A stretch of 59,167 bases of DNA from contig JBEKLS010000004.1 of assembly GCA_050010075.1 (NCBI GenBank), positions 1 through 59,167 on the forward strand, given 5' to 3'. Position 1 is the first letter of the stretch. Each line of letters opens with the position of its first letter. Below the pieces are notes generated by a model. That model searched no databases. It worked only from the letters and a program-made list of their open reading frames with translations, and had not been told where the DNA came from. Position numbers and translations under genes: made by a program. This document shows positions 1 through 59,167 of this stretch, piece by piece. Origin of the DNA: Candidatus Binatus sp. (GTDB lineage Bacteria > Desulfobacterota > Binatia > Binatales > Binataceae).

Positions 1-1200
1 GACTACGAAGCCGGTCGAAATGGTCAGCGCCATCAACGACAGATTGTCGATGCTGAAGCCGCACAGATACATCACGCCGAAGGTTCCGATCAGCGAAATC
101 GGAACCGCCAGGCCGGGAATCAGGGTGGCGCGCAGATTGCGCAGGAACAGGAAGACTACCATCACTACCAGGCAAATCGAGATTAACAGCGTTCCCTCGA
201 CGTCCTTGACCGACGCCCTGATGCTGGTGGTCCTATCCAGCACGACCCTGAGATCAATTGACTGCGGAATCGATGCCTTCAGCGCCGGCAGCGCCGCGTA
301 AACGCGGTCCACCGTGTCGATCACGTTGGCTCCGGGCGCACGCCAGATGATCACCAGGATGGCGCGGTTCAAATCGACGTAGCCCGATGCGCGCACGTTC
401 TGGACTGAATCGATGACCTCGGCGACATCGGACAGCGTCACCGCGGTGCCGTTGTGATAGCCGACTATCAGAGGCTTATACTCCGCGGCTGTCAGCAACT
501 GGTCGGTCGTACTGATCGTCCAGGCCTGGTTGTCATCGGCGAACTCACCAGTAGGGCTGTTGGTGTTGGCCGACGCCAGAACGCTGCGCACCTGTTCGAG
601 GCTGATACCCAGGTGGCGCAACTGGGTGGGATTGAGTTCCACCCGCACCGACGGCAACGCACCGCCGCCGACCACGACCTGGCCAACGCCCTGAATCGTG
701 GAGAGCTTCTGCTCGAGGATCGAATCGGCGGCGTCGTAAAGTTGACCCGGAGTCTTCACCTTGGAAGTCAGCGCAAGGATTAGCACCGGCGGGTCGGCCG
801 GATTCACTTTTCGATAGGTAGGTTTGGACGGCAGGTCGGCCGGCAGATAGCTGGCCGCCGCGTTGATCGCGGCTTGCACATCACGCGTCGCCGCGTCGAT
901 GTTACGGTTCAGATCGAACTGCAGCACAATCGTCGTCTGACCCAGGAAGCTGCTCGAGGTCATCTGGGTCAGAGAGGCGATGTGGCCGAACTGCCGCTCC
1001 AGGGGCGTGCCCACCGACGTTGCCATCGTCTGCGGACTGGCGCCGGGAAGCAGTGCCTGGACCTGGATGGTCGGGAAATCGACCGCCGGCAACGGCGCCA
1101 CCGGCAGCGCATAGAACGCGACAATCCCCGCCAAGGTCAGCGCGATCGTAAGCAGCGTCGTGCCGACAGAGTTCTTGATGGTGGTCTCTGACAAGCTCAT
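1..1200 (-). CDS. mdtC: MdtC-like RND efflux permease, N-terminal part (runs off left edge)
   Basis: Manual translation from the ATG at 1200: [17 protein letters not shown]...[16 protein letters not shown]...PLERQFG...[14 protein letters not shown]. It is a paralog of the adjacent MdtB and has an ATGA overlap with the mdtB stop. Absent from the ORF track because no stop lies in the window. Confidence 0.9.
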
Positions 1201-4200
1201 GTGGTTACCAGCCGCCGCTGCTCGGGCTGCCTGTTCTGCCCCGCTACCTCTGCCGACTGCTCCAATTCCGCCGAGGCGTGTTCGGGCGCAAGCCGGTCGA
1301 AGTACAGGAAAATCACGGGCGTGGTGTATAGCGTCAAGGCCTGGCTGAGAATCAGACCACCAACGATTGCGATTCCCAGCGGCTGACGCAGCTCCGACCC
1401 CATTCCAGTTCCGAGCGCCAGCGGCAGACTTCCCAGCAGCGCCGCCATCGTGGTCATCATGATCGGCCTGAATCGCAGCAGCGAGGCCTGGTAGATCGCG
1501 TCTTCCGCGCTCTTGCCTTCCTGGCGCTGCGCTTCGAGAGCGAAGTCGATCATCATGATGGCGTTCTTTTTGACGATACCAATCAAGAGAATGATGCCGA
1601 TGAGCGCGATGACGTCGAGATCGAGATGGCAGATCAGCAGAGCGAGAATCGCGCCGACGCCGGCCGAAGGCAGCGTCGAGAGAATCGTGATCGGATGGAT
1701 GTAGCTCTCATAGAGCACGCCCAGCACGATATAAACGGTGATCAATGCCGCCAGGATCAGTATCGGCTCGTTGGCGAGGGAGGCGCGGAACGCCGCGGCA
1801 GTGCCCTGGAACGCGCCCTGGATGCTAATCGGCATCCCGATTTCTTTTTGCGCCGCGTTGATCGCATCGACCGCCTCGCCCAGCGAGTAGCCCGACGCGA
1901 GATTGAAAGAAATCGTAACGCAGGGAAATTGTCCCTGATGGTTGATGATGAGGGGCGTACGAGTCTGTTCGTAATGCGTAAACGTGCTCAGCGGCACCTG
2001 ACCGCTGGTCGAATTGACGTAGATTTCCTGCAGCGATTTGGGATCGCGCTGGAATTTCGGGTCCACCTCGAGCACCACGTGATACTGGTTGAGTTCGGTG
2101 AACATGGTGGAGATTTGTTCCTGGCCGAACGCGTCGTAGAGCGTGTTATCGATCGTGGATGAGCTGACACCCAGGCGCGAGGCGGTGCGGCGATCGATTA
2201 CCAGGTGCGCCCCCAGGCCCTCGTTCTGCTGGTCGGTGGCGATGTCGCGCAAGGCGGGCAAGGTTTGCAGCTTGTCCACCAGTTTCGTCGTCCACAGCTT
2301 CAGCTCATCCGGGTTGGGATCTTCGAGCGTGTATTGATATTGCGTCCGGCTCACCCGGTCATCGACGCTGAGATCCTGAACGGCCTGCAGGTAGATCGTA
2401 ATTCCGTGAACTTCGGCCAGCTGGCGCTGCAACCGGCCAATTATCTCCTCGACGTGAGCCTTGCGCTGTCCCAGCGGCTTTAGATTGATCAGAATCCTGC
2501 CGCTGTTAACCGTATCGTTGGTTCCGTCGACGCCGATAAACGATGACAGGCTTTCAACCGCCGGATCGCGCAGGATAACGCTGGTCAACTCCTGCTGCTT
2601 GCGCTCCATCGCGGCGAATGACATCGCTTCCGGACCCTGCGATACGCCCTGGATCACGCCGGTATCCTCGATCGGGAAGAATCCCTTCGGCACGTACCAG
2701 TAGAGAAAGATGGTCAGCACAAGGGTGGCAACCGCGACCATCAATGTGGCTGGTTGATGCTTGAGGACCCAACGGAGCGTGCGGCCATAAAATTCGATGG
2801 TCCACTCGAAGGCGCGCTCCGACATCTGGAACAGCCTGCTCTGCTCTCTCTCCGGCGTATGCTTCAAGAGCTTGGCGGCCATCATCGGCGTCAACGTCAG
2901 CGAAACGACCGCGGAGACCAGGATCGTCACTGCGAGCGTGATCGCGAACTGACGGAAGAGCCGGCCCACGATATCGGCCATGAAGAGCAGCGGAATCAGC
3001 ACCGCAATCAGCGAGATGGTGAGCGACAGGATGGTGAATCCTATTTGGCGCGATCCCTTGAGCGCGGCCTGCAGCGGGGATTCTCCCTCCTCGATATACC
3101 GCGAGATGTTCTCGATCATCACGATCGCGTCGTCCACCACGAAGCCGGTGGAAATCGTCAGCGCCATCAACGTCAGATTGTTCAGGCTGTAGCCGAGCAG
3201 GTACATGACGCCGAACGTGCCCACCAGCGACAGCGGCACCGCGACGCTCGGAATGATCGTGGCCGAGAGGCTGCGCAGGAACAGAAAGATGACCATCACT
3301 ACCAGTGCGATGGTCAGCATCAACTCGAACTCGACGTCCTCGACCGACGCACGGATGGTAGTCGTGCGATCGGTCAGAACCTGCACCTTGACAGCAGATG
3401 GGAGCGAGCTCTGCAGCAGGGGCAGCAGCTTTTTGATCCGGTCGACGACCTGGATGATATTGGCGCCGGGTTGACGCTGCACGTTGAGAATCACAGCCGG
3501 AGTGGAGTTCATCCACGCCGCCTGCTTGACGTTTTCAGGCGCGTCCACCACCGTGGCTACCTGCGACAGAGTCACCGGCGCGCCGTTGTGGTAGGCGATT
3601 ATCAGCGGCCGGTAATCCCTGGCCGAGAGCAACTGATCGTTGTCCTCGATCGTGTAGTCGAGGTTCTTGCCGTCGAAATTTCCCTTGGCCGTATCGACGT
3701 TGGACGCGGCCACTGCAGCGCGGACTTCTTCAAGGGTGATCCCGTAAGATGCAAGTTGGGTCGGATTAAGCTGGATCCGCACCGCGGGCTTCTGTCCGCC
3801 ACTGATAGTCACCAACCCGACGCCAGGTACCTGCGAGATTTTCTCCGACAAGCGCGTGTCGGCGAGGTCCTCGACTTGATACAGCGGCATCTGGGTCGAA
3901 GTCAGGCCGAGGGTCAGAATCGGCGCGTCGGCAGGATTGATCTTGCTGTAGACCGGCGGCGTCGGAAGGTTGGTAGGCAAGTATGTCGCAGCGGCATTGA
4001 TCGCCTCCTGCACTTCCTGCTCGGCCACGTCGATGTTGAGATTAAGATCGAACTGCAGCGTGATCACCGACGCCCCGAAGGAACTGTTCGAGGTCATCTG
4101 GTTAAGGCCCGGAACCTCGCCGAACTGGCGCTCGAGCGGCGCGGTCACCGCAGACGCCATCACGTCCGGGCTAGCCCCCGGATAAAACGTGAGTACCTGG

Positions 4201-4334
4201 ATCGTTGGATAGTCGACTTCCGGCAAAGCGGAAACCGGCAATTCTTTGTAGGCAAAAATTCCCGCGAGCAGAATAGCGGCCATCAGCAGCGAGGTCGCGA
4301 TCGGCCGCAGAATGAATATGCGTGAGAGATTCAT
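1197..4334 (-). CDS. mdtB: MdtB-like RND multidrug efflux permease
   Basis: [56 protein letters not shown] and RFRPIMMTT motifs. Start placed at ATG 4334, just after the mdtA stop. Confidence 0.93.
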
Positions 4335-4335
4335 T

Positions 4336-5571
4336 TCATCCGCCACTCGCGGCGACAGCGCCTGAATTGGAATTCGCCTGCCCTGAATTTGAATTATCCA
4401 TCTGAACGACAACCTTGGTTCCCGGTTGCAGCTTGTCCAAACCGTCGGTCACCACTTTCTCGCCCACGCTCACGCCCTTGGTGATCGCGGTCAGGTCACC
4501 TTGCGACGGGCCTACTGTCACTTGGCGCTGCGCGACCGTACTGTTGGGCTGGACGACGTAGACGAAAGACTGTTGCGCGCCGCTTTGAATCGCCGCCGTC
4601 GGCACCAACATCGCGTTCTCGATCGTTTTCACCGGCATGGTCGCGTTGACGAACGCGTCGGGAAACAAGGCATAGTCGGGATTGGGAAACTGGGCGCGCA
4701 GCTTCACCGTCCCGGTGTTCTCATCAACCTGATTGTCGAAGGTCAGCAGAAAGCCGTTGCCGATTTTTTTGCTGAAGTCGCGGTTCCAGGCCACCACCGG
4801 TACCTGGCGCCCGTCGCGCATGTCGTTGACTACTTCGGGGATATCATCCTCGGGAATACTGAAGACCACCGAGATAGGTTGTAGTTGGGTAACCACCACC
4901 AGGTTCTGGGTGGACACAACGTAATTACCGACGTCAACCTGCCGCAGGCCTACGCGGCCTTGTACCGGCGATACGATCCGGCAATAGCCAAGATTGACCT
5001 TTACGCCCGCGATCATCCCCTGGTCGTTTGCCACTGTGCCCAACGCCTGCCGATACAGTGCTTCCTGATTGTCCGCATCCTGGCTCGCGATGATTCCGGT
5101 CTTGTACAGGTAGCGATAACGTTCCAGCGTCACCTTCGCATTGGCGAGCGTGGCCTGATCACGCGCGAGCTGTCCTTCGTACTGAGATAACTGCGCCTCG
5201 TAGGGGGACGGATCGATATTGACCAGTAAGTCTCCCGCCTTGACCAATTGCCCTTCTTTAAAATCAATTTTCATGATCTGACCGGCGATGCGGCTCTTCA
5301 CCGTCACCGTGGCAAAAGGCGTGACCGTGCCGATCTGATTCAGGTAAACGTCCAGATTCCCGCTCCTGACGAGGCTTGCCGCCACCGGCACGCTCGGTGC
5401 CTTCACAACGGACTGATTGGTGCCGCTATGCATGAACCATCCATAGAGGCCGGCGCATAGCACGAAGCCCGCAACGTACCATCCCCATCGTGAGGGTCTG
5501 CGATCCGGCTTCGTCGTGTCGCGGAACTCCAGGCGCGTTGTTCCTCCGATTGTTCGTGTTTCTTGATTCAT
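4336..5571 (-). CDS. mdtA: MdtA-like RND periplasmic adaptor (membrane fusion protein)
   Basis: N-terminal [29 protein letters not shown] lipoyl half-motif, [17 protein letters not shown]; lies directly upstream of two RND permeases. Confidence 0.92.
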
Positions 5572-6317
5572 GATTTTGATCTCTGACTATGTTTGGGTGT
5601 TGAGTTCCGCCGCGCCCGTCGCCGGCTAAGTATCAAGGGCGCCCTCGCGCTGCGTCCCCCGTATAGGTCCTCAAGATTAGAATCCCGCGTCGTTTGGTGA
5701 TGGTCGGCGCGACAGCCATCGAGCACGAGAGCGACTATCGTTCGCGCCGCTGCCTCGACCGTGAGTTCCTCTCCGCGGTAGCGCGGCACTCCGCAGATCA
5801 TGCCCAGGATAGATTCGGCTACGAGTTGAAAATTCAAATCACTGCGTAGCCACCCCGTAGCCGCTCCTTCTTTCAGTACCTGGCAAATCAGTAACGAGAG
5901 CTCTTTACCTTCCCGCCGATACTTTCTCGCTGCCGCGGACGGTAAAATCGTGTTGGGGCCGCGCATCAAAACAAAAAAATCCCCGCGGTCCCAGACGCTG
6001 GATAGAACATGGCGGACAATCGCGATGATTCGATCCGGAAACGAACGCTCCTCTTCCAGCTCGCTCTCGATTTGACTGCGAAGCTGGCGAAGGCCCGCCA
6101 TGATGGCGGCCGCGTAAAGGCCCTCCTTCGATCCGAACTTGCGATATACGCTGCCCTTTCCTACACGTGCTTCCGCCGCCAGTTCATCCGCCGTGACCTG
6201 GTCGAAACCATTGTGCGCGAACAGTTCGAGCGCGCTCGTGAGAATCTTCTCGCGCAGCCGCGGTATTGCGTGACGCCCGCGCCGGCGCCGGCCGACAGAT
6301 GCAGATCGAGCGCTCAT
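5568..6317 (-). CDS. TetR/AcrR family transcriptional regulator
   Basis: ILTSALELFAHNGFDQVTADELAAEARVGKGSVYRKFGSKEGLY helix-turn-helix; stop overlaps the mdtA ATG. Start uncertain (6317 chosen; the ORF is open to 6461). Confidence 0.85.
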   Translation of the reverse strand: MSARSASVGRRRRGRHAIPRLREKILTSALELFAHNGFDQVTADELAAEARVGKGSVYRKFGSKEGLYAAAIMAGLRQLRSQIESELEEERSFPDRIIAIVRHVLSSVWDRGDFFVLMRGPNTILPSAAARKYRREGKELSLLICQVLKEGAATGWLRSDLNFQLVAESILGMICGVPRYRGEELTVEAAARTIVALVLDGCRADHHQTTRDSNLEDLYGGRSARAPLILSRRRARRNSTPKHSQRSKS

Positions 6318-6537
6318 GGGACAAGTTCTCCGGTGCTGAAAGCCGTCTCTGCCCATTCGCTCGAAGCAAATTTCGAAGTGTTGTGAAAAGCCATGTCTGA
6401 ATCCTGTCGTCGTCTGCAAACTCGTCTGATTAACGCCACCTGCCGGTGACGCCGCGGTCAAAATGGTTTCAGAGGCGCGGCCGAAAAGGCGGCTGCCTAT
6501 TCAGCGGCGCACGAGAAACGGATGTGTATTTACGGAA

Positions 6538-6888
6538 TCAGTGAGCAGCGTCGAAGGTCGACGGCAGAATGCGGCGAAAGAACGTTCCGAAATGTTCGGG
6601 CCAAATCTGAAGGAGCAGATTCTCGCGGCTAATCAGGAGGGCGGTAGGCTTCGGGGCTGACGAAACGAGAGTTTCGACAAATCGCAGGATTGGTGACCGA
6701 CTAAGTTCCGCGCGGCGAGCGCCAGCCTCGACTACCGCGGTCCTTGTCAGGTTCGCGTGGCACACGACCTGGGGCGCGCGAGCAGCCGGCGAGACCAGCG
6801 GTGACGTGATTCGCACGAAAGAAAAGGTCAGCAGCGCCGCGATGGCCAATCGCAACAGCAACAACTTATTTCGGCCCGATACTCTCAA
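6538..6888 (-). CDS. hypothetical protein with N-terminal hydrophobic segment
   Basis: 116-aa ORF co-oriented with its neighbours with a signal-like N-terminus; no family recognised. Confidence 0.35.
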   Translation of the reverse strand: MRVSGRNKLLLLRLAIAALLTFSFVRITSPLVSPAARAPQVVCHANLTRTAVVEAGARRAELSRSPILRFVETLVSSAPKPTALLISRENLLLQIWPEHFGTFFRRILPSTFDAAH

Positions 6889-7178
6889 CGCACAGCCTCA
6901 GTAGCTTGCATACTTTAGACTACCATCAAATTCAAAATGAACAAATCTTCACAAATCTGGATACGTCACTCGCCTCGATTCGGTTTCAAAAAATCTCAAT
7001 ATGTCGGCGTGAATAATCGCCGCACAAAGCCGTGCAGCTCGGATAACACCACTCTTCAACGATGACTTCCGCACTGTAACCGAATCGCCGTTTAGTTGGC
7101 TCGAACGATTCTGGCTTGAATGACTGGTGTTACCAGACAAACGCGCTGCGCATCCAAGGCGCCGGAGCAGCACCGGCA

Positions 7179-9026
7179 TCACACCAGGTAGTAGAGCCTC
7201 CTGTTCCCGGCGCTGACTGCTTTCCTGGGTCCGCAGTGCTCGCATGAGTTCGCGTCGCCCAGCCGCTCGTACACTTTGCGGATGGCGGCCAGCGTGGCCG
7301 AGTCCTCGTCGCCGCCTTGCGGGAAGATGCGGTCGTCAGGAAGCCATTCCTGGAATCGCAACCGCCTGAAGGCCTCGATCAGGTCCGGCCGCGCACCGGC
7401 GAGCAACACGGTGATGCCCAGAGCTTCGGCGTGCTTGAGGAAGTGTTCGAACTGCTCGAGAGAGACGACATCCGGATCGCGCACCCGCTTTACCCGCAGC
7501 ACGATGTGATTAATCTTGTCGGCCTGCGCGCGATGCGTCAGCGCGGTCAGGTAGCGTTCCAGCTCAATCGCCGCCCCGAAGAACAATTCGCCCTCGAGAT
7601 CTTCCAGTATGAATGCATGGCAGGTTGGATCGTCAGGCAGCTTCTCGCGCACGACGCCTTCATCGTCGACCACCAGCTCATTGGCTTTGAGCTTGGCGGC
7701 GCGCGGCACGAACAGCAGGATCGACAGGCCGACACCGGCGAGAATGGCCTCGTCGAGGCCGAACGCGAGGCCGGTTATCGCCGTCAACGCCAGCACAGTC
7801 GCATCGAGCCACGTCGCCCTGATGGTGTACGCGATGCGTTTCGGATCGATGAGGCGCGCCGCCGTCAGCAGCAGCAATGCGGCCAGGGCCGGCTTGGGGA
7901 CGAAGCGCGCCAGCGGCGCCAGCGCCAGCACCGCCAACGCGACCGCGGACGCCGAGATGATGCCGGAGAAGCGGGTCAGCGCGCCTGCCTGGTAATTGAT
8001 CGCGGAGCGCGAGAGCGACCCCGAGCCAGGCAGGCACCGGAAGAATCCGCCGGTGAGATTGGCCAGTCCTTCGGCCAGGCACTGCTTGTTGAAGTCGAAC
8101 TTCTGTCCCGTCTCATTCGCGATCGCCTTGGCAATCGACAGCGCCTCGAGCAGCCCGAGAAACGCGATCGCCAGGCTGTTGGACGCGAGCTCGCCGGCCC
8201 ATTTCAGTTTCACCACGGGGATGTGCGGCGTCGGCAGGCTGGCAGGTACGTTGCCCGCTACGGCGATAATCGTTTTTCCGGAATGGCCGGGCGTCGTCCA
8301 GCCGAAGTAATAGGCGCCGAGCGCCACCAGCACGAGCGCCAACAGCATGTCGAACTGGGGGAGCCGATAGCGTTTCACCAATTTGCGGAAGCTCACCGCC
8401 AGCACGATGGTGACCACGGTGATACCGAGCGCCTTGAGATTGTAGTGATCGCCCGCCGTCAGCGTCAGCCACAGACGCAGCAGCACGTGCTGCGAGCCGG
8501 TACCCTTGTCATGCACCCCGAGCGCGTTGCCAAGCTGACTCAGCGCGAGCAGAATCGACGCGGCAGTCATAAATCCAAGAATCACCGATTCCGAAATGTA
8601 GCGAGTCAGATCGCCGAGCTTGAAAACGGCGATAAGGATCTGGATGGATCCCACCATCACGCCGAGCATGAACATCGCCTCTGCCGCTTCGACCTTCTGC
8701 TCTGGATCGAAGAACGCCAGCGAGGTGAAGACGACCAGCGAGATCGCGCTGGTCGGTCCGTTGACCAGATGCGAGGACGACCCGAAGATCGAGGCCACCG
8801 CCGTCACTACTATTGCCGAATAAAGGCCGTAGCGCGGGTCGACTCCCGCCAGTAGCGCGTAGGCCATCGCCTGCGGCAGTGAGATTGCCGCGACTGTTAG
8901 TCCAGCCACCAGGTCGCGGGTCAATTCCTCGGTGGTGTAACTCAAGCCAAACGGCAGATGGATTCGGCCGTCGTCGGCGGAAGTGCTTTGAGGTGGCACC
9001 AGTTTCAAACCTGCGTCATTACTCAT
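7179..9026 (-). CDS. sulP: SulP/SLC26 family inorganic anion (sulfate) permease with STAS domain
   Basis: DLVAGLTVAAISLPQAMAYALLAG, GSSSHLVNGPT, GSLSRSAIN, and STAS motif LEGELFFGAA. Confidence 0.93.
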   Translation of the reverse strand: MSNDAGLKLVPPQSTSADDGRIHLPFGLSYTTEELTRDLVAGLTVAAISLPQAMAYALLAGVDPRYGLYSAIVVTAVASIFGSSSHLVNGPTSAISLVVFTSLAFFDPEQKVEAAEAMFMLGVMVGSIQILIAVFKLGDLTRYISESVILGFMTAASILLALSQLGNALGVHDKGTGSQHVLLRLWLTLTAGDHYNLKALGITVVTIVLAVSFRKLVKRYRLPQFDMLLALVLVALGAYYFGWTTPGHSGKTIIAVAGNVPASLPTPHIPVVKLKWAGELASNSLAIAFLGLLEALSIAKAIANETGQKFDFNKQCLAEGLANLTGGFFRCLPGSGSLSRSAINYQAGALTRFSGIISASAVALAVLALAPLARFVPKPALAALLLLTAARLIDPKRIAYTIRATWLDATVLALTAITGLAFGLDEAILAGVGLSILLFVPRAAKLKANELVVDDEGVVREKLPDDPTCHAFILEDLEGELFFGAAIELERYLTALTHRAQADKINHIVLRVKRVRDPDVVSLEQFEHFLKHAEALGITVLLAGARPDLIEAFRRLRFQEWLPDDRIFPQGGDEDSATLAAIRKVYERLGDANSCEHCGPRKAVSAGNRRLYYLV

Positions 9027-10063
9027 TTCGATCGCGTCCCTATCACGGTGTCGAGGATTCCGTTTTCGGCGAAGAATTTCTGCTGCGCATCATCCCAGTT
9101 GCGGGCGATCGCGGTGATTGGAAACAAAGTGATGTTCGGAAATTGGATGTTCGCCTTTTGCGCCGCTTCCGGTTTCAGCGGCCGATAGCCGAACTTCGCA
9201 ATAGTCGCTTGCCCCTGATCGGTGAACAGGTACTCGAGGAACGCTTGCGCGACCGCTTGCGTCCCGCGCTTGTCCACATTCGCGTCGACCCACGCCACGT
9301 ACGGCTCCGCCAGGATGCTCACCGGCGGGTACACGACTTCGAGGTTGCCTTTCGATTCCGCGACTTCGCGGATGGCCTCGTCTTCCCAGCTCAACTGCAC
9401 GTCGCCGGTCTCCGCTCCGGTAAAGGTCAGCGCGGCACTGCGCGCACCGGGATCCATCACGGGCGGAACGTGCTGATAGAACGACTTCAGATACGCGCGC
9501 GCGTCCGCCTCGGTTCCTCCACGCGTCACGATCGCGCCCCAGGCAGCCAGCGCGCTCAGCTTGCCGTTGCCCGAAGTCTTCGGATCAGGGGTGATGATCA
9601 GCGTGTCGGAGCGGATCAAATCGGGCCAATCGTGAATGTTCCGCGGATTGCCCTTGCGCACTATAAAAACAATCGTCGAAGTGTACGGGCGAGAGTGATT
9701 CGGCAGCCGCTCGGTCCAGTTGTCCGCGATCAATCCGCGCTTGCGCAACGCATCGACGTCTGTGAACAGTCCCAGCGTCACGACGTCGGCCGGATTTTCG
9801 CCGCTGATGACAGTCCGCGCCTGGCGCGACGAGCCACCGTGCGAATCCACGATGGAGATGCGGTGCCCGGTCCGCTTCTCGTAGTCCGCGGCGAATTCAG
9901 CGTCGATCTGCTGGTAGAGCTCGCGGGTCGCGTCGTACGAAACGTTCAGTAACTGACTGTTAGGGTCGGTCTTGCCGGGGGCGTTCCTTGCAAAAATCAG
10001 CGCGAACGCGATTACCACTGCTGCGACCGCGCCGACGTTTAACCATCGTTGTCCGTTATTCAC
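9023..10063 (-). CDS. sbp: sulfate/thiosulfate ABC-type periplasmic binding protein (Sbp/CysP family)
   Basis: LLNVSYDATRELY, SHGGSSRQAR, PYTSTIVFIVRKGNPRNIHDWPDL, PDPKTSG and SILAEP motifs; GTG start; ATGA overlap with sulP. Confidence 0.93.
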   Translation of the reverse strand: MNNGQRWLNVGAVAAVVIAFALIFARNAPGKTDPNSQLLNVSYDATRELYQQIDAEFAADYEKRTGHRISIVDSHGGSSRQARTVISGENPADVVTLGLFTDVDALRKRGLIADNWTERLPNHSRPYTSTIVFIVRKGNPRNIHDWPDLIRSDTLIITPDPKTSGNGKLSALAAWGAIVTRGGTEADARAYLKSFYQHVPPVMDPGARSAALTFTGAETGDVQLSWEDEAIREVAESKGNLEVVYPPVSILAEPYVAWVDANVDKRGTQAVAQAFLEYLFTDQGQATIAKFGYRPLKPEAAQKANIQFPNITLFPITAIARNWDDAQQKFFAENGILDTVIGTRSK

Positions 10064-10192
10064 CTACTATCCCTATCTTGATGTCCCAGCGGTGTTCAGT
10101 TTGCAGGCCAGGAGCGCCGGTCATTGCGAGATGTCGATCTGATTATCGTTACGGAGTTGTTACAGGAATCGATGTCATGATACAAGACTAAG

Positions 10193-10209
10193 TCCATCGA
10201 GTTACTGGA
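10193..10209. promoter_or_regulatory. candidate operator, copy 1 (TCCATCGAGTTACTGGA)
   Basis: Imperfect palindrome in the sbp/SDR divergent intergenic region; matches copies at 14070 and 18438. Confidence 0.5.
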
Positions 10210-10245
10210 TTAAAATCCTTCAAGGTATCGCGGGGACCGTTTTCC

Positions 10246-10971
10246 ATGGCTGAACAATCAAAACAGACACCCGTGGCTGTAATTCTGGGGGTCGGCCCCG
10301 GATTGGGAGCTGCCGTCGCCCGACGCTTCGCGAAGAGCTACGCAGTTGCGGTGGTCGCGCGCAGGGCCGATTACTTGAAATCGCTCGGCGACAGCATCAG
10401 AGCTTCGGGCGGACGTTCGCTCGAAGTGGCGGCTGACGTGAGCGACCGGGGCCAGGTGGCAGCAGCGTTCAAAAAGATTCGCGAGCACCTCGGCTCCCCG
10501 GATGTGCTGGTATACAACGCCAGCGCCGGCCCTTTCGGCAGCCTCAGCGAGATATCGGCAGAGGAATATGAGAACTCATGGCGGGTCAGCGCCTTGGGGG
10601 CCTTCCTGAGTGCGAAAGAAGTCGTTCCCGAAATGGTAACGCGTGGGCACGGCGTGCTGCTCTTCACCGGCGCCACCGCCGGGGTCAAGGCGGGAGCACG
10701 GTCGGCCGCGTTTGGTTCGTCGAAATTCGCCCTGCGGGGTCTCGCTCAATCGCTGGCGCGCGATCTCGGTCCCAAGGGAATCCACGTCGCGTGGATCAAT
10801 GTCGACGGTGTGATCGACATCCCGCGCATCCGCGAGAGCCGCCCTCAACTGAAGGACGAGGACTTCCTGAAGCCCGACGCTATCGCTGAAACGTACTGGC
10901 ACCTTGCCCATCAGGATCGCAGCGCATGGACTTTGGAGCTGGAGGTTCGTCCATTCAAAGAGAAGTTCTGA
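10246..10971 (+). CDS. SDR family NAD(P)-dependent oxidoreductase (atypical, FxxxK)
   Basis: GVGPGLG Rossmann motif, LVYNA, TGATA; the catalytic YxxxK appears as FGSSK. Confidence 0.9.
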   Translation: MAEQSKQTPVAVILGVGPGLGAAVARRFAKSYAVAVVARRADYLKSLGDSIRASGGRSLEVAADVSDRGQVAAAFKKIREHLGSPDVLVYNASAGPFGSLSEISAEEYENSWRVSALGAFLSAKEVVPEMVTRGHGVLLFTGATAGVKAGARSAAFGSSKFALRGLAQSLARDLGPKGIHVAWINVDGVIDIPRIRESRPQLKDEDFLKPDAIAETYWHLAHQDRSAWTLELEVRPFKEKF

Positions 10972-10972
10972 T

Positions 10973-13573
10973 TCAGGCGTCGATATTGAAAGCCGCCTCT
11001 GCCAGACGATCCTTCTCCGCTTGAGCGGCGGCGACTTTGCGCAGCGGCAGCAGGCCGTTACCTAGCGCCAGCAGCCCGCCCAACTGATTGAACACCATCG
11101 AATGCATCACGCCGAAGCCGGCGAAAAATGCGCCACCGATGCAGATCGCGTTCGGAATCAGAATGAGCGCCCAGCTTCGGTTGATATTACTGGCGAGGTC
11201 GCGCGAGATGTCCTGCAACTGGAGCAGCTTGGTCAGGCTGTCCTCCATGAACACGACCTGCGCCGTGTCGGTCGCGACGCTCGAGGCGCCGCGCAGCGAA
11301 ATCGAGACGTTGGCTTTTTTCAGCGCGATCGAGTCGTTGATACCGTCGCCGACGAAACAGACCTTTCTCCCTTCCCGCTGCAGCAACTCGACATACTTGG
11401 CTTTGTCCTGCGGCAGCACTTCGGCGAAGTAGCGGTCCATCCCGAGCTTCGCGGCGAGCTTGCTGGTCGGCAGATCGTGATCGCCAGAGATAATTGCCAG
11501 ATGTCTGGCGCCGCGCGCGCGCAGGCCGGCGATGACCTCCTCGGCCTCGGGGCGATTCGCGGCGATCATCTCGATCGCGCCGCCCAGCGCGTCGTCCACC
11601 CCCACCATGATCATCGAGTGGCCGTCGCCGTTGGCGTCTTCTATCTCACGCCTCAACTGGGGTGGCAGCTTGATCCCCTCATGTGTCATGAAGCGCGCGC
11701 TCCCGACCCGAACCGTGTGCCCGCCGACGCCGACGGTGATGCCGTAGCCGACTCGGTACTTCGAATCGTCGATCTCGGCCATCGGAAGTCCGAGCGCGTT
11801 GAACTTGTCGAGGATCGCTTTGGCGATCGGATGACTGAATTTATTTTCGGCCGCGGCCGCCCATTGCAGGATCTGCTGGTCGGAATAATCCCCGAAGGTG
11901 AGCACCCGCCCCACTTCAGGGCGCTCGCGGGTAAGCGTTCCGGTCTTGTCGAAGAGAAAGGTGTCGACGTTGCGCATCAACTCGAGCGCACGCCCGTCCT
12001 TCACGAGAATGCCCTGCTGAGCACACAGCGTCAGCGAGGTAAGCATCGCAGTCGGCGCGGCCACGCGAATGCCCGTTCCGAGATCGCAGTTGACGATTGC
12101 GACGGCCGCGTCAACTCCGCGGGTTACGAGGCCCAGCGCGCCGAGCGCCAGGGTAGGCACCACCGCGGTGTCCGCCAGCTCTTCACCGCGCGACTGCGAG
12201 CGCAGCTTGTAGCCCGCCGTGTCGTTGAGAATCCGCGTGAGCTTGGCCGAAGTAGTCTCCTCGCCCGCGCTCGTGACCGAAACGTAAATCTTGCCGGCCA
12301 GCGAAACCGTCGCGGCAAATACCTTGTCGCCTTTGACCTTCTCGGCAGGCGCGGATTCTCCGGTCAGGGCATGCTGATCGATCATCGCCATGCCGTCGAC
12401 AACTTCGCCGTCCACCGGCACCGTGTCGCCGGTATGAACTACGATGATGTCCTTGACCTTGAGCTGCTCGAGGGGCGTTTCCACTTCGTTGCCGTCGCGA
12501 TACAACCAGACGAATCGAGGCTGCTTGCCAAATACGTTGAGCAGCATCTTCTTCGAGTTGTCCTCGGTCTTCTGCACGAGTTTGCGTGCGACGCTCAGAC
12601 TCCAGGCCAGAACGGTGCCGGCAAATATCTGGTTGGTGGCAAGACAGGCAAGCACGACGATGGCGTCGAGCACGTCGACGCCGAGCCGCTTTTCCTTGAC
12701 CACGACGTTGTAGGCAGCCTTGAAACTCGGAATAGCCGAATAGGCAAACACCGCCGCGCTGAGCGGCGTCAGAGCGGGAACGAAGAACCGGCTGGTGGCA
12801 GCAAGGGCTAAAGACGCCGTGCAGATCGGCAAGTCGAGATCGACCGGCGTCCTTGCGACGTCCGCCGAATTGCGCACCGCACCGTCGAGGATTTCGATGA
12901 GCTGATGCTTCTGGATGTGCCGGGGATCGTAGTGGACGAGCACTGTGGCCGTGAGATCGTTGGTGAAATATCGCTCGACGCCGAGCGCGTTCATGAGCTC
13001 GCGCTCGATCGCCTCGCACAATTCACGCTTGCGGAACAAAACCGGATTGTGCAGTCGAATGCGTCCGTGAATCTCATGCTTGACGGCCCAGCCCGAAAGC
13101 CTTCGCCCGTAACGGTGCAGTCGCACGACGCGCTCTTTCGATTCGTCAAAGCCACTCGGGAAGACGAGCGGTTCCGATGTATCGGATAGCGGCTGGCCAT
13201 CGACAAGAAAGCGCGAAATTTCCTTGATCAAGCCGCGCCTGGACGCATCGTCCGCACGAAAGGAAATCTCCGCCTTGTGCCGGTCGCCGTCGATTTCGAC
13301 CTGCGTGACTTCCGGCGCAAGGAATGCCCGTTCAAAAAACTGGCGCGCTAGCGTGCTGCGTGGATCGGAAAAGAGTGACGCGCTGAAAAATCGGATTCGA
13401 TCACCGCCCGGAAACGAGATTCGCAGATCCGAACGCGCGACGGCTGCGCTGAGCGTCGTTCCGTTTCGCAGATCGGTTCGACTGGCTGACGGCTTCGTGC
13501 GAGAGCTCAATGCCGGCTTGCGGCGCGAGGAACCTCGCGTGCCACGGGTTGAAGGTATAACGAAGGAGGACAT
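10973..13573 (-). CDS. heavy-metal P1B-type ATPase, non-CPx (P1B-6/FezB-like)
   Basis: Intact TGES, DKTGTLT, SHP, SGD and GDGIND motifs. TM4 reads NCDLGTGIRVAAP instead of CPC/CPH. Two N-terminal HMA-like segments carry RIR (GDRIRF, HGRIRL) without CxxC. Confidence 0.9.
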   Translation of the reverse strand: MSSFVIPSTRGTRGSSRRKPALSSRTKPSASRTDLRNGTTLSAAVARSDLRISFPGGDRIRFFSASLFSDPRSTLARQFFERAFLAPEVTQVEIDGDRHKAEISFRADDASRRGLIKEISRFLVDGQPLSDTSEPLVFPSGFDESKERVVRLHRYGRRLSGWAVKHEIHGRIRLHNPVLFRKRELCEAIERELMNALGVERYFTNDLTATVLVHYDPRHIQKHQLIEILDGAVRNSADVARTPVDLDLPICTASLALAATSRFFVPALTPLSAAVFAYSAIPSFKAAYNVVVKEKRLGVDVLDAIVVLACLATNQIFAGTVLAWSLSVARKLVQKTEDNSKKMLLNVFGKQPRFVWLYRDGNEVETPLEQLKVKDIIVVHTGDTVPVDGEVVDGMAMIDQHALTGESAPAEKVKGDKVFAATVSLAGKIYVSVTSAGEETTSAKLTRILNDTAGYKLRSQSRGEELADTAVVPTLALGALGLVTRGVDAAVAIVNCDLGTGIRVAAPTAMLTSLTLCAQQGILVKDGRALELMRNVDTFLFDKTGTLTRERPEVGRVLTFGDYSDQQILQWAAAAENKFSHPIAKAILDKFNALGLPMAEIDDSKYRVGYGITVGVGGHTVRVGSARFMTHEGIKLPPQLRREIEDANGDGHSMIMVGVDDALGGAIEMIAANRPEAEEVIAGLRARGARHLAIISGDHDLPTSKLAAKLGMDRYFAEVLPQDKAKYVELLQREGRKVCFVGDGINDSIALKKANVSISLRGASSVATDTAQVVFMEDSLTKLLQLQDISRDLASNINRSWALILIPNAICIGGAFFAGFGVMHSMVFNQLGGLLALGNGLLPLRKVAAAQAEKDRLAEAAFNIDA

Positions 13574-13579
13574 CGGCGA

Positions 13580-13888
13580 TTACCCGCGGAACTTCGAGGC
13601 GCCGATTCGCTGGCGAGCTTTGCGCTCAGCGCGCTCATCATCGAATTGTTCCTTCCATTCAAGCGCCACTTTCGCGATCAAGACGTAGATCTCACCGAGC
13701 GCATTGCTGGCCGCATCGACGATAGGTCCAAGAGTTTGGCCAAGTTCAGCCCATGAGGTCGCGCCCGAATCAGAACCTTCGTCGACAATTTCGAACTTCC
13801 AGACCGGCGACGGCGTCTTTTTTGAACGCGTTCGTTTGCTCGGCGCAGCTGCGGAAAGGTTCGTTGCCGGTGGATTGAGCTCTGCCAT
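13580..13888 (-). CDS. small helical protein directly upstream of the P1B ATPase (DUF5132/Fez accessory-like)
   Basis: 102 aa, ends 6 bp before the ATPase start; C-terminal helix AKVALEWKEQFDDERAERKAR resembles small proteins encoded next to such ATPases. Confidence 0.6.
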   Translation of the reverse strand: MAELNPPATNLSAAAPSKRTRSKKTPSPVWKFEIVDEGSDSGATSWAELGQTLGPIVDAASNALGEIYVLIAKVALEWKEQFDDERAERKARQRIGASKFRG

Positions 13889-14069
13889 GAATTGAAGGTG
13901 AATTCTGTGTTACAGCCCGAAGTTATCGACAAGGGCCTCATCCTACGGGCAAGCGGACAAATAAGTCAAGTTTGTCGATGGAGTAATAGAGCTACGTTGA
14001 GCTTCGAGCGTTGTCAGCTTGACCCAGCGGAATTGGCGATGCTACACAGGGTCTCATAACCCAGATCGG

Positions 14070-14086
14070 TCTATAGAGTTTATCGA
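14070..14086. promoter_or_regulatory. candidate operator, copy 2 (TCTATAGAGTTTATCGA)
   Basis: Lies 32 bp before the GTG of the degenerate ATPase. A variant one base shorter (TCGATGGAGTAATAGA) is at 13975-13990. Confidence 0.5.
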
Positions 14087-14118
14087 AATATGCAATTTGC
14101 GGGCGCTGGCGACTCATA

Positions 14119-16872
14119 GTGGCTGAAATACACCCTCAAGGAAAGCGCAGCAGGAGCGCCAGCCGTGGCAGCTTTGTAAGATCAAAGACCAGAATCGCGA
14201 AAGTTGCCACACTTCCAGTTTCTCCATCCGTCGTGCGCATCGCTCCTCGGGCCGACGGGGTATCTATCTGGAGTTCCGACCTGTTCGGCGAGCCTGCGGG
14301 CTCGCATCTCCGCGAGTTTCTTTCCCGCGTCTTCAGCGTCAGCGAGGTCGCCACCGTCGAAATCCGCCGCGCCGAATCTTTCGGGCGCGTCCGTTACGAT
14401 TCATCGGCCAATCCGCCGGAAGTGTGGCTAAAGCTCAGTCGTGCCCTTGGTCAGTTCGGCGCTTCGCATCCGAGTCCGGAGGCCGATGACGCCGTGCTGA
14501 AGCCTCTGGGCGTCGAGAGTCTCTATCTCGACGGACCTCCGGAGTTGCCTATCCGGGTCGGCCGCGTCGGCAGCTCGCTATCGACCTGGCGACTGCGTTA
14601 TCAGAGCGACCACAGGATTCGTCTCACCCATCCTATCCTGCTCAACCGCAAGGATGTGGCGTATCGGCTGGAAGAGGAACTGACCGCAATCCTCGGCGTC
14701 GAGGAGTTCAGGACGAGTACGCTGACCTCGAGCGTCGCGGTCCGGTTCAATCCCGCCCTGCTGAATCCCGAGCGATTGATCCGGCAACTGGAAAAATCCT
14801 GGCCGCGATTGCTTGAAGGTCTCGAGGGCCCTCCCTCCGCCGCAAGGCTGGTTGCTGCGAGCGGCCTGCTCGGGCTTGCCTTCACCGGACAGTACCTCGT
14901 GCCGCGGCTTAAACCGCTGGCGTTGCTGGGAGTGGCCGCGTATGGCGCCGCCAACGTGAAGAACGCCGCGAAGCAACTGGCGCAATGGGAGGTTGGTCTT
15001 CCCACTCTCTATTCGGTCGGATTGGCGTTCACGCTTCTCAGCGGGATGCCATTTTCGTCCTCGGTGATGGCCGTCTTCATGCAGTTCTGGCCGCGCCTGG
15101 CGTATCAGACGATGACCAGAAGCCAACGGCGCCTATTCGCTGTCCATCGGCAGCGCGCGACTTGGGCCCGTCTGGTGCGCGACGGCGAGGAGATCGAAGT
15201 TGACCTCGACGCGTTGACGGCCGGCGACGTGATCGAGGTGGGCGAAGGCGAGACCATACCCGTTGACGGTGTGGTGACAGAGGGCCTGGCGGCCGTCGAC
15301 GAAGAGGCGCTGTCCGGCAGGGCGGGCGCCGCGGACAAGACGCCGGGCGACGCGGTCTATGCGAGCACGTTCGTTCGTCACGGACGCCTGAAGGTACGCG
15401 TCGAAAAAATCGGGAGTGACACGGTCGCCGGTTATATCGGATCGCTCTTGCCGCATTCGAAGATCGATAACCTCCTGTCCTCGGCGGAAGCCGAGCGGAT
15501 TGCAAACCGTAACGCGAGGCGCGCGCTGGCATTGGCGGGAGCCAATCTTGTGCTGCGGCGGCGGTTGCGCTCTTCGCAGGCTGTCGTTCGCCCCGACTAC
15601 GTGACGGCGCCGCGGCTCGGCGCCCAACTGGGCGCGCTGCACGATCTCGCCGACGGTCTGCGGCGGGGGATCTTTTTTCGTGATCCCACCGCTTTGGATC
15701 GGTTGCCGGCCACCGACGTTTATGTTTTCGACGAGACCGCGGCGCTCGAGCGGATGCAACTCGAAGTTGCCGATATTTTTCCCGCCCGCGACGTTTCCGT
15801 GGAGGCTGTGCTGGGTTACGCGACCGCGGCTTTCCCCGCGGGACAGAACGAACGCGCCCGCGCCTTGCAGACTCGAAGCGTCGAGCTGCGCGCGCCGATT
15901 CCGGCAATCTTCCAGCGCTCGCGCTACGCCGGCGCCATCCGCTACCTCGACAGCGGTAACCGGCTGATCGAGATTGCGGCTCCCGCCTACCTCGCGGCCG
16001 TGGGAGTCAAGGTTCCTGCGCAGCTGGCTGAGACGGTCGCCGCTTCTCCTTACGCGCACAATCCCCGGCGCGCTGGCGGCGGAAATAAATTCGTCGCGCA
16101 TGAAGAGCCGTTCCTGCGTCCACTCTGGGTTCTGCGCGACGGCGAGGTACTCGGCGCCGTCACCTTCCGCCGGGAAGGCGCACCGGAAGGGATAAAGATC
16201 ATCGCGGATCTCCAGGCGCGAAATCGCAGAGCGCGCTTCGTCTATCTTTCCAGTCAGGCGCAGGCCGCGGCCGCGGCGGTCGCCGGCAGGTTCGGATTCT
16301 CGTCGGCGTTCGGTGGTCTCGACGCCGACGACAAGGCACGCGCCATCACGAGGCTGGGCAATCGCACCATATGGATTGGCGACGGCGCCTCGCCCGAGGC
16401 AATCCCCAGCATCGAGGCGAGCACCGTCAGCGTCTCGGTCGCTGGAGTTGCGACCGCTCCTCGAGATGCGGCGGACATCGTCCTTCTGCAGCCGGGTTTG
16501 GATAACCTGGTGCCGCTGCGGAGCATCGGGCGCGACCACCGCACTCGCATCCAGGCCGACTACCGCACGGTCTATACCGCCAATCTCCTGAGCGTTGCCG
16601 GTGGATTATTCGCCGGCTTCGGCAGCCTCGAAGCAGGACTGACTTCCAACGCCGGCACCGCCTACGTTTACCTGAGGCATCGGCGACATTTGCGCGATTT
16701 GATTTCCCAGGTCGAAACGAAGAGAGCGATTCTCAAGTCGCCGGCCCGCGAGGAAAGCGAGCATACGGCCGACGCGTTGCATGCCGGGCTAGACGCTGCG
16801 GAAGAATTCGTCGCCTATCGGGAGATCGATCGGTCCGCGGAGCTCGAACGCGGGCTGCATCACGGGGTTTGA
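14119..16872 (+). CDS. degenerate P1B-type ATPase-like protein (probable pseudo-enzyme)
   Basis: Full-length 917-aa frame with P1B layout (HRIRL N-domain, GETIPVDG, TM4 RPDYVTAP), but TGES reads SGRA, DKTGT reads DETAA, the TGD region reads SSQ, and GDGxND reads GDGASP. Confidence 0.82.
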   Translation: MAEIHPQGKRSRSASRGSFVRSKTRIAKVATLPVSPSVVRIAPRADGVSIWSSDLFGEPAGSHLREFLSRVFSVSEVATVEIRRAESFGRVRYDSSANPPEVWLKLSRALGQFGASHPSPEADDAVLKPLGVESLYLDGPPELPIRVGRVGSSLSTWRLRYQSDHRIRLTHPILLNRKDVAYRLEEELTAILGVEEFRTSTLTSSVAVRFNPALLNPERLIRQLEKSWPRLLEGLEGPPSAARLVAASGLLGLAFTGQYLVPRLKPLALLGVAAYGAANVKNAAKQLAQWEVGLPTLYSVGLAFTLLSGMPFSSSVMAVFMQFWPRLAYQTMTRSQRRLFAVHRQRATWARLVRDGEEIEVDLDALTAGDVIEVGEGETIPVDGVVTEGLAAVDEEALSGRAGAADKTPGDAVYASTFVRHGRLKVRVEKIGSDTVAGYIGSLLPHSKIDNLLSSAEAERIANRNARRALALAGANLVLRRRLRSSQAVVRPDYVTAPRLGAQLGALHDLADGLRRGIFFRDPTALDRLPATDVYVFDETAALERMQLEVADIFPARDVSVEAVLGYATAAFPAGQNERARALQTRSVELRAPIPAIFQRSRYAGAIRYLDSGNRLIEIAAPAYLAAVGVKVPAQLAETVAASPYAHNPRRAGGGNKFVAHEEPFLRPLWVLRDGEVLGAVTFRREGAPEGIKIIADLQARNRRARFVYLSSQAQAAAAAVAGRFGFSSAFGGLDADDKARAITRLGNRTIWIGDGASPEAIPSIEASTVSVSVAGVATAPRDAADIVLLQPGLDNLVPLRSIGRDHRTRIQADYRTVYTANLLSVAGGLFAGFGSLEAGLTSNAGTAYVYLRHRRHLRDLISQVETKRAILKSPAREESEHTADALHAGLDAAEEFVAYREIDRSAELERGLHHGV

Positions 16873-16877
16873 GAAGC

Positions 16878-17273
16878 TCAGGCGTTGGATCGCTTGCGCC
16901 GGGCGGGTGGTGGCGACTTTCGACGGCTCGCCGCCGCTCTGGTTTTCGGTTTCCTGACGGCCACAAATTTCGCCTTCTGAAGAATTGATTCGATCTGGTC
17001 TTTGAGCTCGGCTTTCTTTTTATTCGTGAACAGAAGCCGCGCCCACAAAGGCGCCGCTGCGTACAGCTCAACCTTCGTCTCCTGAAATCTCACTTCTATC
17101 TGCACCGGCTCGGCCGCGATGTGCAGCACTTCGCCATCGTCGTCGGCCCAGTTATAGGTCACCGGCCTTGGGAAAAGCCGCGCATTCAGCACGATATGTT
17201 TCTCGACCGCCTTGCGCCGGGTCGGCGTCAGCGGGTAGTCAATCGCGAAGTCGTATATTTTTTCCTGTTTCAT
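16878..17273 (-). CDS. hypothetical protein
   Basis: 131 aa, ATGA-coupled to exoD, basic C-terminal tail; no family confidently recognised. Confidence 0.65.
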   Translation of the reverse strand: MKQEKIYDFAIDYPLTPTRRKAVEKHIVLNARLFPRPVTYNWADDDGEVLHIAAEPVQIEVRFQETKVELYAAAPLWARLLFTNKKKAELKDQIESILQKAKFVAVRKPKTRAAASRRKSPPPARRKRSNA

Positions 17274-18238
17274 CGCTGTCTCGAGTTGGCAGAGCGTTTG
17301 GTTATCGGCGACCGCGCCGGTCCTTCCACATGAGAGTGGCGGGTTGCAGGCCGCACGAGCTTCCGGCCTCGCCGCACGGTTGAACGCTTTCGTTGGAGTT
17401 TCAAGGCGGACTTAGCTGACGCTTCCGGATTCCACAACAATAGCAGCTCGGCCCATTCGAGCAGCCACAGCGTGGTCCACTGGAATCCAAATTTTTTCAG
17501 CAGCCTGGCAGCCAACTTGAGGCCGGTTCTCGCGAACCACTTGAGGCCGATCTTCTTTAGAAACTTTTTCACCCAGCCGCCGGCTATCGACCGGAGAACT
17601 TCGGCCGAGACTCCCGCGCCCGTCAGCAGCACCAGCGAGGCGATTCCGGCCACGACGCCGAGCAGGATCGCGAGGCCATCGCGCTCCACCATCCCCAGGG
17701 AAATTATGAAGATGGAGGCAGCGTGAGCTATGTTGAATCCCGCATTCGGAAAGGCGATGACGAGCGCCAGCAGGAAAACCAAAACTCCCAGCGCGCGATG
17801 CGTCGCGGGATGGCTGGCCCATCGATGCCGCGGTTTGACGGCCTTCTCCACCCGTTCCAGCACCGGAAGAATTGCGTGGATTGCGACCGTGAGCGACCGG
17901 CGCGGCACCGATCGCTGAAGAATAAACTCTGGCAGCTTGATCTCGGTCTTGCCGGCGATCATATGCCCGGCGACCAGACTCGCTGGAAGGCCGACCAGGT
18001 TGGACGTGCCCGGGACCGGCAACATTCCCGGGATCGAGAAAAACATCAGCGAAGTTCCTATGCGCCTTTCGCCGATCGCATCGACGATTTGCTGGACGGT
18101 AAAGTTCTTGACCCTGGGATTCTTGGTCAGGATTTCACGCAGCAATTGCGAGGTGCGAGTCGCCGGAAATTCCGGAAGGTCAGCGGCCGAACGAACTGCG
18201 ATTGTTGGTTTTGTCAGAGCCGTGAGCGTTTTCCTCAT
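17270..18238 (-). CDS. exoD: ExoD family membrane protein with extended basic amphipathic C-terminus
   Basis: TSQLL...TVQQIVDAIGER, LPVPG, LPEFILQRSV and ERDGL motifs typical of ExoD; GGAAGGA RBS-like sequence upstream. Confidence 0.8.
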   Translation of the reverse strand: MRKTLTALTKPTIAVRSAADLPEFPATRTSQLLREILTKNPRVKNFTVQQIVDAIGERRIGTSLMFFSIPGMLPVPGTSNLVGLPASLVAGHMIAGKTEIKLPEFILQRSVPRRSLTVAIHAILPVLERVEKAVKPRHRWASHPATHRALGVLVFLLALVIAFPNAGFNIAHAASIFIISLGMVERDGLAILLGVVAGIASLVLLTGAGVSAEVLRSIAGGWVKKFLKKIGLKWFARTGLKLAARLLKKFGFQWTTLWLLEWAELLLLWNPEASAKSALKLQRKRSTVRRGRKLVRPATRHSHVEGPARSPITKRSANSRQR

Positions 18239-18437
18239 CCTTCCCCCACAACCTCTACAACGCTGATGGCGGCGAAAGAGCCGCCGCGGTCAAGCCGGTC
18301 CGCGACCTGTTTGGCCGTGGAGCCGGACTCCATATGCGTTGATCTCAATTTCCTATAACCCGCGACACAGATTAATGTGTAATTTGCATGACGTTTTTAT
18401 GATGTTTAGGTTGACTCTCCGCAAGAATTCGATATTG

Positions 18438-18454
18438 TCTATCGACTTTATGGA
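18438..18454. promoter_or_regulatory. candidate operator, copy 3 (TCTATCGACTTTATGGA)
   Basis: In the AT-rich exoD/APC divergent intergenic region; same TC[CT]AT-N7-[AC]T[CG]GA pattern as copies 1 and 2. Confidence 0.5.
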
Positions 18455-18583
18455 GATAGTCATAATTTAAGCCTCGGTCCGTGTCAAATGTAACCTTGAG
18501 AAGTCTCGCGATGCCTGGGTGCTAGGTCCTCGCTAGCGTTCCACTAATAAAGCCAGCAAAATCATCAAACTAGTCGGAATATA

Positions 18584-20083
18584 ATGCTCTCAGAAGACAA
18601 CCATGAGAATTTCGTCCTCGTCGGAGAACAGCGGATTGCGCCGCGCGAACTGAGGCGCGACTGCCTTTCCTATATGGAGGTGCTGGCCCAGTCGGTTGCA
18701 GTCATTGCCCCTTCCACAGTCCCGGCCGCGATCCTCGGATTGATTTTCGCGATGGCAGGGAACGGTACGTGGCTGAGTTTCCTGCTTGGAATGATCGGAC
18801 TGGTGTTCGTCAGTTCCAATATCAATCAGTTCGCCCGGCGCTCTGCATCACCGGGTTCGCTCTACACCTACATTGTCAGAGGACTTGGACCTACGGCGGG
18901 CGTGCTCGGCGGATGGGCCTTGTTGTTCGGGTACATGCTCACAGGGATATCGACGCTGTGCGGCTTCGGGATCATAGCCGACGTGCTGCTGGGGCAAATC
19001 GGAATTCATCCGCATATGCTGACGTTGTTTGCGATGGGTACGATTGCGGCATTCTGCATCGCATACCGCGATATTCAACTCTCCGCCAAGATGATGCTGG
19101 TGTGCGAGGGGGCTGCGCTTATCGCGATTCTGATACTGGGTGTTCTCATCTGGGAGCACAAAGGCTTCGCCATCGACAGGAGCCAGCTCACGTTGACCGG
19201 CACGAAGCCGGGCGGGGTGCTGATGGGCATCGTGCTCGTCGTCTTCGGCTTTTCCGGCTTCGAGAGTTCGACCTCGCTGGGTGAGGAGGCAAAAGACCCG
19301 TTGCGGACGATCCCGCGCTCCGTGATCCAGAGCGTAGTTGTTACCGGGCTCGTGTTCATTTTCATGGCGTACGTGGTCGTCCTCGGGTTCAAAGGCTCGT
19401 CGGCCGCGCTTGCAACCACGGAAGCGCCGCTCAACTTTCTCGCTAACGCGATCGGATGGGGGTTTCTCGGTCTGATCATCAATATCGGCGTGCTCTTGAG
19501 CTTTTTCTCCTGCACGCTCGCCTGCATCAACTCGACCGCGCGGATTGTCTTCTCGATGTCGCGGCATGGCCTGTTCTTTGAGGCGCTCGGCGAAGCTCAC
19601 GAGAAAAATGAAACGCCTTACATCGCGGTCGGCCTCGCCGCGCTGGTCACATTTTTGATTCCCGCAAGCTTCTATCTATTCGGAGTCAGCGCATTTGACG
19701 GCCAGGGTTACTTTGGCACGCTCAGCAGCATGGGCTTTCTGGTGGTGTACATACTGATCTCGATTGCCGCTCCGATGTACCTGCGAAGCCTTGGCAAGTT
19801 GAACATCGCAGCGGTGCTCTATTCCATTTTGGGTACCGGCTTCATGATACTGCCCTTTCTCGGGATGGTTGGCGTACCTGGGAGCACGCTGTTTCCCGTC
19901 CCTGCGTTCCCGAACAACATTCTGGTCTGGCTGTTTGTTGCTTACATGGCGATTGGCTTGGTGTGGCTGCTTTTTCAGAGAGCACGCCATCCCAAAATGA
20001 TGCCTACGATGAGAGTCGCGATCGAAAACGTCGAGCTTGAATTCGCTAACGCGGCGAGTGTTACGAAGAGGTCCGTCCCGTGA
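18584..20083 (+). CDS. APC family amino acid/amine permease
   Basis: About 12 TM segments; LAQSVAVIAP, SPGSLYTY, GFSGFES, GEEAKDP and ARIVFSMSRHG motifs. Confidence 0.9.
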   Translation: MLSEDNHENFVLVGEQRIAPRELRRDCLSYMEVLAQSVAVIAPSTVPAAILGLIFAMAGNGTWLSFLLGMIGLVFVSSNINQFARRSASPGSLYTYIVRGLGPTAGVLGGWALLFGYMLTGISTLCGFGIIADVLLGQIGIHPHMLTLFAMGTIAAFCIAYRDIQLSAKMMLVCEGAALIAILILGVLIWEHKGFAIDRSQLTLTGTKPGGVLMGIVLVVFGFSGFESSTSLGEEAKDPLRTIPRSVIQSVVVTGLVFIFMAYVVVLGFKGSSAALATTEAPLNFLANAIGWGFLGLIINIGVLLSFFSCTLACINSTARIVFSMSRHGLFFEALGEAHEKNETPYIAVGLAALVTFLIPASFYLFGVSAFDGQGYFGTLSSMGFLVVYILISIAAPMYLRSLGKLNIAAVLYSILGTGFMILPFLGMVGVPGSTLFPVPAFPNNILVWLFVAYMAIGLVWLLFQRARHPKMMPTMRVAIENVELEFANAASVTKRSVP

Positions 20084-20190
20084 CGCAACGTAAGACCCCG
20101 TAATTATCCGCGAGACGATAAGAGTGGCAGTTAAACAATGGCGATGGTGTCGAATCGCCCCTAATTCAATCAAGCAATGAGGTTGCGCAA

Positions 20191-20565
20191 ATGAGTCCGA
20201 GAACAAAAGAAGCCGTTGGTACCAATCCGTTTTCCGTTTTGGGAGAAGCGCTGGAATCCGCCGCAGAAACCTTTGGCGACGCCACCACCAACGCACGCGC
20301 ATCGGCCAAAGTGGCAGCCCGAAACGTGAAAGCGGGCGTCGGTGCGGGGGCTTACAAAACGGCCTACGGCGTTTCCTATGGACTGGTATTCGCGGGGGTG
20401 TTCCTGACTGAATTGCTCCCGGAAGAAAACGTCCTGCGTCGCGGCCTCGAAGATGGCGCCGAAGCCGGATTAGACGCCGCCGCGAGCAGAAAAGTAAAAG
20501 CGCCGACCGCTTCAATCCGCTCGATCGCTGGAAAGAAAAAGTCCGCCCCTGCAAAAGCTAGATAA
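20191..20565 (+). CDS. small Ala/Gly-rich membrane-associated protein with GxxxG motif
   Basis: 124 aa; hydrophobic segment YGVSYGLVFAGVFL; GAGG RBS; Lys-rich tail. Confidence 0.75.
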   Translation: MSPRTKEAVGTNPFSVLGEALESAAETFGDATTNARASAKVAARNVKAGVGAGAYKTAYGVSYGLVFAGVFLTELLPEENVLRRGLEDGAEAGLDAAASRKVKAPTASIRSIAGKKKSAPAKAR

Positions 20566-20687
20566 AGCGCAGGCTCTCAACCGCCTGCAAGTAGACAAAG
20601 CCGCGTACCTCAGAAAAAGGCAATTGCTAACGTGCTGTTGTGCCTGTGAAGGTGATGAACAGTGGCGAAGTATAGGCTTTGGGTTGT

Positions 20688-21824
20688 CTAGCTTTCACCA
20701 GGCTGGCTCACGAGGGGTGTAGCGGAGGGTAGGCCGTGCCAGCGCCGGCCGGAGTTGAGGATCGCGCCGAGCGAGGTGAGGTTGCGCCGGTCGGCAAGGA
20801 CGGCAACAGCGGCGAGCAGACGTCCTTCGCTCAATTCGTCGAACGCATCGCCCAGAGAGACTGCAAGATGCAGCATAACGCTCGCATCCCGGTAGCAATC
20901 CGCCATACAAGCCGTGCAGCCGTCGCGGACGAGCTTGCCTCGATCGAATTCCCAAACGGAGCAAATCGGTGTCCGCCAATTTTCACAGCGCCACAGGTCG
21001 TAATTCCAATCCATATAAAAGTACTTGTACCCGCCATAGCAGACAAAACGCTCTGCCTCGCCGTGCAGACGCCGCTTCCTGTCGGCGATGGATGCGCGTG
21101 GATTCTGTAGCGGAAAGAGCGGGCGCAGTTCCTCGACCGCTTCGAAGGAGGCCAGGAGTTCAGCGGGCGCGAACTCAACGAGGTCGGAGTCGTCGCTCCA
21201 CACGAGAGAGCTCGACCCGAGCGGTGTCTTGCGCGGATAGGAAAACGTCACAGCCGAAAAGCCCAATCCGCGCAGGAATGATGCCAACGCTTTGTAGTCG
21301 CGGATGAGGCGGCTCATGGTGACCGAAGCGACGGCCGTCATCCCTAACGATGGCATGCGCCGCGTCGCCGTTGCGATTCGCGCGCACACGCCTCGCAGGC
21401 CGCGATTGGTCTCGTGGACCTCTACGTCGGGTGCGTCGATCGAGATCAAGACGGTCTTGACGCCAGCTCTCGCCAACCCGTCCAGCTTATCCGCCAGGAG
21501 CCAGCCATTGGTGATGACCATCGGCTCAATACCCATTGAACGCGCGGTCGATGCCATGTCGACGAGCTTTGGGTGCAACAATGGCTCGCCGCCCATGAAG
21601 ATCGCGTAACGTACGCCGCCGTGCTGGTGCAGAATCGCGAGCGCCCCCGCGAAGCGGTCAGCATCGAGCCAGCGCCGCTCTCGCACGTATCCCTTGTCGT
21701 AGGCGAAGTTGCAGAATCCGCATGTGGCATTGCAAGTGTTGGTGACTGACACGTTGCAGACCGCCGGGCCACCGTAGCGGAGGAGCCGCAGGAGATCGAC
21801 GATGGTCCTGGCCCGTTCGATCAT
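20688..21824 (-). CDS. radical SAM protein with twitch/SPASM-like C-terminal cysteines
   Basis: CNATCGFC, GGEPLLH, ISIDA; C-terminal CYGG...WRC...CTACMADC. Confidence 0.9.
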   Translation of the reverse strand: MIERARTIVDLLRLLRYGGPAVCNVSVTNTCNATCGFCNFAYDKGYVRERRWLDADRFAGALAILHQHGGVRYAIFMGGEPLLHPKLVDMASTARSMGIEPMVITNGWLLADKLDGLARAGVKTVLISIDAPDVEVHETNRGLRGVCARIATATRRMPSLGMTAVASVTMSRLIRDYKALASFLRGLGFSAVTFSYPRKTPLGSSSLVWSDDSDLVEFAPAELLASFEAVEELRPLFPLQNPRASIADRKRRLHGEAERFVCYGGYKYFYMDWNYDLWRCENWRTPICSVWEFDRGKLVRDGCTACMADCYRDASVMLHLAVSLGDAFDELSEGRLLAAVAVLADRRNLTSLGAILNSGRRWHGLPSATPLVSQPGES

Positions 21825-22388
21825 TCTTTGCCCCTCGGGCGTGAAGGGTTTAGCGGCTCGACCCGCTCCAGATTAAATGCCATCAGCCGCACCCTCGCGA
21901 CGAAGCTGTGAAAGGTAAGCGTCGCCGAAAGCTTGCCGACGCCACGGGCTCGGTTATGAACCACAATTGGTATTTCGGCAAGATGGAAGCGCCTATCCGC
22001 GCGCGTAGCTGCTGCAATTTGAATCCTGAGTCACGCTCGCACCAACTCCCGGCGTTTTGCAAACGCAAAGTCCGAGCCCACTTTTGAGTTGTTCCGGCTG
22101 TGCTTACCAAGAACTCTGAAGGCAGCGAAAAGTCTAGAGGTTTGAAATTCACCGCGATGACATCGGCATGAGTAAATCCAAACGACTGTTTTGAGAAGCG
22201 ACGGCGACCCGCCGGACCCACCACCTCGGCCTCGCTCCGTCAGATGTGGAAACTCGCCCCGTCTCACGAAATAGCTCGTCGACCACGGAACATGGAGTGT
22301 TAACCGACTTGAACTTCTACAAAGCTGAGAGGAAAGCCGAATCGATCAGGTTTGACACGGTCGCCGTTCACGCGAGGACGCCAAGGGG

Positions 22389-23606
22389 CTACCCTAATGC
22401 TCCCGAGGATACAAGCTCGCTGATTTTGTCCTCGTCGTACCCCAGAATCTCGGAAAGGACATGTTGATTGTCTTGACCAAGACTAGGAGCGGCCCGGCGA
22501 ACTCCCGCCTGCGTCCGCGAGAGAATTGCGCGAGGACCCTCGACGGTGAAACTGCCAAGCGTAGGATGATTCAGATCGACAAAATGCCCTCGATGAACGA
22601 ATTGCGGGTCCCGAAAGGCTTCTGAACTGTTTTGCACTCGGTGGGCCGCGACACCTTGTGATTGGAGTATACGTTCGATCTCGGCGCCATCCAGCTCTCG
22701 GCTCCATTCACTGATAGCTGCGTCGAGTGCTTCACGATGTTGAAATCGTGACGCACCGGAGGAGTAACGAGGGTCAGAACCAAGATCGACACGACCCATC
22801 ACTGCACATAGTTGTTGCCAATCGCGATCGCCCTTGCAAACTATAGCGACCCATTTGTCTTCACCCGAGGCCGGGTAGACGCCATGTGGTGAGAATGTAT
22901 TGTCACTATTACCAGCTCTTACCTGAACCCGACCGTTCACTGTGTAGTCGAGAATCGCCTGACCTAGAAAGTGTAGAGAACATTCCGACTGCGACTGATC
23001 GATGTACTGTCCTTGGCCAGTGCGACGGCGAAATTCGAGCGCGGCGAGAATGGCCATCGCGCTGAATCGGGGCGAAATGTAGTCAGTGTAGGCGCCGAAT
23101 GGACCCGCCGGCGGACGGTCGGGCCATCCAGTGAGATTGTGAAATCCCGAAATCGCCGCCGCCATGTTTCCGTATCCCGCGATTTTGGCAATCGGACCCG
23201 TCTGACCCATGAGGCACGAACTAAGCATGATTATGTCGGGTTTAATCTTCCGCATTTGCTCGTAATCGAAGCCCCACGCCCGCATCGCTTTAGGTGAGAA
23301 TGATTCGGTTACCACATCTGCCCACTTGACGAGATCAAAAACGATTTCACGAGCTGTTGGATTTCCGAGGTCGAGTGCAATTCCGAGTTTGCCGGCGTTG
23401 CAATTGGCAAATAGCCCTGAGCTATCCGGGCCAAGTTTATTTCCATGATACGGTTGAAGCGTCCGTGCCGTGTCCACGCGAGTGGGTGACTCTATTCGCA
23501 CCACAGTTGCTCCGTAGTCTGCAAGAATACGGGTTGAAGCAGGGCCGGCCATCACCCACATGAAGTCCAGGATCTTGACGTCACTGAGTGGTCGATCATC
23601 GTGCAT
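22389..23606 (-). CDS. class III (CaiB/BaiF) CoA transferase, BbsF-like subunit
   Basis: LADYGATVVRIES, N.GKLGIALDL, ADVVTESFSP, PPAGPFGAYTD (catalytic Asp position present), APSLGQDN. Confidence 0.9.
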   Translation of the reverse strand: MHDDRPLSDVKILDFMWVMAGPASTRILADYGATVVRIESPTRVDTARTLQPYHGNKLGPDSSGLFANCNAGKLGIALDLGNPTAREIVFDLVKWADVVTESFSPKAMRAWGFDYEQMRKIKPDIIMLSSCLMGQTGPIAKIAGYGNMAAAISGFHNLTGWPDRPPAGPFGAYTDYISPRFSAMAILAALEFRRRTGQGQYIDQSQSECSLHFLGQAILDYTVNGRVQVRAGNSDNTFSPHGVYPASGEDKWVAIVCKGDRDWQQLCAVMGRVDLGSDPRYSSGASRFQHREALDAAISEWSRELDGAEIERILQSQGVAAHRVQNSSEAFRDPQFVHRGHFVDLNHPTLGSFTVEGPRAILSRTQAGVRRAAPSLGQDNQHVLSEILGYDEDKISELVSSGALG

Positions 23607-24847
23607 CAGATGATTCCATCTTGCGAAAGCTTTGCGAACTCACCGTCGCTCATACCGAGTTCGCCGCAAAATATTTCTCGATTGTGCTCGCCGACCGTTG
23701 GCGGTCTGCGGCGGTATTGAATGGGCGCGGCGCTGAATTTTGCAAACGGGCCGGGATAAGAGAATGAAGCGCCGAGTTCTGGATGCTCGACGGACTGAAA
23801 GTAGCCGCGTGCCGCCAGTTGTGAGCTTTGGACAACCTCCTCGACGGTGGCTACCGGCGTTATCAGTAAGCCTTTTTCCACGGCAAGTTGTAGCAGCTCA
23901 GCCTTGGTGTGATGACGCGTGAAGGTTCGTACGACCTCCTTTACGCGTTCGAACTCCTCGAGCGGTTCCGTACCACCGGACAGCATCTCGCCATACTGTA
24001 TCCAGTCTTTGTCAGCGGTCGATTTGTCGCAAAACCCTTGTCCATGAATGTGCTGCATCAATCTTTTCGTGAAAACGCCAATCGCCGATCCGAATAAAAA
24101 CGCCAATGCTACAAACCCATCCCTGGAAGGCCACACAAACGGTATATCCAGCTGGCCAAGCCTCATCCCGCCGGACATCCTGCGTGCCTCGGGTGAACCG
24201 AGCGGCGCAGCGAGTATGTAAGACTGTGTTGCGAGCGCGACGGACTGCAGCGCGGCTACATCTATGTACTGTCCCAGCCCGGAGCGAGAGCGCTCGTGAT
24301 GGGCAGCCAGCGAGGCGACCGCCGCGTCCGCCGAGGCATGCAGGTAGGCTTGCGGAACGCTGAGACGCACGGGAGGACGGTCAGCGTCACCGGCAAGAAT
24401 CAACGGACCGCCTGCGGCCATGATAACCAGATCGCTCTCGGCATAACTGGCTTTCGGTCCATGCTGACCGAAGCCGGTGATCGAAACGTATATCAGCGCA
24501 GGATTGATCGGGCTCAAATCGGCGAAGCCAAGGTGGCGCTGCGCAAGATGACCGGGGTTGTACGATTCGATGAGGAAGTCGGCGCGGTGGACCAGTTGGC
24601 GAAGAATAACCTGCCCCTCCTGGCGATCCAGGTTCAGCGTGATCGAGCGTTTGTTGCGGTTGTACGCCCACCAATACAACGAGCGGTCGGGATGCGGAGC
24701 GTCGTTGACGAAGGGCGCGATGTTGCGCGCATCGCAACCTCCGGGCGGCTCGATCTTTATAACGTCGGCGCCCATGTCGCCGAGACATTGGGCGCAAAAG
24801 AGTCCTCGCTCAGTGGAAAGATCGAGAACCCGATACGGCTGGAGCAT
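23606..24847 (-). CDS. class III CoA transferase, BbsE-like subunit
   Basis: LGDMGADVIKIEPPGG, NRNKRSITLNL, SITGFGQHGP, PPVRLSVPQAY, PPTVGEHN; TGATG overlap with its partner. Confidence 0.9.
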   Translation of the reverse strand: MLQPYRVLDLSTERGLFCAQCLGDMGADVIKIEPPGGCDARNIAPFVNDAPHPDRSLYWWAYNRNKRSITLNLDRQEGQVILRQLVHRADFLIESYNPGHLAQRHLGFADLSPINPALIYVSITGFGQHGPKASYAESDLVIMAAGGPLILAGDADRPPVRLSVPQAYLHASADAAVASLAAHHERSRSGLGQYIDVAALQSVALATQSYILAAPLGSPEARRMSGGMRLGQLDIPFVWPSRDGFVALAFLFGSAIGVFTKRLMQHIHGQGFCDKSTADKDWIQYGEMLSGGTEPLEEFERVKEVVRTFTRHHTKAELLQLAVEKGLLITPVATVEEVVQSSQLAARGYFQSVEHPELGASFSYPGPFAKFSAAPIQYRRRPPTVGEHNREIFCGELGMSDGEFAKLSQDGII

Positions 24848-24896
24848 GCCCGATCAGAAGCAAACCATATGCCGGGAGCAGGCGCGAATCTGCGTA

Positions 24897-26876
24897 TCAG
24901 GTGTAGTCCGATCGGATCTGGTGCTTCTTGAGCTTTCGATATAGCGTGACTCGGCTCACTCCCAGCATCACGGCCGCTCGCGACAGGTTGTCGCCTGAAG
25001 CGCGAAGCGCTTCCAGGATAGCTGCGCGTTCCGAATCCATCAGCAGCGTCTGGGCCTTCTGCGGCGGTTGAGCAACGGCAGGAGCGAATTGGCACGAGGC
25101 ACAAGCCGGCGAACATACATACTCTGGCAGATCAAATTCGCTGATGGTGGCGCCCGTCATGGTCTGCTTTGCCTGCGACAAAGCGTTGCGAAGCTCGCGC
25201 ACATTGCCCGGCCAACAGTAGCTCTCCATTCGTTCGATGGCCCGGTCCGTGATATCGGTGCCCGTGCCTTTGAGAAAGTGCGCAACCAGCGCACGGATAT
25301 CAGCACGCCGCTGACGAAGAGGCAGAAGCTCGAGCATCTGAGTGCTCAACCGATAGTACAAATCCTGTCGAAATGAGCCATCCTGGATCTTCTTTTTGAG
25401 ATCCACGTTGGTTGCGGCCAGTATTCGAACGTCAGCCTCGAAGGGTACCTCCGAGCCGACGGGGAAAACGCGCTTCTCCTCGAGGATCCGCAACAAATGA
25501 CTCTGCATTTTGGGCGACATCGCCTCGACTTCATCGAGGAACAGAGTGCCACCGTTGGCCGATCTGAATTTTCCCTGCCGTCCGCGCCGCGTCGCACCGG
25601 TAAAGGCTCCCTCGACATATCCAAACAGTTCGGCGCCCAGCAATTCGTCGCTCATGGCGCCGCAGTTGACGGGAATGAAAGGCCTGGAACGACGCGCGCT
25701 CGCGTTGTGGATAGCCTGAGCGAACATCTCTTTTCCGGTTCCTGATTCGCCCGTGATGAGTACCGCGTCGTCGGTATAGGAGATGCGTTCCGCGCGCTTC
25801 AGAGATGAAGCAAGGATGTCGCTGACTCCTACAATGTCGGCAAAAGCGTAGGTCGGCCTCCATGGAGAGTCAGCACCGGCTTGCCGTTGCGAGCTATCCA
25901 TGATCGCAATATATCCGGCGACGGTTCCTTCATTGACGACCGGATACAACTGGGCCAGACCGGTAAATCCAGCGCGTCCGCGCAAAGCGATCGTATCGGT
26001 CGACCGGGAAAGCGTGGTTTCCGGAGCGACCAGGTTCATCTCCGCTAAACTGGATAAGGAGCGCGGCGAGCCGAGCGGGATTCCTAACAGCTTGGAGGCC
26101 TCAGGCGACGCTCTCAACAGCAGAGAATCAGCGGTGATAGCAAGACATGCTTCAGACTTGTATCGATCGCGAGCCGAGGCGTAGTTCTCGTACAGCAAGA
26201 GCCGGGCGTTCGCCGATTTCGAATGAAGGCTTCTCTCAATCAGATGAGCGCAGTTTGCGATCAGGGCTTTGGCCTTGGCGTGAGCTTCTTCCTGGAATCC
26301 ATAAATACAGACGATCCCAGCCAGGCGGTTGGAGAACAAGTCCCTGATGGGAGCTGCGTGCCCGGCCCAGTTTTGTCCCACCTGAATGTAATGCTCGAAA
26401 CCCACTATTGATATTGGACGCTGGAGACGGAGACAGCACGCGAGCGAATCCGTGCCCATCAGTTCCTCGGTCCAGCAGGCTCCGGAAATCGCATTTATTT
26501 CTTCGGCGGCGGTCAGCGCGCGCGGACCAGCTACAAACTGAAGAATTCGACCCTGGGCGTCTGCCACTAGCAGAAGCACATTGGGAAGATCTCTAAGCGC
26601 ATCAAACGTGAAATCGAGAATCGGAGAGCAAACCTGACTCAAGATGCTCTCTGACTGGAGTCGGCTGAGAACGTCGTCTTCCAGAACTCTGGGAGCTTTG
26701 CACTTCTCCGGACTTAAGCCGTACGACCTACTGCGCAACCAGGACTCACGCACCTCAGGTCGCAACTTCTGGAGGTTTGCGTCCTCGATCCCCGACATGA
26801 ATCTTTCCCAGAGTCGAGACACTACGCGCTGATCAAATGTCAACACATTACAACTGCTCCGTAACAAATGATTCAA
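24897..26876 (-). CDS. GAF-domain sigma-54-dependent enhancer-binding activator (AcoR-like, Fis HTH)
   Basis: SWLRS and GAF N-terminus, GESGTGKE Walker A, GAFTGA, FLDE, RILAATN, WPGNVREL, C-terminal LGVSRVTLYRKL. True start may be GTG 26846 or TTG 26843 (GGAG upstream). Confidence 0.95.
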   Translation of the reverse strand: MNHLLRSSCNVLTFDQRVVSRLWERFMSGIEDANLQKLRPEVRESWLRSRSYGLSPEKCKAPRVLEDDVLSRLQSESILSQVCSPILDFTFDALRDLPNVLLLVADAQGRILQFVAGPRALTAAEEINAISGACWTEELMGTDSLACCLRLQRPISIVGFEHYIQVGQNWAGHAAPIRDLFSNRLAGIVCIYGFQEEAHAKAKALIANCAHLIERSLHSKSANARLLLYENYASARDRYKSEACLAITADSLLLRASPEASKLLGIPLGSPRSLSSLAEMNLVAPETTLSRSTDTIALRGRAGFTGLAQLYPVVNEGTVAGYIAIMDSSQRQAGADSPWRPTYAFADIVGVSDILASSLKRAERISYTDDAVLITGESGTGKEMFAQAIHNASARRSRPFIPVNCGAMSDELLGAELFGYVEGAFTGATRRGRQGKFRSANGGTLFLDEVEAMSPKMQSHLLRILEEKRVFPVGSEVPFEADVRILAATNVDLKKKIQDGSFRQDLYYRLSTQMLELLPLRQRRADIRALVAHFLKGTGTDITDRAIERMESYCWPGNVRELRNALSQAKQTMTGATISEFDLPEYVCSPACASCQFAPAVAQPPQKAQTLLMDSERAAILEALRASGDNLSRAAVMLGVSRVTLYRKLKKHQIRSDYT

Positions 26877-26989
26877 AACTGATCTGATTCGGAGGTGCGC
26901 TTGTGCGCTTACCTGCTCGTTAGCAATCTTCTCGATTCTATGTCAAGCAAACCGGCTCGCCTGCAAGGACAATACTTCTGCTCCACGCC

Positions 26990-27005
26990 GGGCACGCAGA
27001 TTGCT
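26990..27005 (+). promoter_or_regulatory. sigma-54 (-24/-12) promoter
   Basis: GGGCACGCAGATTGCT matches consensus TGGCACG-N4-TTGC(A/T) with exact GG-N10-GC spacing. It lies about 60 bp upstream of the operon ATG and is divergent from a bEBP gene. Confidence 0.88.
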
Positions 27006-27066
27006 CTGGCTATGTTGACTCACCAACGTGACTTGGCGCTTCGCGGAAAGGCTAAGGAGGAAAGGC

Positions 27067-27417
27067 ATGGCGACATTCAGCTTGGTCGAGATCTGGAGGC
27101 CACGACCCGGATGGCATGAGCTCACTCAAGCTCATAAGCACGAATTCCATGTGAAAGCGCAGACCGTGCTCCAAACCATGTTCGGCAAGGGAGCGAAGCT
27201 GCTGGGAATCCATCGCTGTCGAGCTCTCTCCGAGGGCGGATGGGACGTCTTCGCCTATTGGCAGATGCCAAGCATGGATCTGGTGGTGGAGTTGTCGGAG
27301 CGACTCGAGCGGGTCGGTTGGAACGTATATTTCGAGCAAGTGAACTACGTCGGCAAAACCATCACCGCGGAGGAATACACAGAAAGCCTGCTCAGCGGGG
27401 TAGAGGCAATTCAATGA
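27067..27417 (+). CDS. small dimeric alpha-beta barrel protein (DUF6616-like)
   Basis: AAGGAGG RBS; VEIWRPRPGW...WDVFAYWQMP...GWNVYFEQVN pattern. Confidence 0.7.
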   Translation: MATFSLVEIWRPRPGWHELTQAHKHEFHVKAQTVLQTMFGKGAKLLGIHRCRALSEGGWDVFAYWQMPSMDLVVELSERLERVGWNVYFEQVNYVGKTITAEEYTESLLSGVEAIQ

Positions 27418-27872
27418 GCGACATCAATCAGGCTAAGAAGGAAATTACCTCGCTACTGGATCGTTGGATAAGTGCCTTCAAGGTGAAGGACTTCGATACT
27501 CTACGTAACTGTTGGGATTCAACCTATGACGGCTTGGTATATCAAGCCGAGGAATTTCCAAAGCCGCTAACGAGCTGGCTGCACATCAAGCACTACTACC
27601 GCGAAGTGCTGACCAAACTAATAGTACGAGTCACCAAATGGGATCGGAGTGGCCTTTGGATCAGTGTCTTCGGCGATGTTGGCTACGCATACAGCACCAA
27701 TGATTTCACGATGGTGGTGCACAACCTTCCAGACGCGTACAGCGGAAACGTCAGGCAAACCTTCGTTGTCCGGAAAGTCGATGGCGCGTGGAAAATAATT
27801 CACTACCACGAATCGCTGCAGAGCATGCCAACACCTGAGGAGTTACGCCTCGATGAGCCGGACCCCAAGTAA
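27414..27872 (+). CDS. SnoaL/NTF2-like protein
   Basis: ATGA overlap with the previous gene; C-terminal RQTFVVRKVDGAWKIIHYHES. Confidence 0.82.
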   Translation: MSDINQAKKEITSLLDRWISAFKVKDFDTLRNCWDSTYDGLVYQAEEFPKPLTSWLHIKHYYREVLTKLIVRVTKWDRSGLWISVFGDVGYAYSTNDFTMVVHNLPDAYSGNVRQTFVVRKVDGAWKIIHYHESLQSMPTPEELRLDEPDPK

Positions 27873-27957
27873 GTGAAGTTGAAGTTCAGAAGCCACGAAG
27901 AATCCTAAGATCACGGGCATTCAAACAAGGTCTAATTTTGAGGGAGATGAAAAGCAC

Positions 27958-29058
27958 ATGAAATTTGGTCTTCTTTCCGAGGCAGAAACTGCTCCAGGCA
28001 CCACGCACTATCGTCGCTACATGGAGGTAGTCGATGAGGTAATCCTGGCAGAAGAAATGGGTTGGGATTTTTTTGGGACCTCTGAACAGCATTTCATCAG
28101 TCCGGTAGCTTGCGTATCTGCTCCGGAAACTTTCTATCCATTCATCGCGGCGAAGACGAGCAAAATCAAACTCAGGCACATGGTCGTCCTGCTGCCGTTC
28201 CCTTTCAACCATCCGATCAGGGTCGCGGAACGGCTCGCAACGCTGGACATTGTTTCCAACGGCCGCGCGGAGCTCGGAACGGGGCGCGCAAATACGCTGC
28301 TTGCGCTCGACGGATTCAACTGTCCGCTCGATGAAACTCGCGCACGCTGGGAAGAAGGCCTCGAGGTCGTGATGAAGGCGTTCCTGAACGATCCGTTTAC
28401 TCACGAGGGCAAGTATTTCAAGATTCCGCCGCGGTCGCTGTCACCCAAAGGTGTCCAGGTGCCGCATCCGCCTGTATGCATGGTTGCCCAGTCGCCCGAG
28501 TCTCACGCAGTCGGCGCATCAAAAGGAATCGGGGTTCTCTCCTGGGATCTATATTTCGGACCCGACTACGTAAAGAAGTGCTACGACGTATATCGGGAGG
28601 GCATTAAGACTGCGAAGCCGGTTGGCGGGTTCATCAACAACTGCTTCTCCGCAGTAGTACTGAACTCCGTCTGCGCCGAATCGACTAAGGACGCGATGAA
28701 GGTTGCGAAAGAGGCGTTCCCGCGATTCGTCACTCCCGTGATTGAGGATCTCTACCCGCAATTGGGCCACAGGTCCGATAGCTACGGATATACCCTGCAG
28801 ATGGAAAAAATCCGGAGCAAGGCCCGAGACCTGGATTGGATGCTGAGCGAGACATCGTGCATCGCTGGCGAGCCAGATGTTTTTATCAAGCGCTGTGAAA
28901 CCTACAAGGCGCTTGGCGCCGACGAAGTAGTCTTCCGGCTCGACGGAAACCACGAGGAAATAAGCAGGGCGATCGAGTTGATCGGGAAATACGTTATTCC
29001 CAGGTTCAAGACGCCGAGCACCGTTATCCAGAACAGCGAATATACGCCGGTTCCCTAG
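27958..29058 (+). CDS. LLM class (luciferase-like) flavin-dependent oxidoreductase 1
   Basis: MKFGL, AEEMGWD...SEQHF, HPIRVAERLATLDIVSNGRAELGTGR, PKGVQVPHPP. Confidence 0.93.
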   Translation: MKFGLLSEAETAPGTTHYRRYMEVVDEVILAEEMGWDFFGTSEQHFISPVACVSAPETFYPFIAAKTSKIKLRHMVVLLPFPFNHPIRVAERLATLDIVSNGRAELGTGRANTLLALDGFNCPLDETRARWEEGLEVVMKAFLNDPFTHEGKYFKIPPRSLSPKGVQVPHPPVCMVAQSPESHAVGASKGIGVLSWDLYFGPDYVKKCYDVYREGIKTAKPVGGFINNCFSAVVLNSVCAESTKDAMKVAKEAFPRFVTPVIEDLYPQLGHRSDSYGYTLQMEKIRSKARDLDWMLSETSCIAGEPDVFIKRCETYKALGADEVVFRLDGNHEEISRAIELIGKYVIPRFKTPSTVIQNSEYTPVP

Positions 29059-29129
29059 CACGGTTCGGGTGGTTAACTCTCCAGGACCTTTTCGACGCGG
29101 CTCAATCGAGTGAAACAAGGAGTAGGAAA

Positions 29130-29624
29130 ATGTCAGAGTTAAGTGATGCCGGTTTCGATAAGCAGAAGGAGCTTGCAGCGGTCAACGATCTTTACAGCCG
29201 CTGGTGCAAAGCTTGGTTAAGTTTTCCTGATACGACATTGATGCTCAGCTTGTACGACAAAGAGTTCGACGGGATGCTATATACGGCCGAAGAGATTCCC
29301 AGCGGGCTCCTCACTTACAAAGACATCGAGGCGTACTGGCACAATGCTCACAACCTACTGGCATCGGTAACCGACTGGACCGAGATGGCGAAGTCGGTTT
29401 CCTTCCTCTCGCCTACGGCCGCGATAATCTGGGCAGAAGTAATGACCGCACTTACCACTACGGTCATGCCAGAAAAAATAGTCGGCAAGCTAAGGTGTTC
29501 GATTGGAGTTCGAAAAGGTAAGCAGGGATGGGCGATAGTGCATTATCACGAATCGCGTCAGCTCCTGGCGGCGGCGGACAAGGCCGGGAAGTGGTCGTTC
29601 TTTGTTGATCTGACCATCAAGTAA
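29130..29624 (+). CDS. SnoaL/NTF2-like protein
   Basis: C-terminal GWAIVHYHES; paralog of 27414-27872 (shared Y.AEE.P..L motif). Confidence 0.8.
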   Translation: MSELSDAGFDKQKELAAVNDLYSRWCKAWLSFPDTTLMLSLYDKEFDGMLYTAEEIPSGLLTYKDIEAYWHNAHNLLASVTDWTEMAKSVSFLSPTAAIIWAEVMTALTTTVMPEKIVGKLRCSIGVRKGKQGWAIVHYHESRQLLAAADKAGKWSFFVDLTIK

Positions 29625-29664
29625 CACGAGTCGAAGCACACCTTGTCCCAAGGGAGTCAAGAAA

Positions 29665-30084
29665 ATGGCCAGTCAAAAGATTGAATATATCGTACCACCT
29701 GATAGTAAGGCGTTCTGCGACAGCATTCGTTACGCTGAAGGCGTTAGGGTCGGGAACATGCTCTATCTAGCCGGCCAGGTCGGGTGGAATCCTGCGACCG
29801 GCAAAGTCGTCGAAGGAGGCCTGCGAGAGCAAGTACGCGGGGCCTTCACAAATATGAAGAAGGTGATAGAGCATGCCGGCGGAAGCATCGACGGCGTGGT
29901 GCAATTGATGAGTTTTCTAGCCGACAAGGGTAGCGACCGTCCACTGATGGAAGATTTCAACGTGGTGGTCGAAGTTCAGAAAGAGTTCTTTACGACGGGC
30001 CGACCATGCGGAACAGTAGCGCGCGTAAAGCAGCTCGCTCTTCCGGATTTGCTAGTCGAGCTTCAGGCCATCGTAGCTCTGTAG
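29665..30084 (+). CDS. Rid (YjgF/YER057c/UK114) family protein
   Basis: YAEGVRVGNMLYLAGQVG, V..LALPDLLVELQAI. Confidence 0.88.
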   Translation: MASQKIEYIVPPDSKAFCDSIRYAEGVRVGNMLYLAGQVGWNPATGKVVEGGLREQVRGAFTNMKKVIEHAGGSIDGVVQLMSFLADKGSDRPLMEDFNVVVEVQKEFFTTGRPCGTVARVKQLALPDLLVELQAIVAL

Positions 30085-30137
30085 AATCCTTTTTATCGAT
30101 TCCAAAGAACAACGTAGAGCCGGCGGGAGACAAACGA

Positions 30138-31712
30138 ATGCGGATCAGATACAGAGGGGCCTCGTACCTCGGAGTATTTCTGGTAGGCCTTGTTTTGCTT
30201 TCTTCCAAGGTAGCAGAGGCCTGTCAAACTTTTGATGAATATGGAATAACCACCTGCCTCACGTTCTTTAGTTCAGCCTACATAAATTTACCGGACGAAA
30301 GGCGCACCGTATTCGACGCGAATACCGAAACATTTTTTACCAGACATCCAGACAATCTCCTCTTTCAGAATAATCAGCTCCTGGCTCTGTTTGACGGCAA
30401 CCCAGAGAAGTTGTCGGAAGCGGTCGGATTCCCGATACATTGGCATCTCGAGATGCGTCCTACCTACGATTCAACTTACGACGCTACCGGGTTCGGTCAA
30501 GGGACTTACCACTCATATCTCTCGTCGCTGGCGACCAACGTTAGCGGTAGCATGCAGGACAACTACCAGCCGTTGTTCAGAGAGTATTACGTTGATCTTC
30601 ATCCTAAGCATTTCTTTATTCGTCTTGGTCGTCAGATCATTGCCTGGGGCAAATCGGACGGCGTGTACATGCTGGACATAATCAATAACTTCAATCTTAT
30701 TAATCCTCAGATCTTCAACGAGCAGCAAATCAAGATTCCAGTATGGGCCGCCAATATTGTCTGGCAGCCTTATCCAGGCGGCGAACTGCAGGGGATCTTC
30801 ATTCCCCAGTACTACCCTACATACTACACTGGTCTTCAAATGAAAGGCGGTTTCCCGATTAACGGGTCCTATGGGGATTTCACCTATGGAAGTGTAGCGG
30901 CCATCAACAACGAACTAAATGGTTCCCTCGGCTTTAAAATTCCGACCGACGTAAACAACCCCTCATCCAGACTTAACAACTGGGTATACGGCGCTCGATG
31001 GTCCGAGCAGCGCGGAAGCATCCACTATACGTTGAATTACCTGTACACCTGGACCACCGGTTACATCTACTACCCCAACACCGGAACTTATGCGACGGCC
31101 ACGGCAGTCAATCTGCGCCCGCACCGTATGAATGTCGCAGGAGGTTCTGCGGATTATGAATTCAACACTGGCAATCCCTGGATTGATGGAACCGTTTTGA
31201 GAGCGGAGTCGGCGGTTACGATTGGAGATGTCTACTATGAGGGCAATTTGGGCAACCCAGTCGACGTAACGCATTGGGGCATTCTGGGCGGTGTTGACCG
31301 AGAAATCCTTGGTGACTATCTGGAGCGGCCGGTGTTCTTCAGCTTTCAATATTGGCAAGACTGGGTCCTACACCGTAATAACGAATGCGCGTGTGGCGGT
31401 AACGAGGACATGTTCCAGGGTCTAGGTTACCAAGGCAGTCATTCGGGTCTGCGCGGCATGTATGAGAGTCTGTCGACGCTCTATATGGACAAGACTTCGA
31501 TGACGGGGGACGTGCTCGATACTTCGTTGTCGGCGGTGTACGAGTGGCAGTTCCACGATTGGTGGCTGCAGCCGCATGTCGGTTATCGAATTAGCGATAA
31601 TACCACCTTGGGTTTGGGCTTCAACATCTATGCGGGCGGGAAGCAAACACCTTACGGAGAATTCACCAACACATCGAACGTGTTCTTCGAACTGCATCAG
31701 ACTTTGTTGTAG
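30138..31712 (+). CDS. DUF1302-like outer-membrane beta-barrel protein
   Basis: Signal peptide; FREYYVD...RLGRQIIAWGKSDG..LDIIN motif; alternating beta pattern; located upstream of DUF1329-like and MMPL genes. Confidence 0.75.
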   Translation: MRIRYRGASYLGVFLVGLVLLSSKVAEACQTFDEYGITTCLTFFSSAYINLPDERRTVFDANTETFFTRHPDNLLFQNNQLLALFDGNPEKLSEAVGFPIHWHLEMRPTYDSTYDATGFGQGTYHSYLSSLATNVSGSMQDNYQPLFREYYVDLHPKHFFIRLGRQIIAWGKSDGVYMLDIINNFNLINPQIFNEQQIKIPVWAANIVWQPYPGGELQGIFIPQYYPTYYTGLQMKGGFPINGSYGDFTYGSVAAINNELNGSLGFKIPTDVNNPSSRLNNWVYGARWSEQRGSIHYTLNYLYTWTTGYIYYPNTGTYATATAVNLRPHRMNVAGGSADYEFNTGNPWIDGTVLRAESAVTIGDVYYEGNLGNPVDVTHWGILGGVDREILGDYLERPVFFSFQYWQDWVLHRNNECACGGNEDMFQGLGYQGSHSGLRGMYESLSTLYMDKTSMTGDVLDTSLSAVYEWQFHDWWLQPHVGYRISDNTTLGLGFNIYAGGKQTPYGEFTNTSNVFFELHQTLL

Positions 31713-31782
31713 GTCGTCGATGAGTTCAATGCTGCGAAAACAAAACCCTAACAGATTCCCCGAACGATCGGAGAGAGGCTCT

Positions 31783-33066
31783 ATGAGGCATTATGATCAA
31801 GGTCAGTCCAGGCGGACGAAGGCCTGCGCGTTTCTTATCGCAATCGTAGCGGCGACGGTCGCGCTGTTTCTCTCGATGAGGTGGACGGTCGATGGTGCGC
31901 TTGCTGATAGCTCGGCACAAGTCCCAGATGTGCCGCCCATTCCAAAGGTAATTGCCGGCAAGCCATATAGCGTGACGCCAGGAGAGTCTCCGGGAACCTG
32001 GGTGGTAAAGTGGGGAGATCAATCGATGTTGTGGAAAGCCCAGCCCTGGATGGAGGATCGCCAGCAGAAGCTCGGTCCCGCATTCATTGCGCAGTGGGCC
32101 ACGCCAGGACTGCCTTTTCCTTTTGAGGTACCGATCGCGGAGAGAGACAAGATTCCGGTCTCAGAGATTCCCGATCGCTGTCTCACCTTCAGCTATTATG
32201 GACCATACTATAACAATGGATGGGATATCTCTCCAATTATCGTTCATCTTCCGGATGGCTCAATTCGGACCTCGAGTCTGACTCTCGAGCACTACACTTC
32301 ATTTGTGAATGGCAATGGTAAACAGTATCTAGCCTCCACCGACCATAACGTACAACGGAAGTACATGTGGGAGCTTACCGCTCCCGAAGAGTTGCGCGGA
32401 GAAGGTGGCGTCACCACGGTTTACAACGATCCGACGCTAGTTCCGGAGGACACGCTTTACCTGCCGACAGTCCGGCGAACGCGCCGGTTGGCTGGTGCGG
32501 TCGCTAAACAGTACTTTCCTGGATCGATCTACCGTTACGAAGACGTCAGCTACTCTGGAGCGCTTCCGCAGCTCGACTACAAAATCACCGGCTTCAAGCT
32601 GTGGGATCCTTCGGACAAGCTGCGCGGTTTCAATAATGAAGGCATTCCAGCCAACGTGAAACGAGTTAGTGGCGCGGGGGAAGTCGTCGCAATTATGGAA
32701 GTCACGCCGAAGCCCGGCATTAGCTGGTGGTACGCCAAGCGAATCGAGTACGTGGGCCTAATCAGCATGTGCACCTACTATACAGAAGAGTACGACGCGA
32801 GTGGAAAGATGATCCGCCAATTCACCCATCTTCCGATCACTGGCGCCAACGAGAACGTTCACGTCGGCGGTCCGGACGGTCCAAATAACGCTCCGCGATG
32901 GTGGCAGATGTGGGGTGTTGCTTGTGTCGTCGATCTTGAAGGTGGGTTTGTGATGGACGGTTGGATACAGAAGGGCGGGTTCAATGCTGACTCCTCGCCG
33001 AGTATCTATTCGGAAACAACGCTGGCAGCACAACCGATGACGCTCGTCGAGTGGCTGTCGCACTAG
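31783..33066 (+). CDS. DUF1329-like periplasmic protein (LolA-like outer-membrane lipoprotein-sorting fold)
   Basis: N-terminal hydrophobic segment; APEELRG, LYLPTVRRTRRL and EYDASGKMIR motifs. Start uncertain (31720 or 31783). Confidence 0.7.
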   Translation: MRHYDQGQSRRTKACAFLIAIVAATVALFLSMRWTVDGALADSSAQVPDVPPIPKVIAGKPYSVTPGESPGTWVVKWGDQSMLWKAQPWMEDRQQKLGPAFIAQWATPGLPFPFEVPIAERDKIPVSEIPDRCLTFSYYGPYYNNGWDISPIIVHLPDGSIRTSSLTLEHYTSFVNGNGKQYLASTDHNVQRKYMWELTAPEELRGEGGVTTVYNDPTLVPEDTLYLPTVRRTRRLAGAVAKQYFPGSIYRYEDVSYSGALPQLDYKITGFKLWDPSDKLRGFNNEGIPANVKRVSGAGEVVAIMEVTPKPGISWWYAKRIEYVGLISMCTYYTEEYDASGKMIRQFTHLPITGANENVHVGGPDGPNNAPRWWQMWGVACVVDLEGGFVMDGWIQKGGFNADSSPSIYSETTLAAQPMTLVEWLSH

Positions 33067-33123
33067 CAGTCAATTGTCGGCTGTTCAGGACGAGGCGCGG
33101 TTCTAACACAAGAGGCAGGATAA

Positions 33124-34176
33124 ATGAAGTTTTCATTGACGCAGGAATGCCAGACCATGACTCGCGATTACTACAATCGCTACTGGCAGATGATGCGAGA
33201 GGTAGAACTGGCGGACCAGCTTGGATGGGACTCCTATAGCCTCTCTGAGCAGCATTTTACGCCGAGAGAATATACGACGTCTGCGCCGGAGATATTTCTC
33301 GCGGCGGCTGCTATGCGTACCAAACGGATTCGTCTCCGTCATGGGATCGTGTTGCTCATCAAAAACATAAACCATCCGCTCAAAGTGGCCGAGCGAATAG
33401 CGATGTTGGACATCATGAGTAACGGCCGCATCGATTTTGGCACCGGACGAGGGAATAAGCTGGGTACCTTCCGGGCGTTTGAAGTGCCGGTCGACGAGAC
33501 CCGCCATCAATGGGAAGAACAACTGGATATGATCCCAAAGATGTGGATGCAAGACACGTTCTCCTGGGAGAGCAAGGATTACAAGATTCCCCCTACGTCG
33601 GTTAATCCGAAACCTGTTCAGAGGCCACACCCTCCAATCTGGACCGCCGCCACCAGTCCAGAAGTGTACGAGCTGGCTGGACAGAAAGGGATTGGTGCAT
33701 TCTGCTTCGATTTCGCTCCTCCGGGAGTAACTCAAAAGCATGTAGAGCTCTACAAAAGAACGGTCAAACACGCCGAGCCGGTGGGCGGATACGTCAACGA
33801 CCAGGCCGCCATGCTAACGCTGGGTTTCTGCGCCGAGACTACGGAATACGCCAAGAGTCTAGCCAAGGGGCCGATACTCGAGTTCTCGAATGAAGCGCTT
33901 CGGATCTACGAGGAACTCGCCGCGACCAAAGAGAAGTCCTATCAGTACATGGCGCAGCAAATTGCGCCGGCCAAAAGCGGAGTCGATTTCGACGCCTTAT
34001 GCGACAGTGCAACGGTAGTAGTTGGAGACCCGGATACTTGTATTAAGAAACTCAAGCTGTACCAGGAGGCCGGGGCAGACGAGATTATTATTCGAATGGA
34101 TGGCATGCCGCACGAGAAAATCATGGACTCGATACGTTTGTTTGCCGAGTATGTGATGCCCGAATTTCGCAACTGA
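33124..34176 (+). CDS. LLM class flavin-dependent oxidoreductase 2
   Basis: ADQLGWD...SEQHF, HPLKVAERIAMLDIMSNGRIDFGTGRG, PKPVQRPHPPIW. Confidence 0.93.
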   Translation: MKFSLTQECQTMTRDYYNRYWQMMREVELADQLGWDSYSLSEQHFTPREYTTSAPEIFLAAAAMRTKRIRLRHGIVLLIKNINHPLKVAERIAMLDIMSNGRIDFGTGRGNKLGTFRAFEVPVDETRHQWEEQLDMIPKMWMQDTFSWESKDYKIPPTSVNPKPVQRPHPPIWTAATSPEVYELAGQKGIGAFCFDFAPPGVTQKHVELYKRTVKHAEPVGGYVNDQAAMLTLGFCAETTEYAKSLAKGPILEFSNEALRIYEELAATKEKSYQYMAQQIAPAKSGVDFDALCDSATVVVGDPDTCIKKLKLYQEAGADEIIIRMDGMPHEKIMDSIRLFAEYVMPEFRN

Positions 34177-34248
34177 TTTAGTAAGCCACGTCCCGAGAAG
34201 AACCGTAGCGTTTAGGCTTCGAGGGATACGTGTGTCCAAGGAAGACCG

Positions 34249-36735
34249 ATGGAGCAGTATACGGGATTGGATCGAAAACTCGAGCGCATGGCGCGCTTTT
34301 TCATTCGACGCCGCAGGATTGGTGTTATACTCCAAATTGTGATCGCCGCGCTGTGTATTTGGGCGCTGTTTGGTCTCCGGCTGCGCGATGATCCCAATGC
34401 GTGGCCTCCCCGCACTGATTCATACGTTCGACTCAATGAACAAATTATGTCCTCTTTCGGCGGAGGCAACTCGGTAAGTATCGAGGTGCTCGCGACAGAT
34501 GGAACCATCTACACCAAGTCTCATCTCAACACGATTAAGGCGATAACGGACGATCTTTTCCTGGTACCCGGCGTCATACCGTATGCGATTCGCTCGGTTT
34601 CCACGCTTAGCAGTGAATCCTACGCATTCCTGAATAAGGGCACTCCGGACGAGACGATGTCTGTCTCACCGATCATGCCAGATACCCTTCAGAATGATAA
34701 GGATGTGCTTCCTATTAAAGCGGCAGTGACCGACAATCCGATGTTGAACGGAGTGCTGGTTTCCAAGGATGGCAAGGCCGCATTGATTTTGGCCGATTTT
34801 CGCACCGAGGTGCCAGCGCACGCATTGGTGAAAGTCGATACGACAGATCCGGTTGAGATCTATCACGCGGTAAATGAGTTACTTAAGAAACATCAAAGTC
34901 CCGGACTCGAACTCCGCACCGCAGGGACTCCTATAATTATTGGCTGGGTGAATAGCACCGGTCTCCTATACATTTTCGGTGCGTTCGGCTTCTTCGTAGT
35001 AATTATAGGCGTCGTGCTATGGTACGGCTTTCGAACCTATAGCGCCGTGGTCTTGCCTCTCCGGGTGTCCTTTCTGGGCGTGCTGATGGGGTTCGGATTG
35101 TATCGCCTGTTTTTTGGCGCGACCATCTACTCCGCATCCGCGTTGTTAGCACCTTTCATCATAGTCGCGGCGGGCGCCTGTCACTCGGTTCAGTTTCTTA
35201 CGCGTTTCTTTTACGAAGAGTATCCGCGCCTGAAGAAGGTCGACGACGCAATCGTGAGCACCTTTGTCTCGCGCCTCCGCCCGATGCTTGTGTCGTTGCT
35301 CTGTGACGTCGTTCCTTTCCTCGTAATGGCCGCGATTCCATTCGATAACGTTCGAATGTTGGGAATAGTGACCAGTCTTGGCCTGCTCTCGCTCACAGTT
35401 GATGAATTCCTTCTGATGATTCCCGCCCTCAGCTATGTCGCCTTGAGCGAGCTTCAAGAGGTCGGCGGTCGCGTGCAAAAGGAGAGCACCGGAGTGACGC
35501 GTTTGGACTCGTCGCTGGCGGCGCTCATTCATAAGGTTCTGGATTCACGCCGTGTGAGTCTAGCTCTCGTTTTGGCTTCCCTCGTTATCACTGCTGCGGC
35601 GTTCGAAGTGGACCTTCATGCACCAATCGGTCAGAACAACACCTACGCGATCCATAACTATCTGACTCGGTCTTGGTTGCGAAGCCCGATCTTCCAAATG
35701 GAACGAGGAATCGTGACGCGGTTCGGCGGGGTCTATCCAATGACCGTGTATATCAACGGTAAGTCGGACGCGGGAAAGGTCCTCGAGCAACCAGCTGTAC
35801 TTCGGGCCGTCGACCAGCTGGCGCGTTTTATACGCGAACAACCAGGGGTGGGTAGCGTGGCCGATGTGGCCTATCCCTTGAAACTTAGCAACTCGTTCGT
35901 ACACGGCGACGACCAACAATATTTTAAAATACCGGATACGAAAAGCGAGCTCGGTCTCGAGGTGCTTGATCTTGCAGATCATGCGCCCGGCGCCTACTTG
36001 TGGCTGTTTACCAACGATTTGAGGCAGACCGTCATAATCGCTTACGTGGCGACCACCGAGCCTGGCGCAGTCGAGCGGCTATTGTCGGCAACCCAGGAAA
36101 AGGCCAGCACGTTGTTCCAAGGATTGCCGGTAACCGTGGGTGTTGCGGGAGGATCTGTCGGAATCGCTCAAGCCTTTAACGACAATATCGGCTACTGGTT
36201 ATTGGTTGGCGCTTTGCTCGGGTTTCTCGGAACTGCGATTCTGGCGATACCATTTATAGGATCGGTCAGGCTCTCGTTGATACTTACCGTGCCGCTTATC
36301 ATGGGCACCATAATTTCAGTGGCGTTCATGTATCTGCTAGGAATTGAAATCAATTCCAACGCGATTGCAGCTCTTGCGATAGCCAGTGGAGTGGGAATCG
36401 ACTCAGAGGTGTATCTGCTGTTTCGCGTCCGCGAGGAGTATGCGAAGGTAGGGAACTTTCGCGAAGCTTTAATTCAGGGATACGTCAAGATCCGCAGGGC
36501 ACTCCTCGTTTCTAATGGAGCTTTGATCTTAGGTTGTTGGGCGCTTATTCCGGTGCCTTTGTATATCGGATATGTCGGCTTCGGAATGGGTTTGGTTCTC
36601 TTCTGGTGCTTTCTGATGAGCGCCGTCCTTTCGCCAATTCTATGGGCCTGGTTTGGTGAACAAGTAGTTACGGGCAGCAAAAATGAAGCAAGCATTCCCG
36701 AACGAATAACTGTCCATAGCGGGACCGAAGGATGA
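34249..36735 (+). CDS. MMPL/RND family lipid-type transporter
   Basis: 828 aa with two repeats of TM, periplasmic loop and five TMs; GACHSVQF..RF and IASGVGIDSEVY...R.REE motifs. Confidence 0.88.
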   Translation: MEQYTGLDRKLERMARFFIRRRRIGVILQIVIAALCIWALFGLRLRDDPNAWPPRTDSYVRLNEQIMSSFGGGNSVSIEVLATDGTIYTKSHLNTIKAITDDLFLVPGVIPYAIRSVSTLSSESYAFLNKGTPDETMSVSPIMPDTLQNDKDVLPIKAAVTDNPMLNGVLVSKDGKAALILADFRTEVPAHALVKVDTTDPVEIYHAVNELLKKHQSPGLELRTAGTPIIIGWVNSTGLLYIFGAFGFFVVIIGVVLWYGFRTYSAVVLPLRVSFLGVLMGFGLYRLFFGATIYSASALLAPFIIVAAGACHSVQFLTRFFYEEYPRLKKVDDAIVSTFVSRLRPMLVSLLCDVVPFLVMAAIPFDNVRMLGIVTSLGLLSLTVDEFLLMIPALSYVALSELQEVGGRVQKESTGVTRLDSSLAALIHKVLDSRRVSLALVLASLVITAAAFEVDLHAPIGQNNTYAIHNYLTRSWLRSPIFQMERGIVTRFGGVYPMTVYINGKSDAGKVLEQPAVLRAVDQLARFIREQPGVGSVADVAYPLKLSNSFVHGDDQQYFKIPDTKSELGLEVLDLADHAPGAYLWLFTNDLRQTVIIAYVATTEPGAVERLLSATQEKASTLFQGLPVTVGVAGGSVGIAQAFNDNIGYWLLVGALLGFLGTAILAIPFIGSVRLSLILTVPLIMGTIISVAFMYLLGIEINSNAIAALAIASGVGIDSEVYLLFRVREEYAKVGNFREALIQGYVKIRRALLVSNGALILGCWALIPVPLYIGYVGFGMGLVLFWCFLMSAVLSPILWAWFGEQVVTGSKNEASIPERITVHSGTEG

Positions 36736-36801
36736 GCGGAAGTCCACGCAGTGTCGCAATTGTTCGGTCGTAAGATCGACGATGGCAAATGGAGTTGCGT
36801 T

Positions 36802-37095
36802 ATGAGTGTTCTCGTAGTGGTCCAAGGAATCTTTCATCCAGAGCGTTCCGAGACCCTTAAGCAGTATCAAGCTGTGGCGATGCCGATAATCCAAAGGCAT
36901 GGAGGCCAGGTCGTAGCTCGCGGAACGGGGACGGACAACTTCATAGGACAACATAAGTGGACGGTGGGCGCCATACTTCGCTTTCCAGACGCCGAGTCCG
37001 CGCGCGCCTGGCACAACGATCCAGCGTACCAAAAGGTAATACCGCTGCGCCAACAGGCGTACGCGCAACTGGAAATCAACGTTTTCCAGGAGTAG
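36802..37095 (+). CDS. DUF1330 domain protein
   Basis: Y......I.RHGGQVVARG, ILRFPDAESARAWHNDPAYQ...PLR. Confidence 0.85.
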   Translation: MSVLVVVQGIFHPERSETLKQYQAVAMPIIQRHGGQVVARGTGTDNFIGQHKWTVGAILRFPDAESARAWHNDPAYQKVIPLRQQAYAQLEINVFQE

Positions 37096-37155
37096 TCCGC
37101 AGTCAGGCTTGAACACGAGGATTTCATTCACGCCTTAACGTCAGGGAGAGTCACT

Positions 37156-37551
37156 ATGAAAAAAAGCGATGTTGTCCTTCCGAAAGGAATGGAGGGCTTC
37201 TACGACAACTTTCACTTCTCGCCAGCCGTAAAGGATAAGGACCGGCTCTTTTTGGCTGGTATGATCGGGCTTGAGCCGGACGGGACCGCCGTCAAAGACC
37301 CGGAAAAGCAATACACGCAAGCCTTCGAGACGTTAAAGGCTGTACTGGCGGAGGCGGGTTGTTCTTATTCCGATGTAGTCGAAATGACGACCTTTCACGT
37401 CGGCCTGCAAGCTCAACTGCAATTGTTTTCGAAGGTCAAGGATCGATACATGCCCGAACCCTACCCGGCGTGGACTGGAATCGGAGTCTCCGAGCTGGCG
37501 GTGCCCGGAGCGCTGGTCGAAATCAGACTCGTCGCCCGTTTGCGCAGTTAA
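37156..37551 (+). CDS. Rid family protein (Rid7/YjgH-like)
   Basis: FSPAV, DVVEMTTFHV, YPAWTGIGVSEL, LVEI. Confidence 0.9.
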   Translation: MKKSDVVLPKGMEGFYDNFHFSPAVKDKDRLFLAGMIGLEPDGTAVKDPEKQYTQAFETLKAVLAEAGCSYSDVVEMTTFHVGLQAQLQLFSKVKDRYMPEPYPAWTGIGVSELAVPGALVEIRLVARLRS

Positions 37552-37660
37552 GATGCTCGGCTGAATCAGCTGGTCGCAACGGCTCGGCCGGCGGAATCGA
37601 ACGGTAGAATCCAATTCTCAAGGAATTGAAGTCTTTAGAAAGAGAGACGCAGCGATCGGG

Positions 37661-37918
37661 ATGGTCAATCAAAAGCATGGCATGGTGTTTTATGATCCAT
37701 CTGTGGCGGGTTACTGCCTTTACTACTTGCCGGCCAACAAGGATATGACCGACCGTATCAAGCTGACTACTGAAATGTCGTTCTCCAAAGCCGCTAATAT
37801 TGTGCATCGATTAAACTACCAACTTTTCGAGCGGCGAACTGGTGATGACGAAATACCAGCGATCATCTACAACTATCTGATTGAGCACGGTGCCGAGAAG
37901 TACATTCTTAGAGAGTGA
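37661..37918 (+). CDS. hypothetical protein
   Basis: 85-aa co-oriented ORF ending 6 bp before the next gene. Confidence 0.5.
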   Translation: MVNQKHGMVFYDPSVAGYCLYYLPANKDMTDRIKLTTEMSFSKAANIVHRLNYQLFERRTGDDEIPAIIYNYLIEHGAEKYILRE

Positions 37919-37924
37919 CGATCG

Positions 37925-38659
37925 ATGGCAAATAAGCAGACGACCGACAAAGAAGTTGGTTTTTCAGGTAAGAGCTGCGAGCTCAGAGCCTTTGTGGCGG
38001 AACCTGCCGAGGGGGCAGGGCCGTGGCCAGCTTTGATCGTCGTGCATGAATGGTGGGGACTCGACGACCACATTCGAGATGTAGCGCGACGCCTGGCGGC
38101 CGAGGGCTACTTTGCGGTCGCGCCGGATCTCTACTCACGACAGGGGCACCAGGTGACCAAAGATCCCGATCTAGCAGCCGACCTGATGGGTGGACTGCTG
38201 GTAGCCGATGGCATCGACGACTTGGCTAGCACCATTAAATGGATCAAAAGTCAGCCTAAGGCTGACGCCGCCCATATCGGTGTGGTCGGGTTTTGCATGG
38301 GTGGCAGCTATGCGACCTTACTGCCTTGCATAAACAAGGAGATCAAAGCAGCGGCGCCCTTCTACGGCGAGATTCCGCCTGACGATCAGCTCGCAAGTCT
38401 TGGATGCCCGATATTCTACGTTTACGGCGAAAACGATGGATGGATTCAGCGCCAGGACGTCGACCGTCTCGGAGCGTCGCTCAAAAAGTTCGGCAAGCCA
38501 GGCCAAGTCAAGGTTTACGCCGGCTGCTCGCACGGCTTTTTCAACGATACACGCACTGACGTTTACAGTGCCAAGGACGCAAAGGACGCGTGGAAACGAA
38601 CGCTTGAACTCTTCGATGTCAACTTGAAAGGTCGGACCACTAACACAACTCATGAGTAG
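37925..38659 (+). CDS. dienelactone hydrolase family protein
   Basis: HEWWGL, APDLY, GFCMGG nucleophile elbow, GENDGW, HGFFND. Confidence 0.93.
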   Translation: MANKQTTDKEVGFSGKSCELRAFVAEPAEGAGPWPALIVVHEWWGLDDHIRDVARRLAAEGYFAVAPDLYSRQGHQVTKDPDLAADLMGGLLVADGIDDLASTIKWIKSQPKADAAHIGVVGFCMGGSYATLLPCINKEIKAAAPFYGEIPPDDQLASLGCPIFYVYGENDGWIQRQDVDRLGASLKKFGKPGQVKVYAGCSHGFFNDTRTDVYSAKDAKDAWKRTLELFDVNLKGRTTNTTHE

Positions 38660-38673
38660 GAAGGACAATTCCG

Positions 38674-39141
38674 ATGCACCTGAACCGAGTATTAATCTGG
38701 CTGACATTGTTAGCGTCGATGACAGTGCTCTATTGGTCGCCGATAGTCGGGGCGCAGTTGCCTGATAACGGTGACGTGAAGGTATCAGGAGTTTGGAAGG
38801 GTACTCGAACCTCGACCGGCGGCACCGGATCGGGTGAATTTAAAGTCCACAGCATCCGATTTGACTTGAAGCAAAGCGGTGAAGAGCTCTCGGGTTCATA
38901 CAAATGCTACGCGGGCAAGAAAGCGAATGTCGATTGCAACAATCCTGTGGGCACAATCACCGGCGGAACCATTAAGGAAGGTAAGCTAAAGCTACAAGTG
39001 CAGGCGTTGCCAAACAACCTGGCATGCTCGTTCGAAGGATCGGCTCAAGGAAACAGCATGAAGGGGAACTTCACTTGTTACGTAGCAGGCACGCTTGCTT
39101 CAAATGGAGTGTGGGAGGTGCATCGTCCCAATAGCGAGTAG
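38674..39141 (+). CDS. secreted small beta-barrel-like hypothetical protein
   Basis: Signal peptide, VSGVWKG, four Cys residues, Gly-rich beta strands. Confidence 0.7.
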   Translation: MHLNRVLIWLTLLASMTVLYWSPIVGAQLPDNGDVKVSGVWKGTRTSTGGTGSGEFKVHSIRFDLKQSGEELSGSYKCYAGKKANVDCNNPVGTITGGTIKEGKLKLQVQALPNNLACSFEGSAQGNSMKGNFTCYVAGTLASNGVWEVHRPNSE

Positions 39142-39207
39142 AGAATAGTCAATGATTGATGTCTCTTGTTCGTTTTAAAAGAGTATTCGACCGATCGTTT
39201 GGTGAAA

Positions 39208-39711
39208 ATGCGAACTCTATTCGGGGGCCTCATTTTGTGGTTGGCAACGGGGTGCTCGGCTCTGTGGGGTTGTTCTTCCAGCCAGACTCCGCGGGCATCT
39301 GTCGTGCAGATTGATCCCATTGCTCGTTCCGCAAAACCGCCGGATTGTTGGATGCCTATTCTAAACTCGGCACCTTTGGAATGCGACTATCGGAAAATCG
39401 CGATCGTGGAAGCTTGGGGAACCCTCGATCACAAAGACGAAATGCTGGACGCTCTACGTCAGAAAGCTTGCAGTACTGGCGCCGACGCACTGCTGATCGT
39501 GTCCGGCCAATCCCAAGTCGATGGGCGACTCGAAACAATGGACCTTCCTAATTCCGAGGTTCAGAACGACGAAGGAAACTCAAACCGTAGCGCAAGCTAT
39601 GAAGAGAGCTTGACACCGCGGATCGGACAACCCGGACACCCAGGCTACTACCTGGACGCTGTCGCTATCATTTATCAGAACCCCAAAGAGGACAAGCGAA
39701 AGTCTCATTGA
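39208..39711 (+). CDS. putative lipoprotein
   Basis: Lipobox-like LATGC/LWGC; LRQKACSTGADALLIV resembles YbjQ/RcsF-like folds. Confidence 0.6.
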   Translation: MRTLFGGLILWLATGCSALWGCSSSQTPRASVVQIDPIARSAKPPDCWMPILNSAPLECDYRKIAIVEAWGTLDHKDEMLDALRQKACSTGADALLIVSGQSQVDGRLETMDLPNSEVQNDEGNSNRSASYEESLTPRIGQPGHPGYYLDAVAIIYQNPKEDKRKSH

Positions 39712-39819
39712 AGGTGCTTCGCAGCTCTGCGCCCAAGGTTACCCGGGAAGGTAGACTCGTCTGGCAGTCTGGACGCAAATCACATCAGATCAGAGTAACA
39801 GCCTAAGAGGAGAATAGAA

Positions 39820-41325
39820 GTGGCGGCATCAACGGTTCCATCAATATTACGAGCAGCACACGGGGTAACCTCGATCCCGGTTCTGGATTTCCTGCGCAGA
39901 CCGAAGGGTCTTTTGATAGGAGGTAAGTGGGTACCGGCGAAATCAGGAAAGACCTTCGAAACGATAAATCCAGCAAACGAAGAAGTGCTCGCGTTGGTCC
40001 CTGAAGGTGACAAAGCGGATGTCGATGAAGCGGTCAAGTCCGCACGAAGGGCATACGAATATGGAAAGTGGCCAACAATCAATCCGCATCAGCGTGCTCG
40101 CTACCTGCTGACTATCGCGGACTTGATCGAGAAACACGTGGAAGAGTTGGCGATCCTCGAGACGCTCAATAACGGGATGGCAATCTCGTTGGCCCGGGGG
40201 TTTACGCTGATGGCTGCTGACACTTTCAGGTATTACGCAGGATGGGCAACCAAGATCTACGGTGAGACCAATCCTTCTGATCCTTCGATGTTCAATTACA
40301 CGCTGCGCGAGCCAGTTGGCGTCTGTGGCCAGATAATCCCTTGGAACGGTCCAATCGCGATGCTTGCCTGGAAGATCGCGCCGGCGCTCGCGTGTGGAAA
40401 CGTATCGATACTAAAGCCCGCCGAGCAGACACCGCTAACGGCGCTCAGAATCGGCGAGCTGATGATGGAAGCAGATCTTCCGGAAGGCGTCGTCAACATT
40501 GTTACAGGATATGGCGAAACCGCTGGCGCCGCGATTGCCTCGCATCCCGACATCGACAAAGTCGCATTTACCGGTTCAACTGAAGTGGGCAAATTGATCC
40601 TTCAAGCATCTGCTGGGAACCTGAAACGGGTCTCGCTGGAGCTGGGTGGCAAGTCACCTAATATTGTTTTTCCTGATGCCGACCTTGAAGACGCGGTACC
40701 TACTTCACTGATGGGCTTTTGCATGCTCTCCGGACAGGTTTGTTGCGCTGGTACGCGGGTATTCGTGCAGAGCGACTTCCACGATCGCTTCGTCGATCAT
40801 CTGACTCGCTACGCTTCGAAGGTCAAGGCGGGCGACCCGCTCGATGCTAACACGATGGTGGGCCCACTTGTTTCCAAAGAACAGTTCAACCGCGTCAACG
40901 GCTACATTGGTGCAGGAAAGAACGAAGGTGCTAGGACCGCAATTGGTGGTGAAGTACGGACCGGGAAGGGATTTTTCGTCGATCCGACGATTTTTATAGA
41001 TGTCAAAAATAGCATGAAGATCGCACGTGAAGAGATTTTCGGTCCCGTTGCAGCGGTGATTCCGTTCAAGGACGAGAACGACGCAGTGTTCCAGGGCAAT
41101 GACACTACCTATGGCCTGGCCGCAGCGGTATGGACGCGCGATGTGAGCCGCGCCTTTCGAGTAGCGCGCGCGATCAAAGCCGGTACCGTTTGGGTCAATT
41201 GCTATAACAACATCGATCCGATTTCCCCGTTCGGCGGCTATAAGCAATCAGGCATCGGTCGTGAGTTGGGCAAACATTCGCTGGATCTGTATACCCAGAT
41301 CAAATCGGTATATGTGAAACTCTAA
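39820..41325 (+). CDS. NAD-dependent aldehyde dehydrogenase
   Basis: IIPWN, FTGSTEVG, LELGGKSP, GQVCCAG, EEIFGPV, PFGGYKQSG. Confidence 0.96.
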   Translation: MAASTVPSILRAAHGVTSIPVLDFLRRPKGLLIGGKWVPAKSGKTFETINPANEEVLALVPEGDKADVDEAVKSARRAYEYGKWPTINPHQRARYLLTIADLIEKHVEELAILETLNNGMAISLARGFTLMAADTFRYYAGWATKIYGETNPSDPSMFNYTLREPVGVCGQIIPWNGPIAMLAWKIAPALACGNVSILKPAEQTPLTALRIGELMMEADLPEGVVNIVTGYGETAGAAIASHPDIDKVAFTGSTEVGKLILQASAGNLKRVSLELGGKSPNIVFPDADLEDAVPTSLMGFCMLSGQVCCAGTRVFVQSDFHDRFVDHLTRYASKVKAGDPLDANTMVGPLVSKEQFNRVNGYIGAGKNEGARTAIGGEVRTGKGFFVDPTIFIDVKNSMKIAREEIFGPVAAVIPFKDENDAVFQGNDTTYGLAAAVWTRDVSRAFRVARAIKAGTVWVNCYNNIDPISPFGGYKQSGIGRELGKHSLDLYTQIKSVYVKL

Positions 41326-41405
41326 TTTTTGACTTTAGTAGGACGATCTATGTCGAGAGACGGACCGTGCACGTTGCAAAGCTAGTGTAGGCTGGAGAAG
41401 ACGAA

Positions 41406-42551
41406 ATGAAATTTGGACTCCTTACTGAAGGCGAAGTGCCTAAGGGCCTCTCGTATAGCGCGCGTTACCATGAGATTATAAAGGAGGCGGTGTTTGCAGA
41501 AGAGATGGGTTTCGATTTCTGGGGTACTTCAGAACAACATTTCGTTCCGTCTGCATACTCGGTCTCGGCGCCGGAAACTCTTTACGGCGCTGTTGCCGCG
41601 CTAACGTCTAAGATCACGATACGTCACATGTCGGTCGTGATGTTGCGGTACAATCATCCAATTCGTATCGCGGAGCGAGTGGCCACGCTCGATATTCTCT
41701 GCAAGGGACGGCTGGAGTTGGGCACGGCACGGTCGAACAACATAGAGTACCTCAAAGCTTTTGGCGTGGATCCTGTGACAACACGAGAGGAATACCGCGA
41801 AACAGTGGAGGCGGTGGTCCGGGCACTCATGGAGTCGCCTTTTGAATACCATGGAAAATTCTATGATTTCGGTCCCACAAGTATTGTTCCCAGGCTCCAC
41901 GGACCACACTGCCCTCCTATGTATGTGTCTGCAACAAGTGTCGAAACTCATCGCAGTTCAGGAGAGCTGGGCATCGGCAGCATGACGCATGACAACTGGT
42001 TTGGCTGGGATTACATGAAGCAATGTGTAAGCGCTCACAATGAAGGCCTCCGATCCGCCCGGCCGATCGGTGGCTTGTATGCGATCAACCCACACCTGGC
42101 GCTCTTAACATTTCCTGCCCATGTTGCAGCCACCAGAGCCAGAGCAATAGAAGAGGCAAGGCATTCGATCTTGGGCCTTTTCAATCATGTGTCGCAGCTA
42201 TATTTGGGTCTTGCTCGCGCTGAGAAGGAGAAGGGCGGATCCGGGTATTCGTATTTCGAAGGCATGGAAGCGCTCGTCGAGAAAGGGAGCAGGGATATCG
42301 AATATCTGATAGACAATTCGCCTACAATACTAGTGGGCGATCCCGAGCAAGTTATAAAGCGTATCAAGGAATATGAGGCAGCGGGTTTCGACGAGGTCAT
42401 TCTGAAAATCGACGGATATGGTCATAGCGTGGTCATGAAAAGCATCGAAATGTTTAGCAAGTATGTGTTCCCAGAGTTCCGGAATCGCCGTGCGATACCC
42501 GCGAACGATTGGGAAAGTGTTGGTGTGACGGTCCCGTCATATCTTCTTTAA
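41406..42551 (+). CDS. LLM class flavin-dependent oxidoreductase 3
   Basis: MKFGLL.E, AEEMGFDFWGTSEQHF, HPIRIAERVATLDIL..GRLELGTAR; close paralog of LLM 1. Confidence 0.93.
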   Translation: MKFGLLTEGEVPKGLSYSARYHEIIKEAVFAEEMGFDFWGTSEQHFVPSAYSVSAPETLYGAVAALTSKITIRHMSVVMLRYNHPIRIAERVATLDILCKGRLELGTARSNNIEYLKAFGVDPVTTREEYRETVEAVVRALMESPFEYHGKFYDFGPTSIVPRLHGPHCPPMYVSATSVETHRSSGELGIGSMTHDNWFGWDYMKQCVSAHNEGLRSARPIGGLYAINPHLALLTFPAHVAATRARAIEEARHSILGLFNHVSQLYLGLARAEKEKGGSGYSYFEGMEALVEKGSRDIEYLIDNSPTILVGDPEQVIKRIKEYEAAGFDEVILKIDGYGHSVVMKSIEMFSKYVFPEFRNRRAIPANDWESVGVTVPSYLL

Positions 42552-42769
42552 AAAAATGCTCTGGAAAGCCTAGCGGGATATTTGAGAGAGCAGGGACTCG
42601 AATTGACGATTACTGGCGTGCTTGCCGGGAGTCGAAAAGGCCGAGGCTGAAATCGAGATTTCTCTTTTTGATATTTTCAAAAGTTATCGACTTTAGGTCG
42701 ACCGGCGTTCCCCCGATACCAAGAGAGCTAATCAAGATAAAGATTCCGATCAAGGTCGCACTCTCGGGA

Positions 42770-42786
42770 GAGCATACTCTATGCTC
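42770..42786. promoter_or_regulatory. perfect inverted repeat GAGCATA-CTC-TATGCTC, candidate operator
   Basis: 7-bp perfect arms in the intergenic region upstream of the Rieske gene. Confidence 0.35.
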
Positions 42787-43109
42787 ATCAAACCGAGAAA
42801 ACCGCCAAAGTACTCCTGCCCCTTCTCAATACCGGATCCGCTGAGACACACGTTGCTCGTCTCCCGGCACGCAGCGAGTCCTGAACGAGGGGGAGATTGT
42901 CGAACGCAGGGTCCTTCTCGGTTGCGATTTCTCTCGCACTATTCGCCTTCCAGTCGCCTCAATCGCAGCTTGTAATTCTGCGCCTCGTAGCTGGTCGATG
43001 CCGCCTTGCAATGATCGGCGAGTTGAGTCATGAGTGAGCCAATTCATAATTCCGCGCCACCGGGATGCACTCGCCGGGCGCCTTGGACGACGCATGCGGA
43101 GAAATGTTC

Positions 43110-44249
43110 ATGACCAATCTCCTGGATGACCGGAGCGTTGTTCAGCGCGTCCTGGATCATGTCGACCGGCAGACCACTGACCTCGGCGACGATGTCTGGC
43201 GCGAACCGGTTGGAAACTATCTCTCGAAAGAGCGTTTTGCGGCTGAAGTCGAGATCTTGCGCCGCCGTCCAGTTGCATTCTGCCCCTCTGCGGCCCTGCC
43301 GGACACTGGCTCATACGTAGCCCACAATTCGGCTGGCGCCTCGATTATCGCGGTTCGAGGCGCCGATGGAGCGGTTACCGCGTTTCGCAATGCGTGCCGC
43401 CATCGCGGGATGCCGCTGGCCGAGAAAACTGGATGTCAAAAAGCCTTCGTATGTCGTTATCACGGATGGACCTATGGCCTCGACGGGAGCCTTATTCACG
43501 TACCGGACGAGTACGGATTCCCCGGACTGGACAAAAGCACCAGAGGGCTGGTTCCGCTTGCCACGCGCGAACATGGGGGGTTGGTCTTTGTTACTCAGTC
43601 TGACGTAGCCTCCGGCGCGGCCGATCCTGAGATTCTTCCGCCGCTCCCGCTCGCTCGCCATAAGTTGCGCCGTGCCTGGGAAACGGAAACGAATGTAAAT
43701 TGGAAGATTGTCGCGGAAGGATTTCTCGAGGGCTACCACATCCGTCATCTTCATCGCGATACTTTCTATCCCGCTCAGTTCGACAATCTGAATGTGATCG
43801 AGAGCTTCGGACGTAACAGCCGAGTCGTCTTCCCCTACCGAGCTATCAATAAGATGCGCGAGACACCGCCGTCCGCGCGCACTGCCCAAGGGGTTCTAAC
43901 CTACGTCTATCATTTGTTTCCCAACGTGATGGTGGTTACTTTCCCAGCCACAGTTTCGGTTTTGATCCTGGAGCCGCTCGAAGTAGATCGAACGCTACTT
44001 ATCTCCTATGTGGTCACCGATCGAGAAACCGAACTCCCCGAGGTGCAGGCTAAGGTTCAGGATCGCGAGGATTTCTCCGCTCTCGGCGCAGTCGAGGACA
44101 CGGAGGCGACGCAAGCTATCCAGCGCAGCCTCAACAGCGGCGCCAACGAGTTCTTTGAATTCGGCCGGTTCGAGAAGGCTATCTGCCACTTCCATCGCTC
44201 CCTAAGCGAGGCGTTGAAGGAGATCGGTTTTGTCGATTCGTCAAAGTAG
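43110..44249 (+). CDS. Rieske non-heme iron oxygenase alpha subunit
   Basis: CRHRG...CRYHGW Rieske motif; NWK...EGYHIRHLH mononuclear Fe site; distal ED. Start placed after GGAG (the ORF is open to 43065). Confidence 0.92.
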   Translation: MTNLLDDRSVVQRVLDHVDRQTTDLGDDVWREPVGNYLSKERFAAEVEILRRRPVAFCPSAALPDTGSYVAHNSAGASIIAVRGADGAVTAFRNACRHRGMPLAEKTGCQKAFVCRYHGWTYGLDGSLIHVPDEYGFPGLDKSTRGLVPLATREHGGLVFVTQSDVASGAADPEILPPLPLARHKLRRAWETETNVNWKIVAEGFLEGYHIRHLHRDTFYPAQFDNLNVIESFGRNSRVVFPYRAINKMRETPPSARTAQGVLTYVYHLFPNVMVVTFPATVSVLILEPLEVDRTLLISYVVTDRETELPEVQAKVQDREDFSALGAVEDTEATQAIQRSLNSGANEFFEFGRFEKAICHFHRSLSEALKEIGFVDSSK

Positions 44250-44292
44250 TGGCTGGAACCAGGACCTTTAGCGAGCAAATTCCTTTATCTTT

Positions 44293-44311
44293 TTGACAGT
44301 CCGTCTGTTAA
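44293..44311. promoter_or_regulatory. imperfect palindrome TTGACAGTCCGTCTGTTAA, TetR-like operator overlapping a TTGACA hexamer
   Basis: Dyad symmetry ending 25 bp upstream of the flavin hydroxylase ATG. Confidence 0.4.
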
Positions 44312-44336
44312 GCCGCGAGAACGATCTGAGGAAAGC

Positions 44337-45524
44337 ATGGACGAAGCTCAGACAACTGACGCTACGACTTCGATTATCGAAGCAACTCGGTCACTAGCTC
44401 CTTTAATTGCAGATTGCGCCCCCGACATGGTCGCGGAGCGGCGGCTGCCTCTTCGCCTGGTCGAGGAACTCAGGAAGCTGGGCGCATTCCGCATGGCAAT
44501 CCCTGCAATTTATGGCGGCCTCGAGCTCGACCCGATGACACAGGTCCGAGTAGTGGAAGAGCTGTCCCGAATGGATGGGTCGGTCGGATGGTGCGCGATG
44601 ATTTCGACGGCCGGCAGCTTTATGGGCGCGTTCCTCGCGCCCGCGGTAGCGCAAAGGTTATGGGGTCATAGAGATTTCTCGATAGCCGGCCAAGCTATAC
44701 CTACAGGTCGCGCCGAGGTAGCCGAGGGTGGTTATCGAGTCAGCGGACGATTCAGACTAGGCAGTGGATGCCATCATGCGTCTGTGATCTCTGGAGTGTG
44801 CACCGTGTTCGAAGGAGGCAAGCCGCGGCTGCGTGACGGCGATACGCCGGAAGTTCGGACGATGTTATTTCCGCCGTCCGCATGCAGGATCCTGGATACC
44901 TGGCATGCCACTGGTCTATCTGGCACCGGTAGTAATGACTTCCTGGTGGAAGACGCGTTCGTTCCATCTGAAGAAAGCGTGAGCTTCCTTGAGCCACCAT
45001 TCTGTCGCGGACCGCTTTATCGCTTCTATCCCCTGTTTCTCGTTTCCCATGCCGGAGTACCCCTGGGTCTTGCACGTGCGGCTATCGAAGCGGTGATCGA
45101 GTTGTCTCAGCCCAAGGAAGGAGCCGCCGACCCATATAAATTTTCGGGCTCGCGACCCTTGTACCAGGATTCGCGCGCACACGAAGCGATAGCTGTTGCA
45201 GAAGGTGCGCTGATGGCCGCTCGTAGCTTCGTCTATTCCTGCATCGAAGACCTTTGGAGCACGCTCTGCCGTGATGAAAGACTTTCACCACGTCAGCGCG
45301 CTCTGTATCGAATCATGCTCATTCAGGTGCATCGTGTAGCGAAAGAGGTTGTCACTTCGATGTATGACCTTGCGGCTACCCGCGCGATCTATCGCACTAG
45401 TCCGCTGGACCGAATCATGCGTGATATCACAACCGCCTGCCAACATGGTGTGGTGCATCCCAGAATGTACCGCGTCGCGGGGCGTCTTCTATTGGGCCTG
45501 AAGTCTGGCGACGCTTCCGTATAA
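44337..45524 (+). CDS. acyl-CoA-dehydrogenase-fold flavin-dependent hydroxylase (HsaA/HpaH-C2-like)
   Basis: P..YGGLE, DGSVGW, GSGCHHA, WHATGLSGTGSND, LDRIMRDI...CQH. Confidence 0.88.
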   Translation: MDEAQTTDATTSIIEATRSLAPLIADCAPDMVAERRLPLRLVEELRKLGAFRMAIPAIYGGLELDPMTQVRVVEELSRMDGSVGWCAMISTAGSFMGAFLAPAVAQRLWGHRDFSIAGQAIPTGRAEVAEGGYRVSGRFRLGSGCHHASVISGVCTVFEGGKPRLRDGDTPEVRTMLFPPSACRILDTWHATGLSGTGSNDFLVEDAFVPSEESVSFLEPPFCRGPLYRFYPLFLVSHAGVPLGLARAAIEAVIELSQPKEGAADPYKFSGSRPLYQDSRAHEAIAVAEGALMAARSFVYSCIEDLWSTLCRDERLSPRQRALYRIMLIQVHRVAKEVVTSMYDLAATRAIYRTSPLDRIMRDITTACQHGVVHPRMYRVAGRLLLGLKSGDASV

Positions 45525-45570
45525 GGAGAGAACGTGGTTTCGCCCGAATTTCCAGTGAGGAGAGACGACG

Positions 45571-46452
45571 ATGAAGGGAAAGAATGAAGCTGAAGTGACA
45601 CTGGTAGATCGTCGGCAACTCGAACCATGGCTTGCGGGCCGTTCTTTCGAAGATTGCTACGCTGAGTATAAGGAGGAGGGTTACATCGTCTTCAGGAACG
45701 TCATGTCGTCTGAAGAGGTGAGCCGAGTTCGCGAAGCGTTGAAACCACACTTCCTCCATCGAGGACGTAACAACTTCGAGGGCTTCAAATCCAACCGCGT
45801 ATACGCGTTGCTCGCTAAGTCGCCGAAGGTCTTCTCGGACATGCTGACGCATCCTTTGGCGCTGGGCTTTGCCGAAGCTGATCTGGGCGCATCGTGTTTG
45901 GTCTCCGCATTTCTCGCAATCAACCTGCTGCCGGGCGAGACAGTTCAGGACTGGCATCGTGATGACGGTACGATTCCAATCCCATCACCTCGTCCTGCAT
46001 ATGGTGTCAGCACCTTCTGGGCGATCGACGACATGACCGAGGAGAACGGCGCGACCGAGATTGTGCCCCGGAGCCACCTTTGCACCGATCAGTCAACTCC
46101 GCGCATTTATGACGACAAATTTGATGATCGAGAACGCGACGTCAACGAGGATCCCGACCCGCGAAAAGACGCGATCAAAGTTATCATGCCAGCCGGATCG
46201 TTGATGATTGCCAGCGGTCATCTGTTGCATCGCGGGGGCGCCAACAAATCGAATGCTCCGCGGCTAATCGTCACCCCGCAGTATTGTCCCGGCTGGGCGC
46301 GCCAGATCGAGAACATGATGTTGGCCGTGCCGCGCGAAATAGCGGCGACTCTGCCGAGGCGGACCAGGCAATTGATAGGATATTCTATTCATGGAGTCTT
46401 CATTGGCTACGTCGATGGCGTCCATCCGGACACCTTGCTGCGTGTCTCCTGA
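45571..46452 (+). CDS. PhyH family Fe(II)/2-oxoglutarate dioxygenase
   Basis: PGETVQDWHRDD (HxD), WAIDD.TEENGAT...P.SH, LLHRGGAN...R. Confidence 0.92.
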   Translation: MKGKNEAEVTLVDRRQLEPWLAGRSFEDCYAEYKEEGYIVFRNVMSSEEVSRVREALKPHFLHRGRNNFEGFKSNRVYALLAKSPKVFSDMLTHPLALGFAEADLGASCLVSAFLAINLLPGETVQDWHRDDGTIPIPSPRPAYGVSTFWAIDDMTEENGATEIVPRSHLCTDQSTPRIYDDKFDDRERDVNEDPDPRKDAIKVIMPAGSLMIASGHLLHRGGANKSNAPRLIVTPQYCPGWARQIENMMLAVPREIAATLPRRTRQLIGYSIHGVFIGYVDGVHPDTLLRVS

Positions 46453-46463
46453 CCTGAATCTCG

Positions 46464-49400
46464 TCACTTCGCGGCCAGTAGCAGACTCTGCAAGCGATCG
46501 AGATCGACCGGTTTCACAAGGTGCTCGTCGAAACCTGCTTCAAAGGCGCGTCGACGGTCCGACTCCTGCCCATATCCAGTGACCGCGATCAATCGAACTG
46601 AAGCGAGTCCCGCATCCGCGCGGAGCCGGCGCACCAGCTCGTAACCGTCCATTACGGGCAGGCCGACATCGATCAACATGACATCGGGTTTGAATGTGCC
46701 CACCAACTCGAGCGAGGAGGGACCGTCGAACGCGGTGCGCGTCAGGAAGCCGAGTTCGGCGAGCGCTTCGGCGAGGGTTTCGGCGCCGTCTTGATTGTCG
46801 TCAACAATCAGCACCTTCCTGCGCGAGCTCGTGGACTCAGCAACTGCTTGCGGCTCCGAAACGATCGTAGCCGACAACCGTGGCGCAGTTGCCTGGCCTT
46901 CTGAGGCCAAGGGAAGCGTAACCACGAATTCACTGCCCTTGCCGATACCTTCGCTATGCGCGGAGACGCTGCCTCCGTGAAGCTCAACCAGGCTCTTTAC
47001 TATGGCGAGTCCGATTCCTAATCCGCCTTGCGCCCGATCGCTTCCGCGCCCGCCCTGCGAGAACAGGTCGAATACCTGCGGTAACATTTCGGACGAAATC
47101 CCGATGCCATTGTCCCGCACACGAAGGACGATCTGGCGATTTTCGCGGCTGGCGCGAATCCAGATCTTACCTCCGCGGTCGGTGTATTTGGCGGCATTGG
47201 TGAGCAGGTTGCTAATGACCTGCGAGAGCCGCGTTGGGTCCGCTTCCAGCTTTAATCCGGTATTGGGCACCGTCGCGATAAGGTGATGCATCTGCTGCTC
47301 GATGATCGGACTTGCCATCTCGATGGCCTTGACCACGACAGTTATCAGTTCAAGCGGCTCGAGCTTGAGCTGAATCTTGCCGCGCGTAATTCGCGATACG
47401 TCCAGCAGGTCATCGATCAGGTTGGCCAGATGACGAACCTGGCGCTCGATGATGTCGCGCTCGCGGCGAAATGAGTCGCTGTCGCGCATCTGGATCAGGT
47501 TGAGCGAGGTGAGAATCGGCGAGAGGGGATTGCGCAGCTCATGGCCAAGCATCGCAAGGAATTCGTCTTTGGCGCGGTTCGCCTCTTCGGCCAATCGTTT
47601 GGCTTCCTGCTCCCGTGCGATTAGCTGCTCCCTTTCTTCGAGAAACCTTTGCCGAAACCGATGAAGCTGCAGATGTGCCCGCACCCGGGCGATAAGTTCA
47701 CGCGCGGAAAATGGCTTCACCAGATAATCGTCCGCACCGTGGGTGAGTCCCTCGACCTGAGACTCCTCCCCTGCGCGGGCGGATAGCAGAATGATTGGAA
47801 TCGAGCTGGTCCTGGGATTCTCGCGCAAGGCACGCAGCAGCCCATAGCCGTCAAGCTTGGGCATCATCACATCGGTCAGGACCAGATCCGGAAGACTCCG
47901 GCTTATCGCATCCAGCGCCTCCAGACCATTGCGGACCGTTTGAACCGTACAGTACGGCGACAGCAGGCGTTTGATGTACCCACGCATATCCGCGTTGTCA
48001 TCGACCAGGAGCACCTCGGCATTTCCGTCAGCCACTGCCTCTGGTTTGCCTTGCTCAACGCGAGTTATCTCAGGAGGCATCGTCTCGCTTCGGCGTTCAC
48101 TGCTCAGCCAGGTGGCCGCCTCTTCGAGATACGGTGCTGCGCCGACTGCGGTCGACGCCACGCTTCGCCGCGCGCTGATGCGATCGCTCGGCAAATGCGC
48201 GCTGCCAGTGGGTAACGAAACGGTAAAAGTACTCCCGCTATCCAGACGGCTCTCAACTTCTATAGTTCCACCGTGCATCTTGACCAATTCGTACACCAAG
48301 GCGAGTCCGATGCCCGATCCCTCGTAGGTGCGGGCCCGCGCGCCTTCCACCCGGTGGAACCTTTGAAAAATCTTCGTCAGTTCATGTTCCGGTATGCCAA
48401 TTCCGGTATCGCTAACCGACAGCTCGAAATTGCGTCCCGCCGATTTCAGGCGGACCGTGATGGTGCCGTGAAAAGTGAATTTGAAGGCATTGGAGATAAG
48501 GTTGAGGACGATTTTTTCCCACATCTCCGGATCGACAAAACACTTGCTGTCGATTCGCTCGCACTGAACGTTCAATGCGAGTCCCGCCCTTTCCGCGAGT
48601 GACTTAAAAGAGGAAGCCAACTCTGCCGTCAGGGCGGCAGTGTCGGTCTCCTGATACGAGGCTTGAACTCGGCCCGCTTCGATCCGGGTGAAGTCGAGCA
48701 AGGTGTTGACCAACTTCAGGAGGCGCAAGCCGTTTCTCTGCACCAGCTGCATCTGTTGCCGATGTTCGTCCGACAATCCGGTGCGCCCATCCGCCAGATC
48801 CTCCAGCGGGCCTAGCATCAGCGTCAATGGAGTGCGGAATTCATGGCTCACGTTGCTGAAGAAGGTCGTCTTGGCGGCATCGATTTCGGCCAGGGCCTGT
48901 GCCCGCTGGCGCTCTTCCTGGTGTGCACGTGCGTTGGCGATTGCAGTTGCGATCTGATCTGCCGCGAGTTGAACAAAGTCGCGATATCGATGATCGAGCT
49001 TGAGCCGCGGGCTAATCCCGGCAATGAGAAACCCGTACGGGCGGCCCTGCCCGGAACGCCGCAGCGGTGCGACGACTGCAGTCTCCGTAGGCTCGGGCCA
49101 GCGTCCACCCGGTAGCCGCCCGAAGCGATCTGCAAGATCAGTAAGCTCGAGGCTGCTGCCCCTCTTCTCGACCTCTGCCAGCGGCCACGAGTCACTCGTG
49201 GCATCCTCGAGCGTCCCATGATCAGTACCGATAATCTCGGGAGCGCCGAGGTGGTTGCGATCGATCCCCACTGAGCTTACCAGGCGCGCATGGTTGCCCT
49301 CAGACTCGATGAGGTAGAGGAGCGCGAAGGGAACATCAGAGGGATTGGCGCCAAGAATTTCCGCTGCAGTCGCGCATGCTTCCTCGGCCGTTTGCGCTTC

Positions 49401-49952
49401 GGCACCGCGCGCTGCCAAATCGCGCAAAGTTTTGAGGCGCCGTTCGGTTAATATCTGCCCAGTGGTCTCCTGCACGGTAGTGAGAATGCCGCCCACGGCT
49501 CCATCGTCCCCGGGAATCGGACTGTATGCGAAAGTAAAATAGGTCTCCTCGATGTATCCGTAGCGATTTACTTCGAGAAGCATATCGGCGCTGAAAGTCG
49601 CGGGGCCGCCGCTCAGAATTTGCGTCGCCATCCGCTGTACTGCGCTCCAGACTTCTGCCCAGACCTCAAACGCCGGTTGCCCAATCGCCGCCGGATGTTT
49701 GGCGCCGAGCATCAGCCGATAGCCGTCGTTGTACAGGTGACGCAGCTCGGGCCCCCACCAGATTCCCATTGGGAAGCTATTGCCCAGCATCACGCTGACC
49801 ATGGTGCGTAGGCTGGCGGGCCATTGGGCGACCGGACCCAGCGGATTGTTGGCCCAATCTATTGTACGGAGCAGCGCCCCCATCTCGCCCCCTCCGGCCA
49901 GACAATGGTCCAAGCTGTCCGATGAGGGACTCTGTGAGGGATCTCTGCTCAT
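46464..49952 (-). CDS. hybrid sensor kinase: PAS/GAF-HisKA-HATPase-REC-HisKA-HATPase-REC
   Basis: GGEMGALLR.IDW N-terminus; SHEFRTPL and GHELRNPL H-boxes; two G-boxes; receivers DVMMP and DVGLP. Confidence 0.94.
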   Translation of the reverse strand: MSRDPSQSPSSDSLDHCLAGGGEMGALLRTIDWANNPLGPVAQWPASLRTMVSVMLGNSFPMGIWWGPELRHLYNDGYRLMLGAKHPAAIGQPAFEVWAEVWSAVQRMATQILSGGPATFSADMLLEVNRYGYIEETYFTFAYSPIPGDDGAVGGILTTVQETTGQILTERRLKTLRDLAARGAEAQTAEEACATAAEILGANPSDVPFALLYLIESEGNHARLVSSVGIDRNHLGAPEIIGTDHGTLEDATSDSWPLAEVEKRGSSLELTDLADRFGRLPGGRWPEPTETAVVAPLRRSGQGRPYGFLIAGISPRLKLDHRYRDFVQLAADQIATAIANARAHQEERQRAQALAEIDAAKTTFFSNVSHEFRTPLTLMLGPLEDLADGRTGLSDEHRQQMQLVQRNGLRLLKLVNTLLDFTRIEAGRVQASYQETDTAALTAELASSFKSLAERAGLALNVQCERIDSKCFVDPEMWEKIVLNLISNAFKFTFHGTITVRLKSAGRNFELSVSDTGIGIPEHELTKIFQRFHRVEGARARTYEGSGIGLALVYELVKMHGGTIEVESRLDSGSTFTVSLPTGSAHLPSDRISARRSVASTAVGAAPYLEEAATWLSSERRSETMPPEITRVEQGKPEAVADGNAEVLLVDDNADMRGYIKRLLSPYCTVQTVRNGLEALDAISRSLPDLVLTDVMMPKLDGYGLLRALRENPRTSSIPIILLSARAGEESQVEGLTHGADDYLVKPFSARELIARVRAHLQLHRFRQRFLEEREQLIAREQEAKRLAEEANRAKDEFLAMLGHELRNPLSPILTSLNLIQMRDSDSFRRERDIIERQVRHLANLIDDLLDVSRITRGKIQLKLEPLELITVVVKAIEMASPIIEQQMHHLIATVPNTGLKLEADPTRLSQVISNLLTNAAKYTDRGGKIWIRASRENRQIVLRVRDNGIGISSEMLPQVFDLFSQGGRGSDRAQGGLGIGLAIVKSLVELHGGSVSAHSEGIGKGSEFVVTLPLASEGQATAPRLSATIVSEPQAVAESTSSRRKVLIVDDNQDGAETLAEALAELGFLTRTAFDGPSSLELVGTFKPDVMLIDVGLPVMDGYELVRRLRADAGLASVRLIAVTGYGQESDRRRAFEAGFDEHLVKPVDLDRLQSLLLAAK

Positions 49953-50050
49953 GTCGTGGAAGGGGAGCTAGCCATGTCGCTCTCAGCTTAGTCGAACGAG
50001 CGAGGGCACTAAGATCAACCTAAGTTGAAAGACGCGACCAGCGCAAGCAG

Positions 50051-51604
50051 CTAGCGAGCAGCATCAGGCCGTATCGATGAACGGCCTCCATCCAGAGCCG
50101 CGGGATACGGCCGGAGCTTGTACAGCGAACCCGCCGCGCCCGGATAAAACATATCGCCGTAGTAGGAAGGCTGGACCATCGTCCCGGAGGTCATTGCGGG
50201 CAATCGGGCCGAACGCGCGATCTCCTGGCCCGTCGCTGCGTTGCGCCACACGACCTCGTCCTCCGTGTTGATATCCGGAATCTCGGCACCGGGAATGTCC
50301 GAGCCTACGATGACGCGCTGGTCGGGAGGGCCGATAATCGCGATGAATTCGGTCGTTGTTTGCGCTACCTTCCAGGCCGTCTGCAGTCCCGAGGAGCCGA
50401 GATGTACTGCCGCGATCTCGCCCGGCAGCGCGTCCATCGCGTAGATCAGGTTCGATTGCGGATCGACGGAGACCGTTGCCGCATTCCAACTGACAGCCTG
50501 TGTGCCACCAGGAGCCTGCTTGCAGAATGCGATCTTGACGAGGGGCGGGATAGGATCGCCGGCAAAGGGTTGGATCGTGAACTGCTTCGAAGCATCTCGC
50601 TGGTTGATCGCGAAAACGCTCAACGGCGTGGATGCAGGGAGCCCATTGGATTGGCCGACGACCCAGTCGTTCAGGACTACAAGCGCCCACCCCGGAGTCT
50701 GGCCGGGGAGGAGCAGCGTACCCGGATTCCATCCGGAATCCAGGGTCAGGCGTCCTTTTCTGACTTCATAACGGATGCAAGTGTCCACTACGAACAGATA
50801 AACGTACTCGTGACCATTATGCTCGCCGACCGTCACGCGCCCGATAACGTCGGCCGACAAGGTTGTCTGGTCAATGACCTTCATCGTGCGCGGATCGACC
50901 GTGACCAGGACCGAGTTGGGGACGTCCGAGGGGTCAGGACAATCCGCGAGCGCGTTGGGACCCTGAACGGTACAGCCAGCCTGACGATAGAATGCCTTGG
51001 CGATGATCGTGCCGTCGCTGGTCGCGCTGAATCCGTTGTACGTTGTGTCGGCTGGTGCCGCCTGGCCGGTTGGTAGTGCGAGCATTGCAAGCACATGGCC
51101 CGTGGAAGGGTCGATCTTCGAGAGGCGATACCCATAGATGACGTACAACTTGCCGTTGTTGAGAAGGGCTTGGGTGCCGGGATAGTCCCACTCGCCGCTA
51201 TCCGAAGTATTGATCAGTTGAGTGTACCAAACGGGTTGAAGGGTGCCCGGATCAATCTGTGCGACGTAAGCGCCGATGGAAGAGAAATCGTTGCCTGAGC
51301 CTCCGCCGTACAGAACCATTTGCTCAGGACTCAAATAGGTAATGTTCCAGGCGGAGGGGTAGATCTCATCCGACTGCACCGTAGTGACGGTGTTGTCTCC
51401 CGAGAAGAGTCCGCCGAACCTTGCCTGCGGAAAGAGATGCGAACGGCCGGAATCATAGTGTTCGAACGCGGCGAGCGATGGATACCAGGGACGATTTGTT
51501 TCATTGCCATGCGCGTAGGAAGCGGTTACGAACGACAGCAAACCGATAACCGCCAACGCCATTCGATAGTTCTTTCGGCCCTTACGCGATTCAATTGCTC
51601 CCAT
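50051..51604 (-). CDS. secreted hypothetical protein (possible beta-propeller)
   Basis: Signal peptide ending ASYA; repeated xIDPxT/G-type turns (IDPGT, IDPSTG, VDPRT, VDPQS, NAATG). Confidence 0.75.
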   Translation of the reverse strand: MGAIESRKGRKNYRMALAVIGLLSFVTASYAHGNETNRPWYPSLAAFEHYDSGRSHLFPQARFGGLFSGDNTVTTVQSDEIYPSAWNITYLSPEQMVLYGGGSGNDFSSIGAYVAQIDPGTLQPVWYTQLINTSDSGEWDYPGTQALLNNGKLYVIYGYRLSKIDPSTGHVLAMLALPTGQAAPADTTYNGFSATSDGTIIAKAFYRQAGCTVQGPNALADCPDPSDVPNSVLVTVDPRTMKVIDQTTLSADVIGRVTVGEHNGHEYVYLFVVDTCIRYEVRKGRLTLDSGWNPGTLLLPGQTPGWALVVLNDWVVGQSNGLPASTPLSVFAINQRDASKQFTIQPFAGDPIPPLVKIAFCKQAPGGTQAVSWNAATVSVDPQSNLIYAMDALPGEIAAVHLGSSGLQTAWKVAQTTTEFIAIIGPPDQRVIVGSDIPGAEIPDINTEDEVVWRNAATGQEIARSARLPAMTSGTMVQPSYYGDMFYPGAAGSLYKLRPYPAALDGGRSSIRPDAAR

Positions 51605-51744
51605 CGTATGCTCTTGGAAATCCCTCCCAACACACGGCCGATGCGCTGACGTCAACATTCTGTTGCCGACATTTCGGAAATTATGACGTTTTCCCACCTC
51701 GTGCTCTAGATAGCCGCTCGGATTCTATGTCGACCGGGAAGCCC

Positions 51745-51777
51745 GGACTAAGCGGCTCTGGCCAGGGCGCGACGCGC
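51745..51777. repeat. 33-bp direct repeat, left copy (orphan copy of the BBE gene 3' end)
   Basis: GGACTAAGCGGCTCTGGCCAGGGCGCGACGCGC; 30/33 identical to 57836-57868; minus strand reads ARRALARAA-stop. Confidence 0.85.
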
Positions 51778-51928
51778 TGAAGCTGTCGAGCCCATCAGTC
51801 GTCCGATCCTCTCGCGAACCCGGGCCAAGAGGGGTAGTCAGCCGCCAAAGTCTTTCATAGACTCGGCGGGCCCGAGGGGATAAGGACACGCAGACTCTGT
51901 CGAATCGAGCGCGGAGTCTCGGGCCGCT

Positions 51929-52915
51929 ATGCGCAACAAGCAACTGATCGCTCTTGGCCTCGGAACGGCCCTGCTTGTTTACCTGATTTACGAAACCGGC
52001 TCCGCCGGCCTGGTCGAAAACCTCAAGCTGATCGGACCGAAGATCGTCTTCATTATCGGCATCGAGCTGATCGTCGATCTTTTCAACACGGTCGGATGGT
52101 GGTTCACGTTTGCGCCCGACCTGCGTCGCGGCATTTTTGGCTTTCTCTACCTGGTGCGGCTGGCGGGCAGCGCGCTGAACCAGGTCCTGCCGGCAGCCTC
52201 GATGGGGGGCGAGCCGGCGAAGGTGATGCTGTTGCGGCCGCATCTGCCGGCGGCCGCGGCGACTGCCAGCGTGCTGACTTCGCGCGTGGCTTTCACCTTT
52301 GCCAAGGCTATTTTCATCGCATTCGGGATGCTGATCACGTGGCATCGGCTCAAGCTACCAGAGGGTCTGTCGAGCGCGCTGCTGATCGGATTCATCCTCA
52401 CGATGTGCGGCCTGATTGTCTTCCTGATGCTCCAGCTTCGAGGATTTGCGCGAGTGACCGCGCGATTTGGAGGCCTCATCGGATTGCCCGAAAAATGGGT
52501 CGCGACAATCGAGGGTGCTTCGAGCTCGGTCGATGCTCACGTGGTGAGCTTTTACCGAACACGCCCCGGCGACATGGCGCGAGCAATCGTCGCGCATCAG
52601 TTCGCCTTCGCGTTCGGCGTGCTGCAGGTGTCGCTGCTGCTCGGATGGCTCAACCTGCCGAACGATTGGCAGACCAGCCTCGCGATCGAGGCGTTCTCGG
52701 CCCTGGTCGGCTTCATCATCTTCGTGGTGCCGGGCTCGGTCGGGGTACAGGAAGTGAGTAAGGTTCTGATCTTCGCGGCGCTGGGATTACCGACTTCCGC
52801 CGGGATGGGCGTGGGAATCGCCTTTCGCCTGAACGATATCGCAGGTTCGATTATCGGTCTGGCGGTATTCGCACTACTTCAAGCACGGGCCGTTCCGCGG
52901 ATGGAACAGGATTAG
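51929..52915 (+). CDS. lysylphosphatidylglycerol-synthase-TM / flippase-like membrane protein
   Basis: About 8 TM; RLAGSALNQVLPAASMGGEPAK and VPGSVGVQE motifs of the LPG_synthase_TM family. Confidence 0.82.
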   Translation: MRNKQLIALGLGTALLVYLIYETGSAGLVENLKLIGPKIVFIIGIELIVDLFNTVGWWFTFAPDLRRGIFGFLYLVRLAGSALNQVLPAASMGGEPAKVMLLRPHLPAAAATASVLTSRVAFTFAKAIFIAFGMLITWHRLKLPEGLSSALLIGFILTMCGLIVFLMLQLRGFARVTARFGGLIGLPEKWVATIEGASSSVDAHVVSFYRTRPGDMARAIVAHQFAFAFGVLQVSLLLGWLNLPNDWQTSLAIEAFSALVGFIIFVVPGSVGVQEVSKVLIFAALGLPTSAGMGVGIAFRLNDIAGSIIGLAVFALLQARAVPRMEQD

Positions 52916-52988
52916 CGCAGAGGTATTCCGCGTCGAGGTGTTAGCCGTGGGGTACCGCAAGGCCACAGAACCAAACAGGCAGTCAAAA

Positions 52989-54269
52989 TCATACACCGCT
53001 TGCGCCAACGGTCTGCGCACGAGCTGATCGTGCTGCCTCGTTGATGCACCAGGCAGCGTGAATAGCCGCTGTGACTCCCGCCCAGGCGACAGCCGAGTAA
53101 AATGAAATTACGGGGACTCCCAGGAAAAACCCGGGCAAAAATAACCAGGTGTAAATGTTGCGCCGACCCGCAACGAGTCGGAACCGGGACAGAAATGCGG
53201 TGGCATTGTCGACGCTTCGGTGCCACTTAACGTCGGCCACCGAGTAGACAATGTTGTCGGTTAAATCGAACGCGACCATTAGAAGGGCCGCATGCCAGGC
53301 AAACTTCGATCCGCTCTTGTGGAGAAAGAATCCCAGAGCCAACCACCACGAGTTCTCGTAAAAGAAATCCAGTATGTGCTCGTACTCGCCCGCTTTTGAG
53401 GTGGTGCGTGTGATGCGCGCGAGCTTGCCGTCCACGCCGTCGAGCACCTCGACGAAGATTGCGAGGAGAACCCCGACTCGCAGCCACCCAATGGCATAGA
53501 GCGCCGCCACCAAGAACCCTAAAAGAGTGGTGGCTAGAGTTACCTGGTTGGCGGTGATCGCAGTCGGTGCGAGACGGCGGACAAGCAGGTTTTCGAAGAA
53601 TGGGTCGAAATAGCGCGCGGGCAGCTCCTGCGTCCGCCGCTGGATATAGTCCAGAAGAATCTGCCACGCCTGTTCCGCATCGTCGTCGTTCCTGATGCGG
53701 TGCAGATGGAGCGGAACGTCACCGTGCATGGCCTCCCAATACGTCGGCAGAGAGCCGACATTGACGACATTGACGTGAGCGGCCTCAAGATTCGGTGCGT
53801 CGAGCGATTTCGCGCGGAGAAACGCCGCGGTCTCGGGCCGTTCGCCTATCCGCGGACTCAGGATCACCTCGGTATTTTGCGCGGTCAGCCAGTAGAGGAG
53901 CCGTTGATCGATCAACAGATCTGCTGCGACGAGGATGAATCGATCGTGAAGATGAGCGCGAGCGTCACGGAGCATCTCCCATACTGTGGTCCCAGAGGTG
54001 TCTACGTATAAGACGTCTTTGCGAACGCGCTTTGATGGCGGCGGCAATGACAAATCTATCGGCTTCAGAAGCAGCACGGACTCGACGGTTTCCAATTCTG
54101 AAAGTTGACGAAGCAGTCGTTCGAGGAGAGTAATCCCGCCCACAATGCGGAGCGGATTTGCGGTCGCATCGGGGCAGACCACTACTGCCTGAAACCGCGC
54201 TAACGCGGTCGAGGGAGTGGCCGGTTCCATGGCGTCGGCATCCATGGATTGCTCAAGCGCGCCGCCCAT
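52989..54269 (-). CDS. CDP-alcohol phosphotransferase with N-terminal nucleotidyltransferase-like domain
   Basis: ITANQVT, DGVDGKLAR signature; N-terminal VGGITLLERLLRQL resembles NTP-transferase domains. Confidence 0.85.
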   Translation of the reverse strand: MGGALEQSMDADAMEPATPSTALARFQAVVVCPDATANPLRIVGGITLLERLLRQLSELETVESVLLLKPIDLSLPPPSKRVRKDVLYVDTSGTTVWEMLRDARAHLHDRFILVAADLLIDQRLLYWLTAQNTEVILSPRIGERPETAAFLRAKSLDAPNLEAAHVNVVNVGSLPTYWEAMHGDVPLHLHRIRNDDDAEQAWQILLDYIQRRTQELPARYFDPFFENLLVRRLAPTAITANQVTLATTLLGFLVAALYAIGWLRVGVLLAIFVEVLDGVDGKLARITRTTSKAGEYEHILDFFYENSWWLALGFFLHKSGSKFAWHAALLMVAFDLTDNIVYSVADVKWHRSVDNATAFLSRFRLVAGRRNIYTWLFLPGFFLGVPVISFYSAVAWAGVTAAIHAAWCINEAARSARAQTVGASGV

Positions 54270-54272
54270 ATC

Positions 54273-55268
54273 CTATTGTTCTCCGGTCGCGAGGACGCGC
54301 TCCCGTGCTTTGCGTCCTATGCCAGAGGCGAGCGAAATACTGCTCCGCAGGCTCTTCAGAGGTTCTCCGAGCGAATGCGAGATCATTCGCACGCAACCGA
54401 GACAACATCCCTCTTCGCACGGCTTATGGCGATTGTTGCTTCGCAGCTCGGCGAGGTCCATTTCGGCCAAGGGAAAAACGTAATCGCGCTGCTGCGCGCA
54501 CCACTGCACGCCTCCCTTCGAGTTGACGTACAAAAACTTGAACCCTGCCATGCATTTCCACTTTCTCGAAAAATCGCCGAGAAGCATCTCCTGTAAATGC
54601 TCGCCATAAAAGTTCATCCCATCGAAAACGCCATAGCGGCGAAGAATATCGAGAAACTTCCGGCCGTGAATCGCGATCCGGCCGCCACGGCCGTGCATGA
54701 TTGAAAAGCCGAAGGCGAAAGGAAAGTCCTTCAGCATCTCGCGGAAGCGATCATAGTCAGGGAATGTTTCCTCATTCAGGACGGTCTGAACCTCAACCTG
54801 GAACTTGGCGCGCTTCGCGAGCAGCTCCATCTTCGGGAGAAGCGACTTCAGGGATTTCAAGGAGCGGGGAGACGGTTCGATCGAATCGACCGACAACTGC
54901 ATAAAGTCGAGTCCAGAGGCATTAAGGCGCTCGATGTTGCGTTCGCCCAGAAAAAATCCATTTGTGATGACCGTTGTAACGTTCGAGCCGCCGCGCTTCG
55001 ACTTGGTATGTGCGATCAGATCGTCAAGGCCGGGATGGAGCAAGGGTTCACCGCCGAGGAGGTCGTAAACCAGCACGCCCAGTTCGTCGAGCTTGTCGAT
55101 ACGGACCTTCAGGTCCGCCAGCGGGACGATCGGACCCCCGGGCGTGTACTCGTCGCAGTAGTCGCAGGTCAGATTGCAGTCGTCAGTGACGACGACCTGC
55201 GCATACATAGGACGCGAATCCAGCACGCGCTTAGCGCCTGTGAGCACAAACTGCTTATCGACTGCCAT
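54273..55268 (-). CDS. radical SAM protein with twitch/SPASM-like domain
   Basis: CNLTCDYC, GGEPLLHP, TNG; C-terminal CMAG...WC...CEEGCCLGC. Start 55268 follows GGAGG (the ORF is open to 55346). Confidence 0.9.
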   Translation of the reverse strand: MAVDKQFVLTGAKRVLDSRPMYAQVVVTDDCNLTCDYCDEYTPGGPIVPLADLKVRIDKLDELGVLVYDLLGGEPLLHPGLDDLIAHTKSKRGGSNVTTVITNGFFLGERNIERLNASGLDFMQLSVDSIEPSPRSLKSLKSLLPKMELLAKRAKFQVEVQTVLNEETFPDYDRFREMLKDFPFAFGFSIMHGRGGRIAIHGRKFLDILRRYGVFDGMNFYGEHLQEMLLGDFSRKWKCMAGFKFLYVNSKGGVQWCAQQRDYVFPLAEMDLAELRSNNRHKPCEEGCCLGCVRMISHSLGEPLKSLRSSISLASGIGRKARERVLATGEQ

Positions 55269-55385
55269 AAGGGCCTCCGAGGTATTGGCGAGCCATCTCG
55301 CCGGCTGTTGCATGCCGATATGGGAAACTGAACGGCCTTGCGCCATTCCACTTCTGAATGCCGATTGCGATCGCGCCCGTAAGCA

Positions 55386-56735
55386 TCAGAAGGGATAGTC
55401 AATTCCGCTAAAGATGGAGATGCCTTCGTTGCCGTATCCGACATCGACAAACCCGACCACGAACGGATCGGCGATTGCGCGAAAGCCCATCCCTCCCGCT
55501 GGATGAAAATCGTCTACCGGGTTGCTGGTGAAATCGTGGCTCACCTTGCCGAGGTCGAAGAACGGCGCGAGCTCGATGATGGCCTTGGTCTGAAAAATAT
55601 TGAGCGCGTAGACCCGCGTTCGCAGCTCAACGTTGAAAGCCTCGATGTTGTTGTCGCTGAAGCGGGCGGTGCCAAAGCCGCGATTGGTCGCGCGATCGAC
55701 AAAGAAATCGCTGCCTTCGCCGCCGAGCCGGGCGAGCGACCAGAAAGGTGTTTCGTTGCCGGCCGGCGAATACTGGATCAGGGTATGTGCAGCCAGCACG
55801 AATCGCTGGCCGAACGGTTCATAATGGCTGAGCTCGGTACCGAATCGCGTGTACGAAAATGAGCTTCCGAAATCTCGATCGGCAAAGCCGGCGAAGACCC
55901 GGTAGATTCCTCCCCGGGTCGGGAGGTCGGTCGAATCGCGATTGTCAAAGGAGGCGACCAGTCCCTGATATATGTCGCTGCCACCGTCGAGGCCCTTAAC
56001 CTTGGGAAACAACTGCGCGGGAGATGGAAGATCGAAGGCGCCGGAACCGATGCGCACATATCGTGGCCGCGCCTCCACTCCGACCTGAAACTGTTCCGAG
56101 ATGTTGATTCCCAGCAGGCCGCGAAAGTAGACCTGCTTGGTCGCATAGTTGGTTTCATTGCCTTGCGAGGAGTGGTTGCCGATCCCGTAAAATCGCTCGG
56201 TGGGGTCGTCTTCCCAAAAAAGTTCGCCGTCGAATGACCACCATTTTTGGCGGTCGCGCCCAATGGAATAGGTCAAATCGATGTTGTGCGCTTTTTCTAG
56301 CTGCGCGCCACCGGTAACTGACCAGTGAACGTCGCTGGAGGGATAATCGAGATAGCGGAAATCGCCCCCGACACCGAGCGTCGTATTATTGGTGATGTCG
56401 GGCGCGATGATGCTGCTGACGTCGCCGTTGGTGTCGTGCTGCAGGAAGACCGTCATCAGCCCGTAGGTGGTGCCGCCATTCGGACTGGTCGCTACCTCGG
56501 GTACGGGAATGAAAGGCCATGAGTTCGGATCGAGCGGCTGAAAGGCGTGCGCGGAATTCGGGCGGGCGATCGCGAATACAAATGCCAGAATCAGCAGGAA
56601 TGCCTGCTGCCAGTCGACGCGTGCGGCGGATTTTCTCCGATCAGCCAAATCAGCTAGCCACTTGGGTGCGCAGAAGTACGTCCCGGGACCTTTGTCAGTT
56701 AGCGTGGGCCGAAATAATCTGCGGGTAATTTGCAT
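55386..56735 (-). CDS. Omp85/BamA-TamA-like outer-membrane beta-barrel without POTRA domains
   Basis: DNRDS...PTRG, RGFG.ARF, ELR, FFDLGKV, GMGFR, C-terminal YPF beta-signal; start uncertain. Confidence 0.8.
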   Translation of the reverse strand: MQITRRLFRPTLTDKGPGTYFCAPKWLADLADRRKSAARVDWQQAFLLILAFVFAIARPNSAHAFQPLDPNSWPFIPVPEVATSPNGGTTYGLMTVFLQHDTNGDVSSIIAPDITNNTTLGVGGDFRYLDYPSSDVHWSVTGGAQLEKAHNIDLTYSIGRDRQKWWSFDGELFWEDDPTERFYGIGNHSSQGNETNYATKQVYFRGLLGINISEQFQVGVEARPRYVRIGSGAFDLPSPAQLFPKVKGLDGGSDIYQGLVASFDNRDSTDLPTRGGIYRVFAGFADRDFGSSFSYTRFGTELSHYEPFGQRFVLAAHTLIQYSPAGNETPFWSLARLGGEGSDFFVDRATNRGFGTARFSDNNIEAFNVELRTRVYALNIFQTKAIIELAPFFDLGKVSHDFTSNPVDDFHPAGGMGFRAIADPFVVGFVDVGYGNEGISIFSGIDYPF

Positions 56736-56841
56736 TTCGTTCGCGAGTAACGCAAGTGTGCATGTGCATTGGCCGACGAGCCGATATCGCGTAAAAATTC
56801 GCCCAAGAACCGGGGTCTCGGGACAGGGGAATTCAGAGCTG

Positions 56842-57810
56842 ATGGATCCTTCGATCGTAGCGAAAGGCGCGATGGCTTGGCTCGGGGTGAAGCCATCTCC
56901 GATCAGTCTCGCCTACGAACTCTCGTGGCTTTGCAACCTGGAGTGCGCCTACTGCGATCGCCACACTCCAATGGCTAATGAGATGACGCGCGATCAGATT
57001 TTCAAGGCGCTCGGCGAGTTCGTCGAACTCGGCGCGAGCAGCGTCAGCCTCGACGGTGGCGAGCCGCTGGCTCATCCCAATGTCGCGGAGATCGTGCAGT
57101 TCCTGGTCGAGCGCGAGGTCGAGGTGTCGATGCACACCAACGGCATCCTGGTGCCGCGTAAGATTGATACGATTCGCCAGCTGAAAAAAGTGAAGATCAG
57201 CCTCGACGGACCGCAGGAAGTCCACGATTCGATGCGTGGGGCCGGTTCATTCGACAGCGCAATCGGGGGAGCGCGGGCCGCCATCCAGGCGGGCGTGCGG
57301 GTAGAGTTCACTTGCTCGGTGGGTCGTCACAACGCGGACGCGATCGGACAGCTGCTCGACATCGTGGAAGGTCTCGGCAGCAGCGTCATCTTCCAGCCCG
57401 TGCGTAACAGCCTCTTCGTCTATACGCAGCGCGACGGTAAGGCGTGGGAGCTGGAGCATCGCCGGAGCCTCGCGACGTTCGCCCAAATCGAGGCTGCGAA
57501 ACGGGCTGGACGAGCGGTGGCAAATCAATGGTCGAGCCTGCGCCATTTCCGCAGCTTTCCGTTCGAGGCGCGGCCGCCCTGCGCCGCAGGGTGGATCCTC
57601 TGCACGATGGATCCCGAAGGCGTGCTTTTCCATTGCGGTGAACGCGATCGCGGCGATCGAACCAACAATGTGATCCGGATGGGCGTGGCAGGCGCGTTTG
57701 CCAACCTGACAAAGTCAGCATGCGGCCAGTGCTGGTGCGCGCGCTCGGTCGAGGAGAACTACGTTTGGGGTCTACGCTTCGACAAAATGCTCCCGCCGCT
57801 GCGCCACTGA
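56842..57810 (+). CDS. radical SAM protein with twitch/SPASM-like domain
   Basis: CNLECAYC, GGEPL, TNG, ISLDG...HD..RG.GSF; C-terminal CAAG...HC...CGQCWC. Confidence 0.9.
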   Translation: MDPSIVAKGAMAWLGVKPSPISLAYELSWLCNLECAYCDRHTPMANEMTRDQIFKALGEFVELGASSVSLDGGEPLAHPNVAEIVQFLVEREVEVSMHTNGILVPRKIDTIRQLKKVKISLDGPQEVHDSMRGAGSFDSAIGGARAAIQAGVRVEFTCSVGRHNADAIGQLLDIVEGLGSSVIFQPVRNSLFVYTQRDGKAWELEHRRSLATFAQIEAAKRAGRAVANQWSSLRHFRSFPFEARPPCAAGWILCTMDPEGVLFHCGERDRGDRTNNVIRMGVAGAFANLTKSACGQCWCARSVEENYVWGLRFDKMLPPLRH

Positions 57811-57835
57811 GGACCGACGGATATTGACGCCGTCT

Positions 57836-57868
57836 GGACTACGCCGCTCTAGCCAGGGCGCGACGCGC
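57836..57868. repeat. 33-bp direct repeat, right copy (actual 3' end of the BBE gene)
   Basis: GGACTACGCCGCTCTAGCCAGGGCGCGACGCGC; includes the TAG stop at 57839-57841. Confidence 0.85.
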
Positions 57869-59167
57869 AGTCGCATAGAGCGCCTCGCGCAAGTTTGATC
57901 GGCGCTCCATCGTGCTGGCGGTCGGCGGGATGCTTTGCGGGAAATGGAAAACCTGCATTGGATCGACCTGCGCCTTGATCGATTCCAGCCGCGACAGATT
58001 GGCGCCGTAGTAGTCCTGCTGCCATGTCGTCAGCGAAGGGTCGGGAAAATTGACGTAGGCCCCGCCGCTGAAATTACGCATCGCCTCATAGAAGTTCGCT
58101 TGCCATTCAAGATTGCTCTGCACAGTGGGCCGGCTATCGTGGGCGCCCCAGCTAAGCGCAAGCGTCATCAGCCACTCACTGTCGCGATGCACAAAGGCGG
58201 TCGCCGCGGGCGCGACTGCGTTGACCTGGGCGCCGGTTTGGAAGAGCACGAAACTCGCCGCTTCAGAAGTGCCGGGCCATGTGCGCAAGAAAGAAAACGC
58301 AGCTGCGATTGCCTCGGAGCTCGGCGGCGCGCCGAAAAATGACGATCGCTCCTGATAGCGGTCGGGAGGTCCGGGCTCGTCCAGGAAGTTCAGTTGCGCG
58401 TCCCAATACGGCAATTGCTCGATGTCGGCGGACACAGGCGCCGCGACCTGGTAAACGGGAGCGAGAATATCGGCCAGCTCGGCCGGCGTGCCCGCAAGCT
58501 GTCCCAGCAGCGTCATAGTAACATCCTGTCCCGCCGCCAGTTGCGCGGGGGTCACGGCCGAAGCGCCAATGCGATTTCCCATGGTTGAGGGAGCATCCCG
58601 AAGCGCATCGACCAGCGCCGCATAAATTGCGTCGGATTGCCCGCTCCACATGATCTCGAAGACGGTAATCAGGTCATCGGCCGGCATGGTCTGCAGGCTG
58701 AAAGAAGTGTTAATCCCGAAGTTGCCACCGCCGCCGCCGCAGCACGCCCAAAATAAATCCGGGTTCTCAGTGGCGCTGAGCGTCAGGATTTGCCCTCCTG
58801 CGGTGACAATCTCGCTGCTCAACACCTGATCGCAACCGAGGCCGTAGCGGCGCATGTTGAAGCCAATTCCGCCGCCCAGCAAAAACCCGGCTGCGCCTAC
58901 TCCGATGCATCGGCCGTGAGTGATGGTCGCATCGGCGGCCTGCAACGCGGAATACAGATCGACGTTGCGAATGCCGCCGCCGATCGTGACGATGCCGGTG
59001 GACGGCGCGAACTGAGCCTGATTGATAAGCGTCATATCGATCATCAGTCCGTGCGTAGTCGAAAACCCGGCATAGGAGTGACCGCCGGACCGCGTAATCA
59101 GCGGGATCTCGTTCCGCTGCGACCATAAAATTGCCTGCGCCACGTCGGTCGCGCTGGCGCATTTGGC
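57839..59167 (-). CDS. FAD-linked oxidoreductase, berberine-bridge-enzyme family (5' end outside the window)
   Basis: RSGGHSY (FAD-His), HGRC.GVG (second covalent Cys), DLFWA..GGGGGNFGI, GAYVNF and YYG.N..RL..IK..VDP BBE domain; the frame stays open to the window edge. Confidence 0.92.
   Translation of the reverse strand, partial: AKCASATDVAQAILWSQRNEIPLITRSGGHSYAGFSTTHGLMIDMTLINQAQFAPSTGIVTIGGGIRNVDLYSALQAADATITHGRCIGVGAAGFLLGGGIGFNMRRYGLGCDQVLSSEIVTAGGQILTLSATENPDLFWACCGGGGGNFGINTSFSLQTMPADDLITVFEIMWSGQSDAIYAALVDALRDAPSTMGNRIGASAVTPAQLAAGQDVTMTLLGQLAGTPAELADILAPVYQVAAPVSADIEQLPYWDAQLNFLDEPGPPDRYQERSSFFGAPPSSEAIAAAFSFLRTWPGTSEAASFVLFQTGAQVNAVAPAATAFVHRDSEWLMTLALSWGAHDSRPTVQSNLEWQANFYEAMRNFSGGAYVNFPDPSLTTWQQDYYGANLSRLESIKAQVDPMQVFHFPQSIPPTASTMERRSNLREALYATARRALARAA

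Follow-up and report, generated by a model that had tools for sequence, protein, structure and literature searches.

In the textbook view, a P-type ATPase pumps with one catalytic subunit only. The relatives most relevant here are the P1B ATPases, which carry a Cys-containing tripeptide in TM4 that reads CPx, xPC, PCP, SCA or CSC (PMC13460109). The FezB (P1B-6) pumps of ferrosome (fez) clusters are defined by TM4 D[Y/F]SCA, TM6 HNxxT and an N-terminal RxR (Grant et al., bioRxiv 10.1101/2020.01.10.902569); the TM6 motif is also given as N-x18-H-N-x-(S/T) in a second source (PMC13460109). We analysed a window of 59,167 nucleotides, meaning the whole stretch of DNA studied, from Candidatus Binatus sp. 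(GCA_050010075.1, JBEKLS010000004.1:1-59167). It contains a module island of seven ORFs (10973-20565) for which a preliminary description had proposed a ferrosome-like, fez-related locus.

Results

The seven ORFs were each found as that description had it, by ORF translation together with motif and family checks. They are listed below with the sulfate-uptake genes beside them, of which the SulP gene lies outside the coordinates described previously.

7179-9026, minus strand: SulP-family anion permease with a STAS domain (PF00916, 279 bits)
9023-10063, minus strand: periplasmic sulfate-binding protein of the Sbp/CysP type (NF008022, 331 bits, cut-off 288; TIGR00971, 323 bits)
10973-13573, minus strand: A, P1B-like ATPase without CPx and with its catalytic motifs intact, carrying a CoBaHMA (HMA_2) domain at the N-terminus (866 aa; TIGR01525, PF19991)
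13580-13888, minus strand: u, soluble helical protein of only 102 aa, whose gene lies 6 nt upstream of A
13889-14118: divergent promoter region separating u/A from D
14119-16872, plus strand: D, full-length, catalytically dead paralogue of A (pseudo-ATPase, 917 aa), divergent from u/A
16878-17273, minus strand: s, small soluble protein (131 aa), translationally coupled to ExoD
17270-18238, minus strand: ExoD-family membrane protein (322 aa; PF06055) with a basic amphipathic C-terminal tail
18584-20083, plus strand: APC-superfamily permease (499 aa; PF00324, PF13520)
20191-20565, plus strand: g, small helical-hairpin protein with one hydrophobic helix (124 aa)

A exceeded the cut-off of the NCBIfam model for P1B-type heavy-metal ATPases (TIGR01525; 414.9 bits against 346.25), and its residues 163-228 matched the Pfam HMA_2/CoBaHMA model (PF19991) with 38.1 bits, above the cut-off of 30. 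It had been called an intact P1B ATPase and indeed possesses TGE, DKTGT, HP and GDGIND; these motifs (the last as GDGxND) were kept in 46/46 A sequences. In an alignment of 28 orthologues the catalytic residues T404-G-E406, D542-KTGT, H581-P and G742-DG-ND747 were invariant, and so were the membrane residues N495, D497, G499-TGIR503, P507, N808, S825 and N829. As previously stated, A lacks CPx and has DLGTG in TM4: the full stretch reads NCDLGTGIR, which HMMER aligns with the ACPCAFG stretch of CopA. All 46 sequences have N[CS]DLGTGIR there, without Pro and with the single Cys replaced by Ser in 11, and none contains any of the P1B tripeptides listed above. TM6 is built as N808-x15-H824-S-M-V-F-N829 or as an ASVVTNN variant, and the HSMVFNQLGG that had been said to differ from FezB is found at residues 824-833, against HNxxT. 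The N-terminal RIR domains reported earlier correspond to RIR at residues 59-61 and 171-173. The second of these (G170-R-I-R173) lies within HMA_2 and provides an RxR motif, R171 and R173 being conserved in at least 90% of sequences.

D deserved its earlier description as a divergent degenerate paralogue, with SGR for TGE, DETAA for DKTGT, GDGASP, and no HP. Not one of 23 D sequences kept TGE, DKTGT, HP or GDGxND, and the related M and T groups are likewise dead. Even so, 22 further genomes from different phyla carry D as an intact ORF of about 800-930 aa, with the TM4 motif RPDY.T.PR conserved. This motif, RPDY[AV]T[AG]PR in its more precise form, is D's own, as the conserved TM4 sites differ between A and D. 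D remained below the cut-offs of TIGR01525 (166.6 bits against 346.25) and HMA_2 (PF19991; 23.9 bits against 30), the RIR motif nonetheless being kept.

The ancestry of the two ATPases was followed in three trees, two from quick IQ-TREE runs and one from FastTree, with KdpB as outgroup. A was sister to the dead clade with a support of 100, and the dead clade was as old as the A clade. Together with pumps carrying D[FY]GTGIR, A and the dead clade were sister to the FezB-type pumps (support 99; FastTree 93). The nine FezB-type rows formed a clade of their own (support 100), with A and D in the sister clade, outside it, while CopA, ZntA (both E. coli proteins included), FixI and the PCP types fell outside the grouping of A/D and FezB. 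The phylogeny called for in the preliminary description thus places both ATPases in the HMA_2/'R-rich' superclade with FezB and not with the canonical Cu/Zn/Co exporters. On these sequence trees, the A/D pair is an unnamed clade sister to the motif-defined FezB (P1B-6) ferrosome pumps. D[Y/F]SCA and HNxxT occurred in none of the 46 A sequences, and D[Y/F]SCA in none of the 23 D sequences; by way of positive control, 13 pumps of the order Rhizobiales all had DY[SA]C[ATP] in TM4 and HNG[TSA]T in TM6. A and D are therefore not members of FezB, since both defining motifs are absent. A Pfam scan of the seven island and ten flanking proteins returned no stand-alone HMA_2 (FezC-like R-rich), DUF4405, FeoA or DUF2202. 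Of the ferrosome-like, fez-related locus, what stands is the FezB superclade and the co-occurrence of small proteins; the motifs, accessory genes and iron neighbours of a fez cluster are missing.

The module recurs elsewhere. Nineteen core loci are flanked by 7 kb or more on each side; there A was accompanied by D in 19, by ExoD and by the APC permease in 18 each, and by g in 16. The same gene set is present in Pseudomonadota, Verrucomicrobiota and Myxococcota, its order shuffled between phyla, which makes the island more than a chance arrangement; the neighbourhood survey that had been suggested thus found the small proteins and the dead paralogue beside the pump across phyla. Among the carriers are several cultured, non-pathogenic bacteria (Methylocella silvestris BL2, Beijerinckia indica, Xanthobacter and Azomonas macrocytogenes), as well as Rhodoblastus acidophilus and Acidocella, whose names refer to acid habitats. 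Within the host order, the module was present in this genome only, one of 165, so that the island was probably transferred; we consider the module a probable horizontal acquisition. The sequencing runs in which this DNA is present come from metagenomes of peat, bog and soil, and no RNA run is on record among the runs listed with it. Two neighbouring genes were rejected as parts of the module: the radical SAM gene (20688-21824) does not recur beside it elsewhere, and the only match elsewhere to the SDR gene (10246-10971) was a single SDR with 27% identity, in locus L020. A family of small ORFs adjoins A or s in seven loci; it belongs to no Pfam family and is absent from the island of this window.

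Among the small proteins, g is the accessory most faithfully linked to A, as it was also found in 12/14 distant loci. The GxxxG reported for it is present twice, as G60xxxG64 and G85xxxG89. In 35 aligned sequences Y55, P77, G85 and G89 were invariant. The hydrophobic helix has G64 in at least 90% of sequences and S, A or G four residues on; the invariant G85xxxG89 sits in the polar helix. The AF2 model comprises a helix (13-75), a turn at P77 and a second helix (81-103), with pLDDT above 90 for residues 60-100. By sequence g matches 43 'hypothetical proteins', and an atlas search returned unnamed clusters only. A Pfam scan of 35 members gave insignificant matches only, to CbtA (10/35, best E 0.018) and DUF543 (3/35). 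When a complex of g and A (residues 150-866) was modelled, the outcome was 'no answer' with a score of 0.00, which counts neither for nor against binding.

The small helical protein said to lie immediately upstream of A is u, whose orthologues precede A in 7 of the 19 well-flanked loci and which matched no family in the Pfam and NCBIfam scans. Comparison of the small proteins with those of fez clusters and with DUF5132, also proposed earlier, gave a mixed result. In hhalign comparisons, u matched weakly the helix of the small protein that precedes FezB (P=0.0013, probability 18%) and, again weakly, the DUF5132 profile (P 0.0013 to 0.013), whereas the profile of g was not similar to those of the small proteins linked to FezB (P 0.03-0.4). 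In neither u nor g did Pfam find DUF5132 (PF17195) at E up to 5, while controls did match, the small protein of locus L070 at 4.6e-10.

ExoD and its coupled ORF were also recovered as described, the ExoD stop overlapping the start of s by 4 nt. ExoD scored 149.4 bits against PF06055 (cut-off 23.8), and G182, E185, D187 and G188 were invariant in 23 aligned orthologues. A Foldseek search of PDB with its AF2 model (pLDDT 77.7) found no similar solved structure (best E 0.42, TM at most 0.22). A Pfam scan of all members of the s family gave insignificant matches only, and 16 aligned orthologues shared W42, P75, W77 and A78. By language-model and predicted-fold resemblance, which offers a lead only, the nearest named fold to s may be PF09650 PHA_gran_rgn (feature score 0.83, TM 0.56/0.60); the Pfam model itself matched 0/16 family members at E up to 1. 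The APC permease assignment held as well (PF00324, 112.4 bits; PF13520, 79 bits); no NCBIfam model reached its cut-off, and the orthologues are 59-80% identical.

The divergent promoter region contains an 8-bp inverted repeat, ATCGACAA (13925-13932) and TTGTCGAT (13972-13979), and the window holds 11 copies of this 8-mer, where 2.68 would be expected. When 53 sets of upstream regions were searched by k-mers for a promoter motif in common, only GC-rich noise emerged, with ATCGACAAA in five loci.

The SulP permease scored 335 bits against TIGR00815, below the cut-off of 380, and its start is overlapped by the stop of the Sbp gene by 4 nt. SulP homologues with 49-66% identity adjoin the module in 13/32 core loci and Sbp in 14/32, next to SulP in all but L004; in L008 and L010, CysT, CysW and CysA were above their cut-offs. 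Of 28 core loci, 18 have a gene of the Sbp or CysTWA family next to the module, and 10 are without sulfate genes. Most module proteins are poor in sulfur: Cys plus Met amounts to 0% in u, s and g, 0.29% in Sbp, 1.25% in ExoD and 1.79% in SulP, and D has no Cys and 0.55% Met, against a median of 3.06% for 26 other ORFs of the window. The APC permease (5.02%) and A (2.54%) are not sulfur-poor. The travelling of sulfate genes with the module, the sulfur-poor proteins and the 1/165 distribution were absent from the preliminary description. In Methylococcaceae, the same pump core lies beside a Na/Ca-exchanger-type (Na_Ca_ex) gene and DUF454 genes in place of the sulfate genes, and the sulfur link may therefore be lineage-specific.

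Discussion

We propose tentatively, with a confidence a little short of even, that the module is a transport island acquired horizontally by a Binatia-type soil genome, and that A/D pumps a hard ion as a complex of two subunits, with a link to sulfur limitation. The engine would be a two-subunit P-type pump made of the intact A and the ancient dead paralogue D, both with an N-terminal CoBaHMA (HMA_2) domain, and accompanied by the small hairpin membrane protein g and the small helical u. A would hydrolyse ATP, and we infer that D is its non-catalytic partner in one complex, contact between the two being suggested solely by their co-occurrence. To the site in A, TM4 would contribute Asn, Asp, Thr and Arg, TM5 an Asn, and TM6 a Ser and an Asn. 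As no Cys or His is conserved, these residues suggest that a hard ion is bound, most likely a divalent cation (Ca2+, Mg2+ or Mn2+) rather than Cu, Zn or Co, and that this ion would be moved out of the cytosol. The invariant Arg in TM4, unusual for a cation site, speaks against a hard cation. In this lineage the pump, together with ExoD, s and the APC permease, would be used alongside sulfate uptake through Sbp-SulP or CysTWA, and the module would probably be switched on under sulfur limitation. Against this sulfur link stand the 10/28 loci without sulfate genes and the sulfur content of the APC permease and of A.

An unlikely alternative is that the locus encodes a ferrosome-like organelle: small membrane proteins would shape or organise an intracellular compartment bounded by lipid, and the pump would fill it with a cation that is stored there, possibly as a mineral with an imported oxyanion. 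The sister relationship of A/D to the FezB pumps agrees with this, as does the CoBaHMA domain, which is common to FezB, FezC and calcyanin, a marker of intracellular carbonate inclusions; against it, the FezB motifs are absent, and the island has no FezC-like, DUF4405, FeoA or DUF2202 gene. The position of u directly upstream of A is that of the small protein in 11/13 FezB loci, but g is without profile similarity to the FezB-linked proteins, and the small-xxx-small motifs of its hydrophobic helix, although suggestive, are common in membrane helices. An anion importer adjoins the cation pump, s may have a fold like that of a PHA-granule protein (a lead from modelling), and the Methylococcaceae variant lies beside a ParA/MinD-like ATPase, DUF454 and Na_Ca_ex, much as in the Microcystis ccyA neighbourhood. 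However, FezB hosts are mostly anaerobes, whereas the named carriers of the module are presumably mostly aerobes, and inclusions were reported for no carrier in the literature searched.

It is rather improbable that A/D is a pH or monovalent-ion pump for acidic, ion-poor soils, moving H+, Na+ or K+ and energising or balancing SulP and the APC permease while ExoD aids pH tolerance. The intramembrane Asp and Arg pair recalls plant and fungal H+-ATPases; no sequence relationship of A and D to P3 H+ pumps or KdpB was found, however, and their nearest relatives are P1B. The peat, bog and soil origin of the runs and the carriers named for acid habitats fit this explanation, but such a habitat link is an association only, and the two secondary transporters of the cluster would be accounted for while the dead paralogue and g would not.

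It is very unlikely that the Gly-Thr-Gly-Ile-Arg of TM4 is an oxyanion site through which A/D, fed by Sbp, imports sulfate or a related oxyanion with high affinity at the expense of ATP. The module is associated with two systems of sulfate uptake that are unrelated to each other, its proteins are sulfur-poor, and A has invariant Arg, Thr, Ser and Asn without conserved Cys or His; a glycine-rich stretch with its backbone amides also resembles the anion sites of other proteins. An invariant Asp nevertheless stands two residues before GTG, the FezB relatives are linked to iron, and the Methylococcaceae and Binatia relatives adjoin cation exchangers; to our knowledge, no P-type ATPase transports an anion. 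Finally, the idea that D is a mere decaying duplicate in a chance neighbourhood of ordinary transporters is hardly credible: D has lost every catalytic motif, but the idea is contradicted by the conservation of D, an intact long ORF in 19/19 well-flanked loci with its own TM4 motif and in a clade as old as that of A, and by the recurrence of the gene set in different orders in three phyla.

Returning to the two-subunit pump, a working P-type ATPase always paired, across phyla, with a dead paralogue that is full-length and matches the pump clade in age is an architecture found nowhere in the literature that we searched. The sulfate-uptake link and the sulfur-poor proteins point to one concrete condition, sulfur limitation. 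We may speculate further, though the chances are slim, that A/D, together with g and the anion importer linked to them, forms or supplies an undescribed intracellular store of a hard cation with sulfate or another oxyanion, which would be the third after ferrosome iron phosphate and carbonate inclusions, or that the CPx-less GTGIR site belongs to the first P-type ATPase that handles an oxyanion. If either were true, permanent pairing with a dead subunit would be an architectural principle new to P-type pumps.

Comparison with known systems

In KdpFABC, the P1A ATPase KdpB depends on other membrane subunits of the same operon, as A may depend on D; the Kdp partners differ in that they are not ATPase paralogues. 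DUF1490, which we take to be the PacL family, was not among the matches of g or u in the scan of all Pfam. The CtpC-PacL1 'effluxosome' of Mycobacterium resembles our module in that a P1B-6-like ATPase is co-expressed with an adjacent small membrane-anchored partner; CtpC, unlike A, keeps CPC and N-x18-HNx(S/T), exports zinc and is without a dead paralogue (PMC13460109).

The calcyanin/ccyA carbonate loci of Microcystis share with the module the CoBaHMA domain and small hairpin membrane proteins, cation transporters and a SulP-type anion transporter in the same context, and the DUF454 and Na_Ca_ex genes also seen beside the pump in its Methylococcaceae variant (10.1101/2024.07.07.602159, PMC8890360). 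They differ in that the module has no calcyanin/GlyZip and no Pfam DUF5132 in u or g, and that its CoBaHMA domains are fused to P-type ATPases.

The fez clusters are set apart by the TM4 and TM6 of their pump (D[Y/F]SCA and HNxxT, against N[CS]DLGTGIR and HSMVFNQ or ASVVTNN in A), by the dead state of A's partner ATPase, and by their neighbours, which are iron genes where the module has ExoD, the APC permease and sulfate-uptake genes. What unites them is the sister clade and the N-terminal R-rich/HMA_2 domain (Grant et al., 10.1101/2020.01.10.902569), an Asp-led TM4 followed by a basic residue and without Pro where CPx would stand, a small-protein gene immediately preceding that of the pump (11/13 FezB loci surveyed here) and, in some fez clusters, a second, divergent P1B ATPase, FezH. 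As this clade is both the nearest relative of FezB and a carrier of CoBaHMA, its cargo would show how the pump lineage diversified between organelle-type and other uses.

Intact and catalytically dead ATPases

All seven open reading frames (ORFs) of the preliminary description were recovered, in an ORF check of the window, at exactly the positions it had assigned. Two of them encode P1B-like ATPases.

10973-13573, minus strand: A, full P1B-like ATPase (TIGR01525, 414.9 bits; cut-off 346.25)
14119-16872, plus strand: D, full-length paralogue of A, with SGR for TGE, DETAA for DKTGT, no HP, and GDGASP

A matches the Pfam families E1-E2_ATPase, Hydrolase and HMA_2 (the latter at residues 163-228) and contains TGE, DKTGT, HP and GDGIND, while its TM4 reads NCDLGTGIR, without CPx. 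The catalytic motifs TGE, DKTGT, HP and GDGxNDS are kept in 46/46 A sequences. D scores under all curated cut-offs of Pfam and NCBIfam, and none of 23 D sequences keeps TGE, DKTGT, HP or GDGxND. Nevertheless, the D orthologues are intact ORFs of roughly 800-930 aa with a conserved TM4 motif of their own, RPDY[AV]T[AG]PR, which argues that D is not a decaying gene. The divergent promoter between D and the A side, where the small ORF u lies just upstream of A, carries a perfect 8-bp inverted repeat (ATCGACAA / TTGTCGAT, at 13925-13932 and 13972-13979); this 8-mer occurs in 11 copies in the window, against 2.68 expected.

The best solved relatives of A are the CopA pumps (E 2.7e-63), and HMMER placed NCDLGTGIR opposite ACPCAFG of CopA. 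An alignment of 28 A orthologues shows these membrane residues to be invariant: N495, D497, G499-T-G-I-R503 and P507 (TM4), N808 (TM5), S825 and N829 (TM6); no Cys or His is among them. Ser stands in place of C496 in 11 of the 46 A sequences, and the ASVVTNN subtype lacks H824. Such an oxygen-rich, thiol-free site would bind a hard ion, and a divalent cation is the favoured candidate. Among 8000 scored candidates, 1609 relatives of A were found at E up to 0.001, the best 120 of which are 67-100% identical to it; those with a named source include Methylocella silvestris BL2, Beijerinckia indica, Xanthobacter, a Verrucomicrobia bacterium and a Polyangiaceae MAG.

Ancestry of the pumps

The preliminary description had called the locus fez-related, that is, akin to the ferrosome (fez) clusters, whose pump is the P1B-6 ATPase FezB. 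According to a review, the P1B-6 motifs are SCA and N-x18-HNx(S/T) (PMC13460109). FezB-type positive controls were taken from genomes of the order containing Rhodoblastus: the 13 control pumps carry DY[SA]C[ATP] and HNG[TSA]T, and in 11 of the 13 loci a small protein is encoded directly upstream of the pump. A third pump type, with TM4 D[FY]GTG[IF]R, is encoded by host relatives and by a single Rhizobiales-order genome.

The tree set (61 rows) included 13 of 46 A, 8 of 23 D and 9 of 13 FezB-type sequences, together with 5 pumps of the D[FY]GTGIR type, another 9 dead paralogues, a plasmid pump, an unclassified pump and 14 canonical ones, among them CopA and ZntA of E. coli; the outgroup consisted of 2 KdpB sequences. 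Three trees (a quick IQ-TREE, the same minus the longest branch, and FastTree) agree on the nesting. The dead clade is the sister group of A (support 100), and A, the dead clade and the D[FY]GTGIR pumps together are sister to FezB (99; FastTree 93), these values being SH-aLRT or FastTree local supports and not bootstrap. The phylogeny that had been suggested thus places both ATPases nearest the FezB side, with the CopA, FixI, ZntA and PCP types falling outside the grouping in all three trees. As a statement of ancestry, fez-related therefore holds; as an identification with FezB itself it fails, since both defining motifs exclude it. A ferrosome-like organelle pump, a reading drawn from this kinship and opposed by these motifs, is unlikely for A and D. 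A same-genus genome (G026) encodes a 676-aa P1B-like ATPase (L069, 8016-10046) whose TM4, AGACGIAAGTP, fits none of the motifs quoted in the sources consulted, and which joins the tree at a point between canonical pumps and the FezB superclade.

Conservation of the module

A scan of one genome per species gave 52 loci, whose ORFs were assigned to seven families by BLAST. A full A at least 60% identical was present in 32 (core loci); the 19 with at least 7 kb on both sides were counted and the other 13 set aside. D accompanies A in 19/19 of these, ExoD and the APC permease in 18/19 each, the 131-aa ORF s in 13/19 and u in 7/19; for s this number is too low, as tblastn additionally finds it in L018 and L028. 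The small hairpin protein g is the most faithful companion of A (16/19 core loci, 12/14 distant loci), and D, ExoD, the permease and g are all present in 16/19. Gene order varies among Alphaproteobacteria, Verrucomicrobiota, Myxococcota and Azomonas, and since it differs across phyla, these comparisons argue that the linkage is maintained by selection and not merely inherited as synteny. In seven loci (L018 12457-12900, L025 12614-12988, L020 10947-11375 and four more), from the group of Acetobacteraceae, Azomonas, Rhodoblastus and Lichenihabitans, A and s are separated by an extra small ORF of 124-191 aa that has no Pfam assignment; it is absent from the island of the window.

Accessory proteins

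Neither Pfam nor NCBIfam contains a family for u, s or g at E up to 0.01, and the 43 database relatives of g are all unnamed. The AF2 model of g is a helical hairpin that turns at the invariant Pro77. The preliminary description had pointed to a GxxxG motif in g; G60xxxG64 is not conserved, whereas G64 with S, A or G four residues later is conserved and G85xxxG89 is invariant. A profile comparison revealed no similarity between g and the small proteins linked to FezB. Pfam DUF5132 is hit by the small proteins encoded ahead of the D[FY]GTGIR pumps (4.6e-10 in L070, 1.6e-4 in L066), to which the family upstream of FezB is similar (hhalign P 1.9e-5). As u aligns only weakly to the same helix of those proteins (P 0.0013 to 0.013, probability 3-18%), its homology to them is possible only. 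Language-model features (0.83) and predicted-fold TM (0.56/0.60) put s closest, among named families, to PF09650, the PHA-granule-region family; a Pfam scan of the s family gave no sequence support, and this predicted likeness is a lead only.

ExoD (PF06055, 149 bits) has a stop codon that overlaps the start of s by 4 nt, and the APC permease matches PF00324 with 112 bits. According to a review, exoD mutants of S. meliloti have lowered succinoglycan production and show alkali sensitivity. That A and D form a pH or monovalent-ion pump is rather improbable.

Sulfate genes and sulfur content

Directly left of the island lie genes for a sulfate-binding protein (Sbp) and a SulP permease (7179-10063), which overlap by 4 nt. 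Sbp reaches 331 bits with NF008022 (cut-off 288); SulP reaches 335 bits with TIGR00815, under its cut-off. The translational coupling of the two, a pairing that recurs in other phyla, is unusual in itself in joining a periplasmic binding protein to a secondary SulP carrier. Other phyla have homologous pairs within the module or adjoining it (Sbp in 14/32 and SulP in 13/32 core loci; 9/19 and 8/19 of the well-flanked ones). A CysTWA-type ABC transporter takes their place in six loci according to BLAST clusters, and in L008 and L010, the two loci checked, CysT, CysW and CysA all exceed their cut-offs. In total, an Sbp-family or CysTWA-family gene adjoins the module in 18/28 analysed loci. That A and D would themselves pump an oxyanion, as these neighbours could suggest, is very improbable.

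Low sulfur content is a tendency of sulfur-acquisition proteins, and most proteins of the module contain little sulfur. Cys+Met amounts to 0% in u, s and g, 0.29% in Sbp, 0.55% in D (no Cys in 917 aa), 1.25% in ExoD, 1.79% in SulP, 2.54% in A and 5.02% in the APC permease; the median of the 26 other window ORFs is 3.06%. In this lineage, the module would serve sulfur-scavenging cells.

A probably acquired island

The host order comprises 165 genomes in one family (7 of the tally flagged unpublished), and A was found only in the genome of the window, the next best match in the order being 35% identical. At the DNA level, 10993-20600 has no match in 40 relatives (two unpublished); 4001-6946, the SDR gene (10246-10971) and 22388-23997 match same-genus genomes at 78-88%, and protein synteny with one relative stops at the TetR gene, 6461. 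Independent peat/soil metagenome contigs bridge both the SDR/A junction (X2 record 15, X3 record 19) and the g/radical-SAM junction (X2 record 16, X3 record 24), so that this gene order does not stem from a single faulty assembly. The module is probably a horizontally acquired island in this host. In the Rhodoblastus order, A was present in 6/401 sampled genomes. Moreover, on pMRAD05, a mobilizable 36-kb plasmid of Methylobacterium radiotolerans (L084, NC_010518.1, record 26-4000), a 44.5%-identical pump adjoins an ExoD gene; an unannotated 530-bp gap separates the two genes.

Further right, 20688-22388 (the radical SAM gene and the next short ORF) also has no DNA match in the 40 relatives, although in other loci these genes do not accompany the module; what was acquired may thus be a mosaic extending beyond the module. 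The 71-nt intergenic stretch just right of g (20612-20682) matches another same-genus genome at 88%, and GC, which lies at about 0.59-0.63 on the left side of the window, falls to 0.51-0.54 over the stretch from 26 to 44 kb.

Proposed function and related systems

We propose that A and D would act as a single complex, with ATP turned over by A alone. In keeping with what has been proposed for the CoBaHMA domain in the literature, its copies here would either regulate the pump or tether it to an anionic surface. A full-text literature search turned up neither this clade nor a dead P1B paralogue, nor any tie between ExoD and a P-type ATPase; published trees and tables may list these pumps as unnamed 'R-rich' or CoBaHMA ATPases, and may define FezH.

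Variants occur elsewhere. Verrucomicrobial loci have a second dead paralogue (group T). Loci of Methylococcaceae and Planctomycetota contain g, an A 53-58% identical and a dead paralogue of group M, with no ExoD or APC gene; the group M partner is present in 8/14 of them, two have 2.4-3.7 kb downstream without it, and four are too short to tell. In a Methylococcaceae MAG (L034, 8354-18682), the core of g, A and dead paralogue is flanked by a ParA/MinD-like ATPase, two DUF454 proteins and a Na_Ca_ex gene. Intracellular carbonate inclusions have recently been reported from Methylococcaceae (bioRxiv 10.64898/2025.12.07.689555).

A separate conserved cluster of the host order encodes a DUF5132 small protein, a stand-alone HMA_2 membrane protein, an intact P1B-like pump with TM4 D[FY]GTGIR and a Na_Ca_ex-family gene.

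L065, 6381-10224: host-order D[FY]GTGIR cluster
L066, 7058-10264: host-order D[FY]GTGIR cluster
L067, 6875-11251: host-order D[FY]GTGIR cluster

The domain that Pfam calls HMA_2 is known as CoBaHMA in work on calcyanin, which also describes CoBaHMA, DUF454, DUF5132 and cax genes in the Microcystis ccyA neighbourhood (bioRxiv 10.1101/2024.07.07.602159, PMC8890360). With its DUF5132 protein, HMA_2 protein, pump and Na/Ca exchanger, the host-order cluster resembles that neighbourhood.

Follow-up and report, generated by a model that had tools for sequence, protein, structure and literature searches.

Campbell-type integration of a circle carrying a fragment of its target gene keeps the gene intact and leaves direct duplicates of the fragment flanking the insert. 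Integron cassettes are single promoterless ORFs, each with a folded attC, and GTTRRRY cores are found at their junctions. Cis-mobilizable elements (CIMEs) are decayed integrative elements that have lost integration and transfer genes and keep attL and attR (PMC6323972). Homology-facilitated illegitimate recombination (HFIR) has been put forward to explain how, in T6SS effector arrays and at Rhs loci, the former 3′ end of a gene comes to lie further downstream (PMC5361080).

In the locus analysed here, part of a 59,167-nt stretch of Candidatus Binatus sp. DNA (the window), a directly repeated gene 3′ end brackets a block of five genes (Table 1). Compared with CIMEs (PMC6323972), the locus is alike in its recombinase-free block, direct repeats at a gene 3′ end and empty sites in relatives, although repeats alone do not establish att sites. 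It differs in that no cognate ICE, IME or integrase was found and no relic of a mobility gene is present, and in that the repeats are two natural alleles of the target gene and the core module occurs elsewhere without them. The end product is that of Campbell integration, with the shared fragment directly duplicated around the insert and the target gene kept, but here this fragment is 33 bp long with at most 17 bp of uninterrupted identity, and no circle was seen among assembled contigs. The likeness to the HFIR/displacement model (PMC5361080) lies in a conserved gene as the presumed homologous anchor with non-homologous cargo behind it, an old gene end apparently shifted downstream as an orphan, alleles of different strains side by side and no recombinase. 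In contrast to that model, the displaced piece would be no more than the final 33 bp of a metabolic oxidase gene, rather than a toxin tip plus immunity gene, and there is one event instead of an array, with a donor configuration that we infer.

The repeat pair and the block between its copies

The left and right copies form a direct repeat in which 30 of 33 bases are identical. Reverse-complemented (minus strand), both 33-mers encode ARRALARAA followed by a stop, and the three mismatches (GCC/GCT, GCC/GCG and GCT/GCG) are all at third codon positions, as the first-pass annotation of this DNA had described. The longest exact run common to both copies is 17 bp. The same annotation placed the right copy at the end of the BBE gene and called the left one orphaned, and this proved correct: the left copy lies outside any coding sequence, ahead of the 548-aa gene by 140 bp if that gene starts at the ATG at 51604 and by 47 bp if it starts at the GTG at 51697, and the frame of the copy closes after 30 codons in the upstream direction. 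Ungapped similarity ends at both edges of the repeat, a sharp boundary that is expected if the repeat edge is a recombination junction. Longer, decayed BBE homology at the left copy was rejected, since DNA similarity there is not above that of shuffled sequence (local alignment of the 151 bp to the right of the left copy with 300 bp of BBE; score 10, equalled in 221/500 shuffles). Ala-Ser is also encoded by the two codons ahead of the repeat, as it is in most orthologs, and this was treated as chance.

Chance origin of the repeat itself was rejected on 30 second-order Markov simulations of the window, in which the top direct match over 33 nt, with an exact 11-mer as seed, reached 23–26/33 versus the 30/33 observed. 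In the draft genome (307 contigs; 4,748,738 bp) each 33-mer, allowing up to six substitutions, was found in only these two places, as was the 17-mer core, so the pair does not belong to a dispersed multi-copy repeat, a possibility raised by the first-pass annotation; with the draft 91% complete, the absence of further copies is not proof. A genome-wide search for other gene-end repeat pairs gave 109 isolated short direct-repeat pairs, most of them dispersed palindromic intergenic repeats, with no family resembling this one. An assembly join was rejected as the cause of the structure, because assemblers usually use word lengths above 17 bp, longer than the exact run shared by the copies, and because independent contigs bridge the junctions: Logan contigs of the probable source run span both (50500–52731 and 56780–58900), and a contig from another peat sample (57690–57997) also spans the right one.

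Table 1 Repeat copies, inserted block and neighboring genes (positions in the window).
Feature	Position	Strand	Description
517/548-aa gene	50051..51604	-	No Pfam family; hydrophobic signal-peptide-like N-terminus (read by eye)
Left orphan copy	51745..51777	-	Last 9 codons and stop of BBE, plus 3 nt after the stop; non-coding here
Inserted block	51778..57835		6,058 bp; missing in empty-site relatives G012, L045 and L050
HpnL-like/flippase-like membrane protein	51929..52915	+	328 aa; LPG_synthase_TM, Pfam E 2.5e-20
CDP-OH_P_transf protein	52989..54269	-	426 aa; C-terminal CDP-alcohol phosphatidyltransferase domain, residues 239-332
Radical SAM enzyme 1	54273..55346	-	MoaA/SPASM-like, 357 aa; Radical_SAM
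Omp85-family outer-membrane protein	55386..56735	-	449 aa
Radical SAM enzyme 2	56842..57810	+	322 aa from ATG; ORF open from 56662
Right copy	57836..57868	-	Functional 3′ end of BBE gene
BBE-type FAD-linked oxidase gene	57839..59167	-	BBE/FAD_binding_4; 5′ end off contig, continues on contig C61

The block consists of five intact genes on both strands, with intergenic gaps of ≤151 bp. The product of the first matches TIGR03476 (HpnL) with E 8e-34, below the curated cut-off, and the CDP-OH_P_transf protein weakly resembles inositol-phosphate-type synthases, each match falling far short of its cut-off. Among named relatives, those closest to the BBE protein carry the annotation Candidatus Binataceae. 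Pfam searches detected no recombinase family in the five block proteins, in agreement with the first-pass annotation, or in the 36 other window proteins (41 ORFs in all), and no transposase in the block, which also contains no decayed integrase or transfer gene. No terminal inverted repeats were found at the ends of the block, promoter and terminator scans gave nothing informative, and the G+C content of the block (0.588; window 0.573, genome 0.611) is not anomalous. An integron gene cassette or CALIN was rejected on the presence of five genes on both strands, the absence of inverted-repeat ends and junctions without GTTRRRY on motif reading. An IS or transposon was likewise rejected, there being no transposase and no terminal inverted repeats, and the 33-bp repeat consisting of two different alleles.

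Empty sites, gene-end alleles and distribution of the block genes

The first-pass annotation proposed looking for relatives in which BBE is followed directly by the 50051–51604 gene, and this arrangement, with a single repeat copy, is present in three. In G012, a genome of the same genus (about 91–92% identical), matches to window positions 50052–51783 and 57840–59167 abut with a 35-bp overlap corresponding to one repeat copy. L045 and L050 are metagenome contigs, the former 97.0% identical over 1,769 bp of the left flank and 94.4% over 306 bp of BBE, the latter 96.1% identical in the left flank and 84.7% in BBE. Presence or absence of the block is an indel polymorphism that maps precisely to the end of BBE. 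With three empty relatives at graded distance a single gain is more parsimonious, and the block was most likely gained in this lineage, the direction of change being deduced from that comparison.

The two copies correspond to two alleles that occur naturally in relatives with one copy. The left copy carries the common allele, A, G and G at the three variable sites, as in 10 of 13 single-copy relatives, and its positions 7–33 are identical to the single copy of eight of the 13. The right copy carries C, C and A and is identical over 33/33 positions to the single copy of L045, the only other carrier of this allele among the 13; the BBE stretch adjoining the right copy is also closest to L045 (94.0% vs 84.8–90.1% for other relatives). 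Neither copy has a private change, which argues that they did not diverge in place, and as they are two different natural alleles, simple target duplication made in place is excluded. The alleles point instead to recombination between two molecules, each carrying a BBE end. A displaced BBE-end remnant, which the first-pass annotation counted as contrary to its own account, thereby becomes at least as likely as an att-site origin of the copies.

In a contig of sequencing run X4, the right end of the block and the right copy are as in the window, followed by at least ~10 BBE substitutions, listed at 57910–58001. This pattern gives a hint, and only that, of crossovers falling inside BBE. The block was also present in further sequencing runs from peat and soil (X2–X7).

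Genes of the block are found in other settings. A three-gene core is present in four other genomes of the genus, in unrelated contexts and with no flanking repeats (≥20/24) in any of the four, so that the core module occurs in only 5/47 genus genomes. Radical SAM enzyme 2 has no ortholog in the 46 other genus genomes (best match 33%), and 400 genomes of the phylum gave one other match at E ≤ 1e-40, with 31% identity. A profile search for this enzyme identified 53 loci in other phyla (49–68% identity), where the remaining block genes are unlinked: a paralog resembling Radical SAM enzyme 1 (28–33%) adjoins the Radical SAM 2-like gene in 17 of the 53, and single matches to an LPGtm-like (32%) and a CDP-OH-like (29%) protein were seen among them. 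Radical SAM 2-like proteins with 75–91% identity are present in metagenomes. A first search of genome contigs for other block contexts gave no match, and neither did a search of 72,556 plasmid records for the block.

Around the locus, blocks of one to three genes form a mosaic whose breakpoints fall at gene ends. In L045, ~19 nt remain of the 3′ end of a 1,162-aa kinase gene that is itself missing, indicating that orphan gene ends recur as scars in this neighborhood.

Routes by which the block may have been acquired

Our preferred explanation, held tentatively and at somewhat less than even confidence, is that the 6.06-kb block was gained behind BBE when two molecules, each bearing a BBE end, recombined by a one-sided homologous plus illegitimate route, with the repeat as the scar. 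DNA arriving from a related strain would have brought in BBE, whole or as its 3′ part, with the block behind it. One side of this DNA would have paired by homology with the resident BBE, and an illegitimate join would have linked its far end to a point 33 bp ahead of the resident stop codon. BBE would now be finished by the incoming end (right copy), while the resident end (left copy) would have been pushed 6 kb downstream, ahead of the 548-aa gene; no dedicated recombinase would be required. Both the route and the assignment of the resident copy are deduced here from the recombined product, and the donor configuration (BBE, block and other DNA, without the left copy) was not found in searches for other block contexts. 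The right copy and the p548-type flank of L045 share 5–6 nt beyond the stop codon (TGGAC), so that the donor must itself have been of p548-flank type with the block ~8 nt behind the stop, which adds one assumed event to the preferred route.

It is unlikely that the copies are attL and attR of an integrative element that has no recombinase of its own (CIME-like or cargo-only), was moved by a tyrosine recombinase encoded elsewhere and is still excisable in trans. A discrete block between direct repeats of a gene 3′ end, together with relatives in which the site is empty, has the appearance of such an element, and the genome does have five PF00589 matches, all on other contigs. Tyrosine-recombinase overlap regions are typically 6–7 nt, and with an L045-like recipient the exchange would fall within such a length, the GGACTA at the repeat edge, which is too short for RecA. 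For both window flanks the closest sequence is L045, and its single copy carries the right-copy allele, so the left copy would be the import and the crossover would lie in GGACTA, an arrangement that would be a better fit to site-specific exchange. However, the draft genome contains neither a third copy of the site nor an integrase adjoining a similar sequence, and in four relatives the 24 ORFs examined on the downstream side of BBE include no recombinase. The block is fully packed with intact genes, leaving no integrase or transfer relic, scanning and reading by eye revealed no inverted-repeat or dif-like architecture in the 33-mer, and the three-gene core of the four other genomes is not flanked by repeats. 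Insertion at the BBE end, as proposed in the first-pass annotation, is upheld by the empty sites, whereas its suggestion of attL/attR-like duplicates of an excisable element gained no support; no cognate integrase was found, and the core elsewhere is free of flanking repeats.

A circular copy of the block with one BBE end could also have integrated by a RecA-dependent Campbell crossover within the 33 bp, and could be lost in the same way. The geometry fits, with direct repeats, a restored gene and no recombinase, and a circle from another strain would explain the two alleles. We regard this route as improbable, because the 17 bp of uninterrupted identity are below the roughly 23–27 bp that form the minimal efficient pairing segment of E. 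coli RecA pathways, and because a circle with a BBE end must first arise by another event. No circle or block-skipping joint was seen among assembled contigs of runs X1–X4 over 50500–58900; this search covered Logan contigs only, which drop rare forms, and ~59% of X2 was read, covering 50500–51114 only, so the result weighs neither for nor against excision.

At least three alternative downstream contexts, as well as this block, have their breakpoint no more than ~12 nt from the BBE stop codon. The BBE end might accordingly be one case of a general, undescribed docking of recombinase-free cassettes at the final codons of resident genes, in which the gene end is duplicated and the gene stays whole, a generalization that we likewise consider improbable. 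A single dedicated trans-acting mechanism behind such docking would, if it existed, amount to a new class of cassette mobility.

A two-step history is very unlikely. Here a crossover in the 1.6-kb BBE gene, through a circular or tandem intermediate, would have duplicated a long part of it on both sides of the block, and a later deletion would have spared just the final 33 bp of the downstream copy. Such long homology is an efficient recombination substrate, the predicted end state is identical to that observed and orphan gene-end remnants do occur elsewhere in the neighborhood, but an extra deletion is needed, one of whose ends must fall exactly within the tail of the gene, no BBE similarity is left beyond the 33 bp, and no intermediate with a longer remnant was seen among 13 related loci.

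Least probable of all, and hardly to be expected, is an ancestral block deleted precisely between the repeats in G012, L045 and L050: deletion between direct repeats is easy, and varied crossovers could give the left-type (L050 exactly, G012 with one difference) and right-type (L045) empty sites, but three independent losses would replace one gain, the L045 allele needs a crossover left of position 7 with ≤7 nt of homology, the sparse distribution of Radical SAM enzyme 2 and the core in the genus argues against ancestry, and an insertion would still be required to account for the repeat.

What the scar records

The scar is genuine, yet as a footprint of gene gain it is rather ordinary, and by itself it reveals no new mechanism. 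It provides a clean example, dated by relatives, of an uncultured soil/peat bacterium adding a multi-gene envelope and lipid-type module, in which the two junctions survive together with three empty sites and with both parental alleles, which can still be told apart. On the evidence of the alleles, the scar would record recombination between two strains and not a cut-and-paste target duplication, and the same approach could be reused for the many similar gene-end repeats in metagenome genomes.

Two alleles of one gene end

Two 33-bp direct repeats, identical at 30/33 positions, lie where the first-pass annotation had placed them, and all three mismatches are indeed at third codon positions. 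On the minus strand both copies read GCG CGT CGC GCC CTG GCx AGA GCx GCx TAG (ARRALARAA-stop). The right copy ends the BBE/FAD_binding_4 oxidase gene (BBE), while the left copy is an orphan, with its reading frame closed 30 codons upstream. Similarity between the copies ends at both edges of the repeat, and the 151 bp of non-coding DNA right of the left copy has no significant similarity to BBE (local alignment score 10, reached by 221/500 shuffles). A chance match was rejected, the best 33-nt direct matches in 30 second-order Markov simulations of the window being 23–26. The structure is also no product of misassembly, each of its two junctions being spanned by independent Logan contigs from the run that is the probable source, and the right one by a contig from another peat sample as well. 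At the level of assembled contigs, four runs contained no skipping or circle joint.

Table. Coordinates of features in and around the block (the window is the entire contig).
Feature	Position	Strand	Remarks
517/548-aa gene	50051–51604	-	no Pfam family
Left repeat copy	51745–51777	-	orphan
HpnL-like/flippase-like membrane protein	51929–52915	+	block gene
426-aa protein with CDP-alcohol phosphatidyltransferase domain	52989–54269	-	block gene
Radical SAM enzyme 1	54273–55346	-	block gene
Omp85-family outer-membrane protein	55386–56735	-	block gene
Radical SAM enzyme 2	56842–57810	+	block gene
Right repeat copy	57836–57868	-	end of BBE
BBE/FAD_binding_4 oxidase gene	57839–59167	-	runs off contig end, continues on contig C61

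The 33-mer is not dispersed: only these two sites match it with ≤6 substitutions in the genome (307 contigs, 4.75 Mb, 91% complete). Most of the isolated short direct-repeat pairs genome-wide (n = 109) are palindromic intergenic (REP-like) repeats, and the 33-bp pair is among the few that include a long ORF's stop codon. Several dispersed REP-like families of 25–65-nt palindromic intergenic repeats, with units containing e.g. GGTGCAGGGGTCACCCCTGC or CCTCTCCCTGTCAGGGAGAGG, were seen on many contigs (e.g. C1, at 34663, 44523 and 55284; C12; C27). The window begins with a 104-bp direct repeat (5–108 and 3139–3242; 86 matches, 3.1 kb apart), of which one copy lies within the AcrB-type transporter gene.

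At the three variable sites, 13 single-copy relatives were compared. Ten carry A,G,G (eight of these matching the left copy exactly at positions 7–33), G012, a genome of the genus, has G,G,G, locus L044 has T,G,G and, among the 13, only locus L045 has C,C,A. L045 matches the right copy at 33/33 positions and is likewise the nearest of the relatives over the adjoining 270 bp of BBE (94.0% vs 84.8–90.1% for the others), and the Thr in LYAT is common only to the window BBE and L045. The tail ARRALARAA is kept in 12/14 orthologous gene ends and is therefore genuine coding sequence. Private changes are absent from both copies, so the differences did not arise by mutation after a target duplication in place. 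The structure joins gene ends of two strains, which accounts for the mismatches being synonymous throughout, since both copies stem from working genes. Either copy may be the resident one: both window flanks are closest to L045, which has the right-copy allele, yet the left copy directly adjoins the flank with the 548-aa gene. A contig from run X4 (window 57762–58065, depth ~5) has, among the differences listed, none up to 57909 and at least ~10 substitutions plus two small deletions at 57910–58001, a pattern that would suit linkage of the block to a different BBE allele.

Empty sites and variable gene contexts

BBE orthologues are present in 7/47 genus genomes (E ≤ 1e-80, the window's own counted): ~90% identical in G012, G013, G045 and G049, partial in G023 and 66% identical in G019. 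In G012, sequences matching window 50052–51783 (92.5%) and 57840–59167 (90.7%) abut with a 35-bp overlap, the 548-aa gene directly following BBE with one repeat copy. Nine metagenome contigs were returned by a pattern scan, and L045 (97.0% over 1,769 bp of left flank, 94.4% over 306 bp of BBE) and L050 (96.1% and 84.7%, respectively) are closer empty sites, so that relatives lacking the block, which the first-pass annotation had proposed should be sought, exist in three cases. Filled sites were seen in the window's own genome and, among the runs examined, in near-identical contigs, but nowhere else. In the single repeat copy of L050 the BBE stop codon is TAT (Tyr), and the frame stays open into the spacer that precedes the 548-aa gene.

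The BBE stop codon (57836–57841) is a homology breakpoint common to the window and the related loci L021, L022, L040, L041 and L044–L052, with at least three unrelated contexts downstream, which all diverge no more than ~12 nt from it: G013 and L044 have an annotated sedolisin-like (Pro-kumamolisin activation domain) gene (G045, G049, L046, L048, L049 and L052 placed here by flank similarity); L047 has an annotated convergent molybdopterin oxidoreductase gene (L051 grouped by flank); and G012, L045 and L050 have the 548-aa gene. Orthologues of this last gene occur in only 3/47 genus genomes. With BBE it forms a conserved two-gene block (~3.3 kb) in otherwise different surroundings in G012 (C2, 1–49800) and the window's genome (C4, C61, C136, C186). 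L045 (97% identical) lacks a 20.8-kb stretch (window 22098–42883; CoA-transferases, sigma-54 activator, luciferase-like monooxygenases, MMPL transporter and others) and a 1,162-aa hybrid histidine kinase gene (window 46483–50009), of whose 3′ end a degenerate remnant of ~19 nt is left.

Gene content and origin of the block

Five genes fill the 6,058-bp interval that the copies enclose. Their products match NCBIfam models solely below the curated cut-offs, and domain content suggests an envelope or polar-lipid head-group module rather than a named pathway. None of the 41 window proteins scanned, the five block proteins included, matched a recombinase or transposase family, in agreement with the first-pass reading that the block lacks a recombinase, and intergenic gaps of ≤151 bp are too short to conceal a recombinase gene. 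Neither terminal inverted repeats nor a compositional anomaly was found at the block.

A core of ~3.3 kb (radical SAM 1, CDP-alcohol transferase protein, HpnL-like protein) is present in 5/47 genus genomes, with amino-acid identities to the window of 85–90%, 69–77% and ~50%, respectively. It is the sole stretch common to three of the core-bearing loci, and is therefore itself a context-changing block. The Omp85 gene was not found beside the core in the other four genomes. Radical SAM 2 has no orthologue in the 46 other genus genomes searched; metagenome proteins 75–91% identical to it exist, and its relatives in other phyla (49–68%) are not linked to other block genes. The five-gene block is therefore a mosaic of local character rather than a widespread unit. 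In L034 (G054:C10, ~9160–10405 after reversal) the CDP-alcohol transferase gene gives two overlapping matches (residues 1–79 and 78–415), possibly a frameshift. In Alphaproteobacteria genomes from metagenomes (L068–L085, L096, L107, L114), radical SAM 2 relatives (55–58% identity) are directly followed by a second radical SAM gene, 28–33% identical to radical SAM 1, and the two may be a conserved pair.

Possible routes of block acquisition

The geometry fits any recombination in which incoming DNA, itself carrying a BBE end, met the BBE end of the resident. The route that we favour, at slightly short of even confidence, would combine one-sided homologous recombination anchored in BBE with illegitimate joining at a point 33 bp short of the resident stop, displacing the old gene end; counted together with a two-step remnant variant, it becomes marginally probable. 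Such recombination would explain the sharp similarity boundary and the two alleles, requires no recombinase and is consistent with the mosaic make-up of the neighbourhood, where blocks of one to three genes break at gene ends. The kinase gene end retained in L045, with the gene itself gone, is a local parallel to the displaced end, and the same logic is put forward for orphan 3′ ends of T6SS and Rhs loci in PMC5361080. The donor configuration was not found.

Use of the repeats as att sites by an integrase acting in trans (CIME-like, as defined in PMC6323972) is unlikely. It would gain if the recipient resembled L045, where the exchange would fall in 6–7 nt (GGACTA), but a cognate integrase was not found, which sets the block apart from a CIME, nor were a third site or any mobility relic, and the core lies in four other genus genomes without flanking repeats of ≥20/24. 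The block likewise lacks the defining features of an integron or a transposon. Less likely again is RecA-dependent integration of a circle through the 33 bp: uninterrupted identity between the alleles is ≤17 bases, and the minimal pairing length for RecA-type recombination in E. coli is longer. An ancestral block lost by repeated precise deletion is very improbable, since with three empty relatives at graded distance one gain is more parsimonious than three precise losses.

The feature resembles the scar that recombination leaves where genes are gained at the end of another gene, a known kind of which this case is real and well documented, and to which the two-allele evidence is a useful addition.

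Follow-up and report, generated by a model that had tools for sequence, protein, structure and literature searches.

A repeat-bounded accessory island in Candidatus Binatus carries a putative module for a polyol lipid head group

A 6.06-kb accessory genomic island (51784-57839) has entered the genome at the 3' end of a BBE-type oxidase gene, accompanied by a duplication of 33 bp, and it contains a conserved three-gene unit encoding a radical SAM enzyme (rSAM1), a CDP-alcohol phosphotransferase (CDP-AP) and an HpnL-like membrane protein. On balance, we favor the view that this unit is an accessory module for a phosphodiester-linked, radical-tailored polyol lipid head group, probably of the inositol type. 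The island was analyzed within a 59,167-nt stretch of DNA, referred to below as the window. Its host is a soil bacterium of the uncultured Binatia group (Candidatus Binatus sp., GCA_050010075.1, JBEKLS010000004.1:1-59167). Gene calls and Pfam matches located all five genes of the original prediction where it had placed them, and the gene calls agreed with the order and orientation it had described: an Omp85-rSAM1-CDP-AP run on the minus strand, a second radical SAM gene (rSAM2) divergent from the Omp85 gene, and the HpnL-like (LPG_synthase_TM) gene convergent with the CDP-AP gene (Table 1). The predicted 3-bp gap was also found, and it runs from the rSAM1 stop to the CDP-AP start. Promoter-like and terminator-like sites within the island were no more common than in shuffled sequence.

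Table 1. Coordinates of the island's genes, its boundaries and the neighboring oxidase gene, in window positions.
Feature	Position	Strand	Remarks
HpnL-like LPG_synthase_TM membrane protein, 328 aa	51929..52915	+	Pfam PF03706 E 2.5e-20
CDP-alcohol phosphotransferase (CDP-AP), 426 aa	52989..54269	-	Pfam CDP-OH_P_transf E 1.4e-5, residues 239-332
rSAM1, radical SAM enzyme	54273..55346	-	Pfam Radical_SAM E 5.8e-15
Omp85-family beta-barrel	55386..56735	-	Pfam Omp85 E 1.8e-15
rSAM2, second radical SAM enzyme, open frame	56662..57810	+	Pfam Radical_SAM E 4.5e-20
rSAM2 from likely ATG start, 322 aa	56842..57810	+	
Left direct repeat	51745..51777		Left boundary of the island; 30/33 identical to 57836-57868
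Right direct repeat	57836..57868		Right boundary of the island; functional 3' end of the BBE/FAD oxidase gene
BBE/FAD oxidase gene	57839-59143	-	Neighbor holding the right repeat

Delimitation of the unit by direct repeats, as originally proposed, was borne out both by the 33-nt repeats themselves and by an empty site in a genome of the same genus. The 22-nt core of the repeat occurs as exactly two exact copies in the 4.75-Mb genome (0 for a reversed-pattern control). The right copy comprises the last nine codons and the stop of the BBE/FAD oxidase gene. The left copy, a non-coding relic of the gene's 3' end, would specify these nine residues and the stop as well, its three differences all being synonymous. 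In the related genome (G012), the left flank (window 50052-51783) aligns to L100 9017-10749 at 92.5% and the right flank (57840-59167) aligns to L100 10715-12042 at 90.7%. These two alignments overlap by 35 bp at a single repeat copy, so the flanks are joined and 51784-57839 is a discrete indel with exactly the five genes. Among the other loci fetched, the repeat core was found only at this orthologous G012 site. The right junction is bridged by a contig from an independent peat run (X3, 57690-57997).

The five-gene set of the original prediction was not found to co-occur elsewhere. Rather, the genes for rSAM1, CDP-AP and the LPG_synthase_TM protein recur jointly, in partial support of the original interpretation. 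The 32 genome loci with a CDP-AP match of at least 280 aa were taken as the related set. In 26 of these 32, at most 500 bp separate an HpnL-like gene from the CDP-AP gene. The flank of 30 loci is long enough to show what lies directly upstream of CDP-AP; in 9 of the 30 it is a radical SAM gene, in 7 cases with 72-90% identity. The conserved unit is made up of three genes, with rSAM1 joining the other two only in the close clade. The hit lists for rSAM1 and CDP-AP also share eleven metagenome contigs of identical length. Distribution of the module is patchy: rSAM1 orthologues were detected in 11 of 150 other genomes of the same family and 4 of 32 of the same genus, and a full-length CDP-AP homologue in 1 of 24 same-genus genomes sampled. 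Gene contexts vary among close relatives: L011 has ABC transporters, L017 and L018 have LptF/LptG immediately upstream, L020 and L021 have TauD and a PLP decarboxylase, and L172 has CorA and a phosphorylase. The original interpretation is also supported by the envelope and lipid-transport neighbors of related loci, which feature MlaA (L044), MlaC (L022) and MacB/HlyD/OEP (L042) in addition to LptF/G and Omp85 (the window, L019/L126 and L125). Loci of more distant relatives contain an IolG-like dehydrogenase, a class-III aminotransferase, a stand-alone nucleotidyltransferase, a HAD phosphatase and a second CDP-AP.

CDP-AP scores 26 bits against Pfam PF01066 (gathering cut-off 22) and contains the motif D277xxD280GxxAR(x8)G294xxE297xxxD301, in which D277, D280, G281, A284, R285 and G294 are invariant in 31/31 sequences; conservation is at least 90% for E297 and D301. 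The motif departs from the canonical signature on TM2-TM3, D(x)2DG(x)2AR(x)8G(x)3D(x)3D, and represents a variant of it. In the alignment to AF2299, E297 is the third acidic residue, preceded by x2 rather than x3, and D301 is the fourth; because the third is Glu and the spacing is one residue shorter, CDP-AP activity is not to be assumed. The best Foldseek matches of the structure model (pLDDT 90.4) were IPCT-DIPPS 4mnd (TM 0.64/0.67, 445 columns, E 3.4e-14) and AF2299 (TM 0.81 by target length), and an N-terminal cytidylyltransferase fold fused to the CDP-AP domain is present. By itself, the N-domain also matches IspD, PntC, RmlA and MurU at about 1e-5. Active enzymes of the nucleotidyltransferase fold are defined by a GxGxR motif followed by a PK motif. 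This nucleotide-binding signature is absent from the aligned N-domain in 31/31 family members, but the stand-alone nucleotidyltransferase of L030 does carry it. Without the NTP-binding signature in its nucleotidyltransferase fold, CDP-AP probably depends on a CDP donor from other loci of the genome. All of the best NCBIfam matches of CDP-AP are inositol-phosphate transferases, and all fall far under their cut-offs. The identities rejected were bifunctional IPCT/DIPPS (NF041135, 41.2 bits vs 580, with only residues 237-330 matching), PIP synthase (NF045883, 26.9 bits vs 170) and archaetidylinositol-phosphate synthase (NF040950, 40.8 bits vs 180). Sequence and model together suggest that CDP-AP belongs to the inositol-phosphate-using branch, nearest AF2299, DIPPS, archaetidylinositol-phosphate synthase and PIP synthase.

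The likely true start of rSAM1 is M27 at 55268. Its C57, C61 and C64 (CxxxCxxC) as well as the C-terminal C265, C283 and C310 are invariant in 35 sequences, and C314 and C318 are at least 90% conserved. Pfam gave no SPASM match, and the C-terminal 40 residues of the model have a pLDDT <50; from its cysteines, of which the C-terminal ones would serve an auxiliary Fe-S cluster, rSAM1 is predicted to be an uncharacterized twitch/SPASM-like radical SAM enzyme. Its fold neighbors include enzymes acting on small molecules, sugars and nucleotides (BlsE, MoaA, viperin, SpeY, AbmM and DesII), and because peptide maturases (SuiB, SkfB, CteB and PqqE) are also among them, the substrate class is not fixed by the fold. 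Prokaryotic viperin (pVip) was rejected since the match, equal for rSAM1 and rSAM2, is confined to the radical SAM core (profile positions 5-106 of 257) and does not reach the C-terminal nucleotide-binding part. Profile matches of rSAM2 are distantly HpnH-like and mycofactocin-maturase-like. With 87.4 bits against the HpnH model (TIGR03470, cut-off 225) it is not HpnH itself but the second-best HpnH-like protein in the genome, the genuine HpnH scoring 384.5 bits on contig C50. For the HpnL-like protein, the best NCBIfam match is HpnL (TIGR03476, 117.4 bits vs 195.65). True HpnL identity was rejected on this score and because the island is not in a hopanoid locus, shc and hpnH both being on contig C50. 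The Omp85 protein matches the PF01103 barrel at 57.8 bits (cut-off 24), and its likely start is a GTG at about 56618, giving a signal peptide. Only ~80 residues lie between signal peptide and barrel, and no POTRA family was detected there by Pfam at E up to 0.01. BamA was rejected as its identity (TIGR03303, 26.6 bits vs 297), and a PDB sequence search at E up to 0.01 returned no match.

In the pathway that we favor, the membrane-embedded CDP-AP would join a CDP-activated donor and an alcohol via a phosphodiester, and rSAM1 would tailor either the polyol head group itself or a precursor of it that is CDP-linked or phosphorylated, possibly by oxidation, dehydration, epimerization or ring rearrangement. 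The HpnL-like protein would handle the lipid-linked product in the inner membrane, either by translocation or in a further transfer step. Elsewhere in the genome, the donor could arise as CDP-diacylglycerol, or as a CDP-polyol via the resident stand-alone nucleotidyltransferase cluster on C50, and inositol-1-phosphate would be supplied by the MIPS gene. Omp85 and rSAM2, recruited in the lineage, may take the pathway as far as the outer membrane or contribute a further modification. No member of the family has a known product or activity, so we infer the whole pathway from context, including the flipping and outer-membrane delivery that had originally been suggested. The cassette has no MIPS, active nucleotidyltransferase or phosphatase gene and is thus not self-sufficient for an inositol route. 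MIPS was present in the host genome (G000) and in 9/9 other genomes checked, and squalene-hopene cyclase in every genome checked, but as the island-less G012 has both, their presence discriminates nothing. A bolder reading, which we regard as distinctly unlikely, takes the island to be a portable, self-contained kit for a new envelope-lipid class. The head group would be a cyclitol or sugar phosphate rearranged or oxidized by rSAM1; CDP-AP, using its dead nucleotidyltransferase domain as a docking or regulatory module, would join it to diacylglycerol or a hopanoid polyol; and the POTRA-less Omp85 would carry the product to the outer membrane. If true, Omp85 proteins would gain their first member with a lipid as client in place of a protein, and Kennedy-type head-group transfer its first coupled radical SAM enzyme.

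As the original prediction had it, no characterized pathway matches the module. However, the pairing of CDP-AP with an LPG_synthase_TM protein is of a kind already proposed by Heaver et al. 2022 (PMC9246714), in whose available text Bacteroides vulgatus and Prevotella have a putative alternative inositol lipid cluster, so far a proposal only, that consists of a nucleotidyltransferase, a CDP-AP and a HAD protein with an LPG-synthase homologue nearby. The island is similarly centered on a CDP-AP with a lysylphosphatidylglycerol-synthase-type (LPG_synthase_TM) homologue close by, and the distant relatives with a stand-alone nucleotidyltransferase and HAD hydrolase extend the likeness. In contrast to that Bacteroidetes cluster, it comes from soil Binatia, lacks MIPS, an active nucleotidyltransferase and a HAD gene, and includes Omp85, rSAM2 and a tightly coupled radical SAM enzyme of a sort that the available text does not mention. 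With Archaeoglobus fulgidus IPCT-DIPPS (4mnd) and AF2299 (4o6m, 4o6n, 4q7c), the island CDP-AP shares a two-domain layout, in which a nucleotidyltransferase fold in the cytoplasm precedes the six-helix CDP-AP domain (TM 0.64-0.81; sequence E 2.8e-10 to AF2299 and 6e-7 to IPCT-DIPPS) and the DxxDGxxAR...G core. On the other hand, identity is 14-16%, the N-domain lacks GxGxR/PK, the third acidic residue and its spacing differ, and neither protein is described as having an HpnL-like or radical SAM partner. As makers of a soluble solute, the closest solved and curated relatives (DIPPS) count against a lipid product. In Rhodothermus marinus, CDP-inositol-dependent synthesis of ether phosphoinositol lipids uses MIPS, IPCT and BEPIS (Jorge et al. 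2015, cited in PMC4587543 and PMC9246714). Going by these descriptions, a bacterial CDP-AP-type enzyme likewise moves an activated polar head group to a lipid alcohol there, but the MIPS and active IPCT of that operon have no counterpart in the island. Calditol synthase (Cds) and HpnJ, the latter a B12-binding enzyme encoded with HpnI, HpnK and HpnL, are examples of remodeling of a membrane lipid's sugar or cyclitol head group by radical SAM enzymes (PMC13459092). Neither rSAM1 nor rSAM2 matches the model of either family, and HpnJ is not among the NCBIfam matches listed. The term "CDP" has 0 occurrences in the available text of that 2026 review of lipid-modifying radical SAM enzymes (PMC13459092), which thus describes no CDP-AP-coupled radical SAM enzyme.

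That all five genes form one obligatory pathway, with two radical SAM steps to build the head group or lipid, linkage by CDP-AP, flipping by the LPG_synthase_TM protein and insertion or exposure in the outer membrane by Omp85, we consider rather unlikely. The five do sit between the repeats and are jointly missing from G012. Moreover, L019/L126 and L125 repeat the Omp85-rSAM1-CDP-AP run, convergent HpnL-like gene included, at 57-75% identity, the divergent rSAM2-Omp85 pair recurs in L124 (88-90%) with a different right-hand neighborhood, and an N-terminal relic of Omp85 persists upstream of rSAM1 in L171 and L172. Yet an rSAM2 orthologue was found in 0 of the 80 CDP-AP-query loci, and in the 3 of 300 other class genomes with an orthologue of at least 60% identity, that gene is never located with a CDP-AP; the 62% orthologues have glycosyltransferase or HpnI-like contexts. 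Omp85 adjoins rSAM1 in 5 of the 50 loci holding a homologue (two of the five having just a relic), seven close-clade loci have the three-gene core without it, and ~40 homologues at 49-60% identity have no cassette gene nearby. All five such loci examined place it beside a TPP enzyme, three of them also with a tRNA-guanine transglycosylase. Omp85 is a lineage-specific add-on linked only in the nearest relatives, and rSAM2 an add-on linked only here and in L124.

Hopanoid modification, by analogy with HpnH and HpnJ, is a somewhat less probable reading still, in which CDP-AP or the HpnL-like protein would add a phospho-alcohol to the bacteriohopanepolyol side chain and the radical SAM enzymes would tailor that chain. 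We know of no CDP-AP that acts on hopanoids. The HpnL and HpnH matches point this way, but both are far under cut-off, and HpnL has no known function according to the available text of PMC12324291. In G195, the 62% rSAM2 orthologue adjoins a glycosyltransferase that reaches 307 bits with the HpnI model (cut-off 310), near an LPG_synthase_TM gene. The host genome has a squalene-hopene cyclase and a genuine HpnH, with the resident CDP-AP cluster ~9 kb from hpnH on C50, and the cyclase was present in 5/5 further module-bearing genomes checked; nevertheless, the island is not near shc, and a cyclase in island-less G012 makes co-occurrence uninformative. It appears very improbable that CDP-AP instead makes a soluble, di-myo-inositol-phosphate-like compatible solute as IPCT-DIPPS does, its membrane neighbors being incidental. 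IPCT-DIPPS is its top structural and NCBIfam match, one source names one relative (P0242) IPCT/DIPPS, and MIPS is present, but the score of 41 bits vs 580, the family-wide loss of GxGxR/PK that the L030 stand-alone enzyme retains, the HpnL-like neighbor in 26/32 loci and the recurrence of lipid-transport and outer-membrane genes nearby all argue against it. Least probable of all is decoration of a surface glycan or LPS with a phospho-alcohol in place of membrane lipid synthesis. LptF/LptG in L017 and L018, GT2 and Acyl_transf_3 genes beside the relative in L124, a GT2 gene beside the HpnL-like gene in L014, and GT2, GT21, PMT_2 and DegT genes around rSAM2 relatives would fit, but such glycan-type neighbors are not conserved across the 32 loci and, to our knowledge, the substrates of characterized CDP-alcohol phosphotransferases with this fold are lipids or small polyol phosphates rather than polymers.

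Bacterial inositol-type and other CDP-alcohol-derived lipids are only starting to be mapped, and the "alternative" bacterial route is still a proposal. If the module acts as we favor, the locus would be a minimal three-gene version of that route, delimited by an insertion with an empty-site control and clonable in one piece. With its product identified, a lipid class would be added to those of uncultured bacteria abundant in peat and soil, an HpnL-like protein would receive a first function, and new biomarker lipids could follow. The transferase is paired here with a very strongly conserved radical SAM family whose reaction is yet to be assigned. rSAM1 has 466 relatives, the best 120 of the 466 at 65-90% identity, indicating strong constraint on its sequence. 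Many of these relatives are labeled Elusimicrobiota.

The five genes were found to occupy an island at 51784-57839 of the window. Gene calls agreed with the original prediction in order, strands and the 3-bp spacing between rSAM1 and CDP-AP, and its proposal that the unit is bounded by direct repeats was confirmed and sharpened by an empty site in a related genome. The two copies of the 33-nt repeat are identical at 30 of 33 positions. The right copy comprises the last nine codons and the stop of a BBE/FAD oxidase gene (BBE gene), while the left copy, joined to no gene, carries three synonymous changes and still encodes those nine residues and the stop. In G012, a genome of the same genus without the island, the BBE gene directly follows a gene 91% identical to the 548-aa gene left of the island. 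Window positions 50052-51783 and 57840-59167 align to adjoining stretches of G012, with a 35-bp overlap that represents a single repeat copy. Because the flanks are joined there with only one copy, the 6,056 bp of the island, containing exactly the five genes, are an insertion accompanied by duplication of the BBE 3' end. A repeat element was ruled out: the 22-nt repeat core was found at only two sites in the 4.75-Mb assembly, both of them the island flanks. Proteins scanned in or beside the island gave no Pfam or NCBIfam match to integrase, transposase or tRNA families.

Features of the island and its surroundings (window coordinates)
Feature	Position	Strand	Description
Hybrid sensor	46464-49952	-	1162 aa; PAS and GAF, two HisKA/HATPase_c modules, two receiver domains
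548-aa ORF	50051-51697	-	no Pfam or NCBIfam match
Left direct repeat	51745-51777		33 nt
HpnL-like	51929-52915	+	LPG_synthase_TM protein
CDP-AP	52989-54269	-	426 aa; CDP-alcohol phosphotransferase domain in C-terminal half
rSAM1	54273-55346	-	radical SAM enzyme; stop 3 bp from CDP-AP start
Omp85	55386-56735	-	Omp85 barrel
rSAM2	56842-57810	+	second radical SAM enzyme, divergent; open frame from 56662, likely start 56842
Right direct repeat	57836-57868		33 nt
BBE gene	57839-59143	-	BBE/FAD oxidase

Homologues of the 548-aa ORF were detected in just two of 46 other same-genus genomes, G012 and G010 (70% identity in the latter). The counts of promoter-like sites (1, against 1.9 expected from shuffles) and terminator-like sites (5 against 5.7) are uninformative about the island, and the sequencing runs listed for the region include no RNA runs.

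Relatives of the CDP-AP were collected by a profile search of one genome per species, which yielded 89 relatives and 80 retained loci, and partner genes were located by tblastn. In the 32 of these 80 loci with a CDP-AP match of at least 280 aa, an HpnL-like gene lay within 500 bp in 26, usually in convergent orientation; for the other six it was found at 969 bp (one) or 7 kb (one), the contig ended (one), or there was none (three). Of the 30 loci whose flanks were long enough, 9 have a radical SAM gene immediately upstream of the CDP-AP. Seven of these nine (L017-L021, L024 and L025) carry rSAM1 orthologues of 72-90% identity together with CDP-APs that are 56-77% identical, and the upstream radical SAMs of L022 and L032 are distant from rSAM1 (33% and 24%). 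The flanks of the close loci vary and include LptF/LptG, ABC transporters, TauD with a PLP decarboxylase, a WS/DGAT acyltransferase and a transposase. Orthologues of rSAM1 were present in 11 of 150 other genomes of the family and 4 of 32 of the same genus. The recurring unit is thus rSAM1, CDP-AP and the HpnL-like gene, and it is accessory; the full set of five is confined to this strain group. The expectation that all five genes recur as one set was not borne out, as no rSAM2 orthologue was found in the CDP-AP loci and Omp85 was rarely linked. The rSAM1 family is large and strongly conserved: it numbers at least 466 matches, the best 120 of which have 65-90% identity, and some matches are labelled Elusimicrobiota. 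A search of 401 Acidobacteriota genomes with rSAM1 returned a single relative (40%), with no CDP-AP or HpnL-like match within its 11-kb locus, and rSAM1 was not found in five genomes that carry distant CDP-AP loci. One 73% orthologue (G358:C1:2680981-2681976) has an in-frame TAA and is possibly a pseudogene, or else misassembled.

L019 is the one genome locus in which Omp85 (66% identity) adjoins the module. Scanning metagenomes with Omp85 yielded 50 loci, and rSAM1 (at least 70% identity) follows Omp85 in five of them: L123, which is identical to the window, L125, L126, L171 and L172. In L171 (1993-2223) and L172 (6926-7156), 88-93% relatives of the core module, Omp85 is reduced to residues 17-96 directly upstream of rSAM1. 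This deletion relic shows that the linkage formerly existed there and was later lost. In another locus (L124, 88-90% identical) the sequence stops after rSAM2 and Omp85; on the far side of rSAM2 lie GT2 and Acyl_transf_3 genes instead of BBE. No cassette gene was seen near two Omp85 homologues of 62-64% or about 40 of 49-60% identity, and the five 50-56% loci checked by Pfam all lie beside a TPP enzyme, three of them also beside a tRNA-guanine transglycosylase. A divergent GDSL-lipase-like gene was observed upstream of 62-66% Omp85 homologues (L019 4220-5425; L128 3146-4366), accompanied in L128 by a further distant radical SAM gene.

The second radical SAM enzyme is of a generic SPASM type; its best named matches, mycofactocin maturase and HpnH, both fall far below cut-offs. 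Orthologues of rSAM2 (60-62%) were found in only three of 300 other genomes of the class. They lie among GT21/GT2, PMT_2 and DegT genes; the one in G195 is also near an LPG_synthase_TM gene. A glycosyltransferase adjoining the 62% orthologue in that genome (L119, G195:C3, 9240-14226) reaches 307 bits on the HpnI model, for which the cut-off is 310, and this locus is a candidate cluster for hopanoid or lipid-sugar tailoring without HpnJ.

The CDP-AP profile matched the solved structures of AF2299 (E 2.8e-10) and IPCT-DIPPS (E 6e-7). An AlphaFold model built from 31 homologues (pLDDT 90.4) superposed on IPCT-DIPPS (4mnd) with TM 0.64/0.67 and on AF2299 with TM 0.81 by target length. The transferase signature is a variant form, D277xxD280GxxAR(x8)G294xxE297xxxD301. 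The N-terminal half of the model resembles the nucleotidyltransferases IspD, PntC, RmlA and MurU, and a PDB sequence search with this domain alone gave no match at E up to 10. Nucleotidyltransferase activity requires a GxGxR/PK nucleotide-binding motif. Because this motif is absent from the N-domain in all 31 family members, we read the domain as probably non-catalytic; the motif is present in a stand-alone nucleotidyltransferase encoded beside distant CDP-AP relatives.

In rSAM1, the CxxxCxxC motif is joined by six more conserved cysteines, of which three are invariant and the other three at least 90% conserved. Its relatives bear generic names only, and a protein atlas search returned only unnamed radical SAM clusters. 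The model (pLDDT 76) is closest to BlsE, MoaA, SuiB, SkfB, viperin, anSME, SpeY, AbmM and DesII, which fits a twitch/SPASM enzyme, a fold that does not fix the substrate class. An anti-phage viperin was ruled out: the PADLOC pVip models match the generic radical SAM core alone in both enzymes. Prediction of a CDP-AP/rSAM1 complex from alignments of both scored 0.00 and gives no verdict.

The original prediction had envisaged a pathway that builds a radical-modified head group or lipid, flips it and delivers it to the outer membrane. That interpretation is partly supported: the rSAM1/CDP-AP/HpnL-like core recurs elsewhere, and Omp85 and rSAM2 are not constant members. On balance, we lean toward an accessory module for a phosphodiester-linked, radical-tailored polyol head group, probably inositol-type, on an envelope lipid, with the donor coming from elsewhere in the genome and with Omp85 and rSAM2 as lineage-specific add-ons; here product, acceptor and rSAM1 chemistry are all inferred. 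The curated families matched by CDP-AP are all inositol-phosphate users (DIPPS, archaetidylinositol-phosphate synthase, PIP synthase and BT_1523), with every score far below cut-offs. Distant CDP-AP/HpnL-like pairs (35-42% identity) occur with an IolG-like GFO/IDH/MocA dehydrogenase, a class-III aminotransferase, a stand-alone nucleotidyltransferase, a HAD phosphatase and a second CDP-AP, and adjoin MlaA, MlaC or MacB/HlyD/OEP genes. An alternative inositol-lipid cluster of nucleotidyltransferase, CDP-AP and HAD with an LPG-synthase homologue nearby appears as an untested proposal in a section of Heaver et al. 2022 (PMC9246714). The Rhodothermus route, as outlined in PMC4587543, consists of MIPS, IPCT and BEPIS. 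A soluble solute is also a possible product of the module. Glycan decoration is likewise possible.

Decoration of a hopanoid is another possible role. The best curated match of the HpnL-like protein is HpnL, at 117 bits against a cut-off of 196, and an excerpt of a 2025 hopanoid preprint states HpnL function as unknown (PMC12324291). The source genome, G000, also has a resident CDP-AP cluster on contig C50 (L183 3170-9595, 13944-18989), comprising a B12-binding radical SAM, a 397-aa CDP-AP, HAD, NTP_transf_3, a 273-aa protein of no assigned family, Aminotran_3 and another phosphatase of HAD type. A polyprenyl synthase, squalene-hopene cyclase (shc) and a genuine hpnH are found some 9 kb away. 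With the island CDP-AP, this makes two separate head-group systems of the CDP-AP kind in one genome. The inositol-1-phosphate-supplying gene, MIPS, lies on C126. MIPS and shc were present in every genome checked, with or without the module, and therefore do not discriminate between the readings; their presence was dropped as an arbiter between inositol and hopanoid. In G333, the Rokubacteria genome of L022, shc (23511-25397) and MIPS (31355-31681) share contig C103, with about 6 kb between them. A full-text literature search, limited to main texts, found no description of coupling between a radical SAM enzyme and a CDP-AP. Tes, Cds and HpnJ are among the lipid-modifying radical SAM enzymes treated in a 2026 review (PMC13459092), in which 'CDP' occurs nowhere.

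Near-identical DNA occurs in peat and soil metagenomes, with at least half of the sampled words present in six runs from five studies, the possible source excluded. The Logan contigs on the region are short; none connects the two sides of the island, and no single listed piece covers the full stretch. The right junction is bridged by one independent metagenome contig. Single contigs from two runs match the HpnL-like gene from 51920 (X5) or the BBE gene from 57846 (X4) and diverge outward, which suggests related strains with other neighbors at these points.
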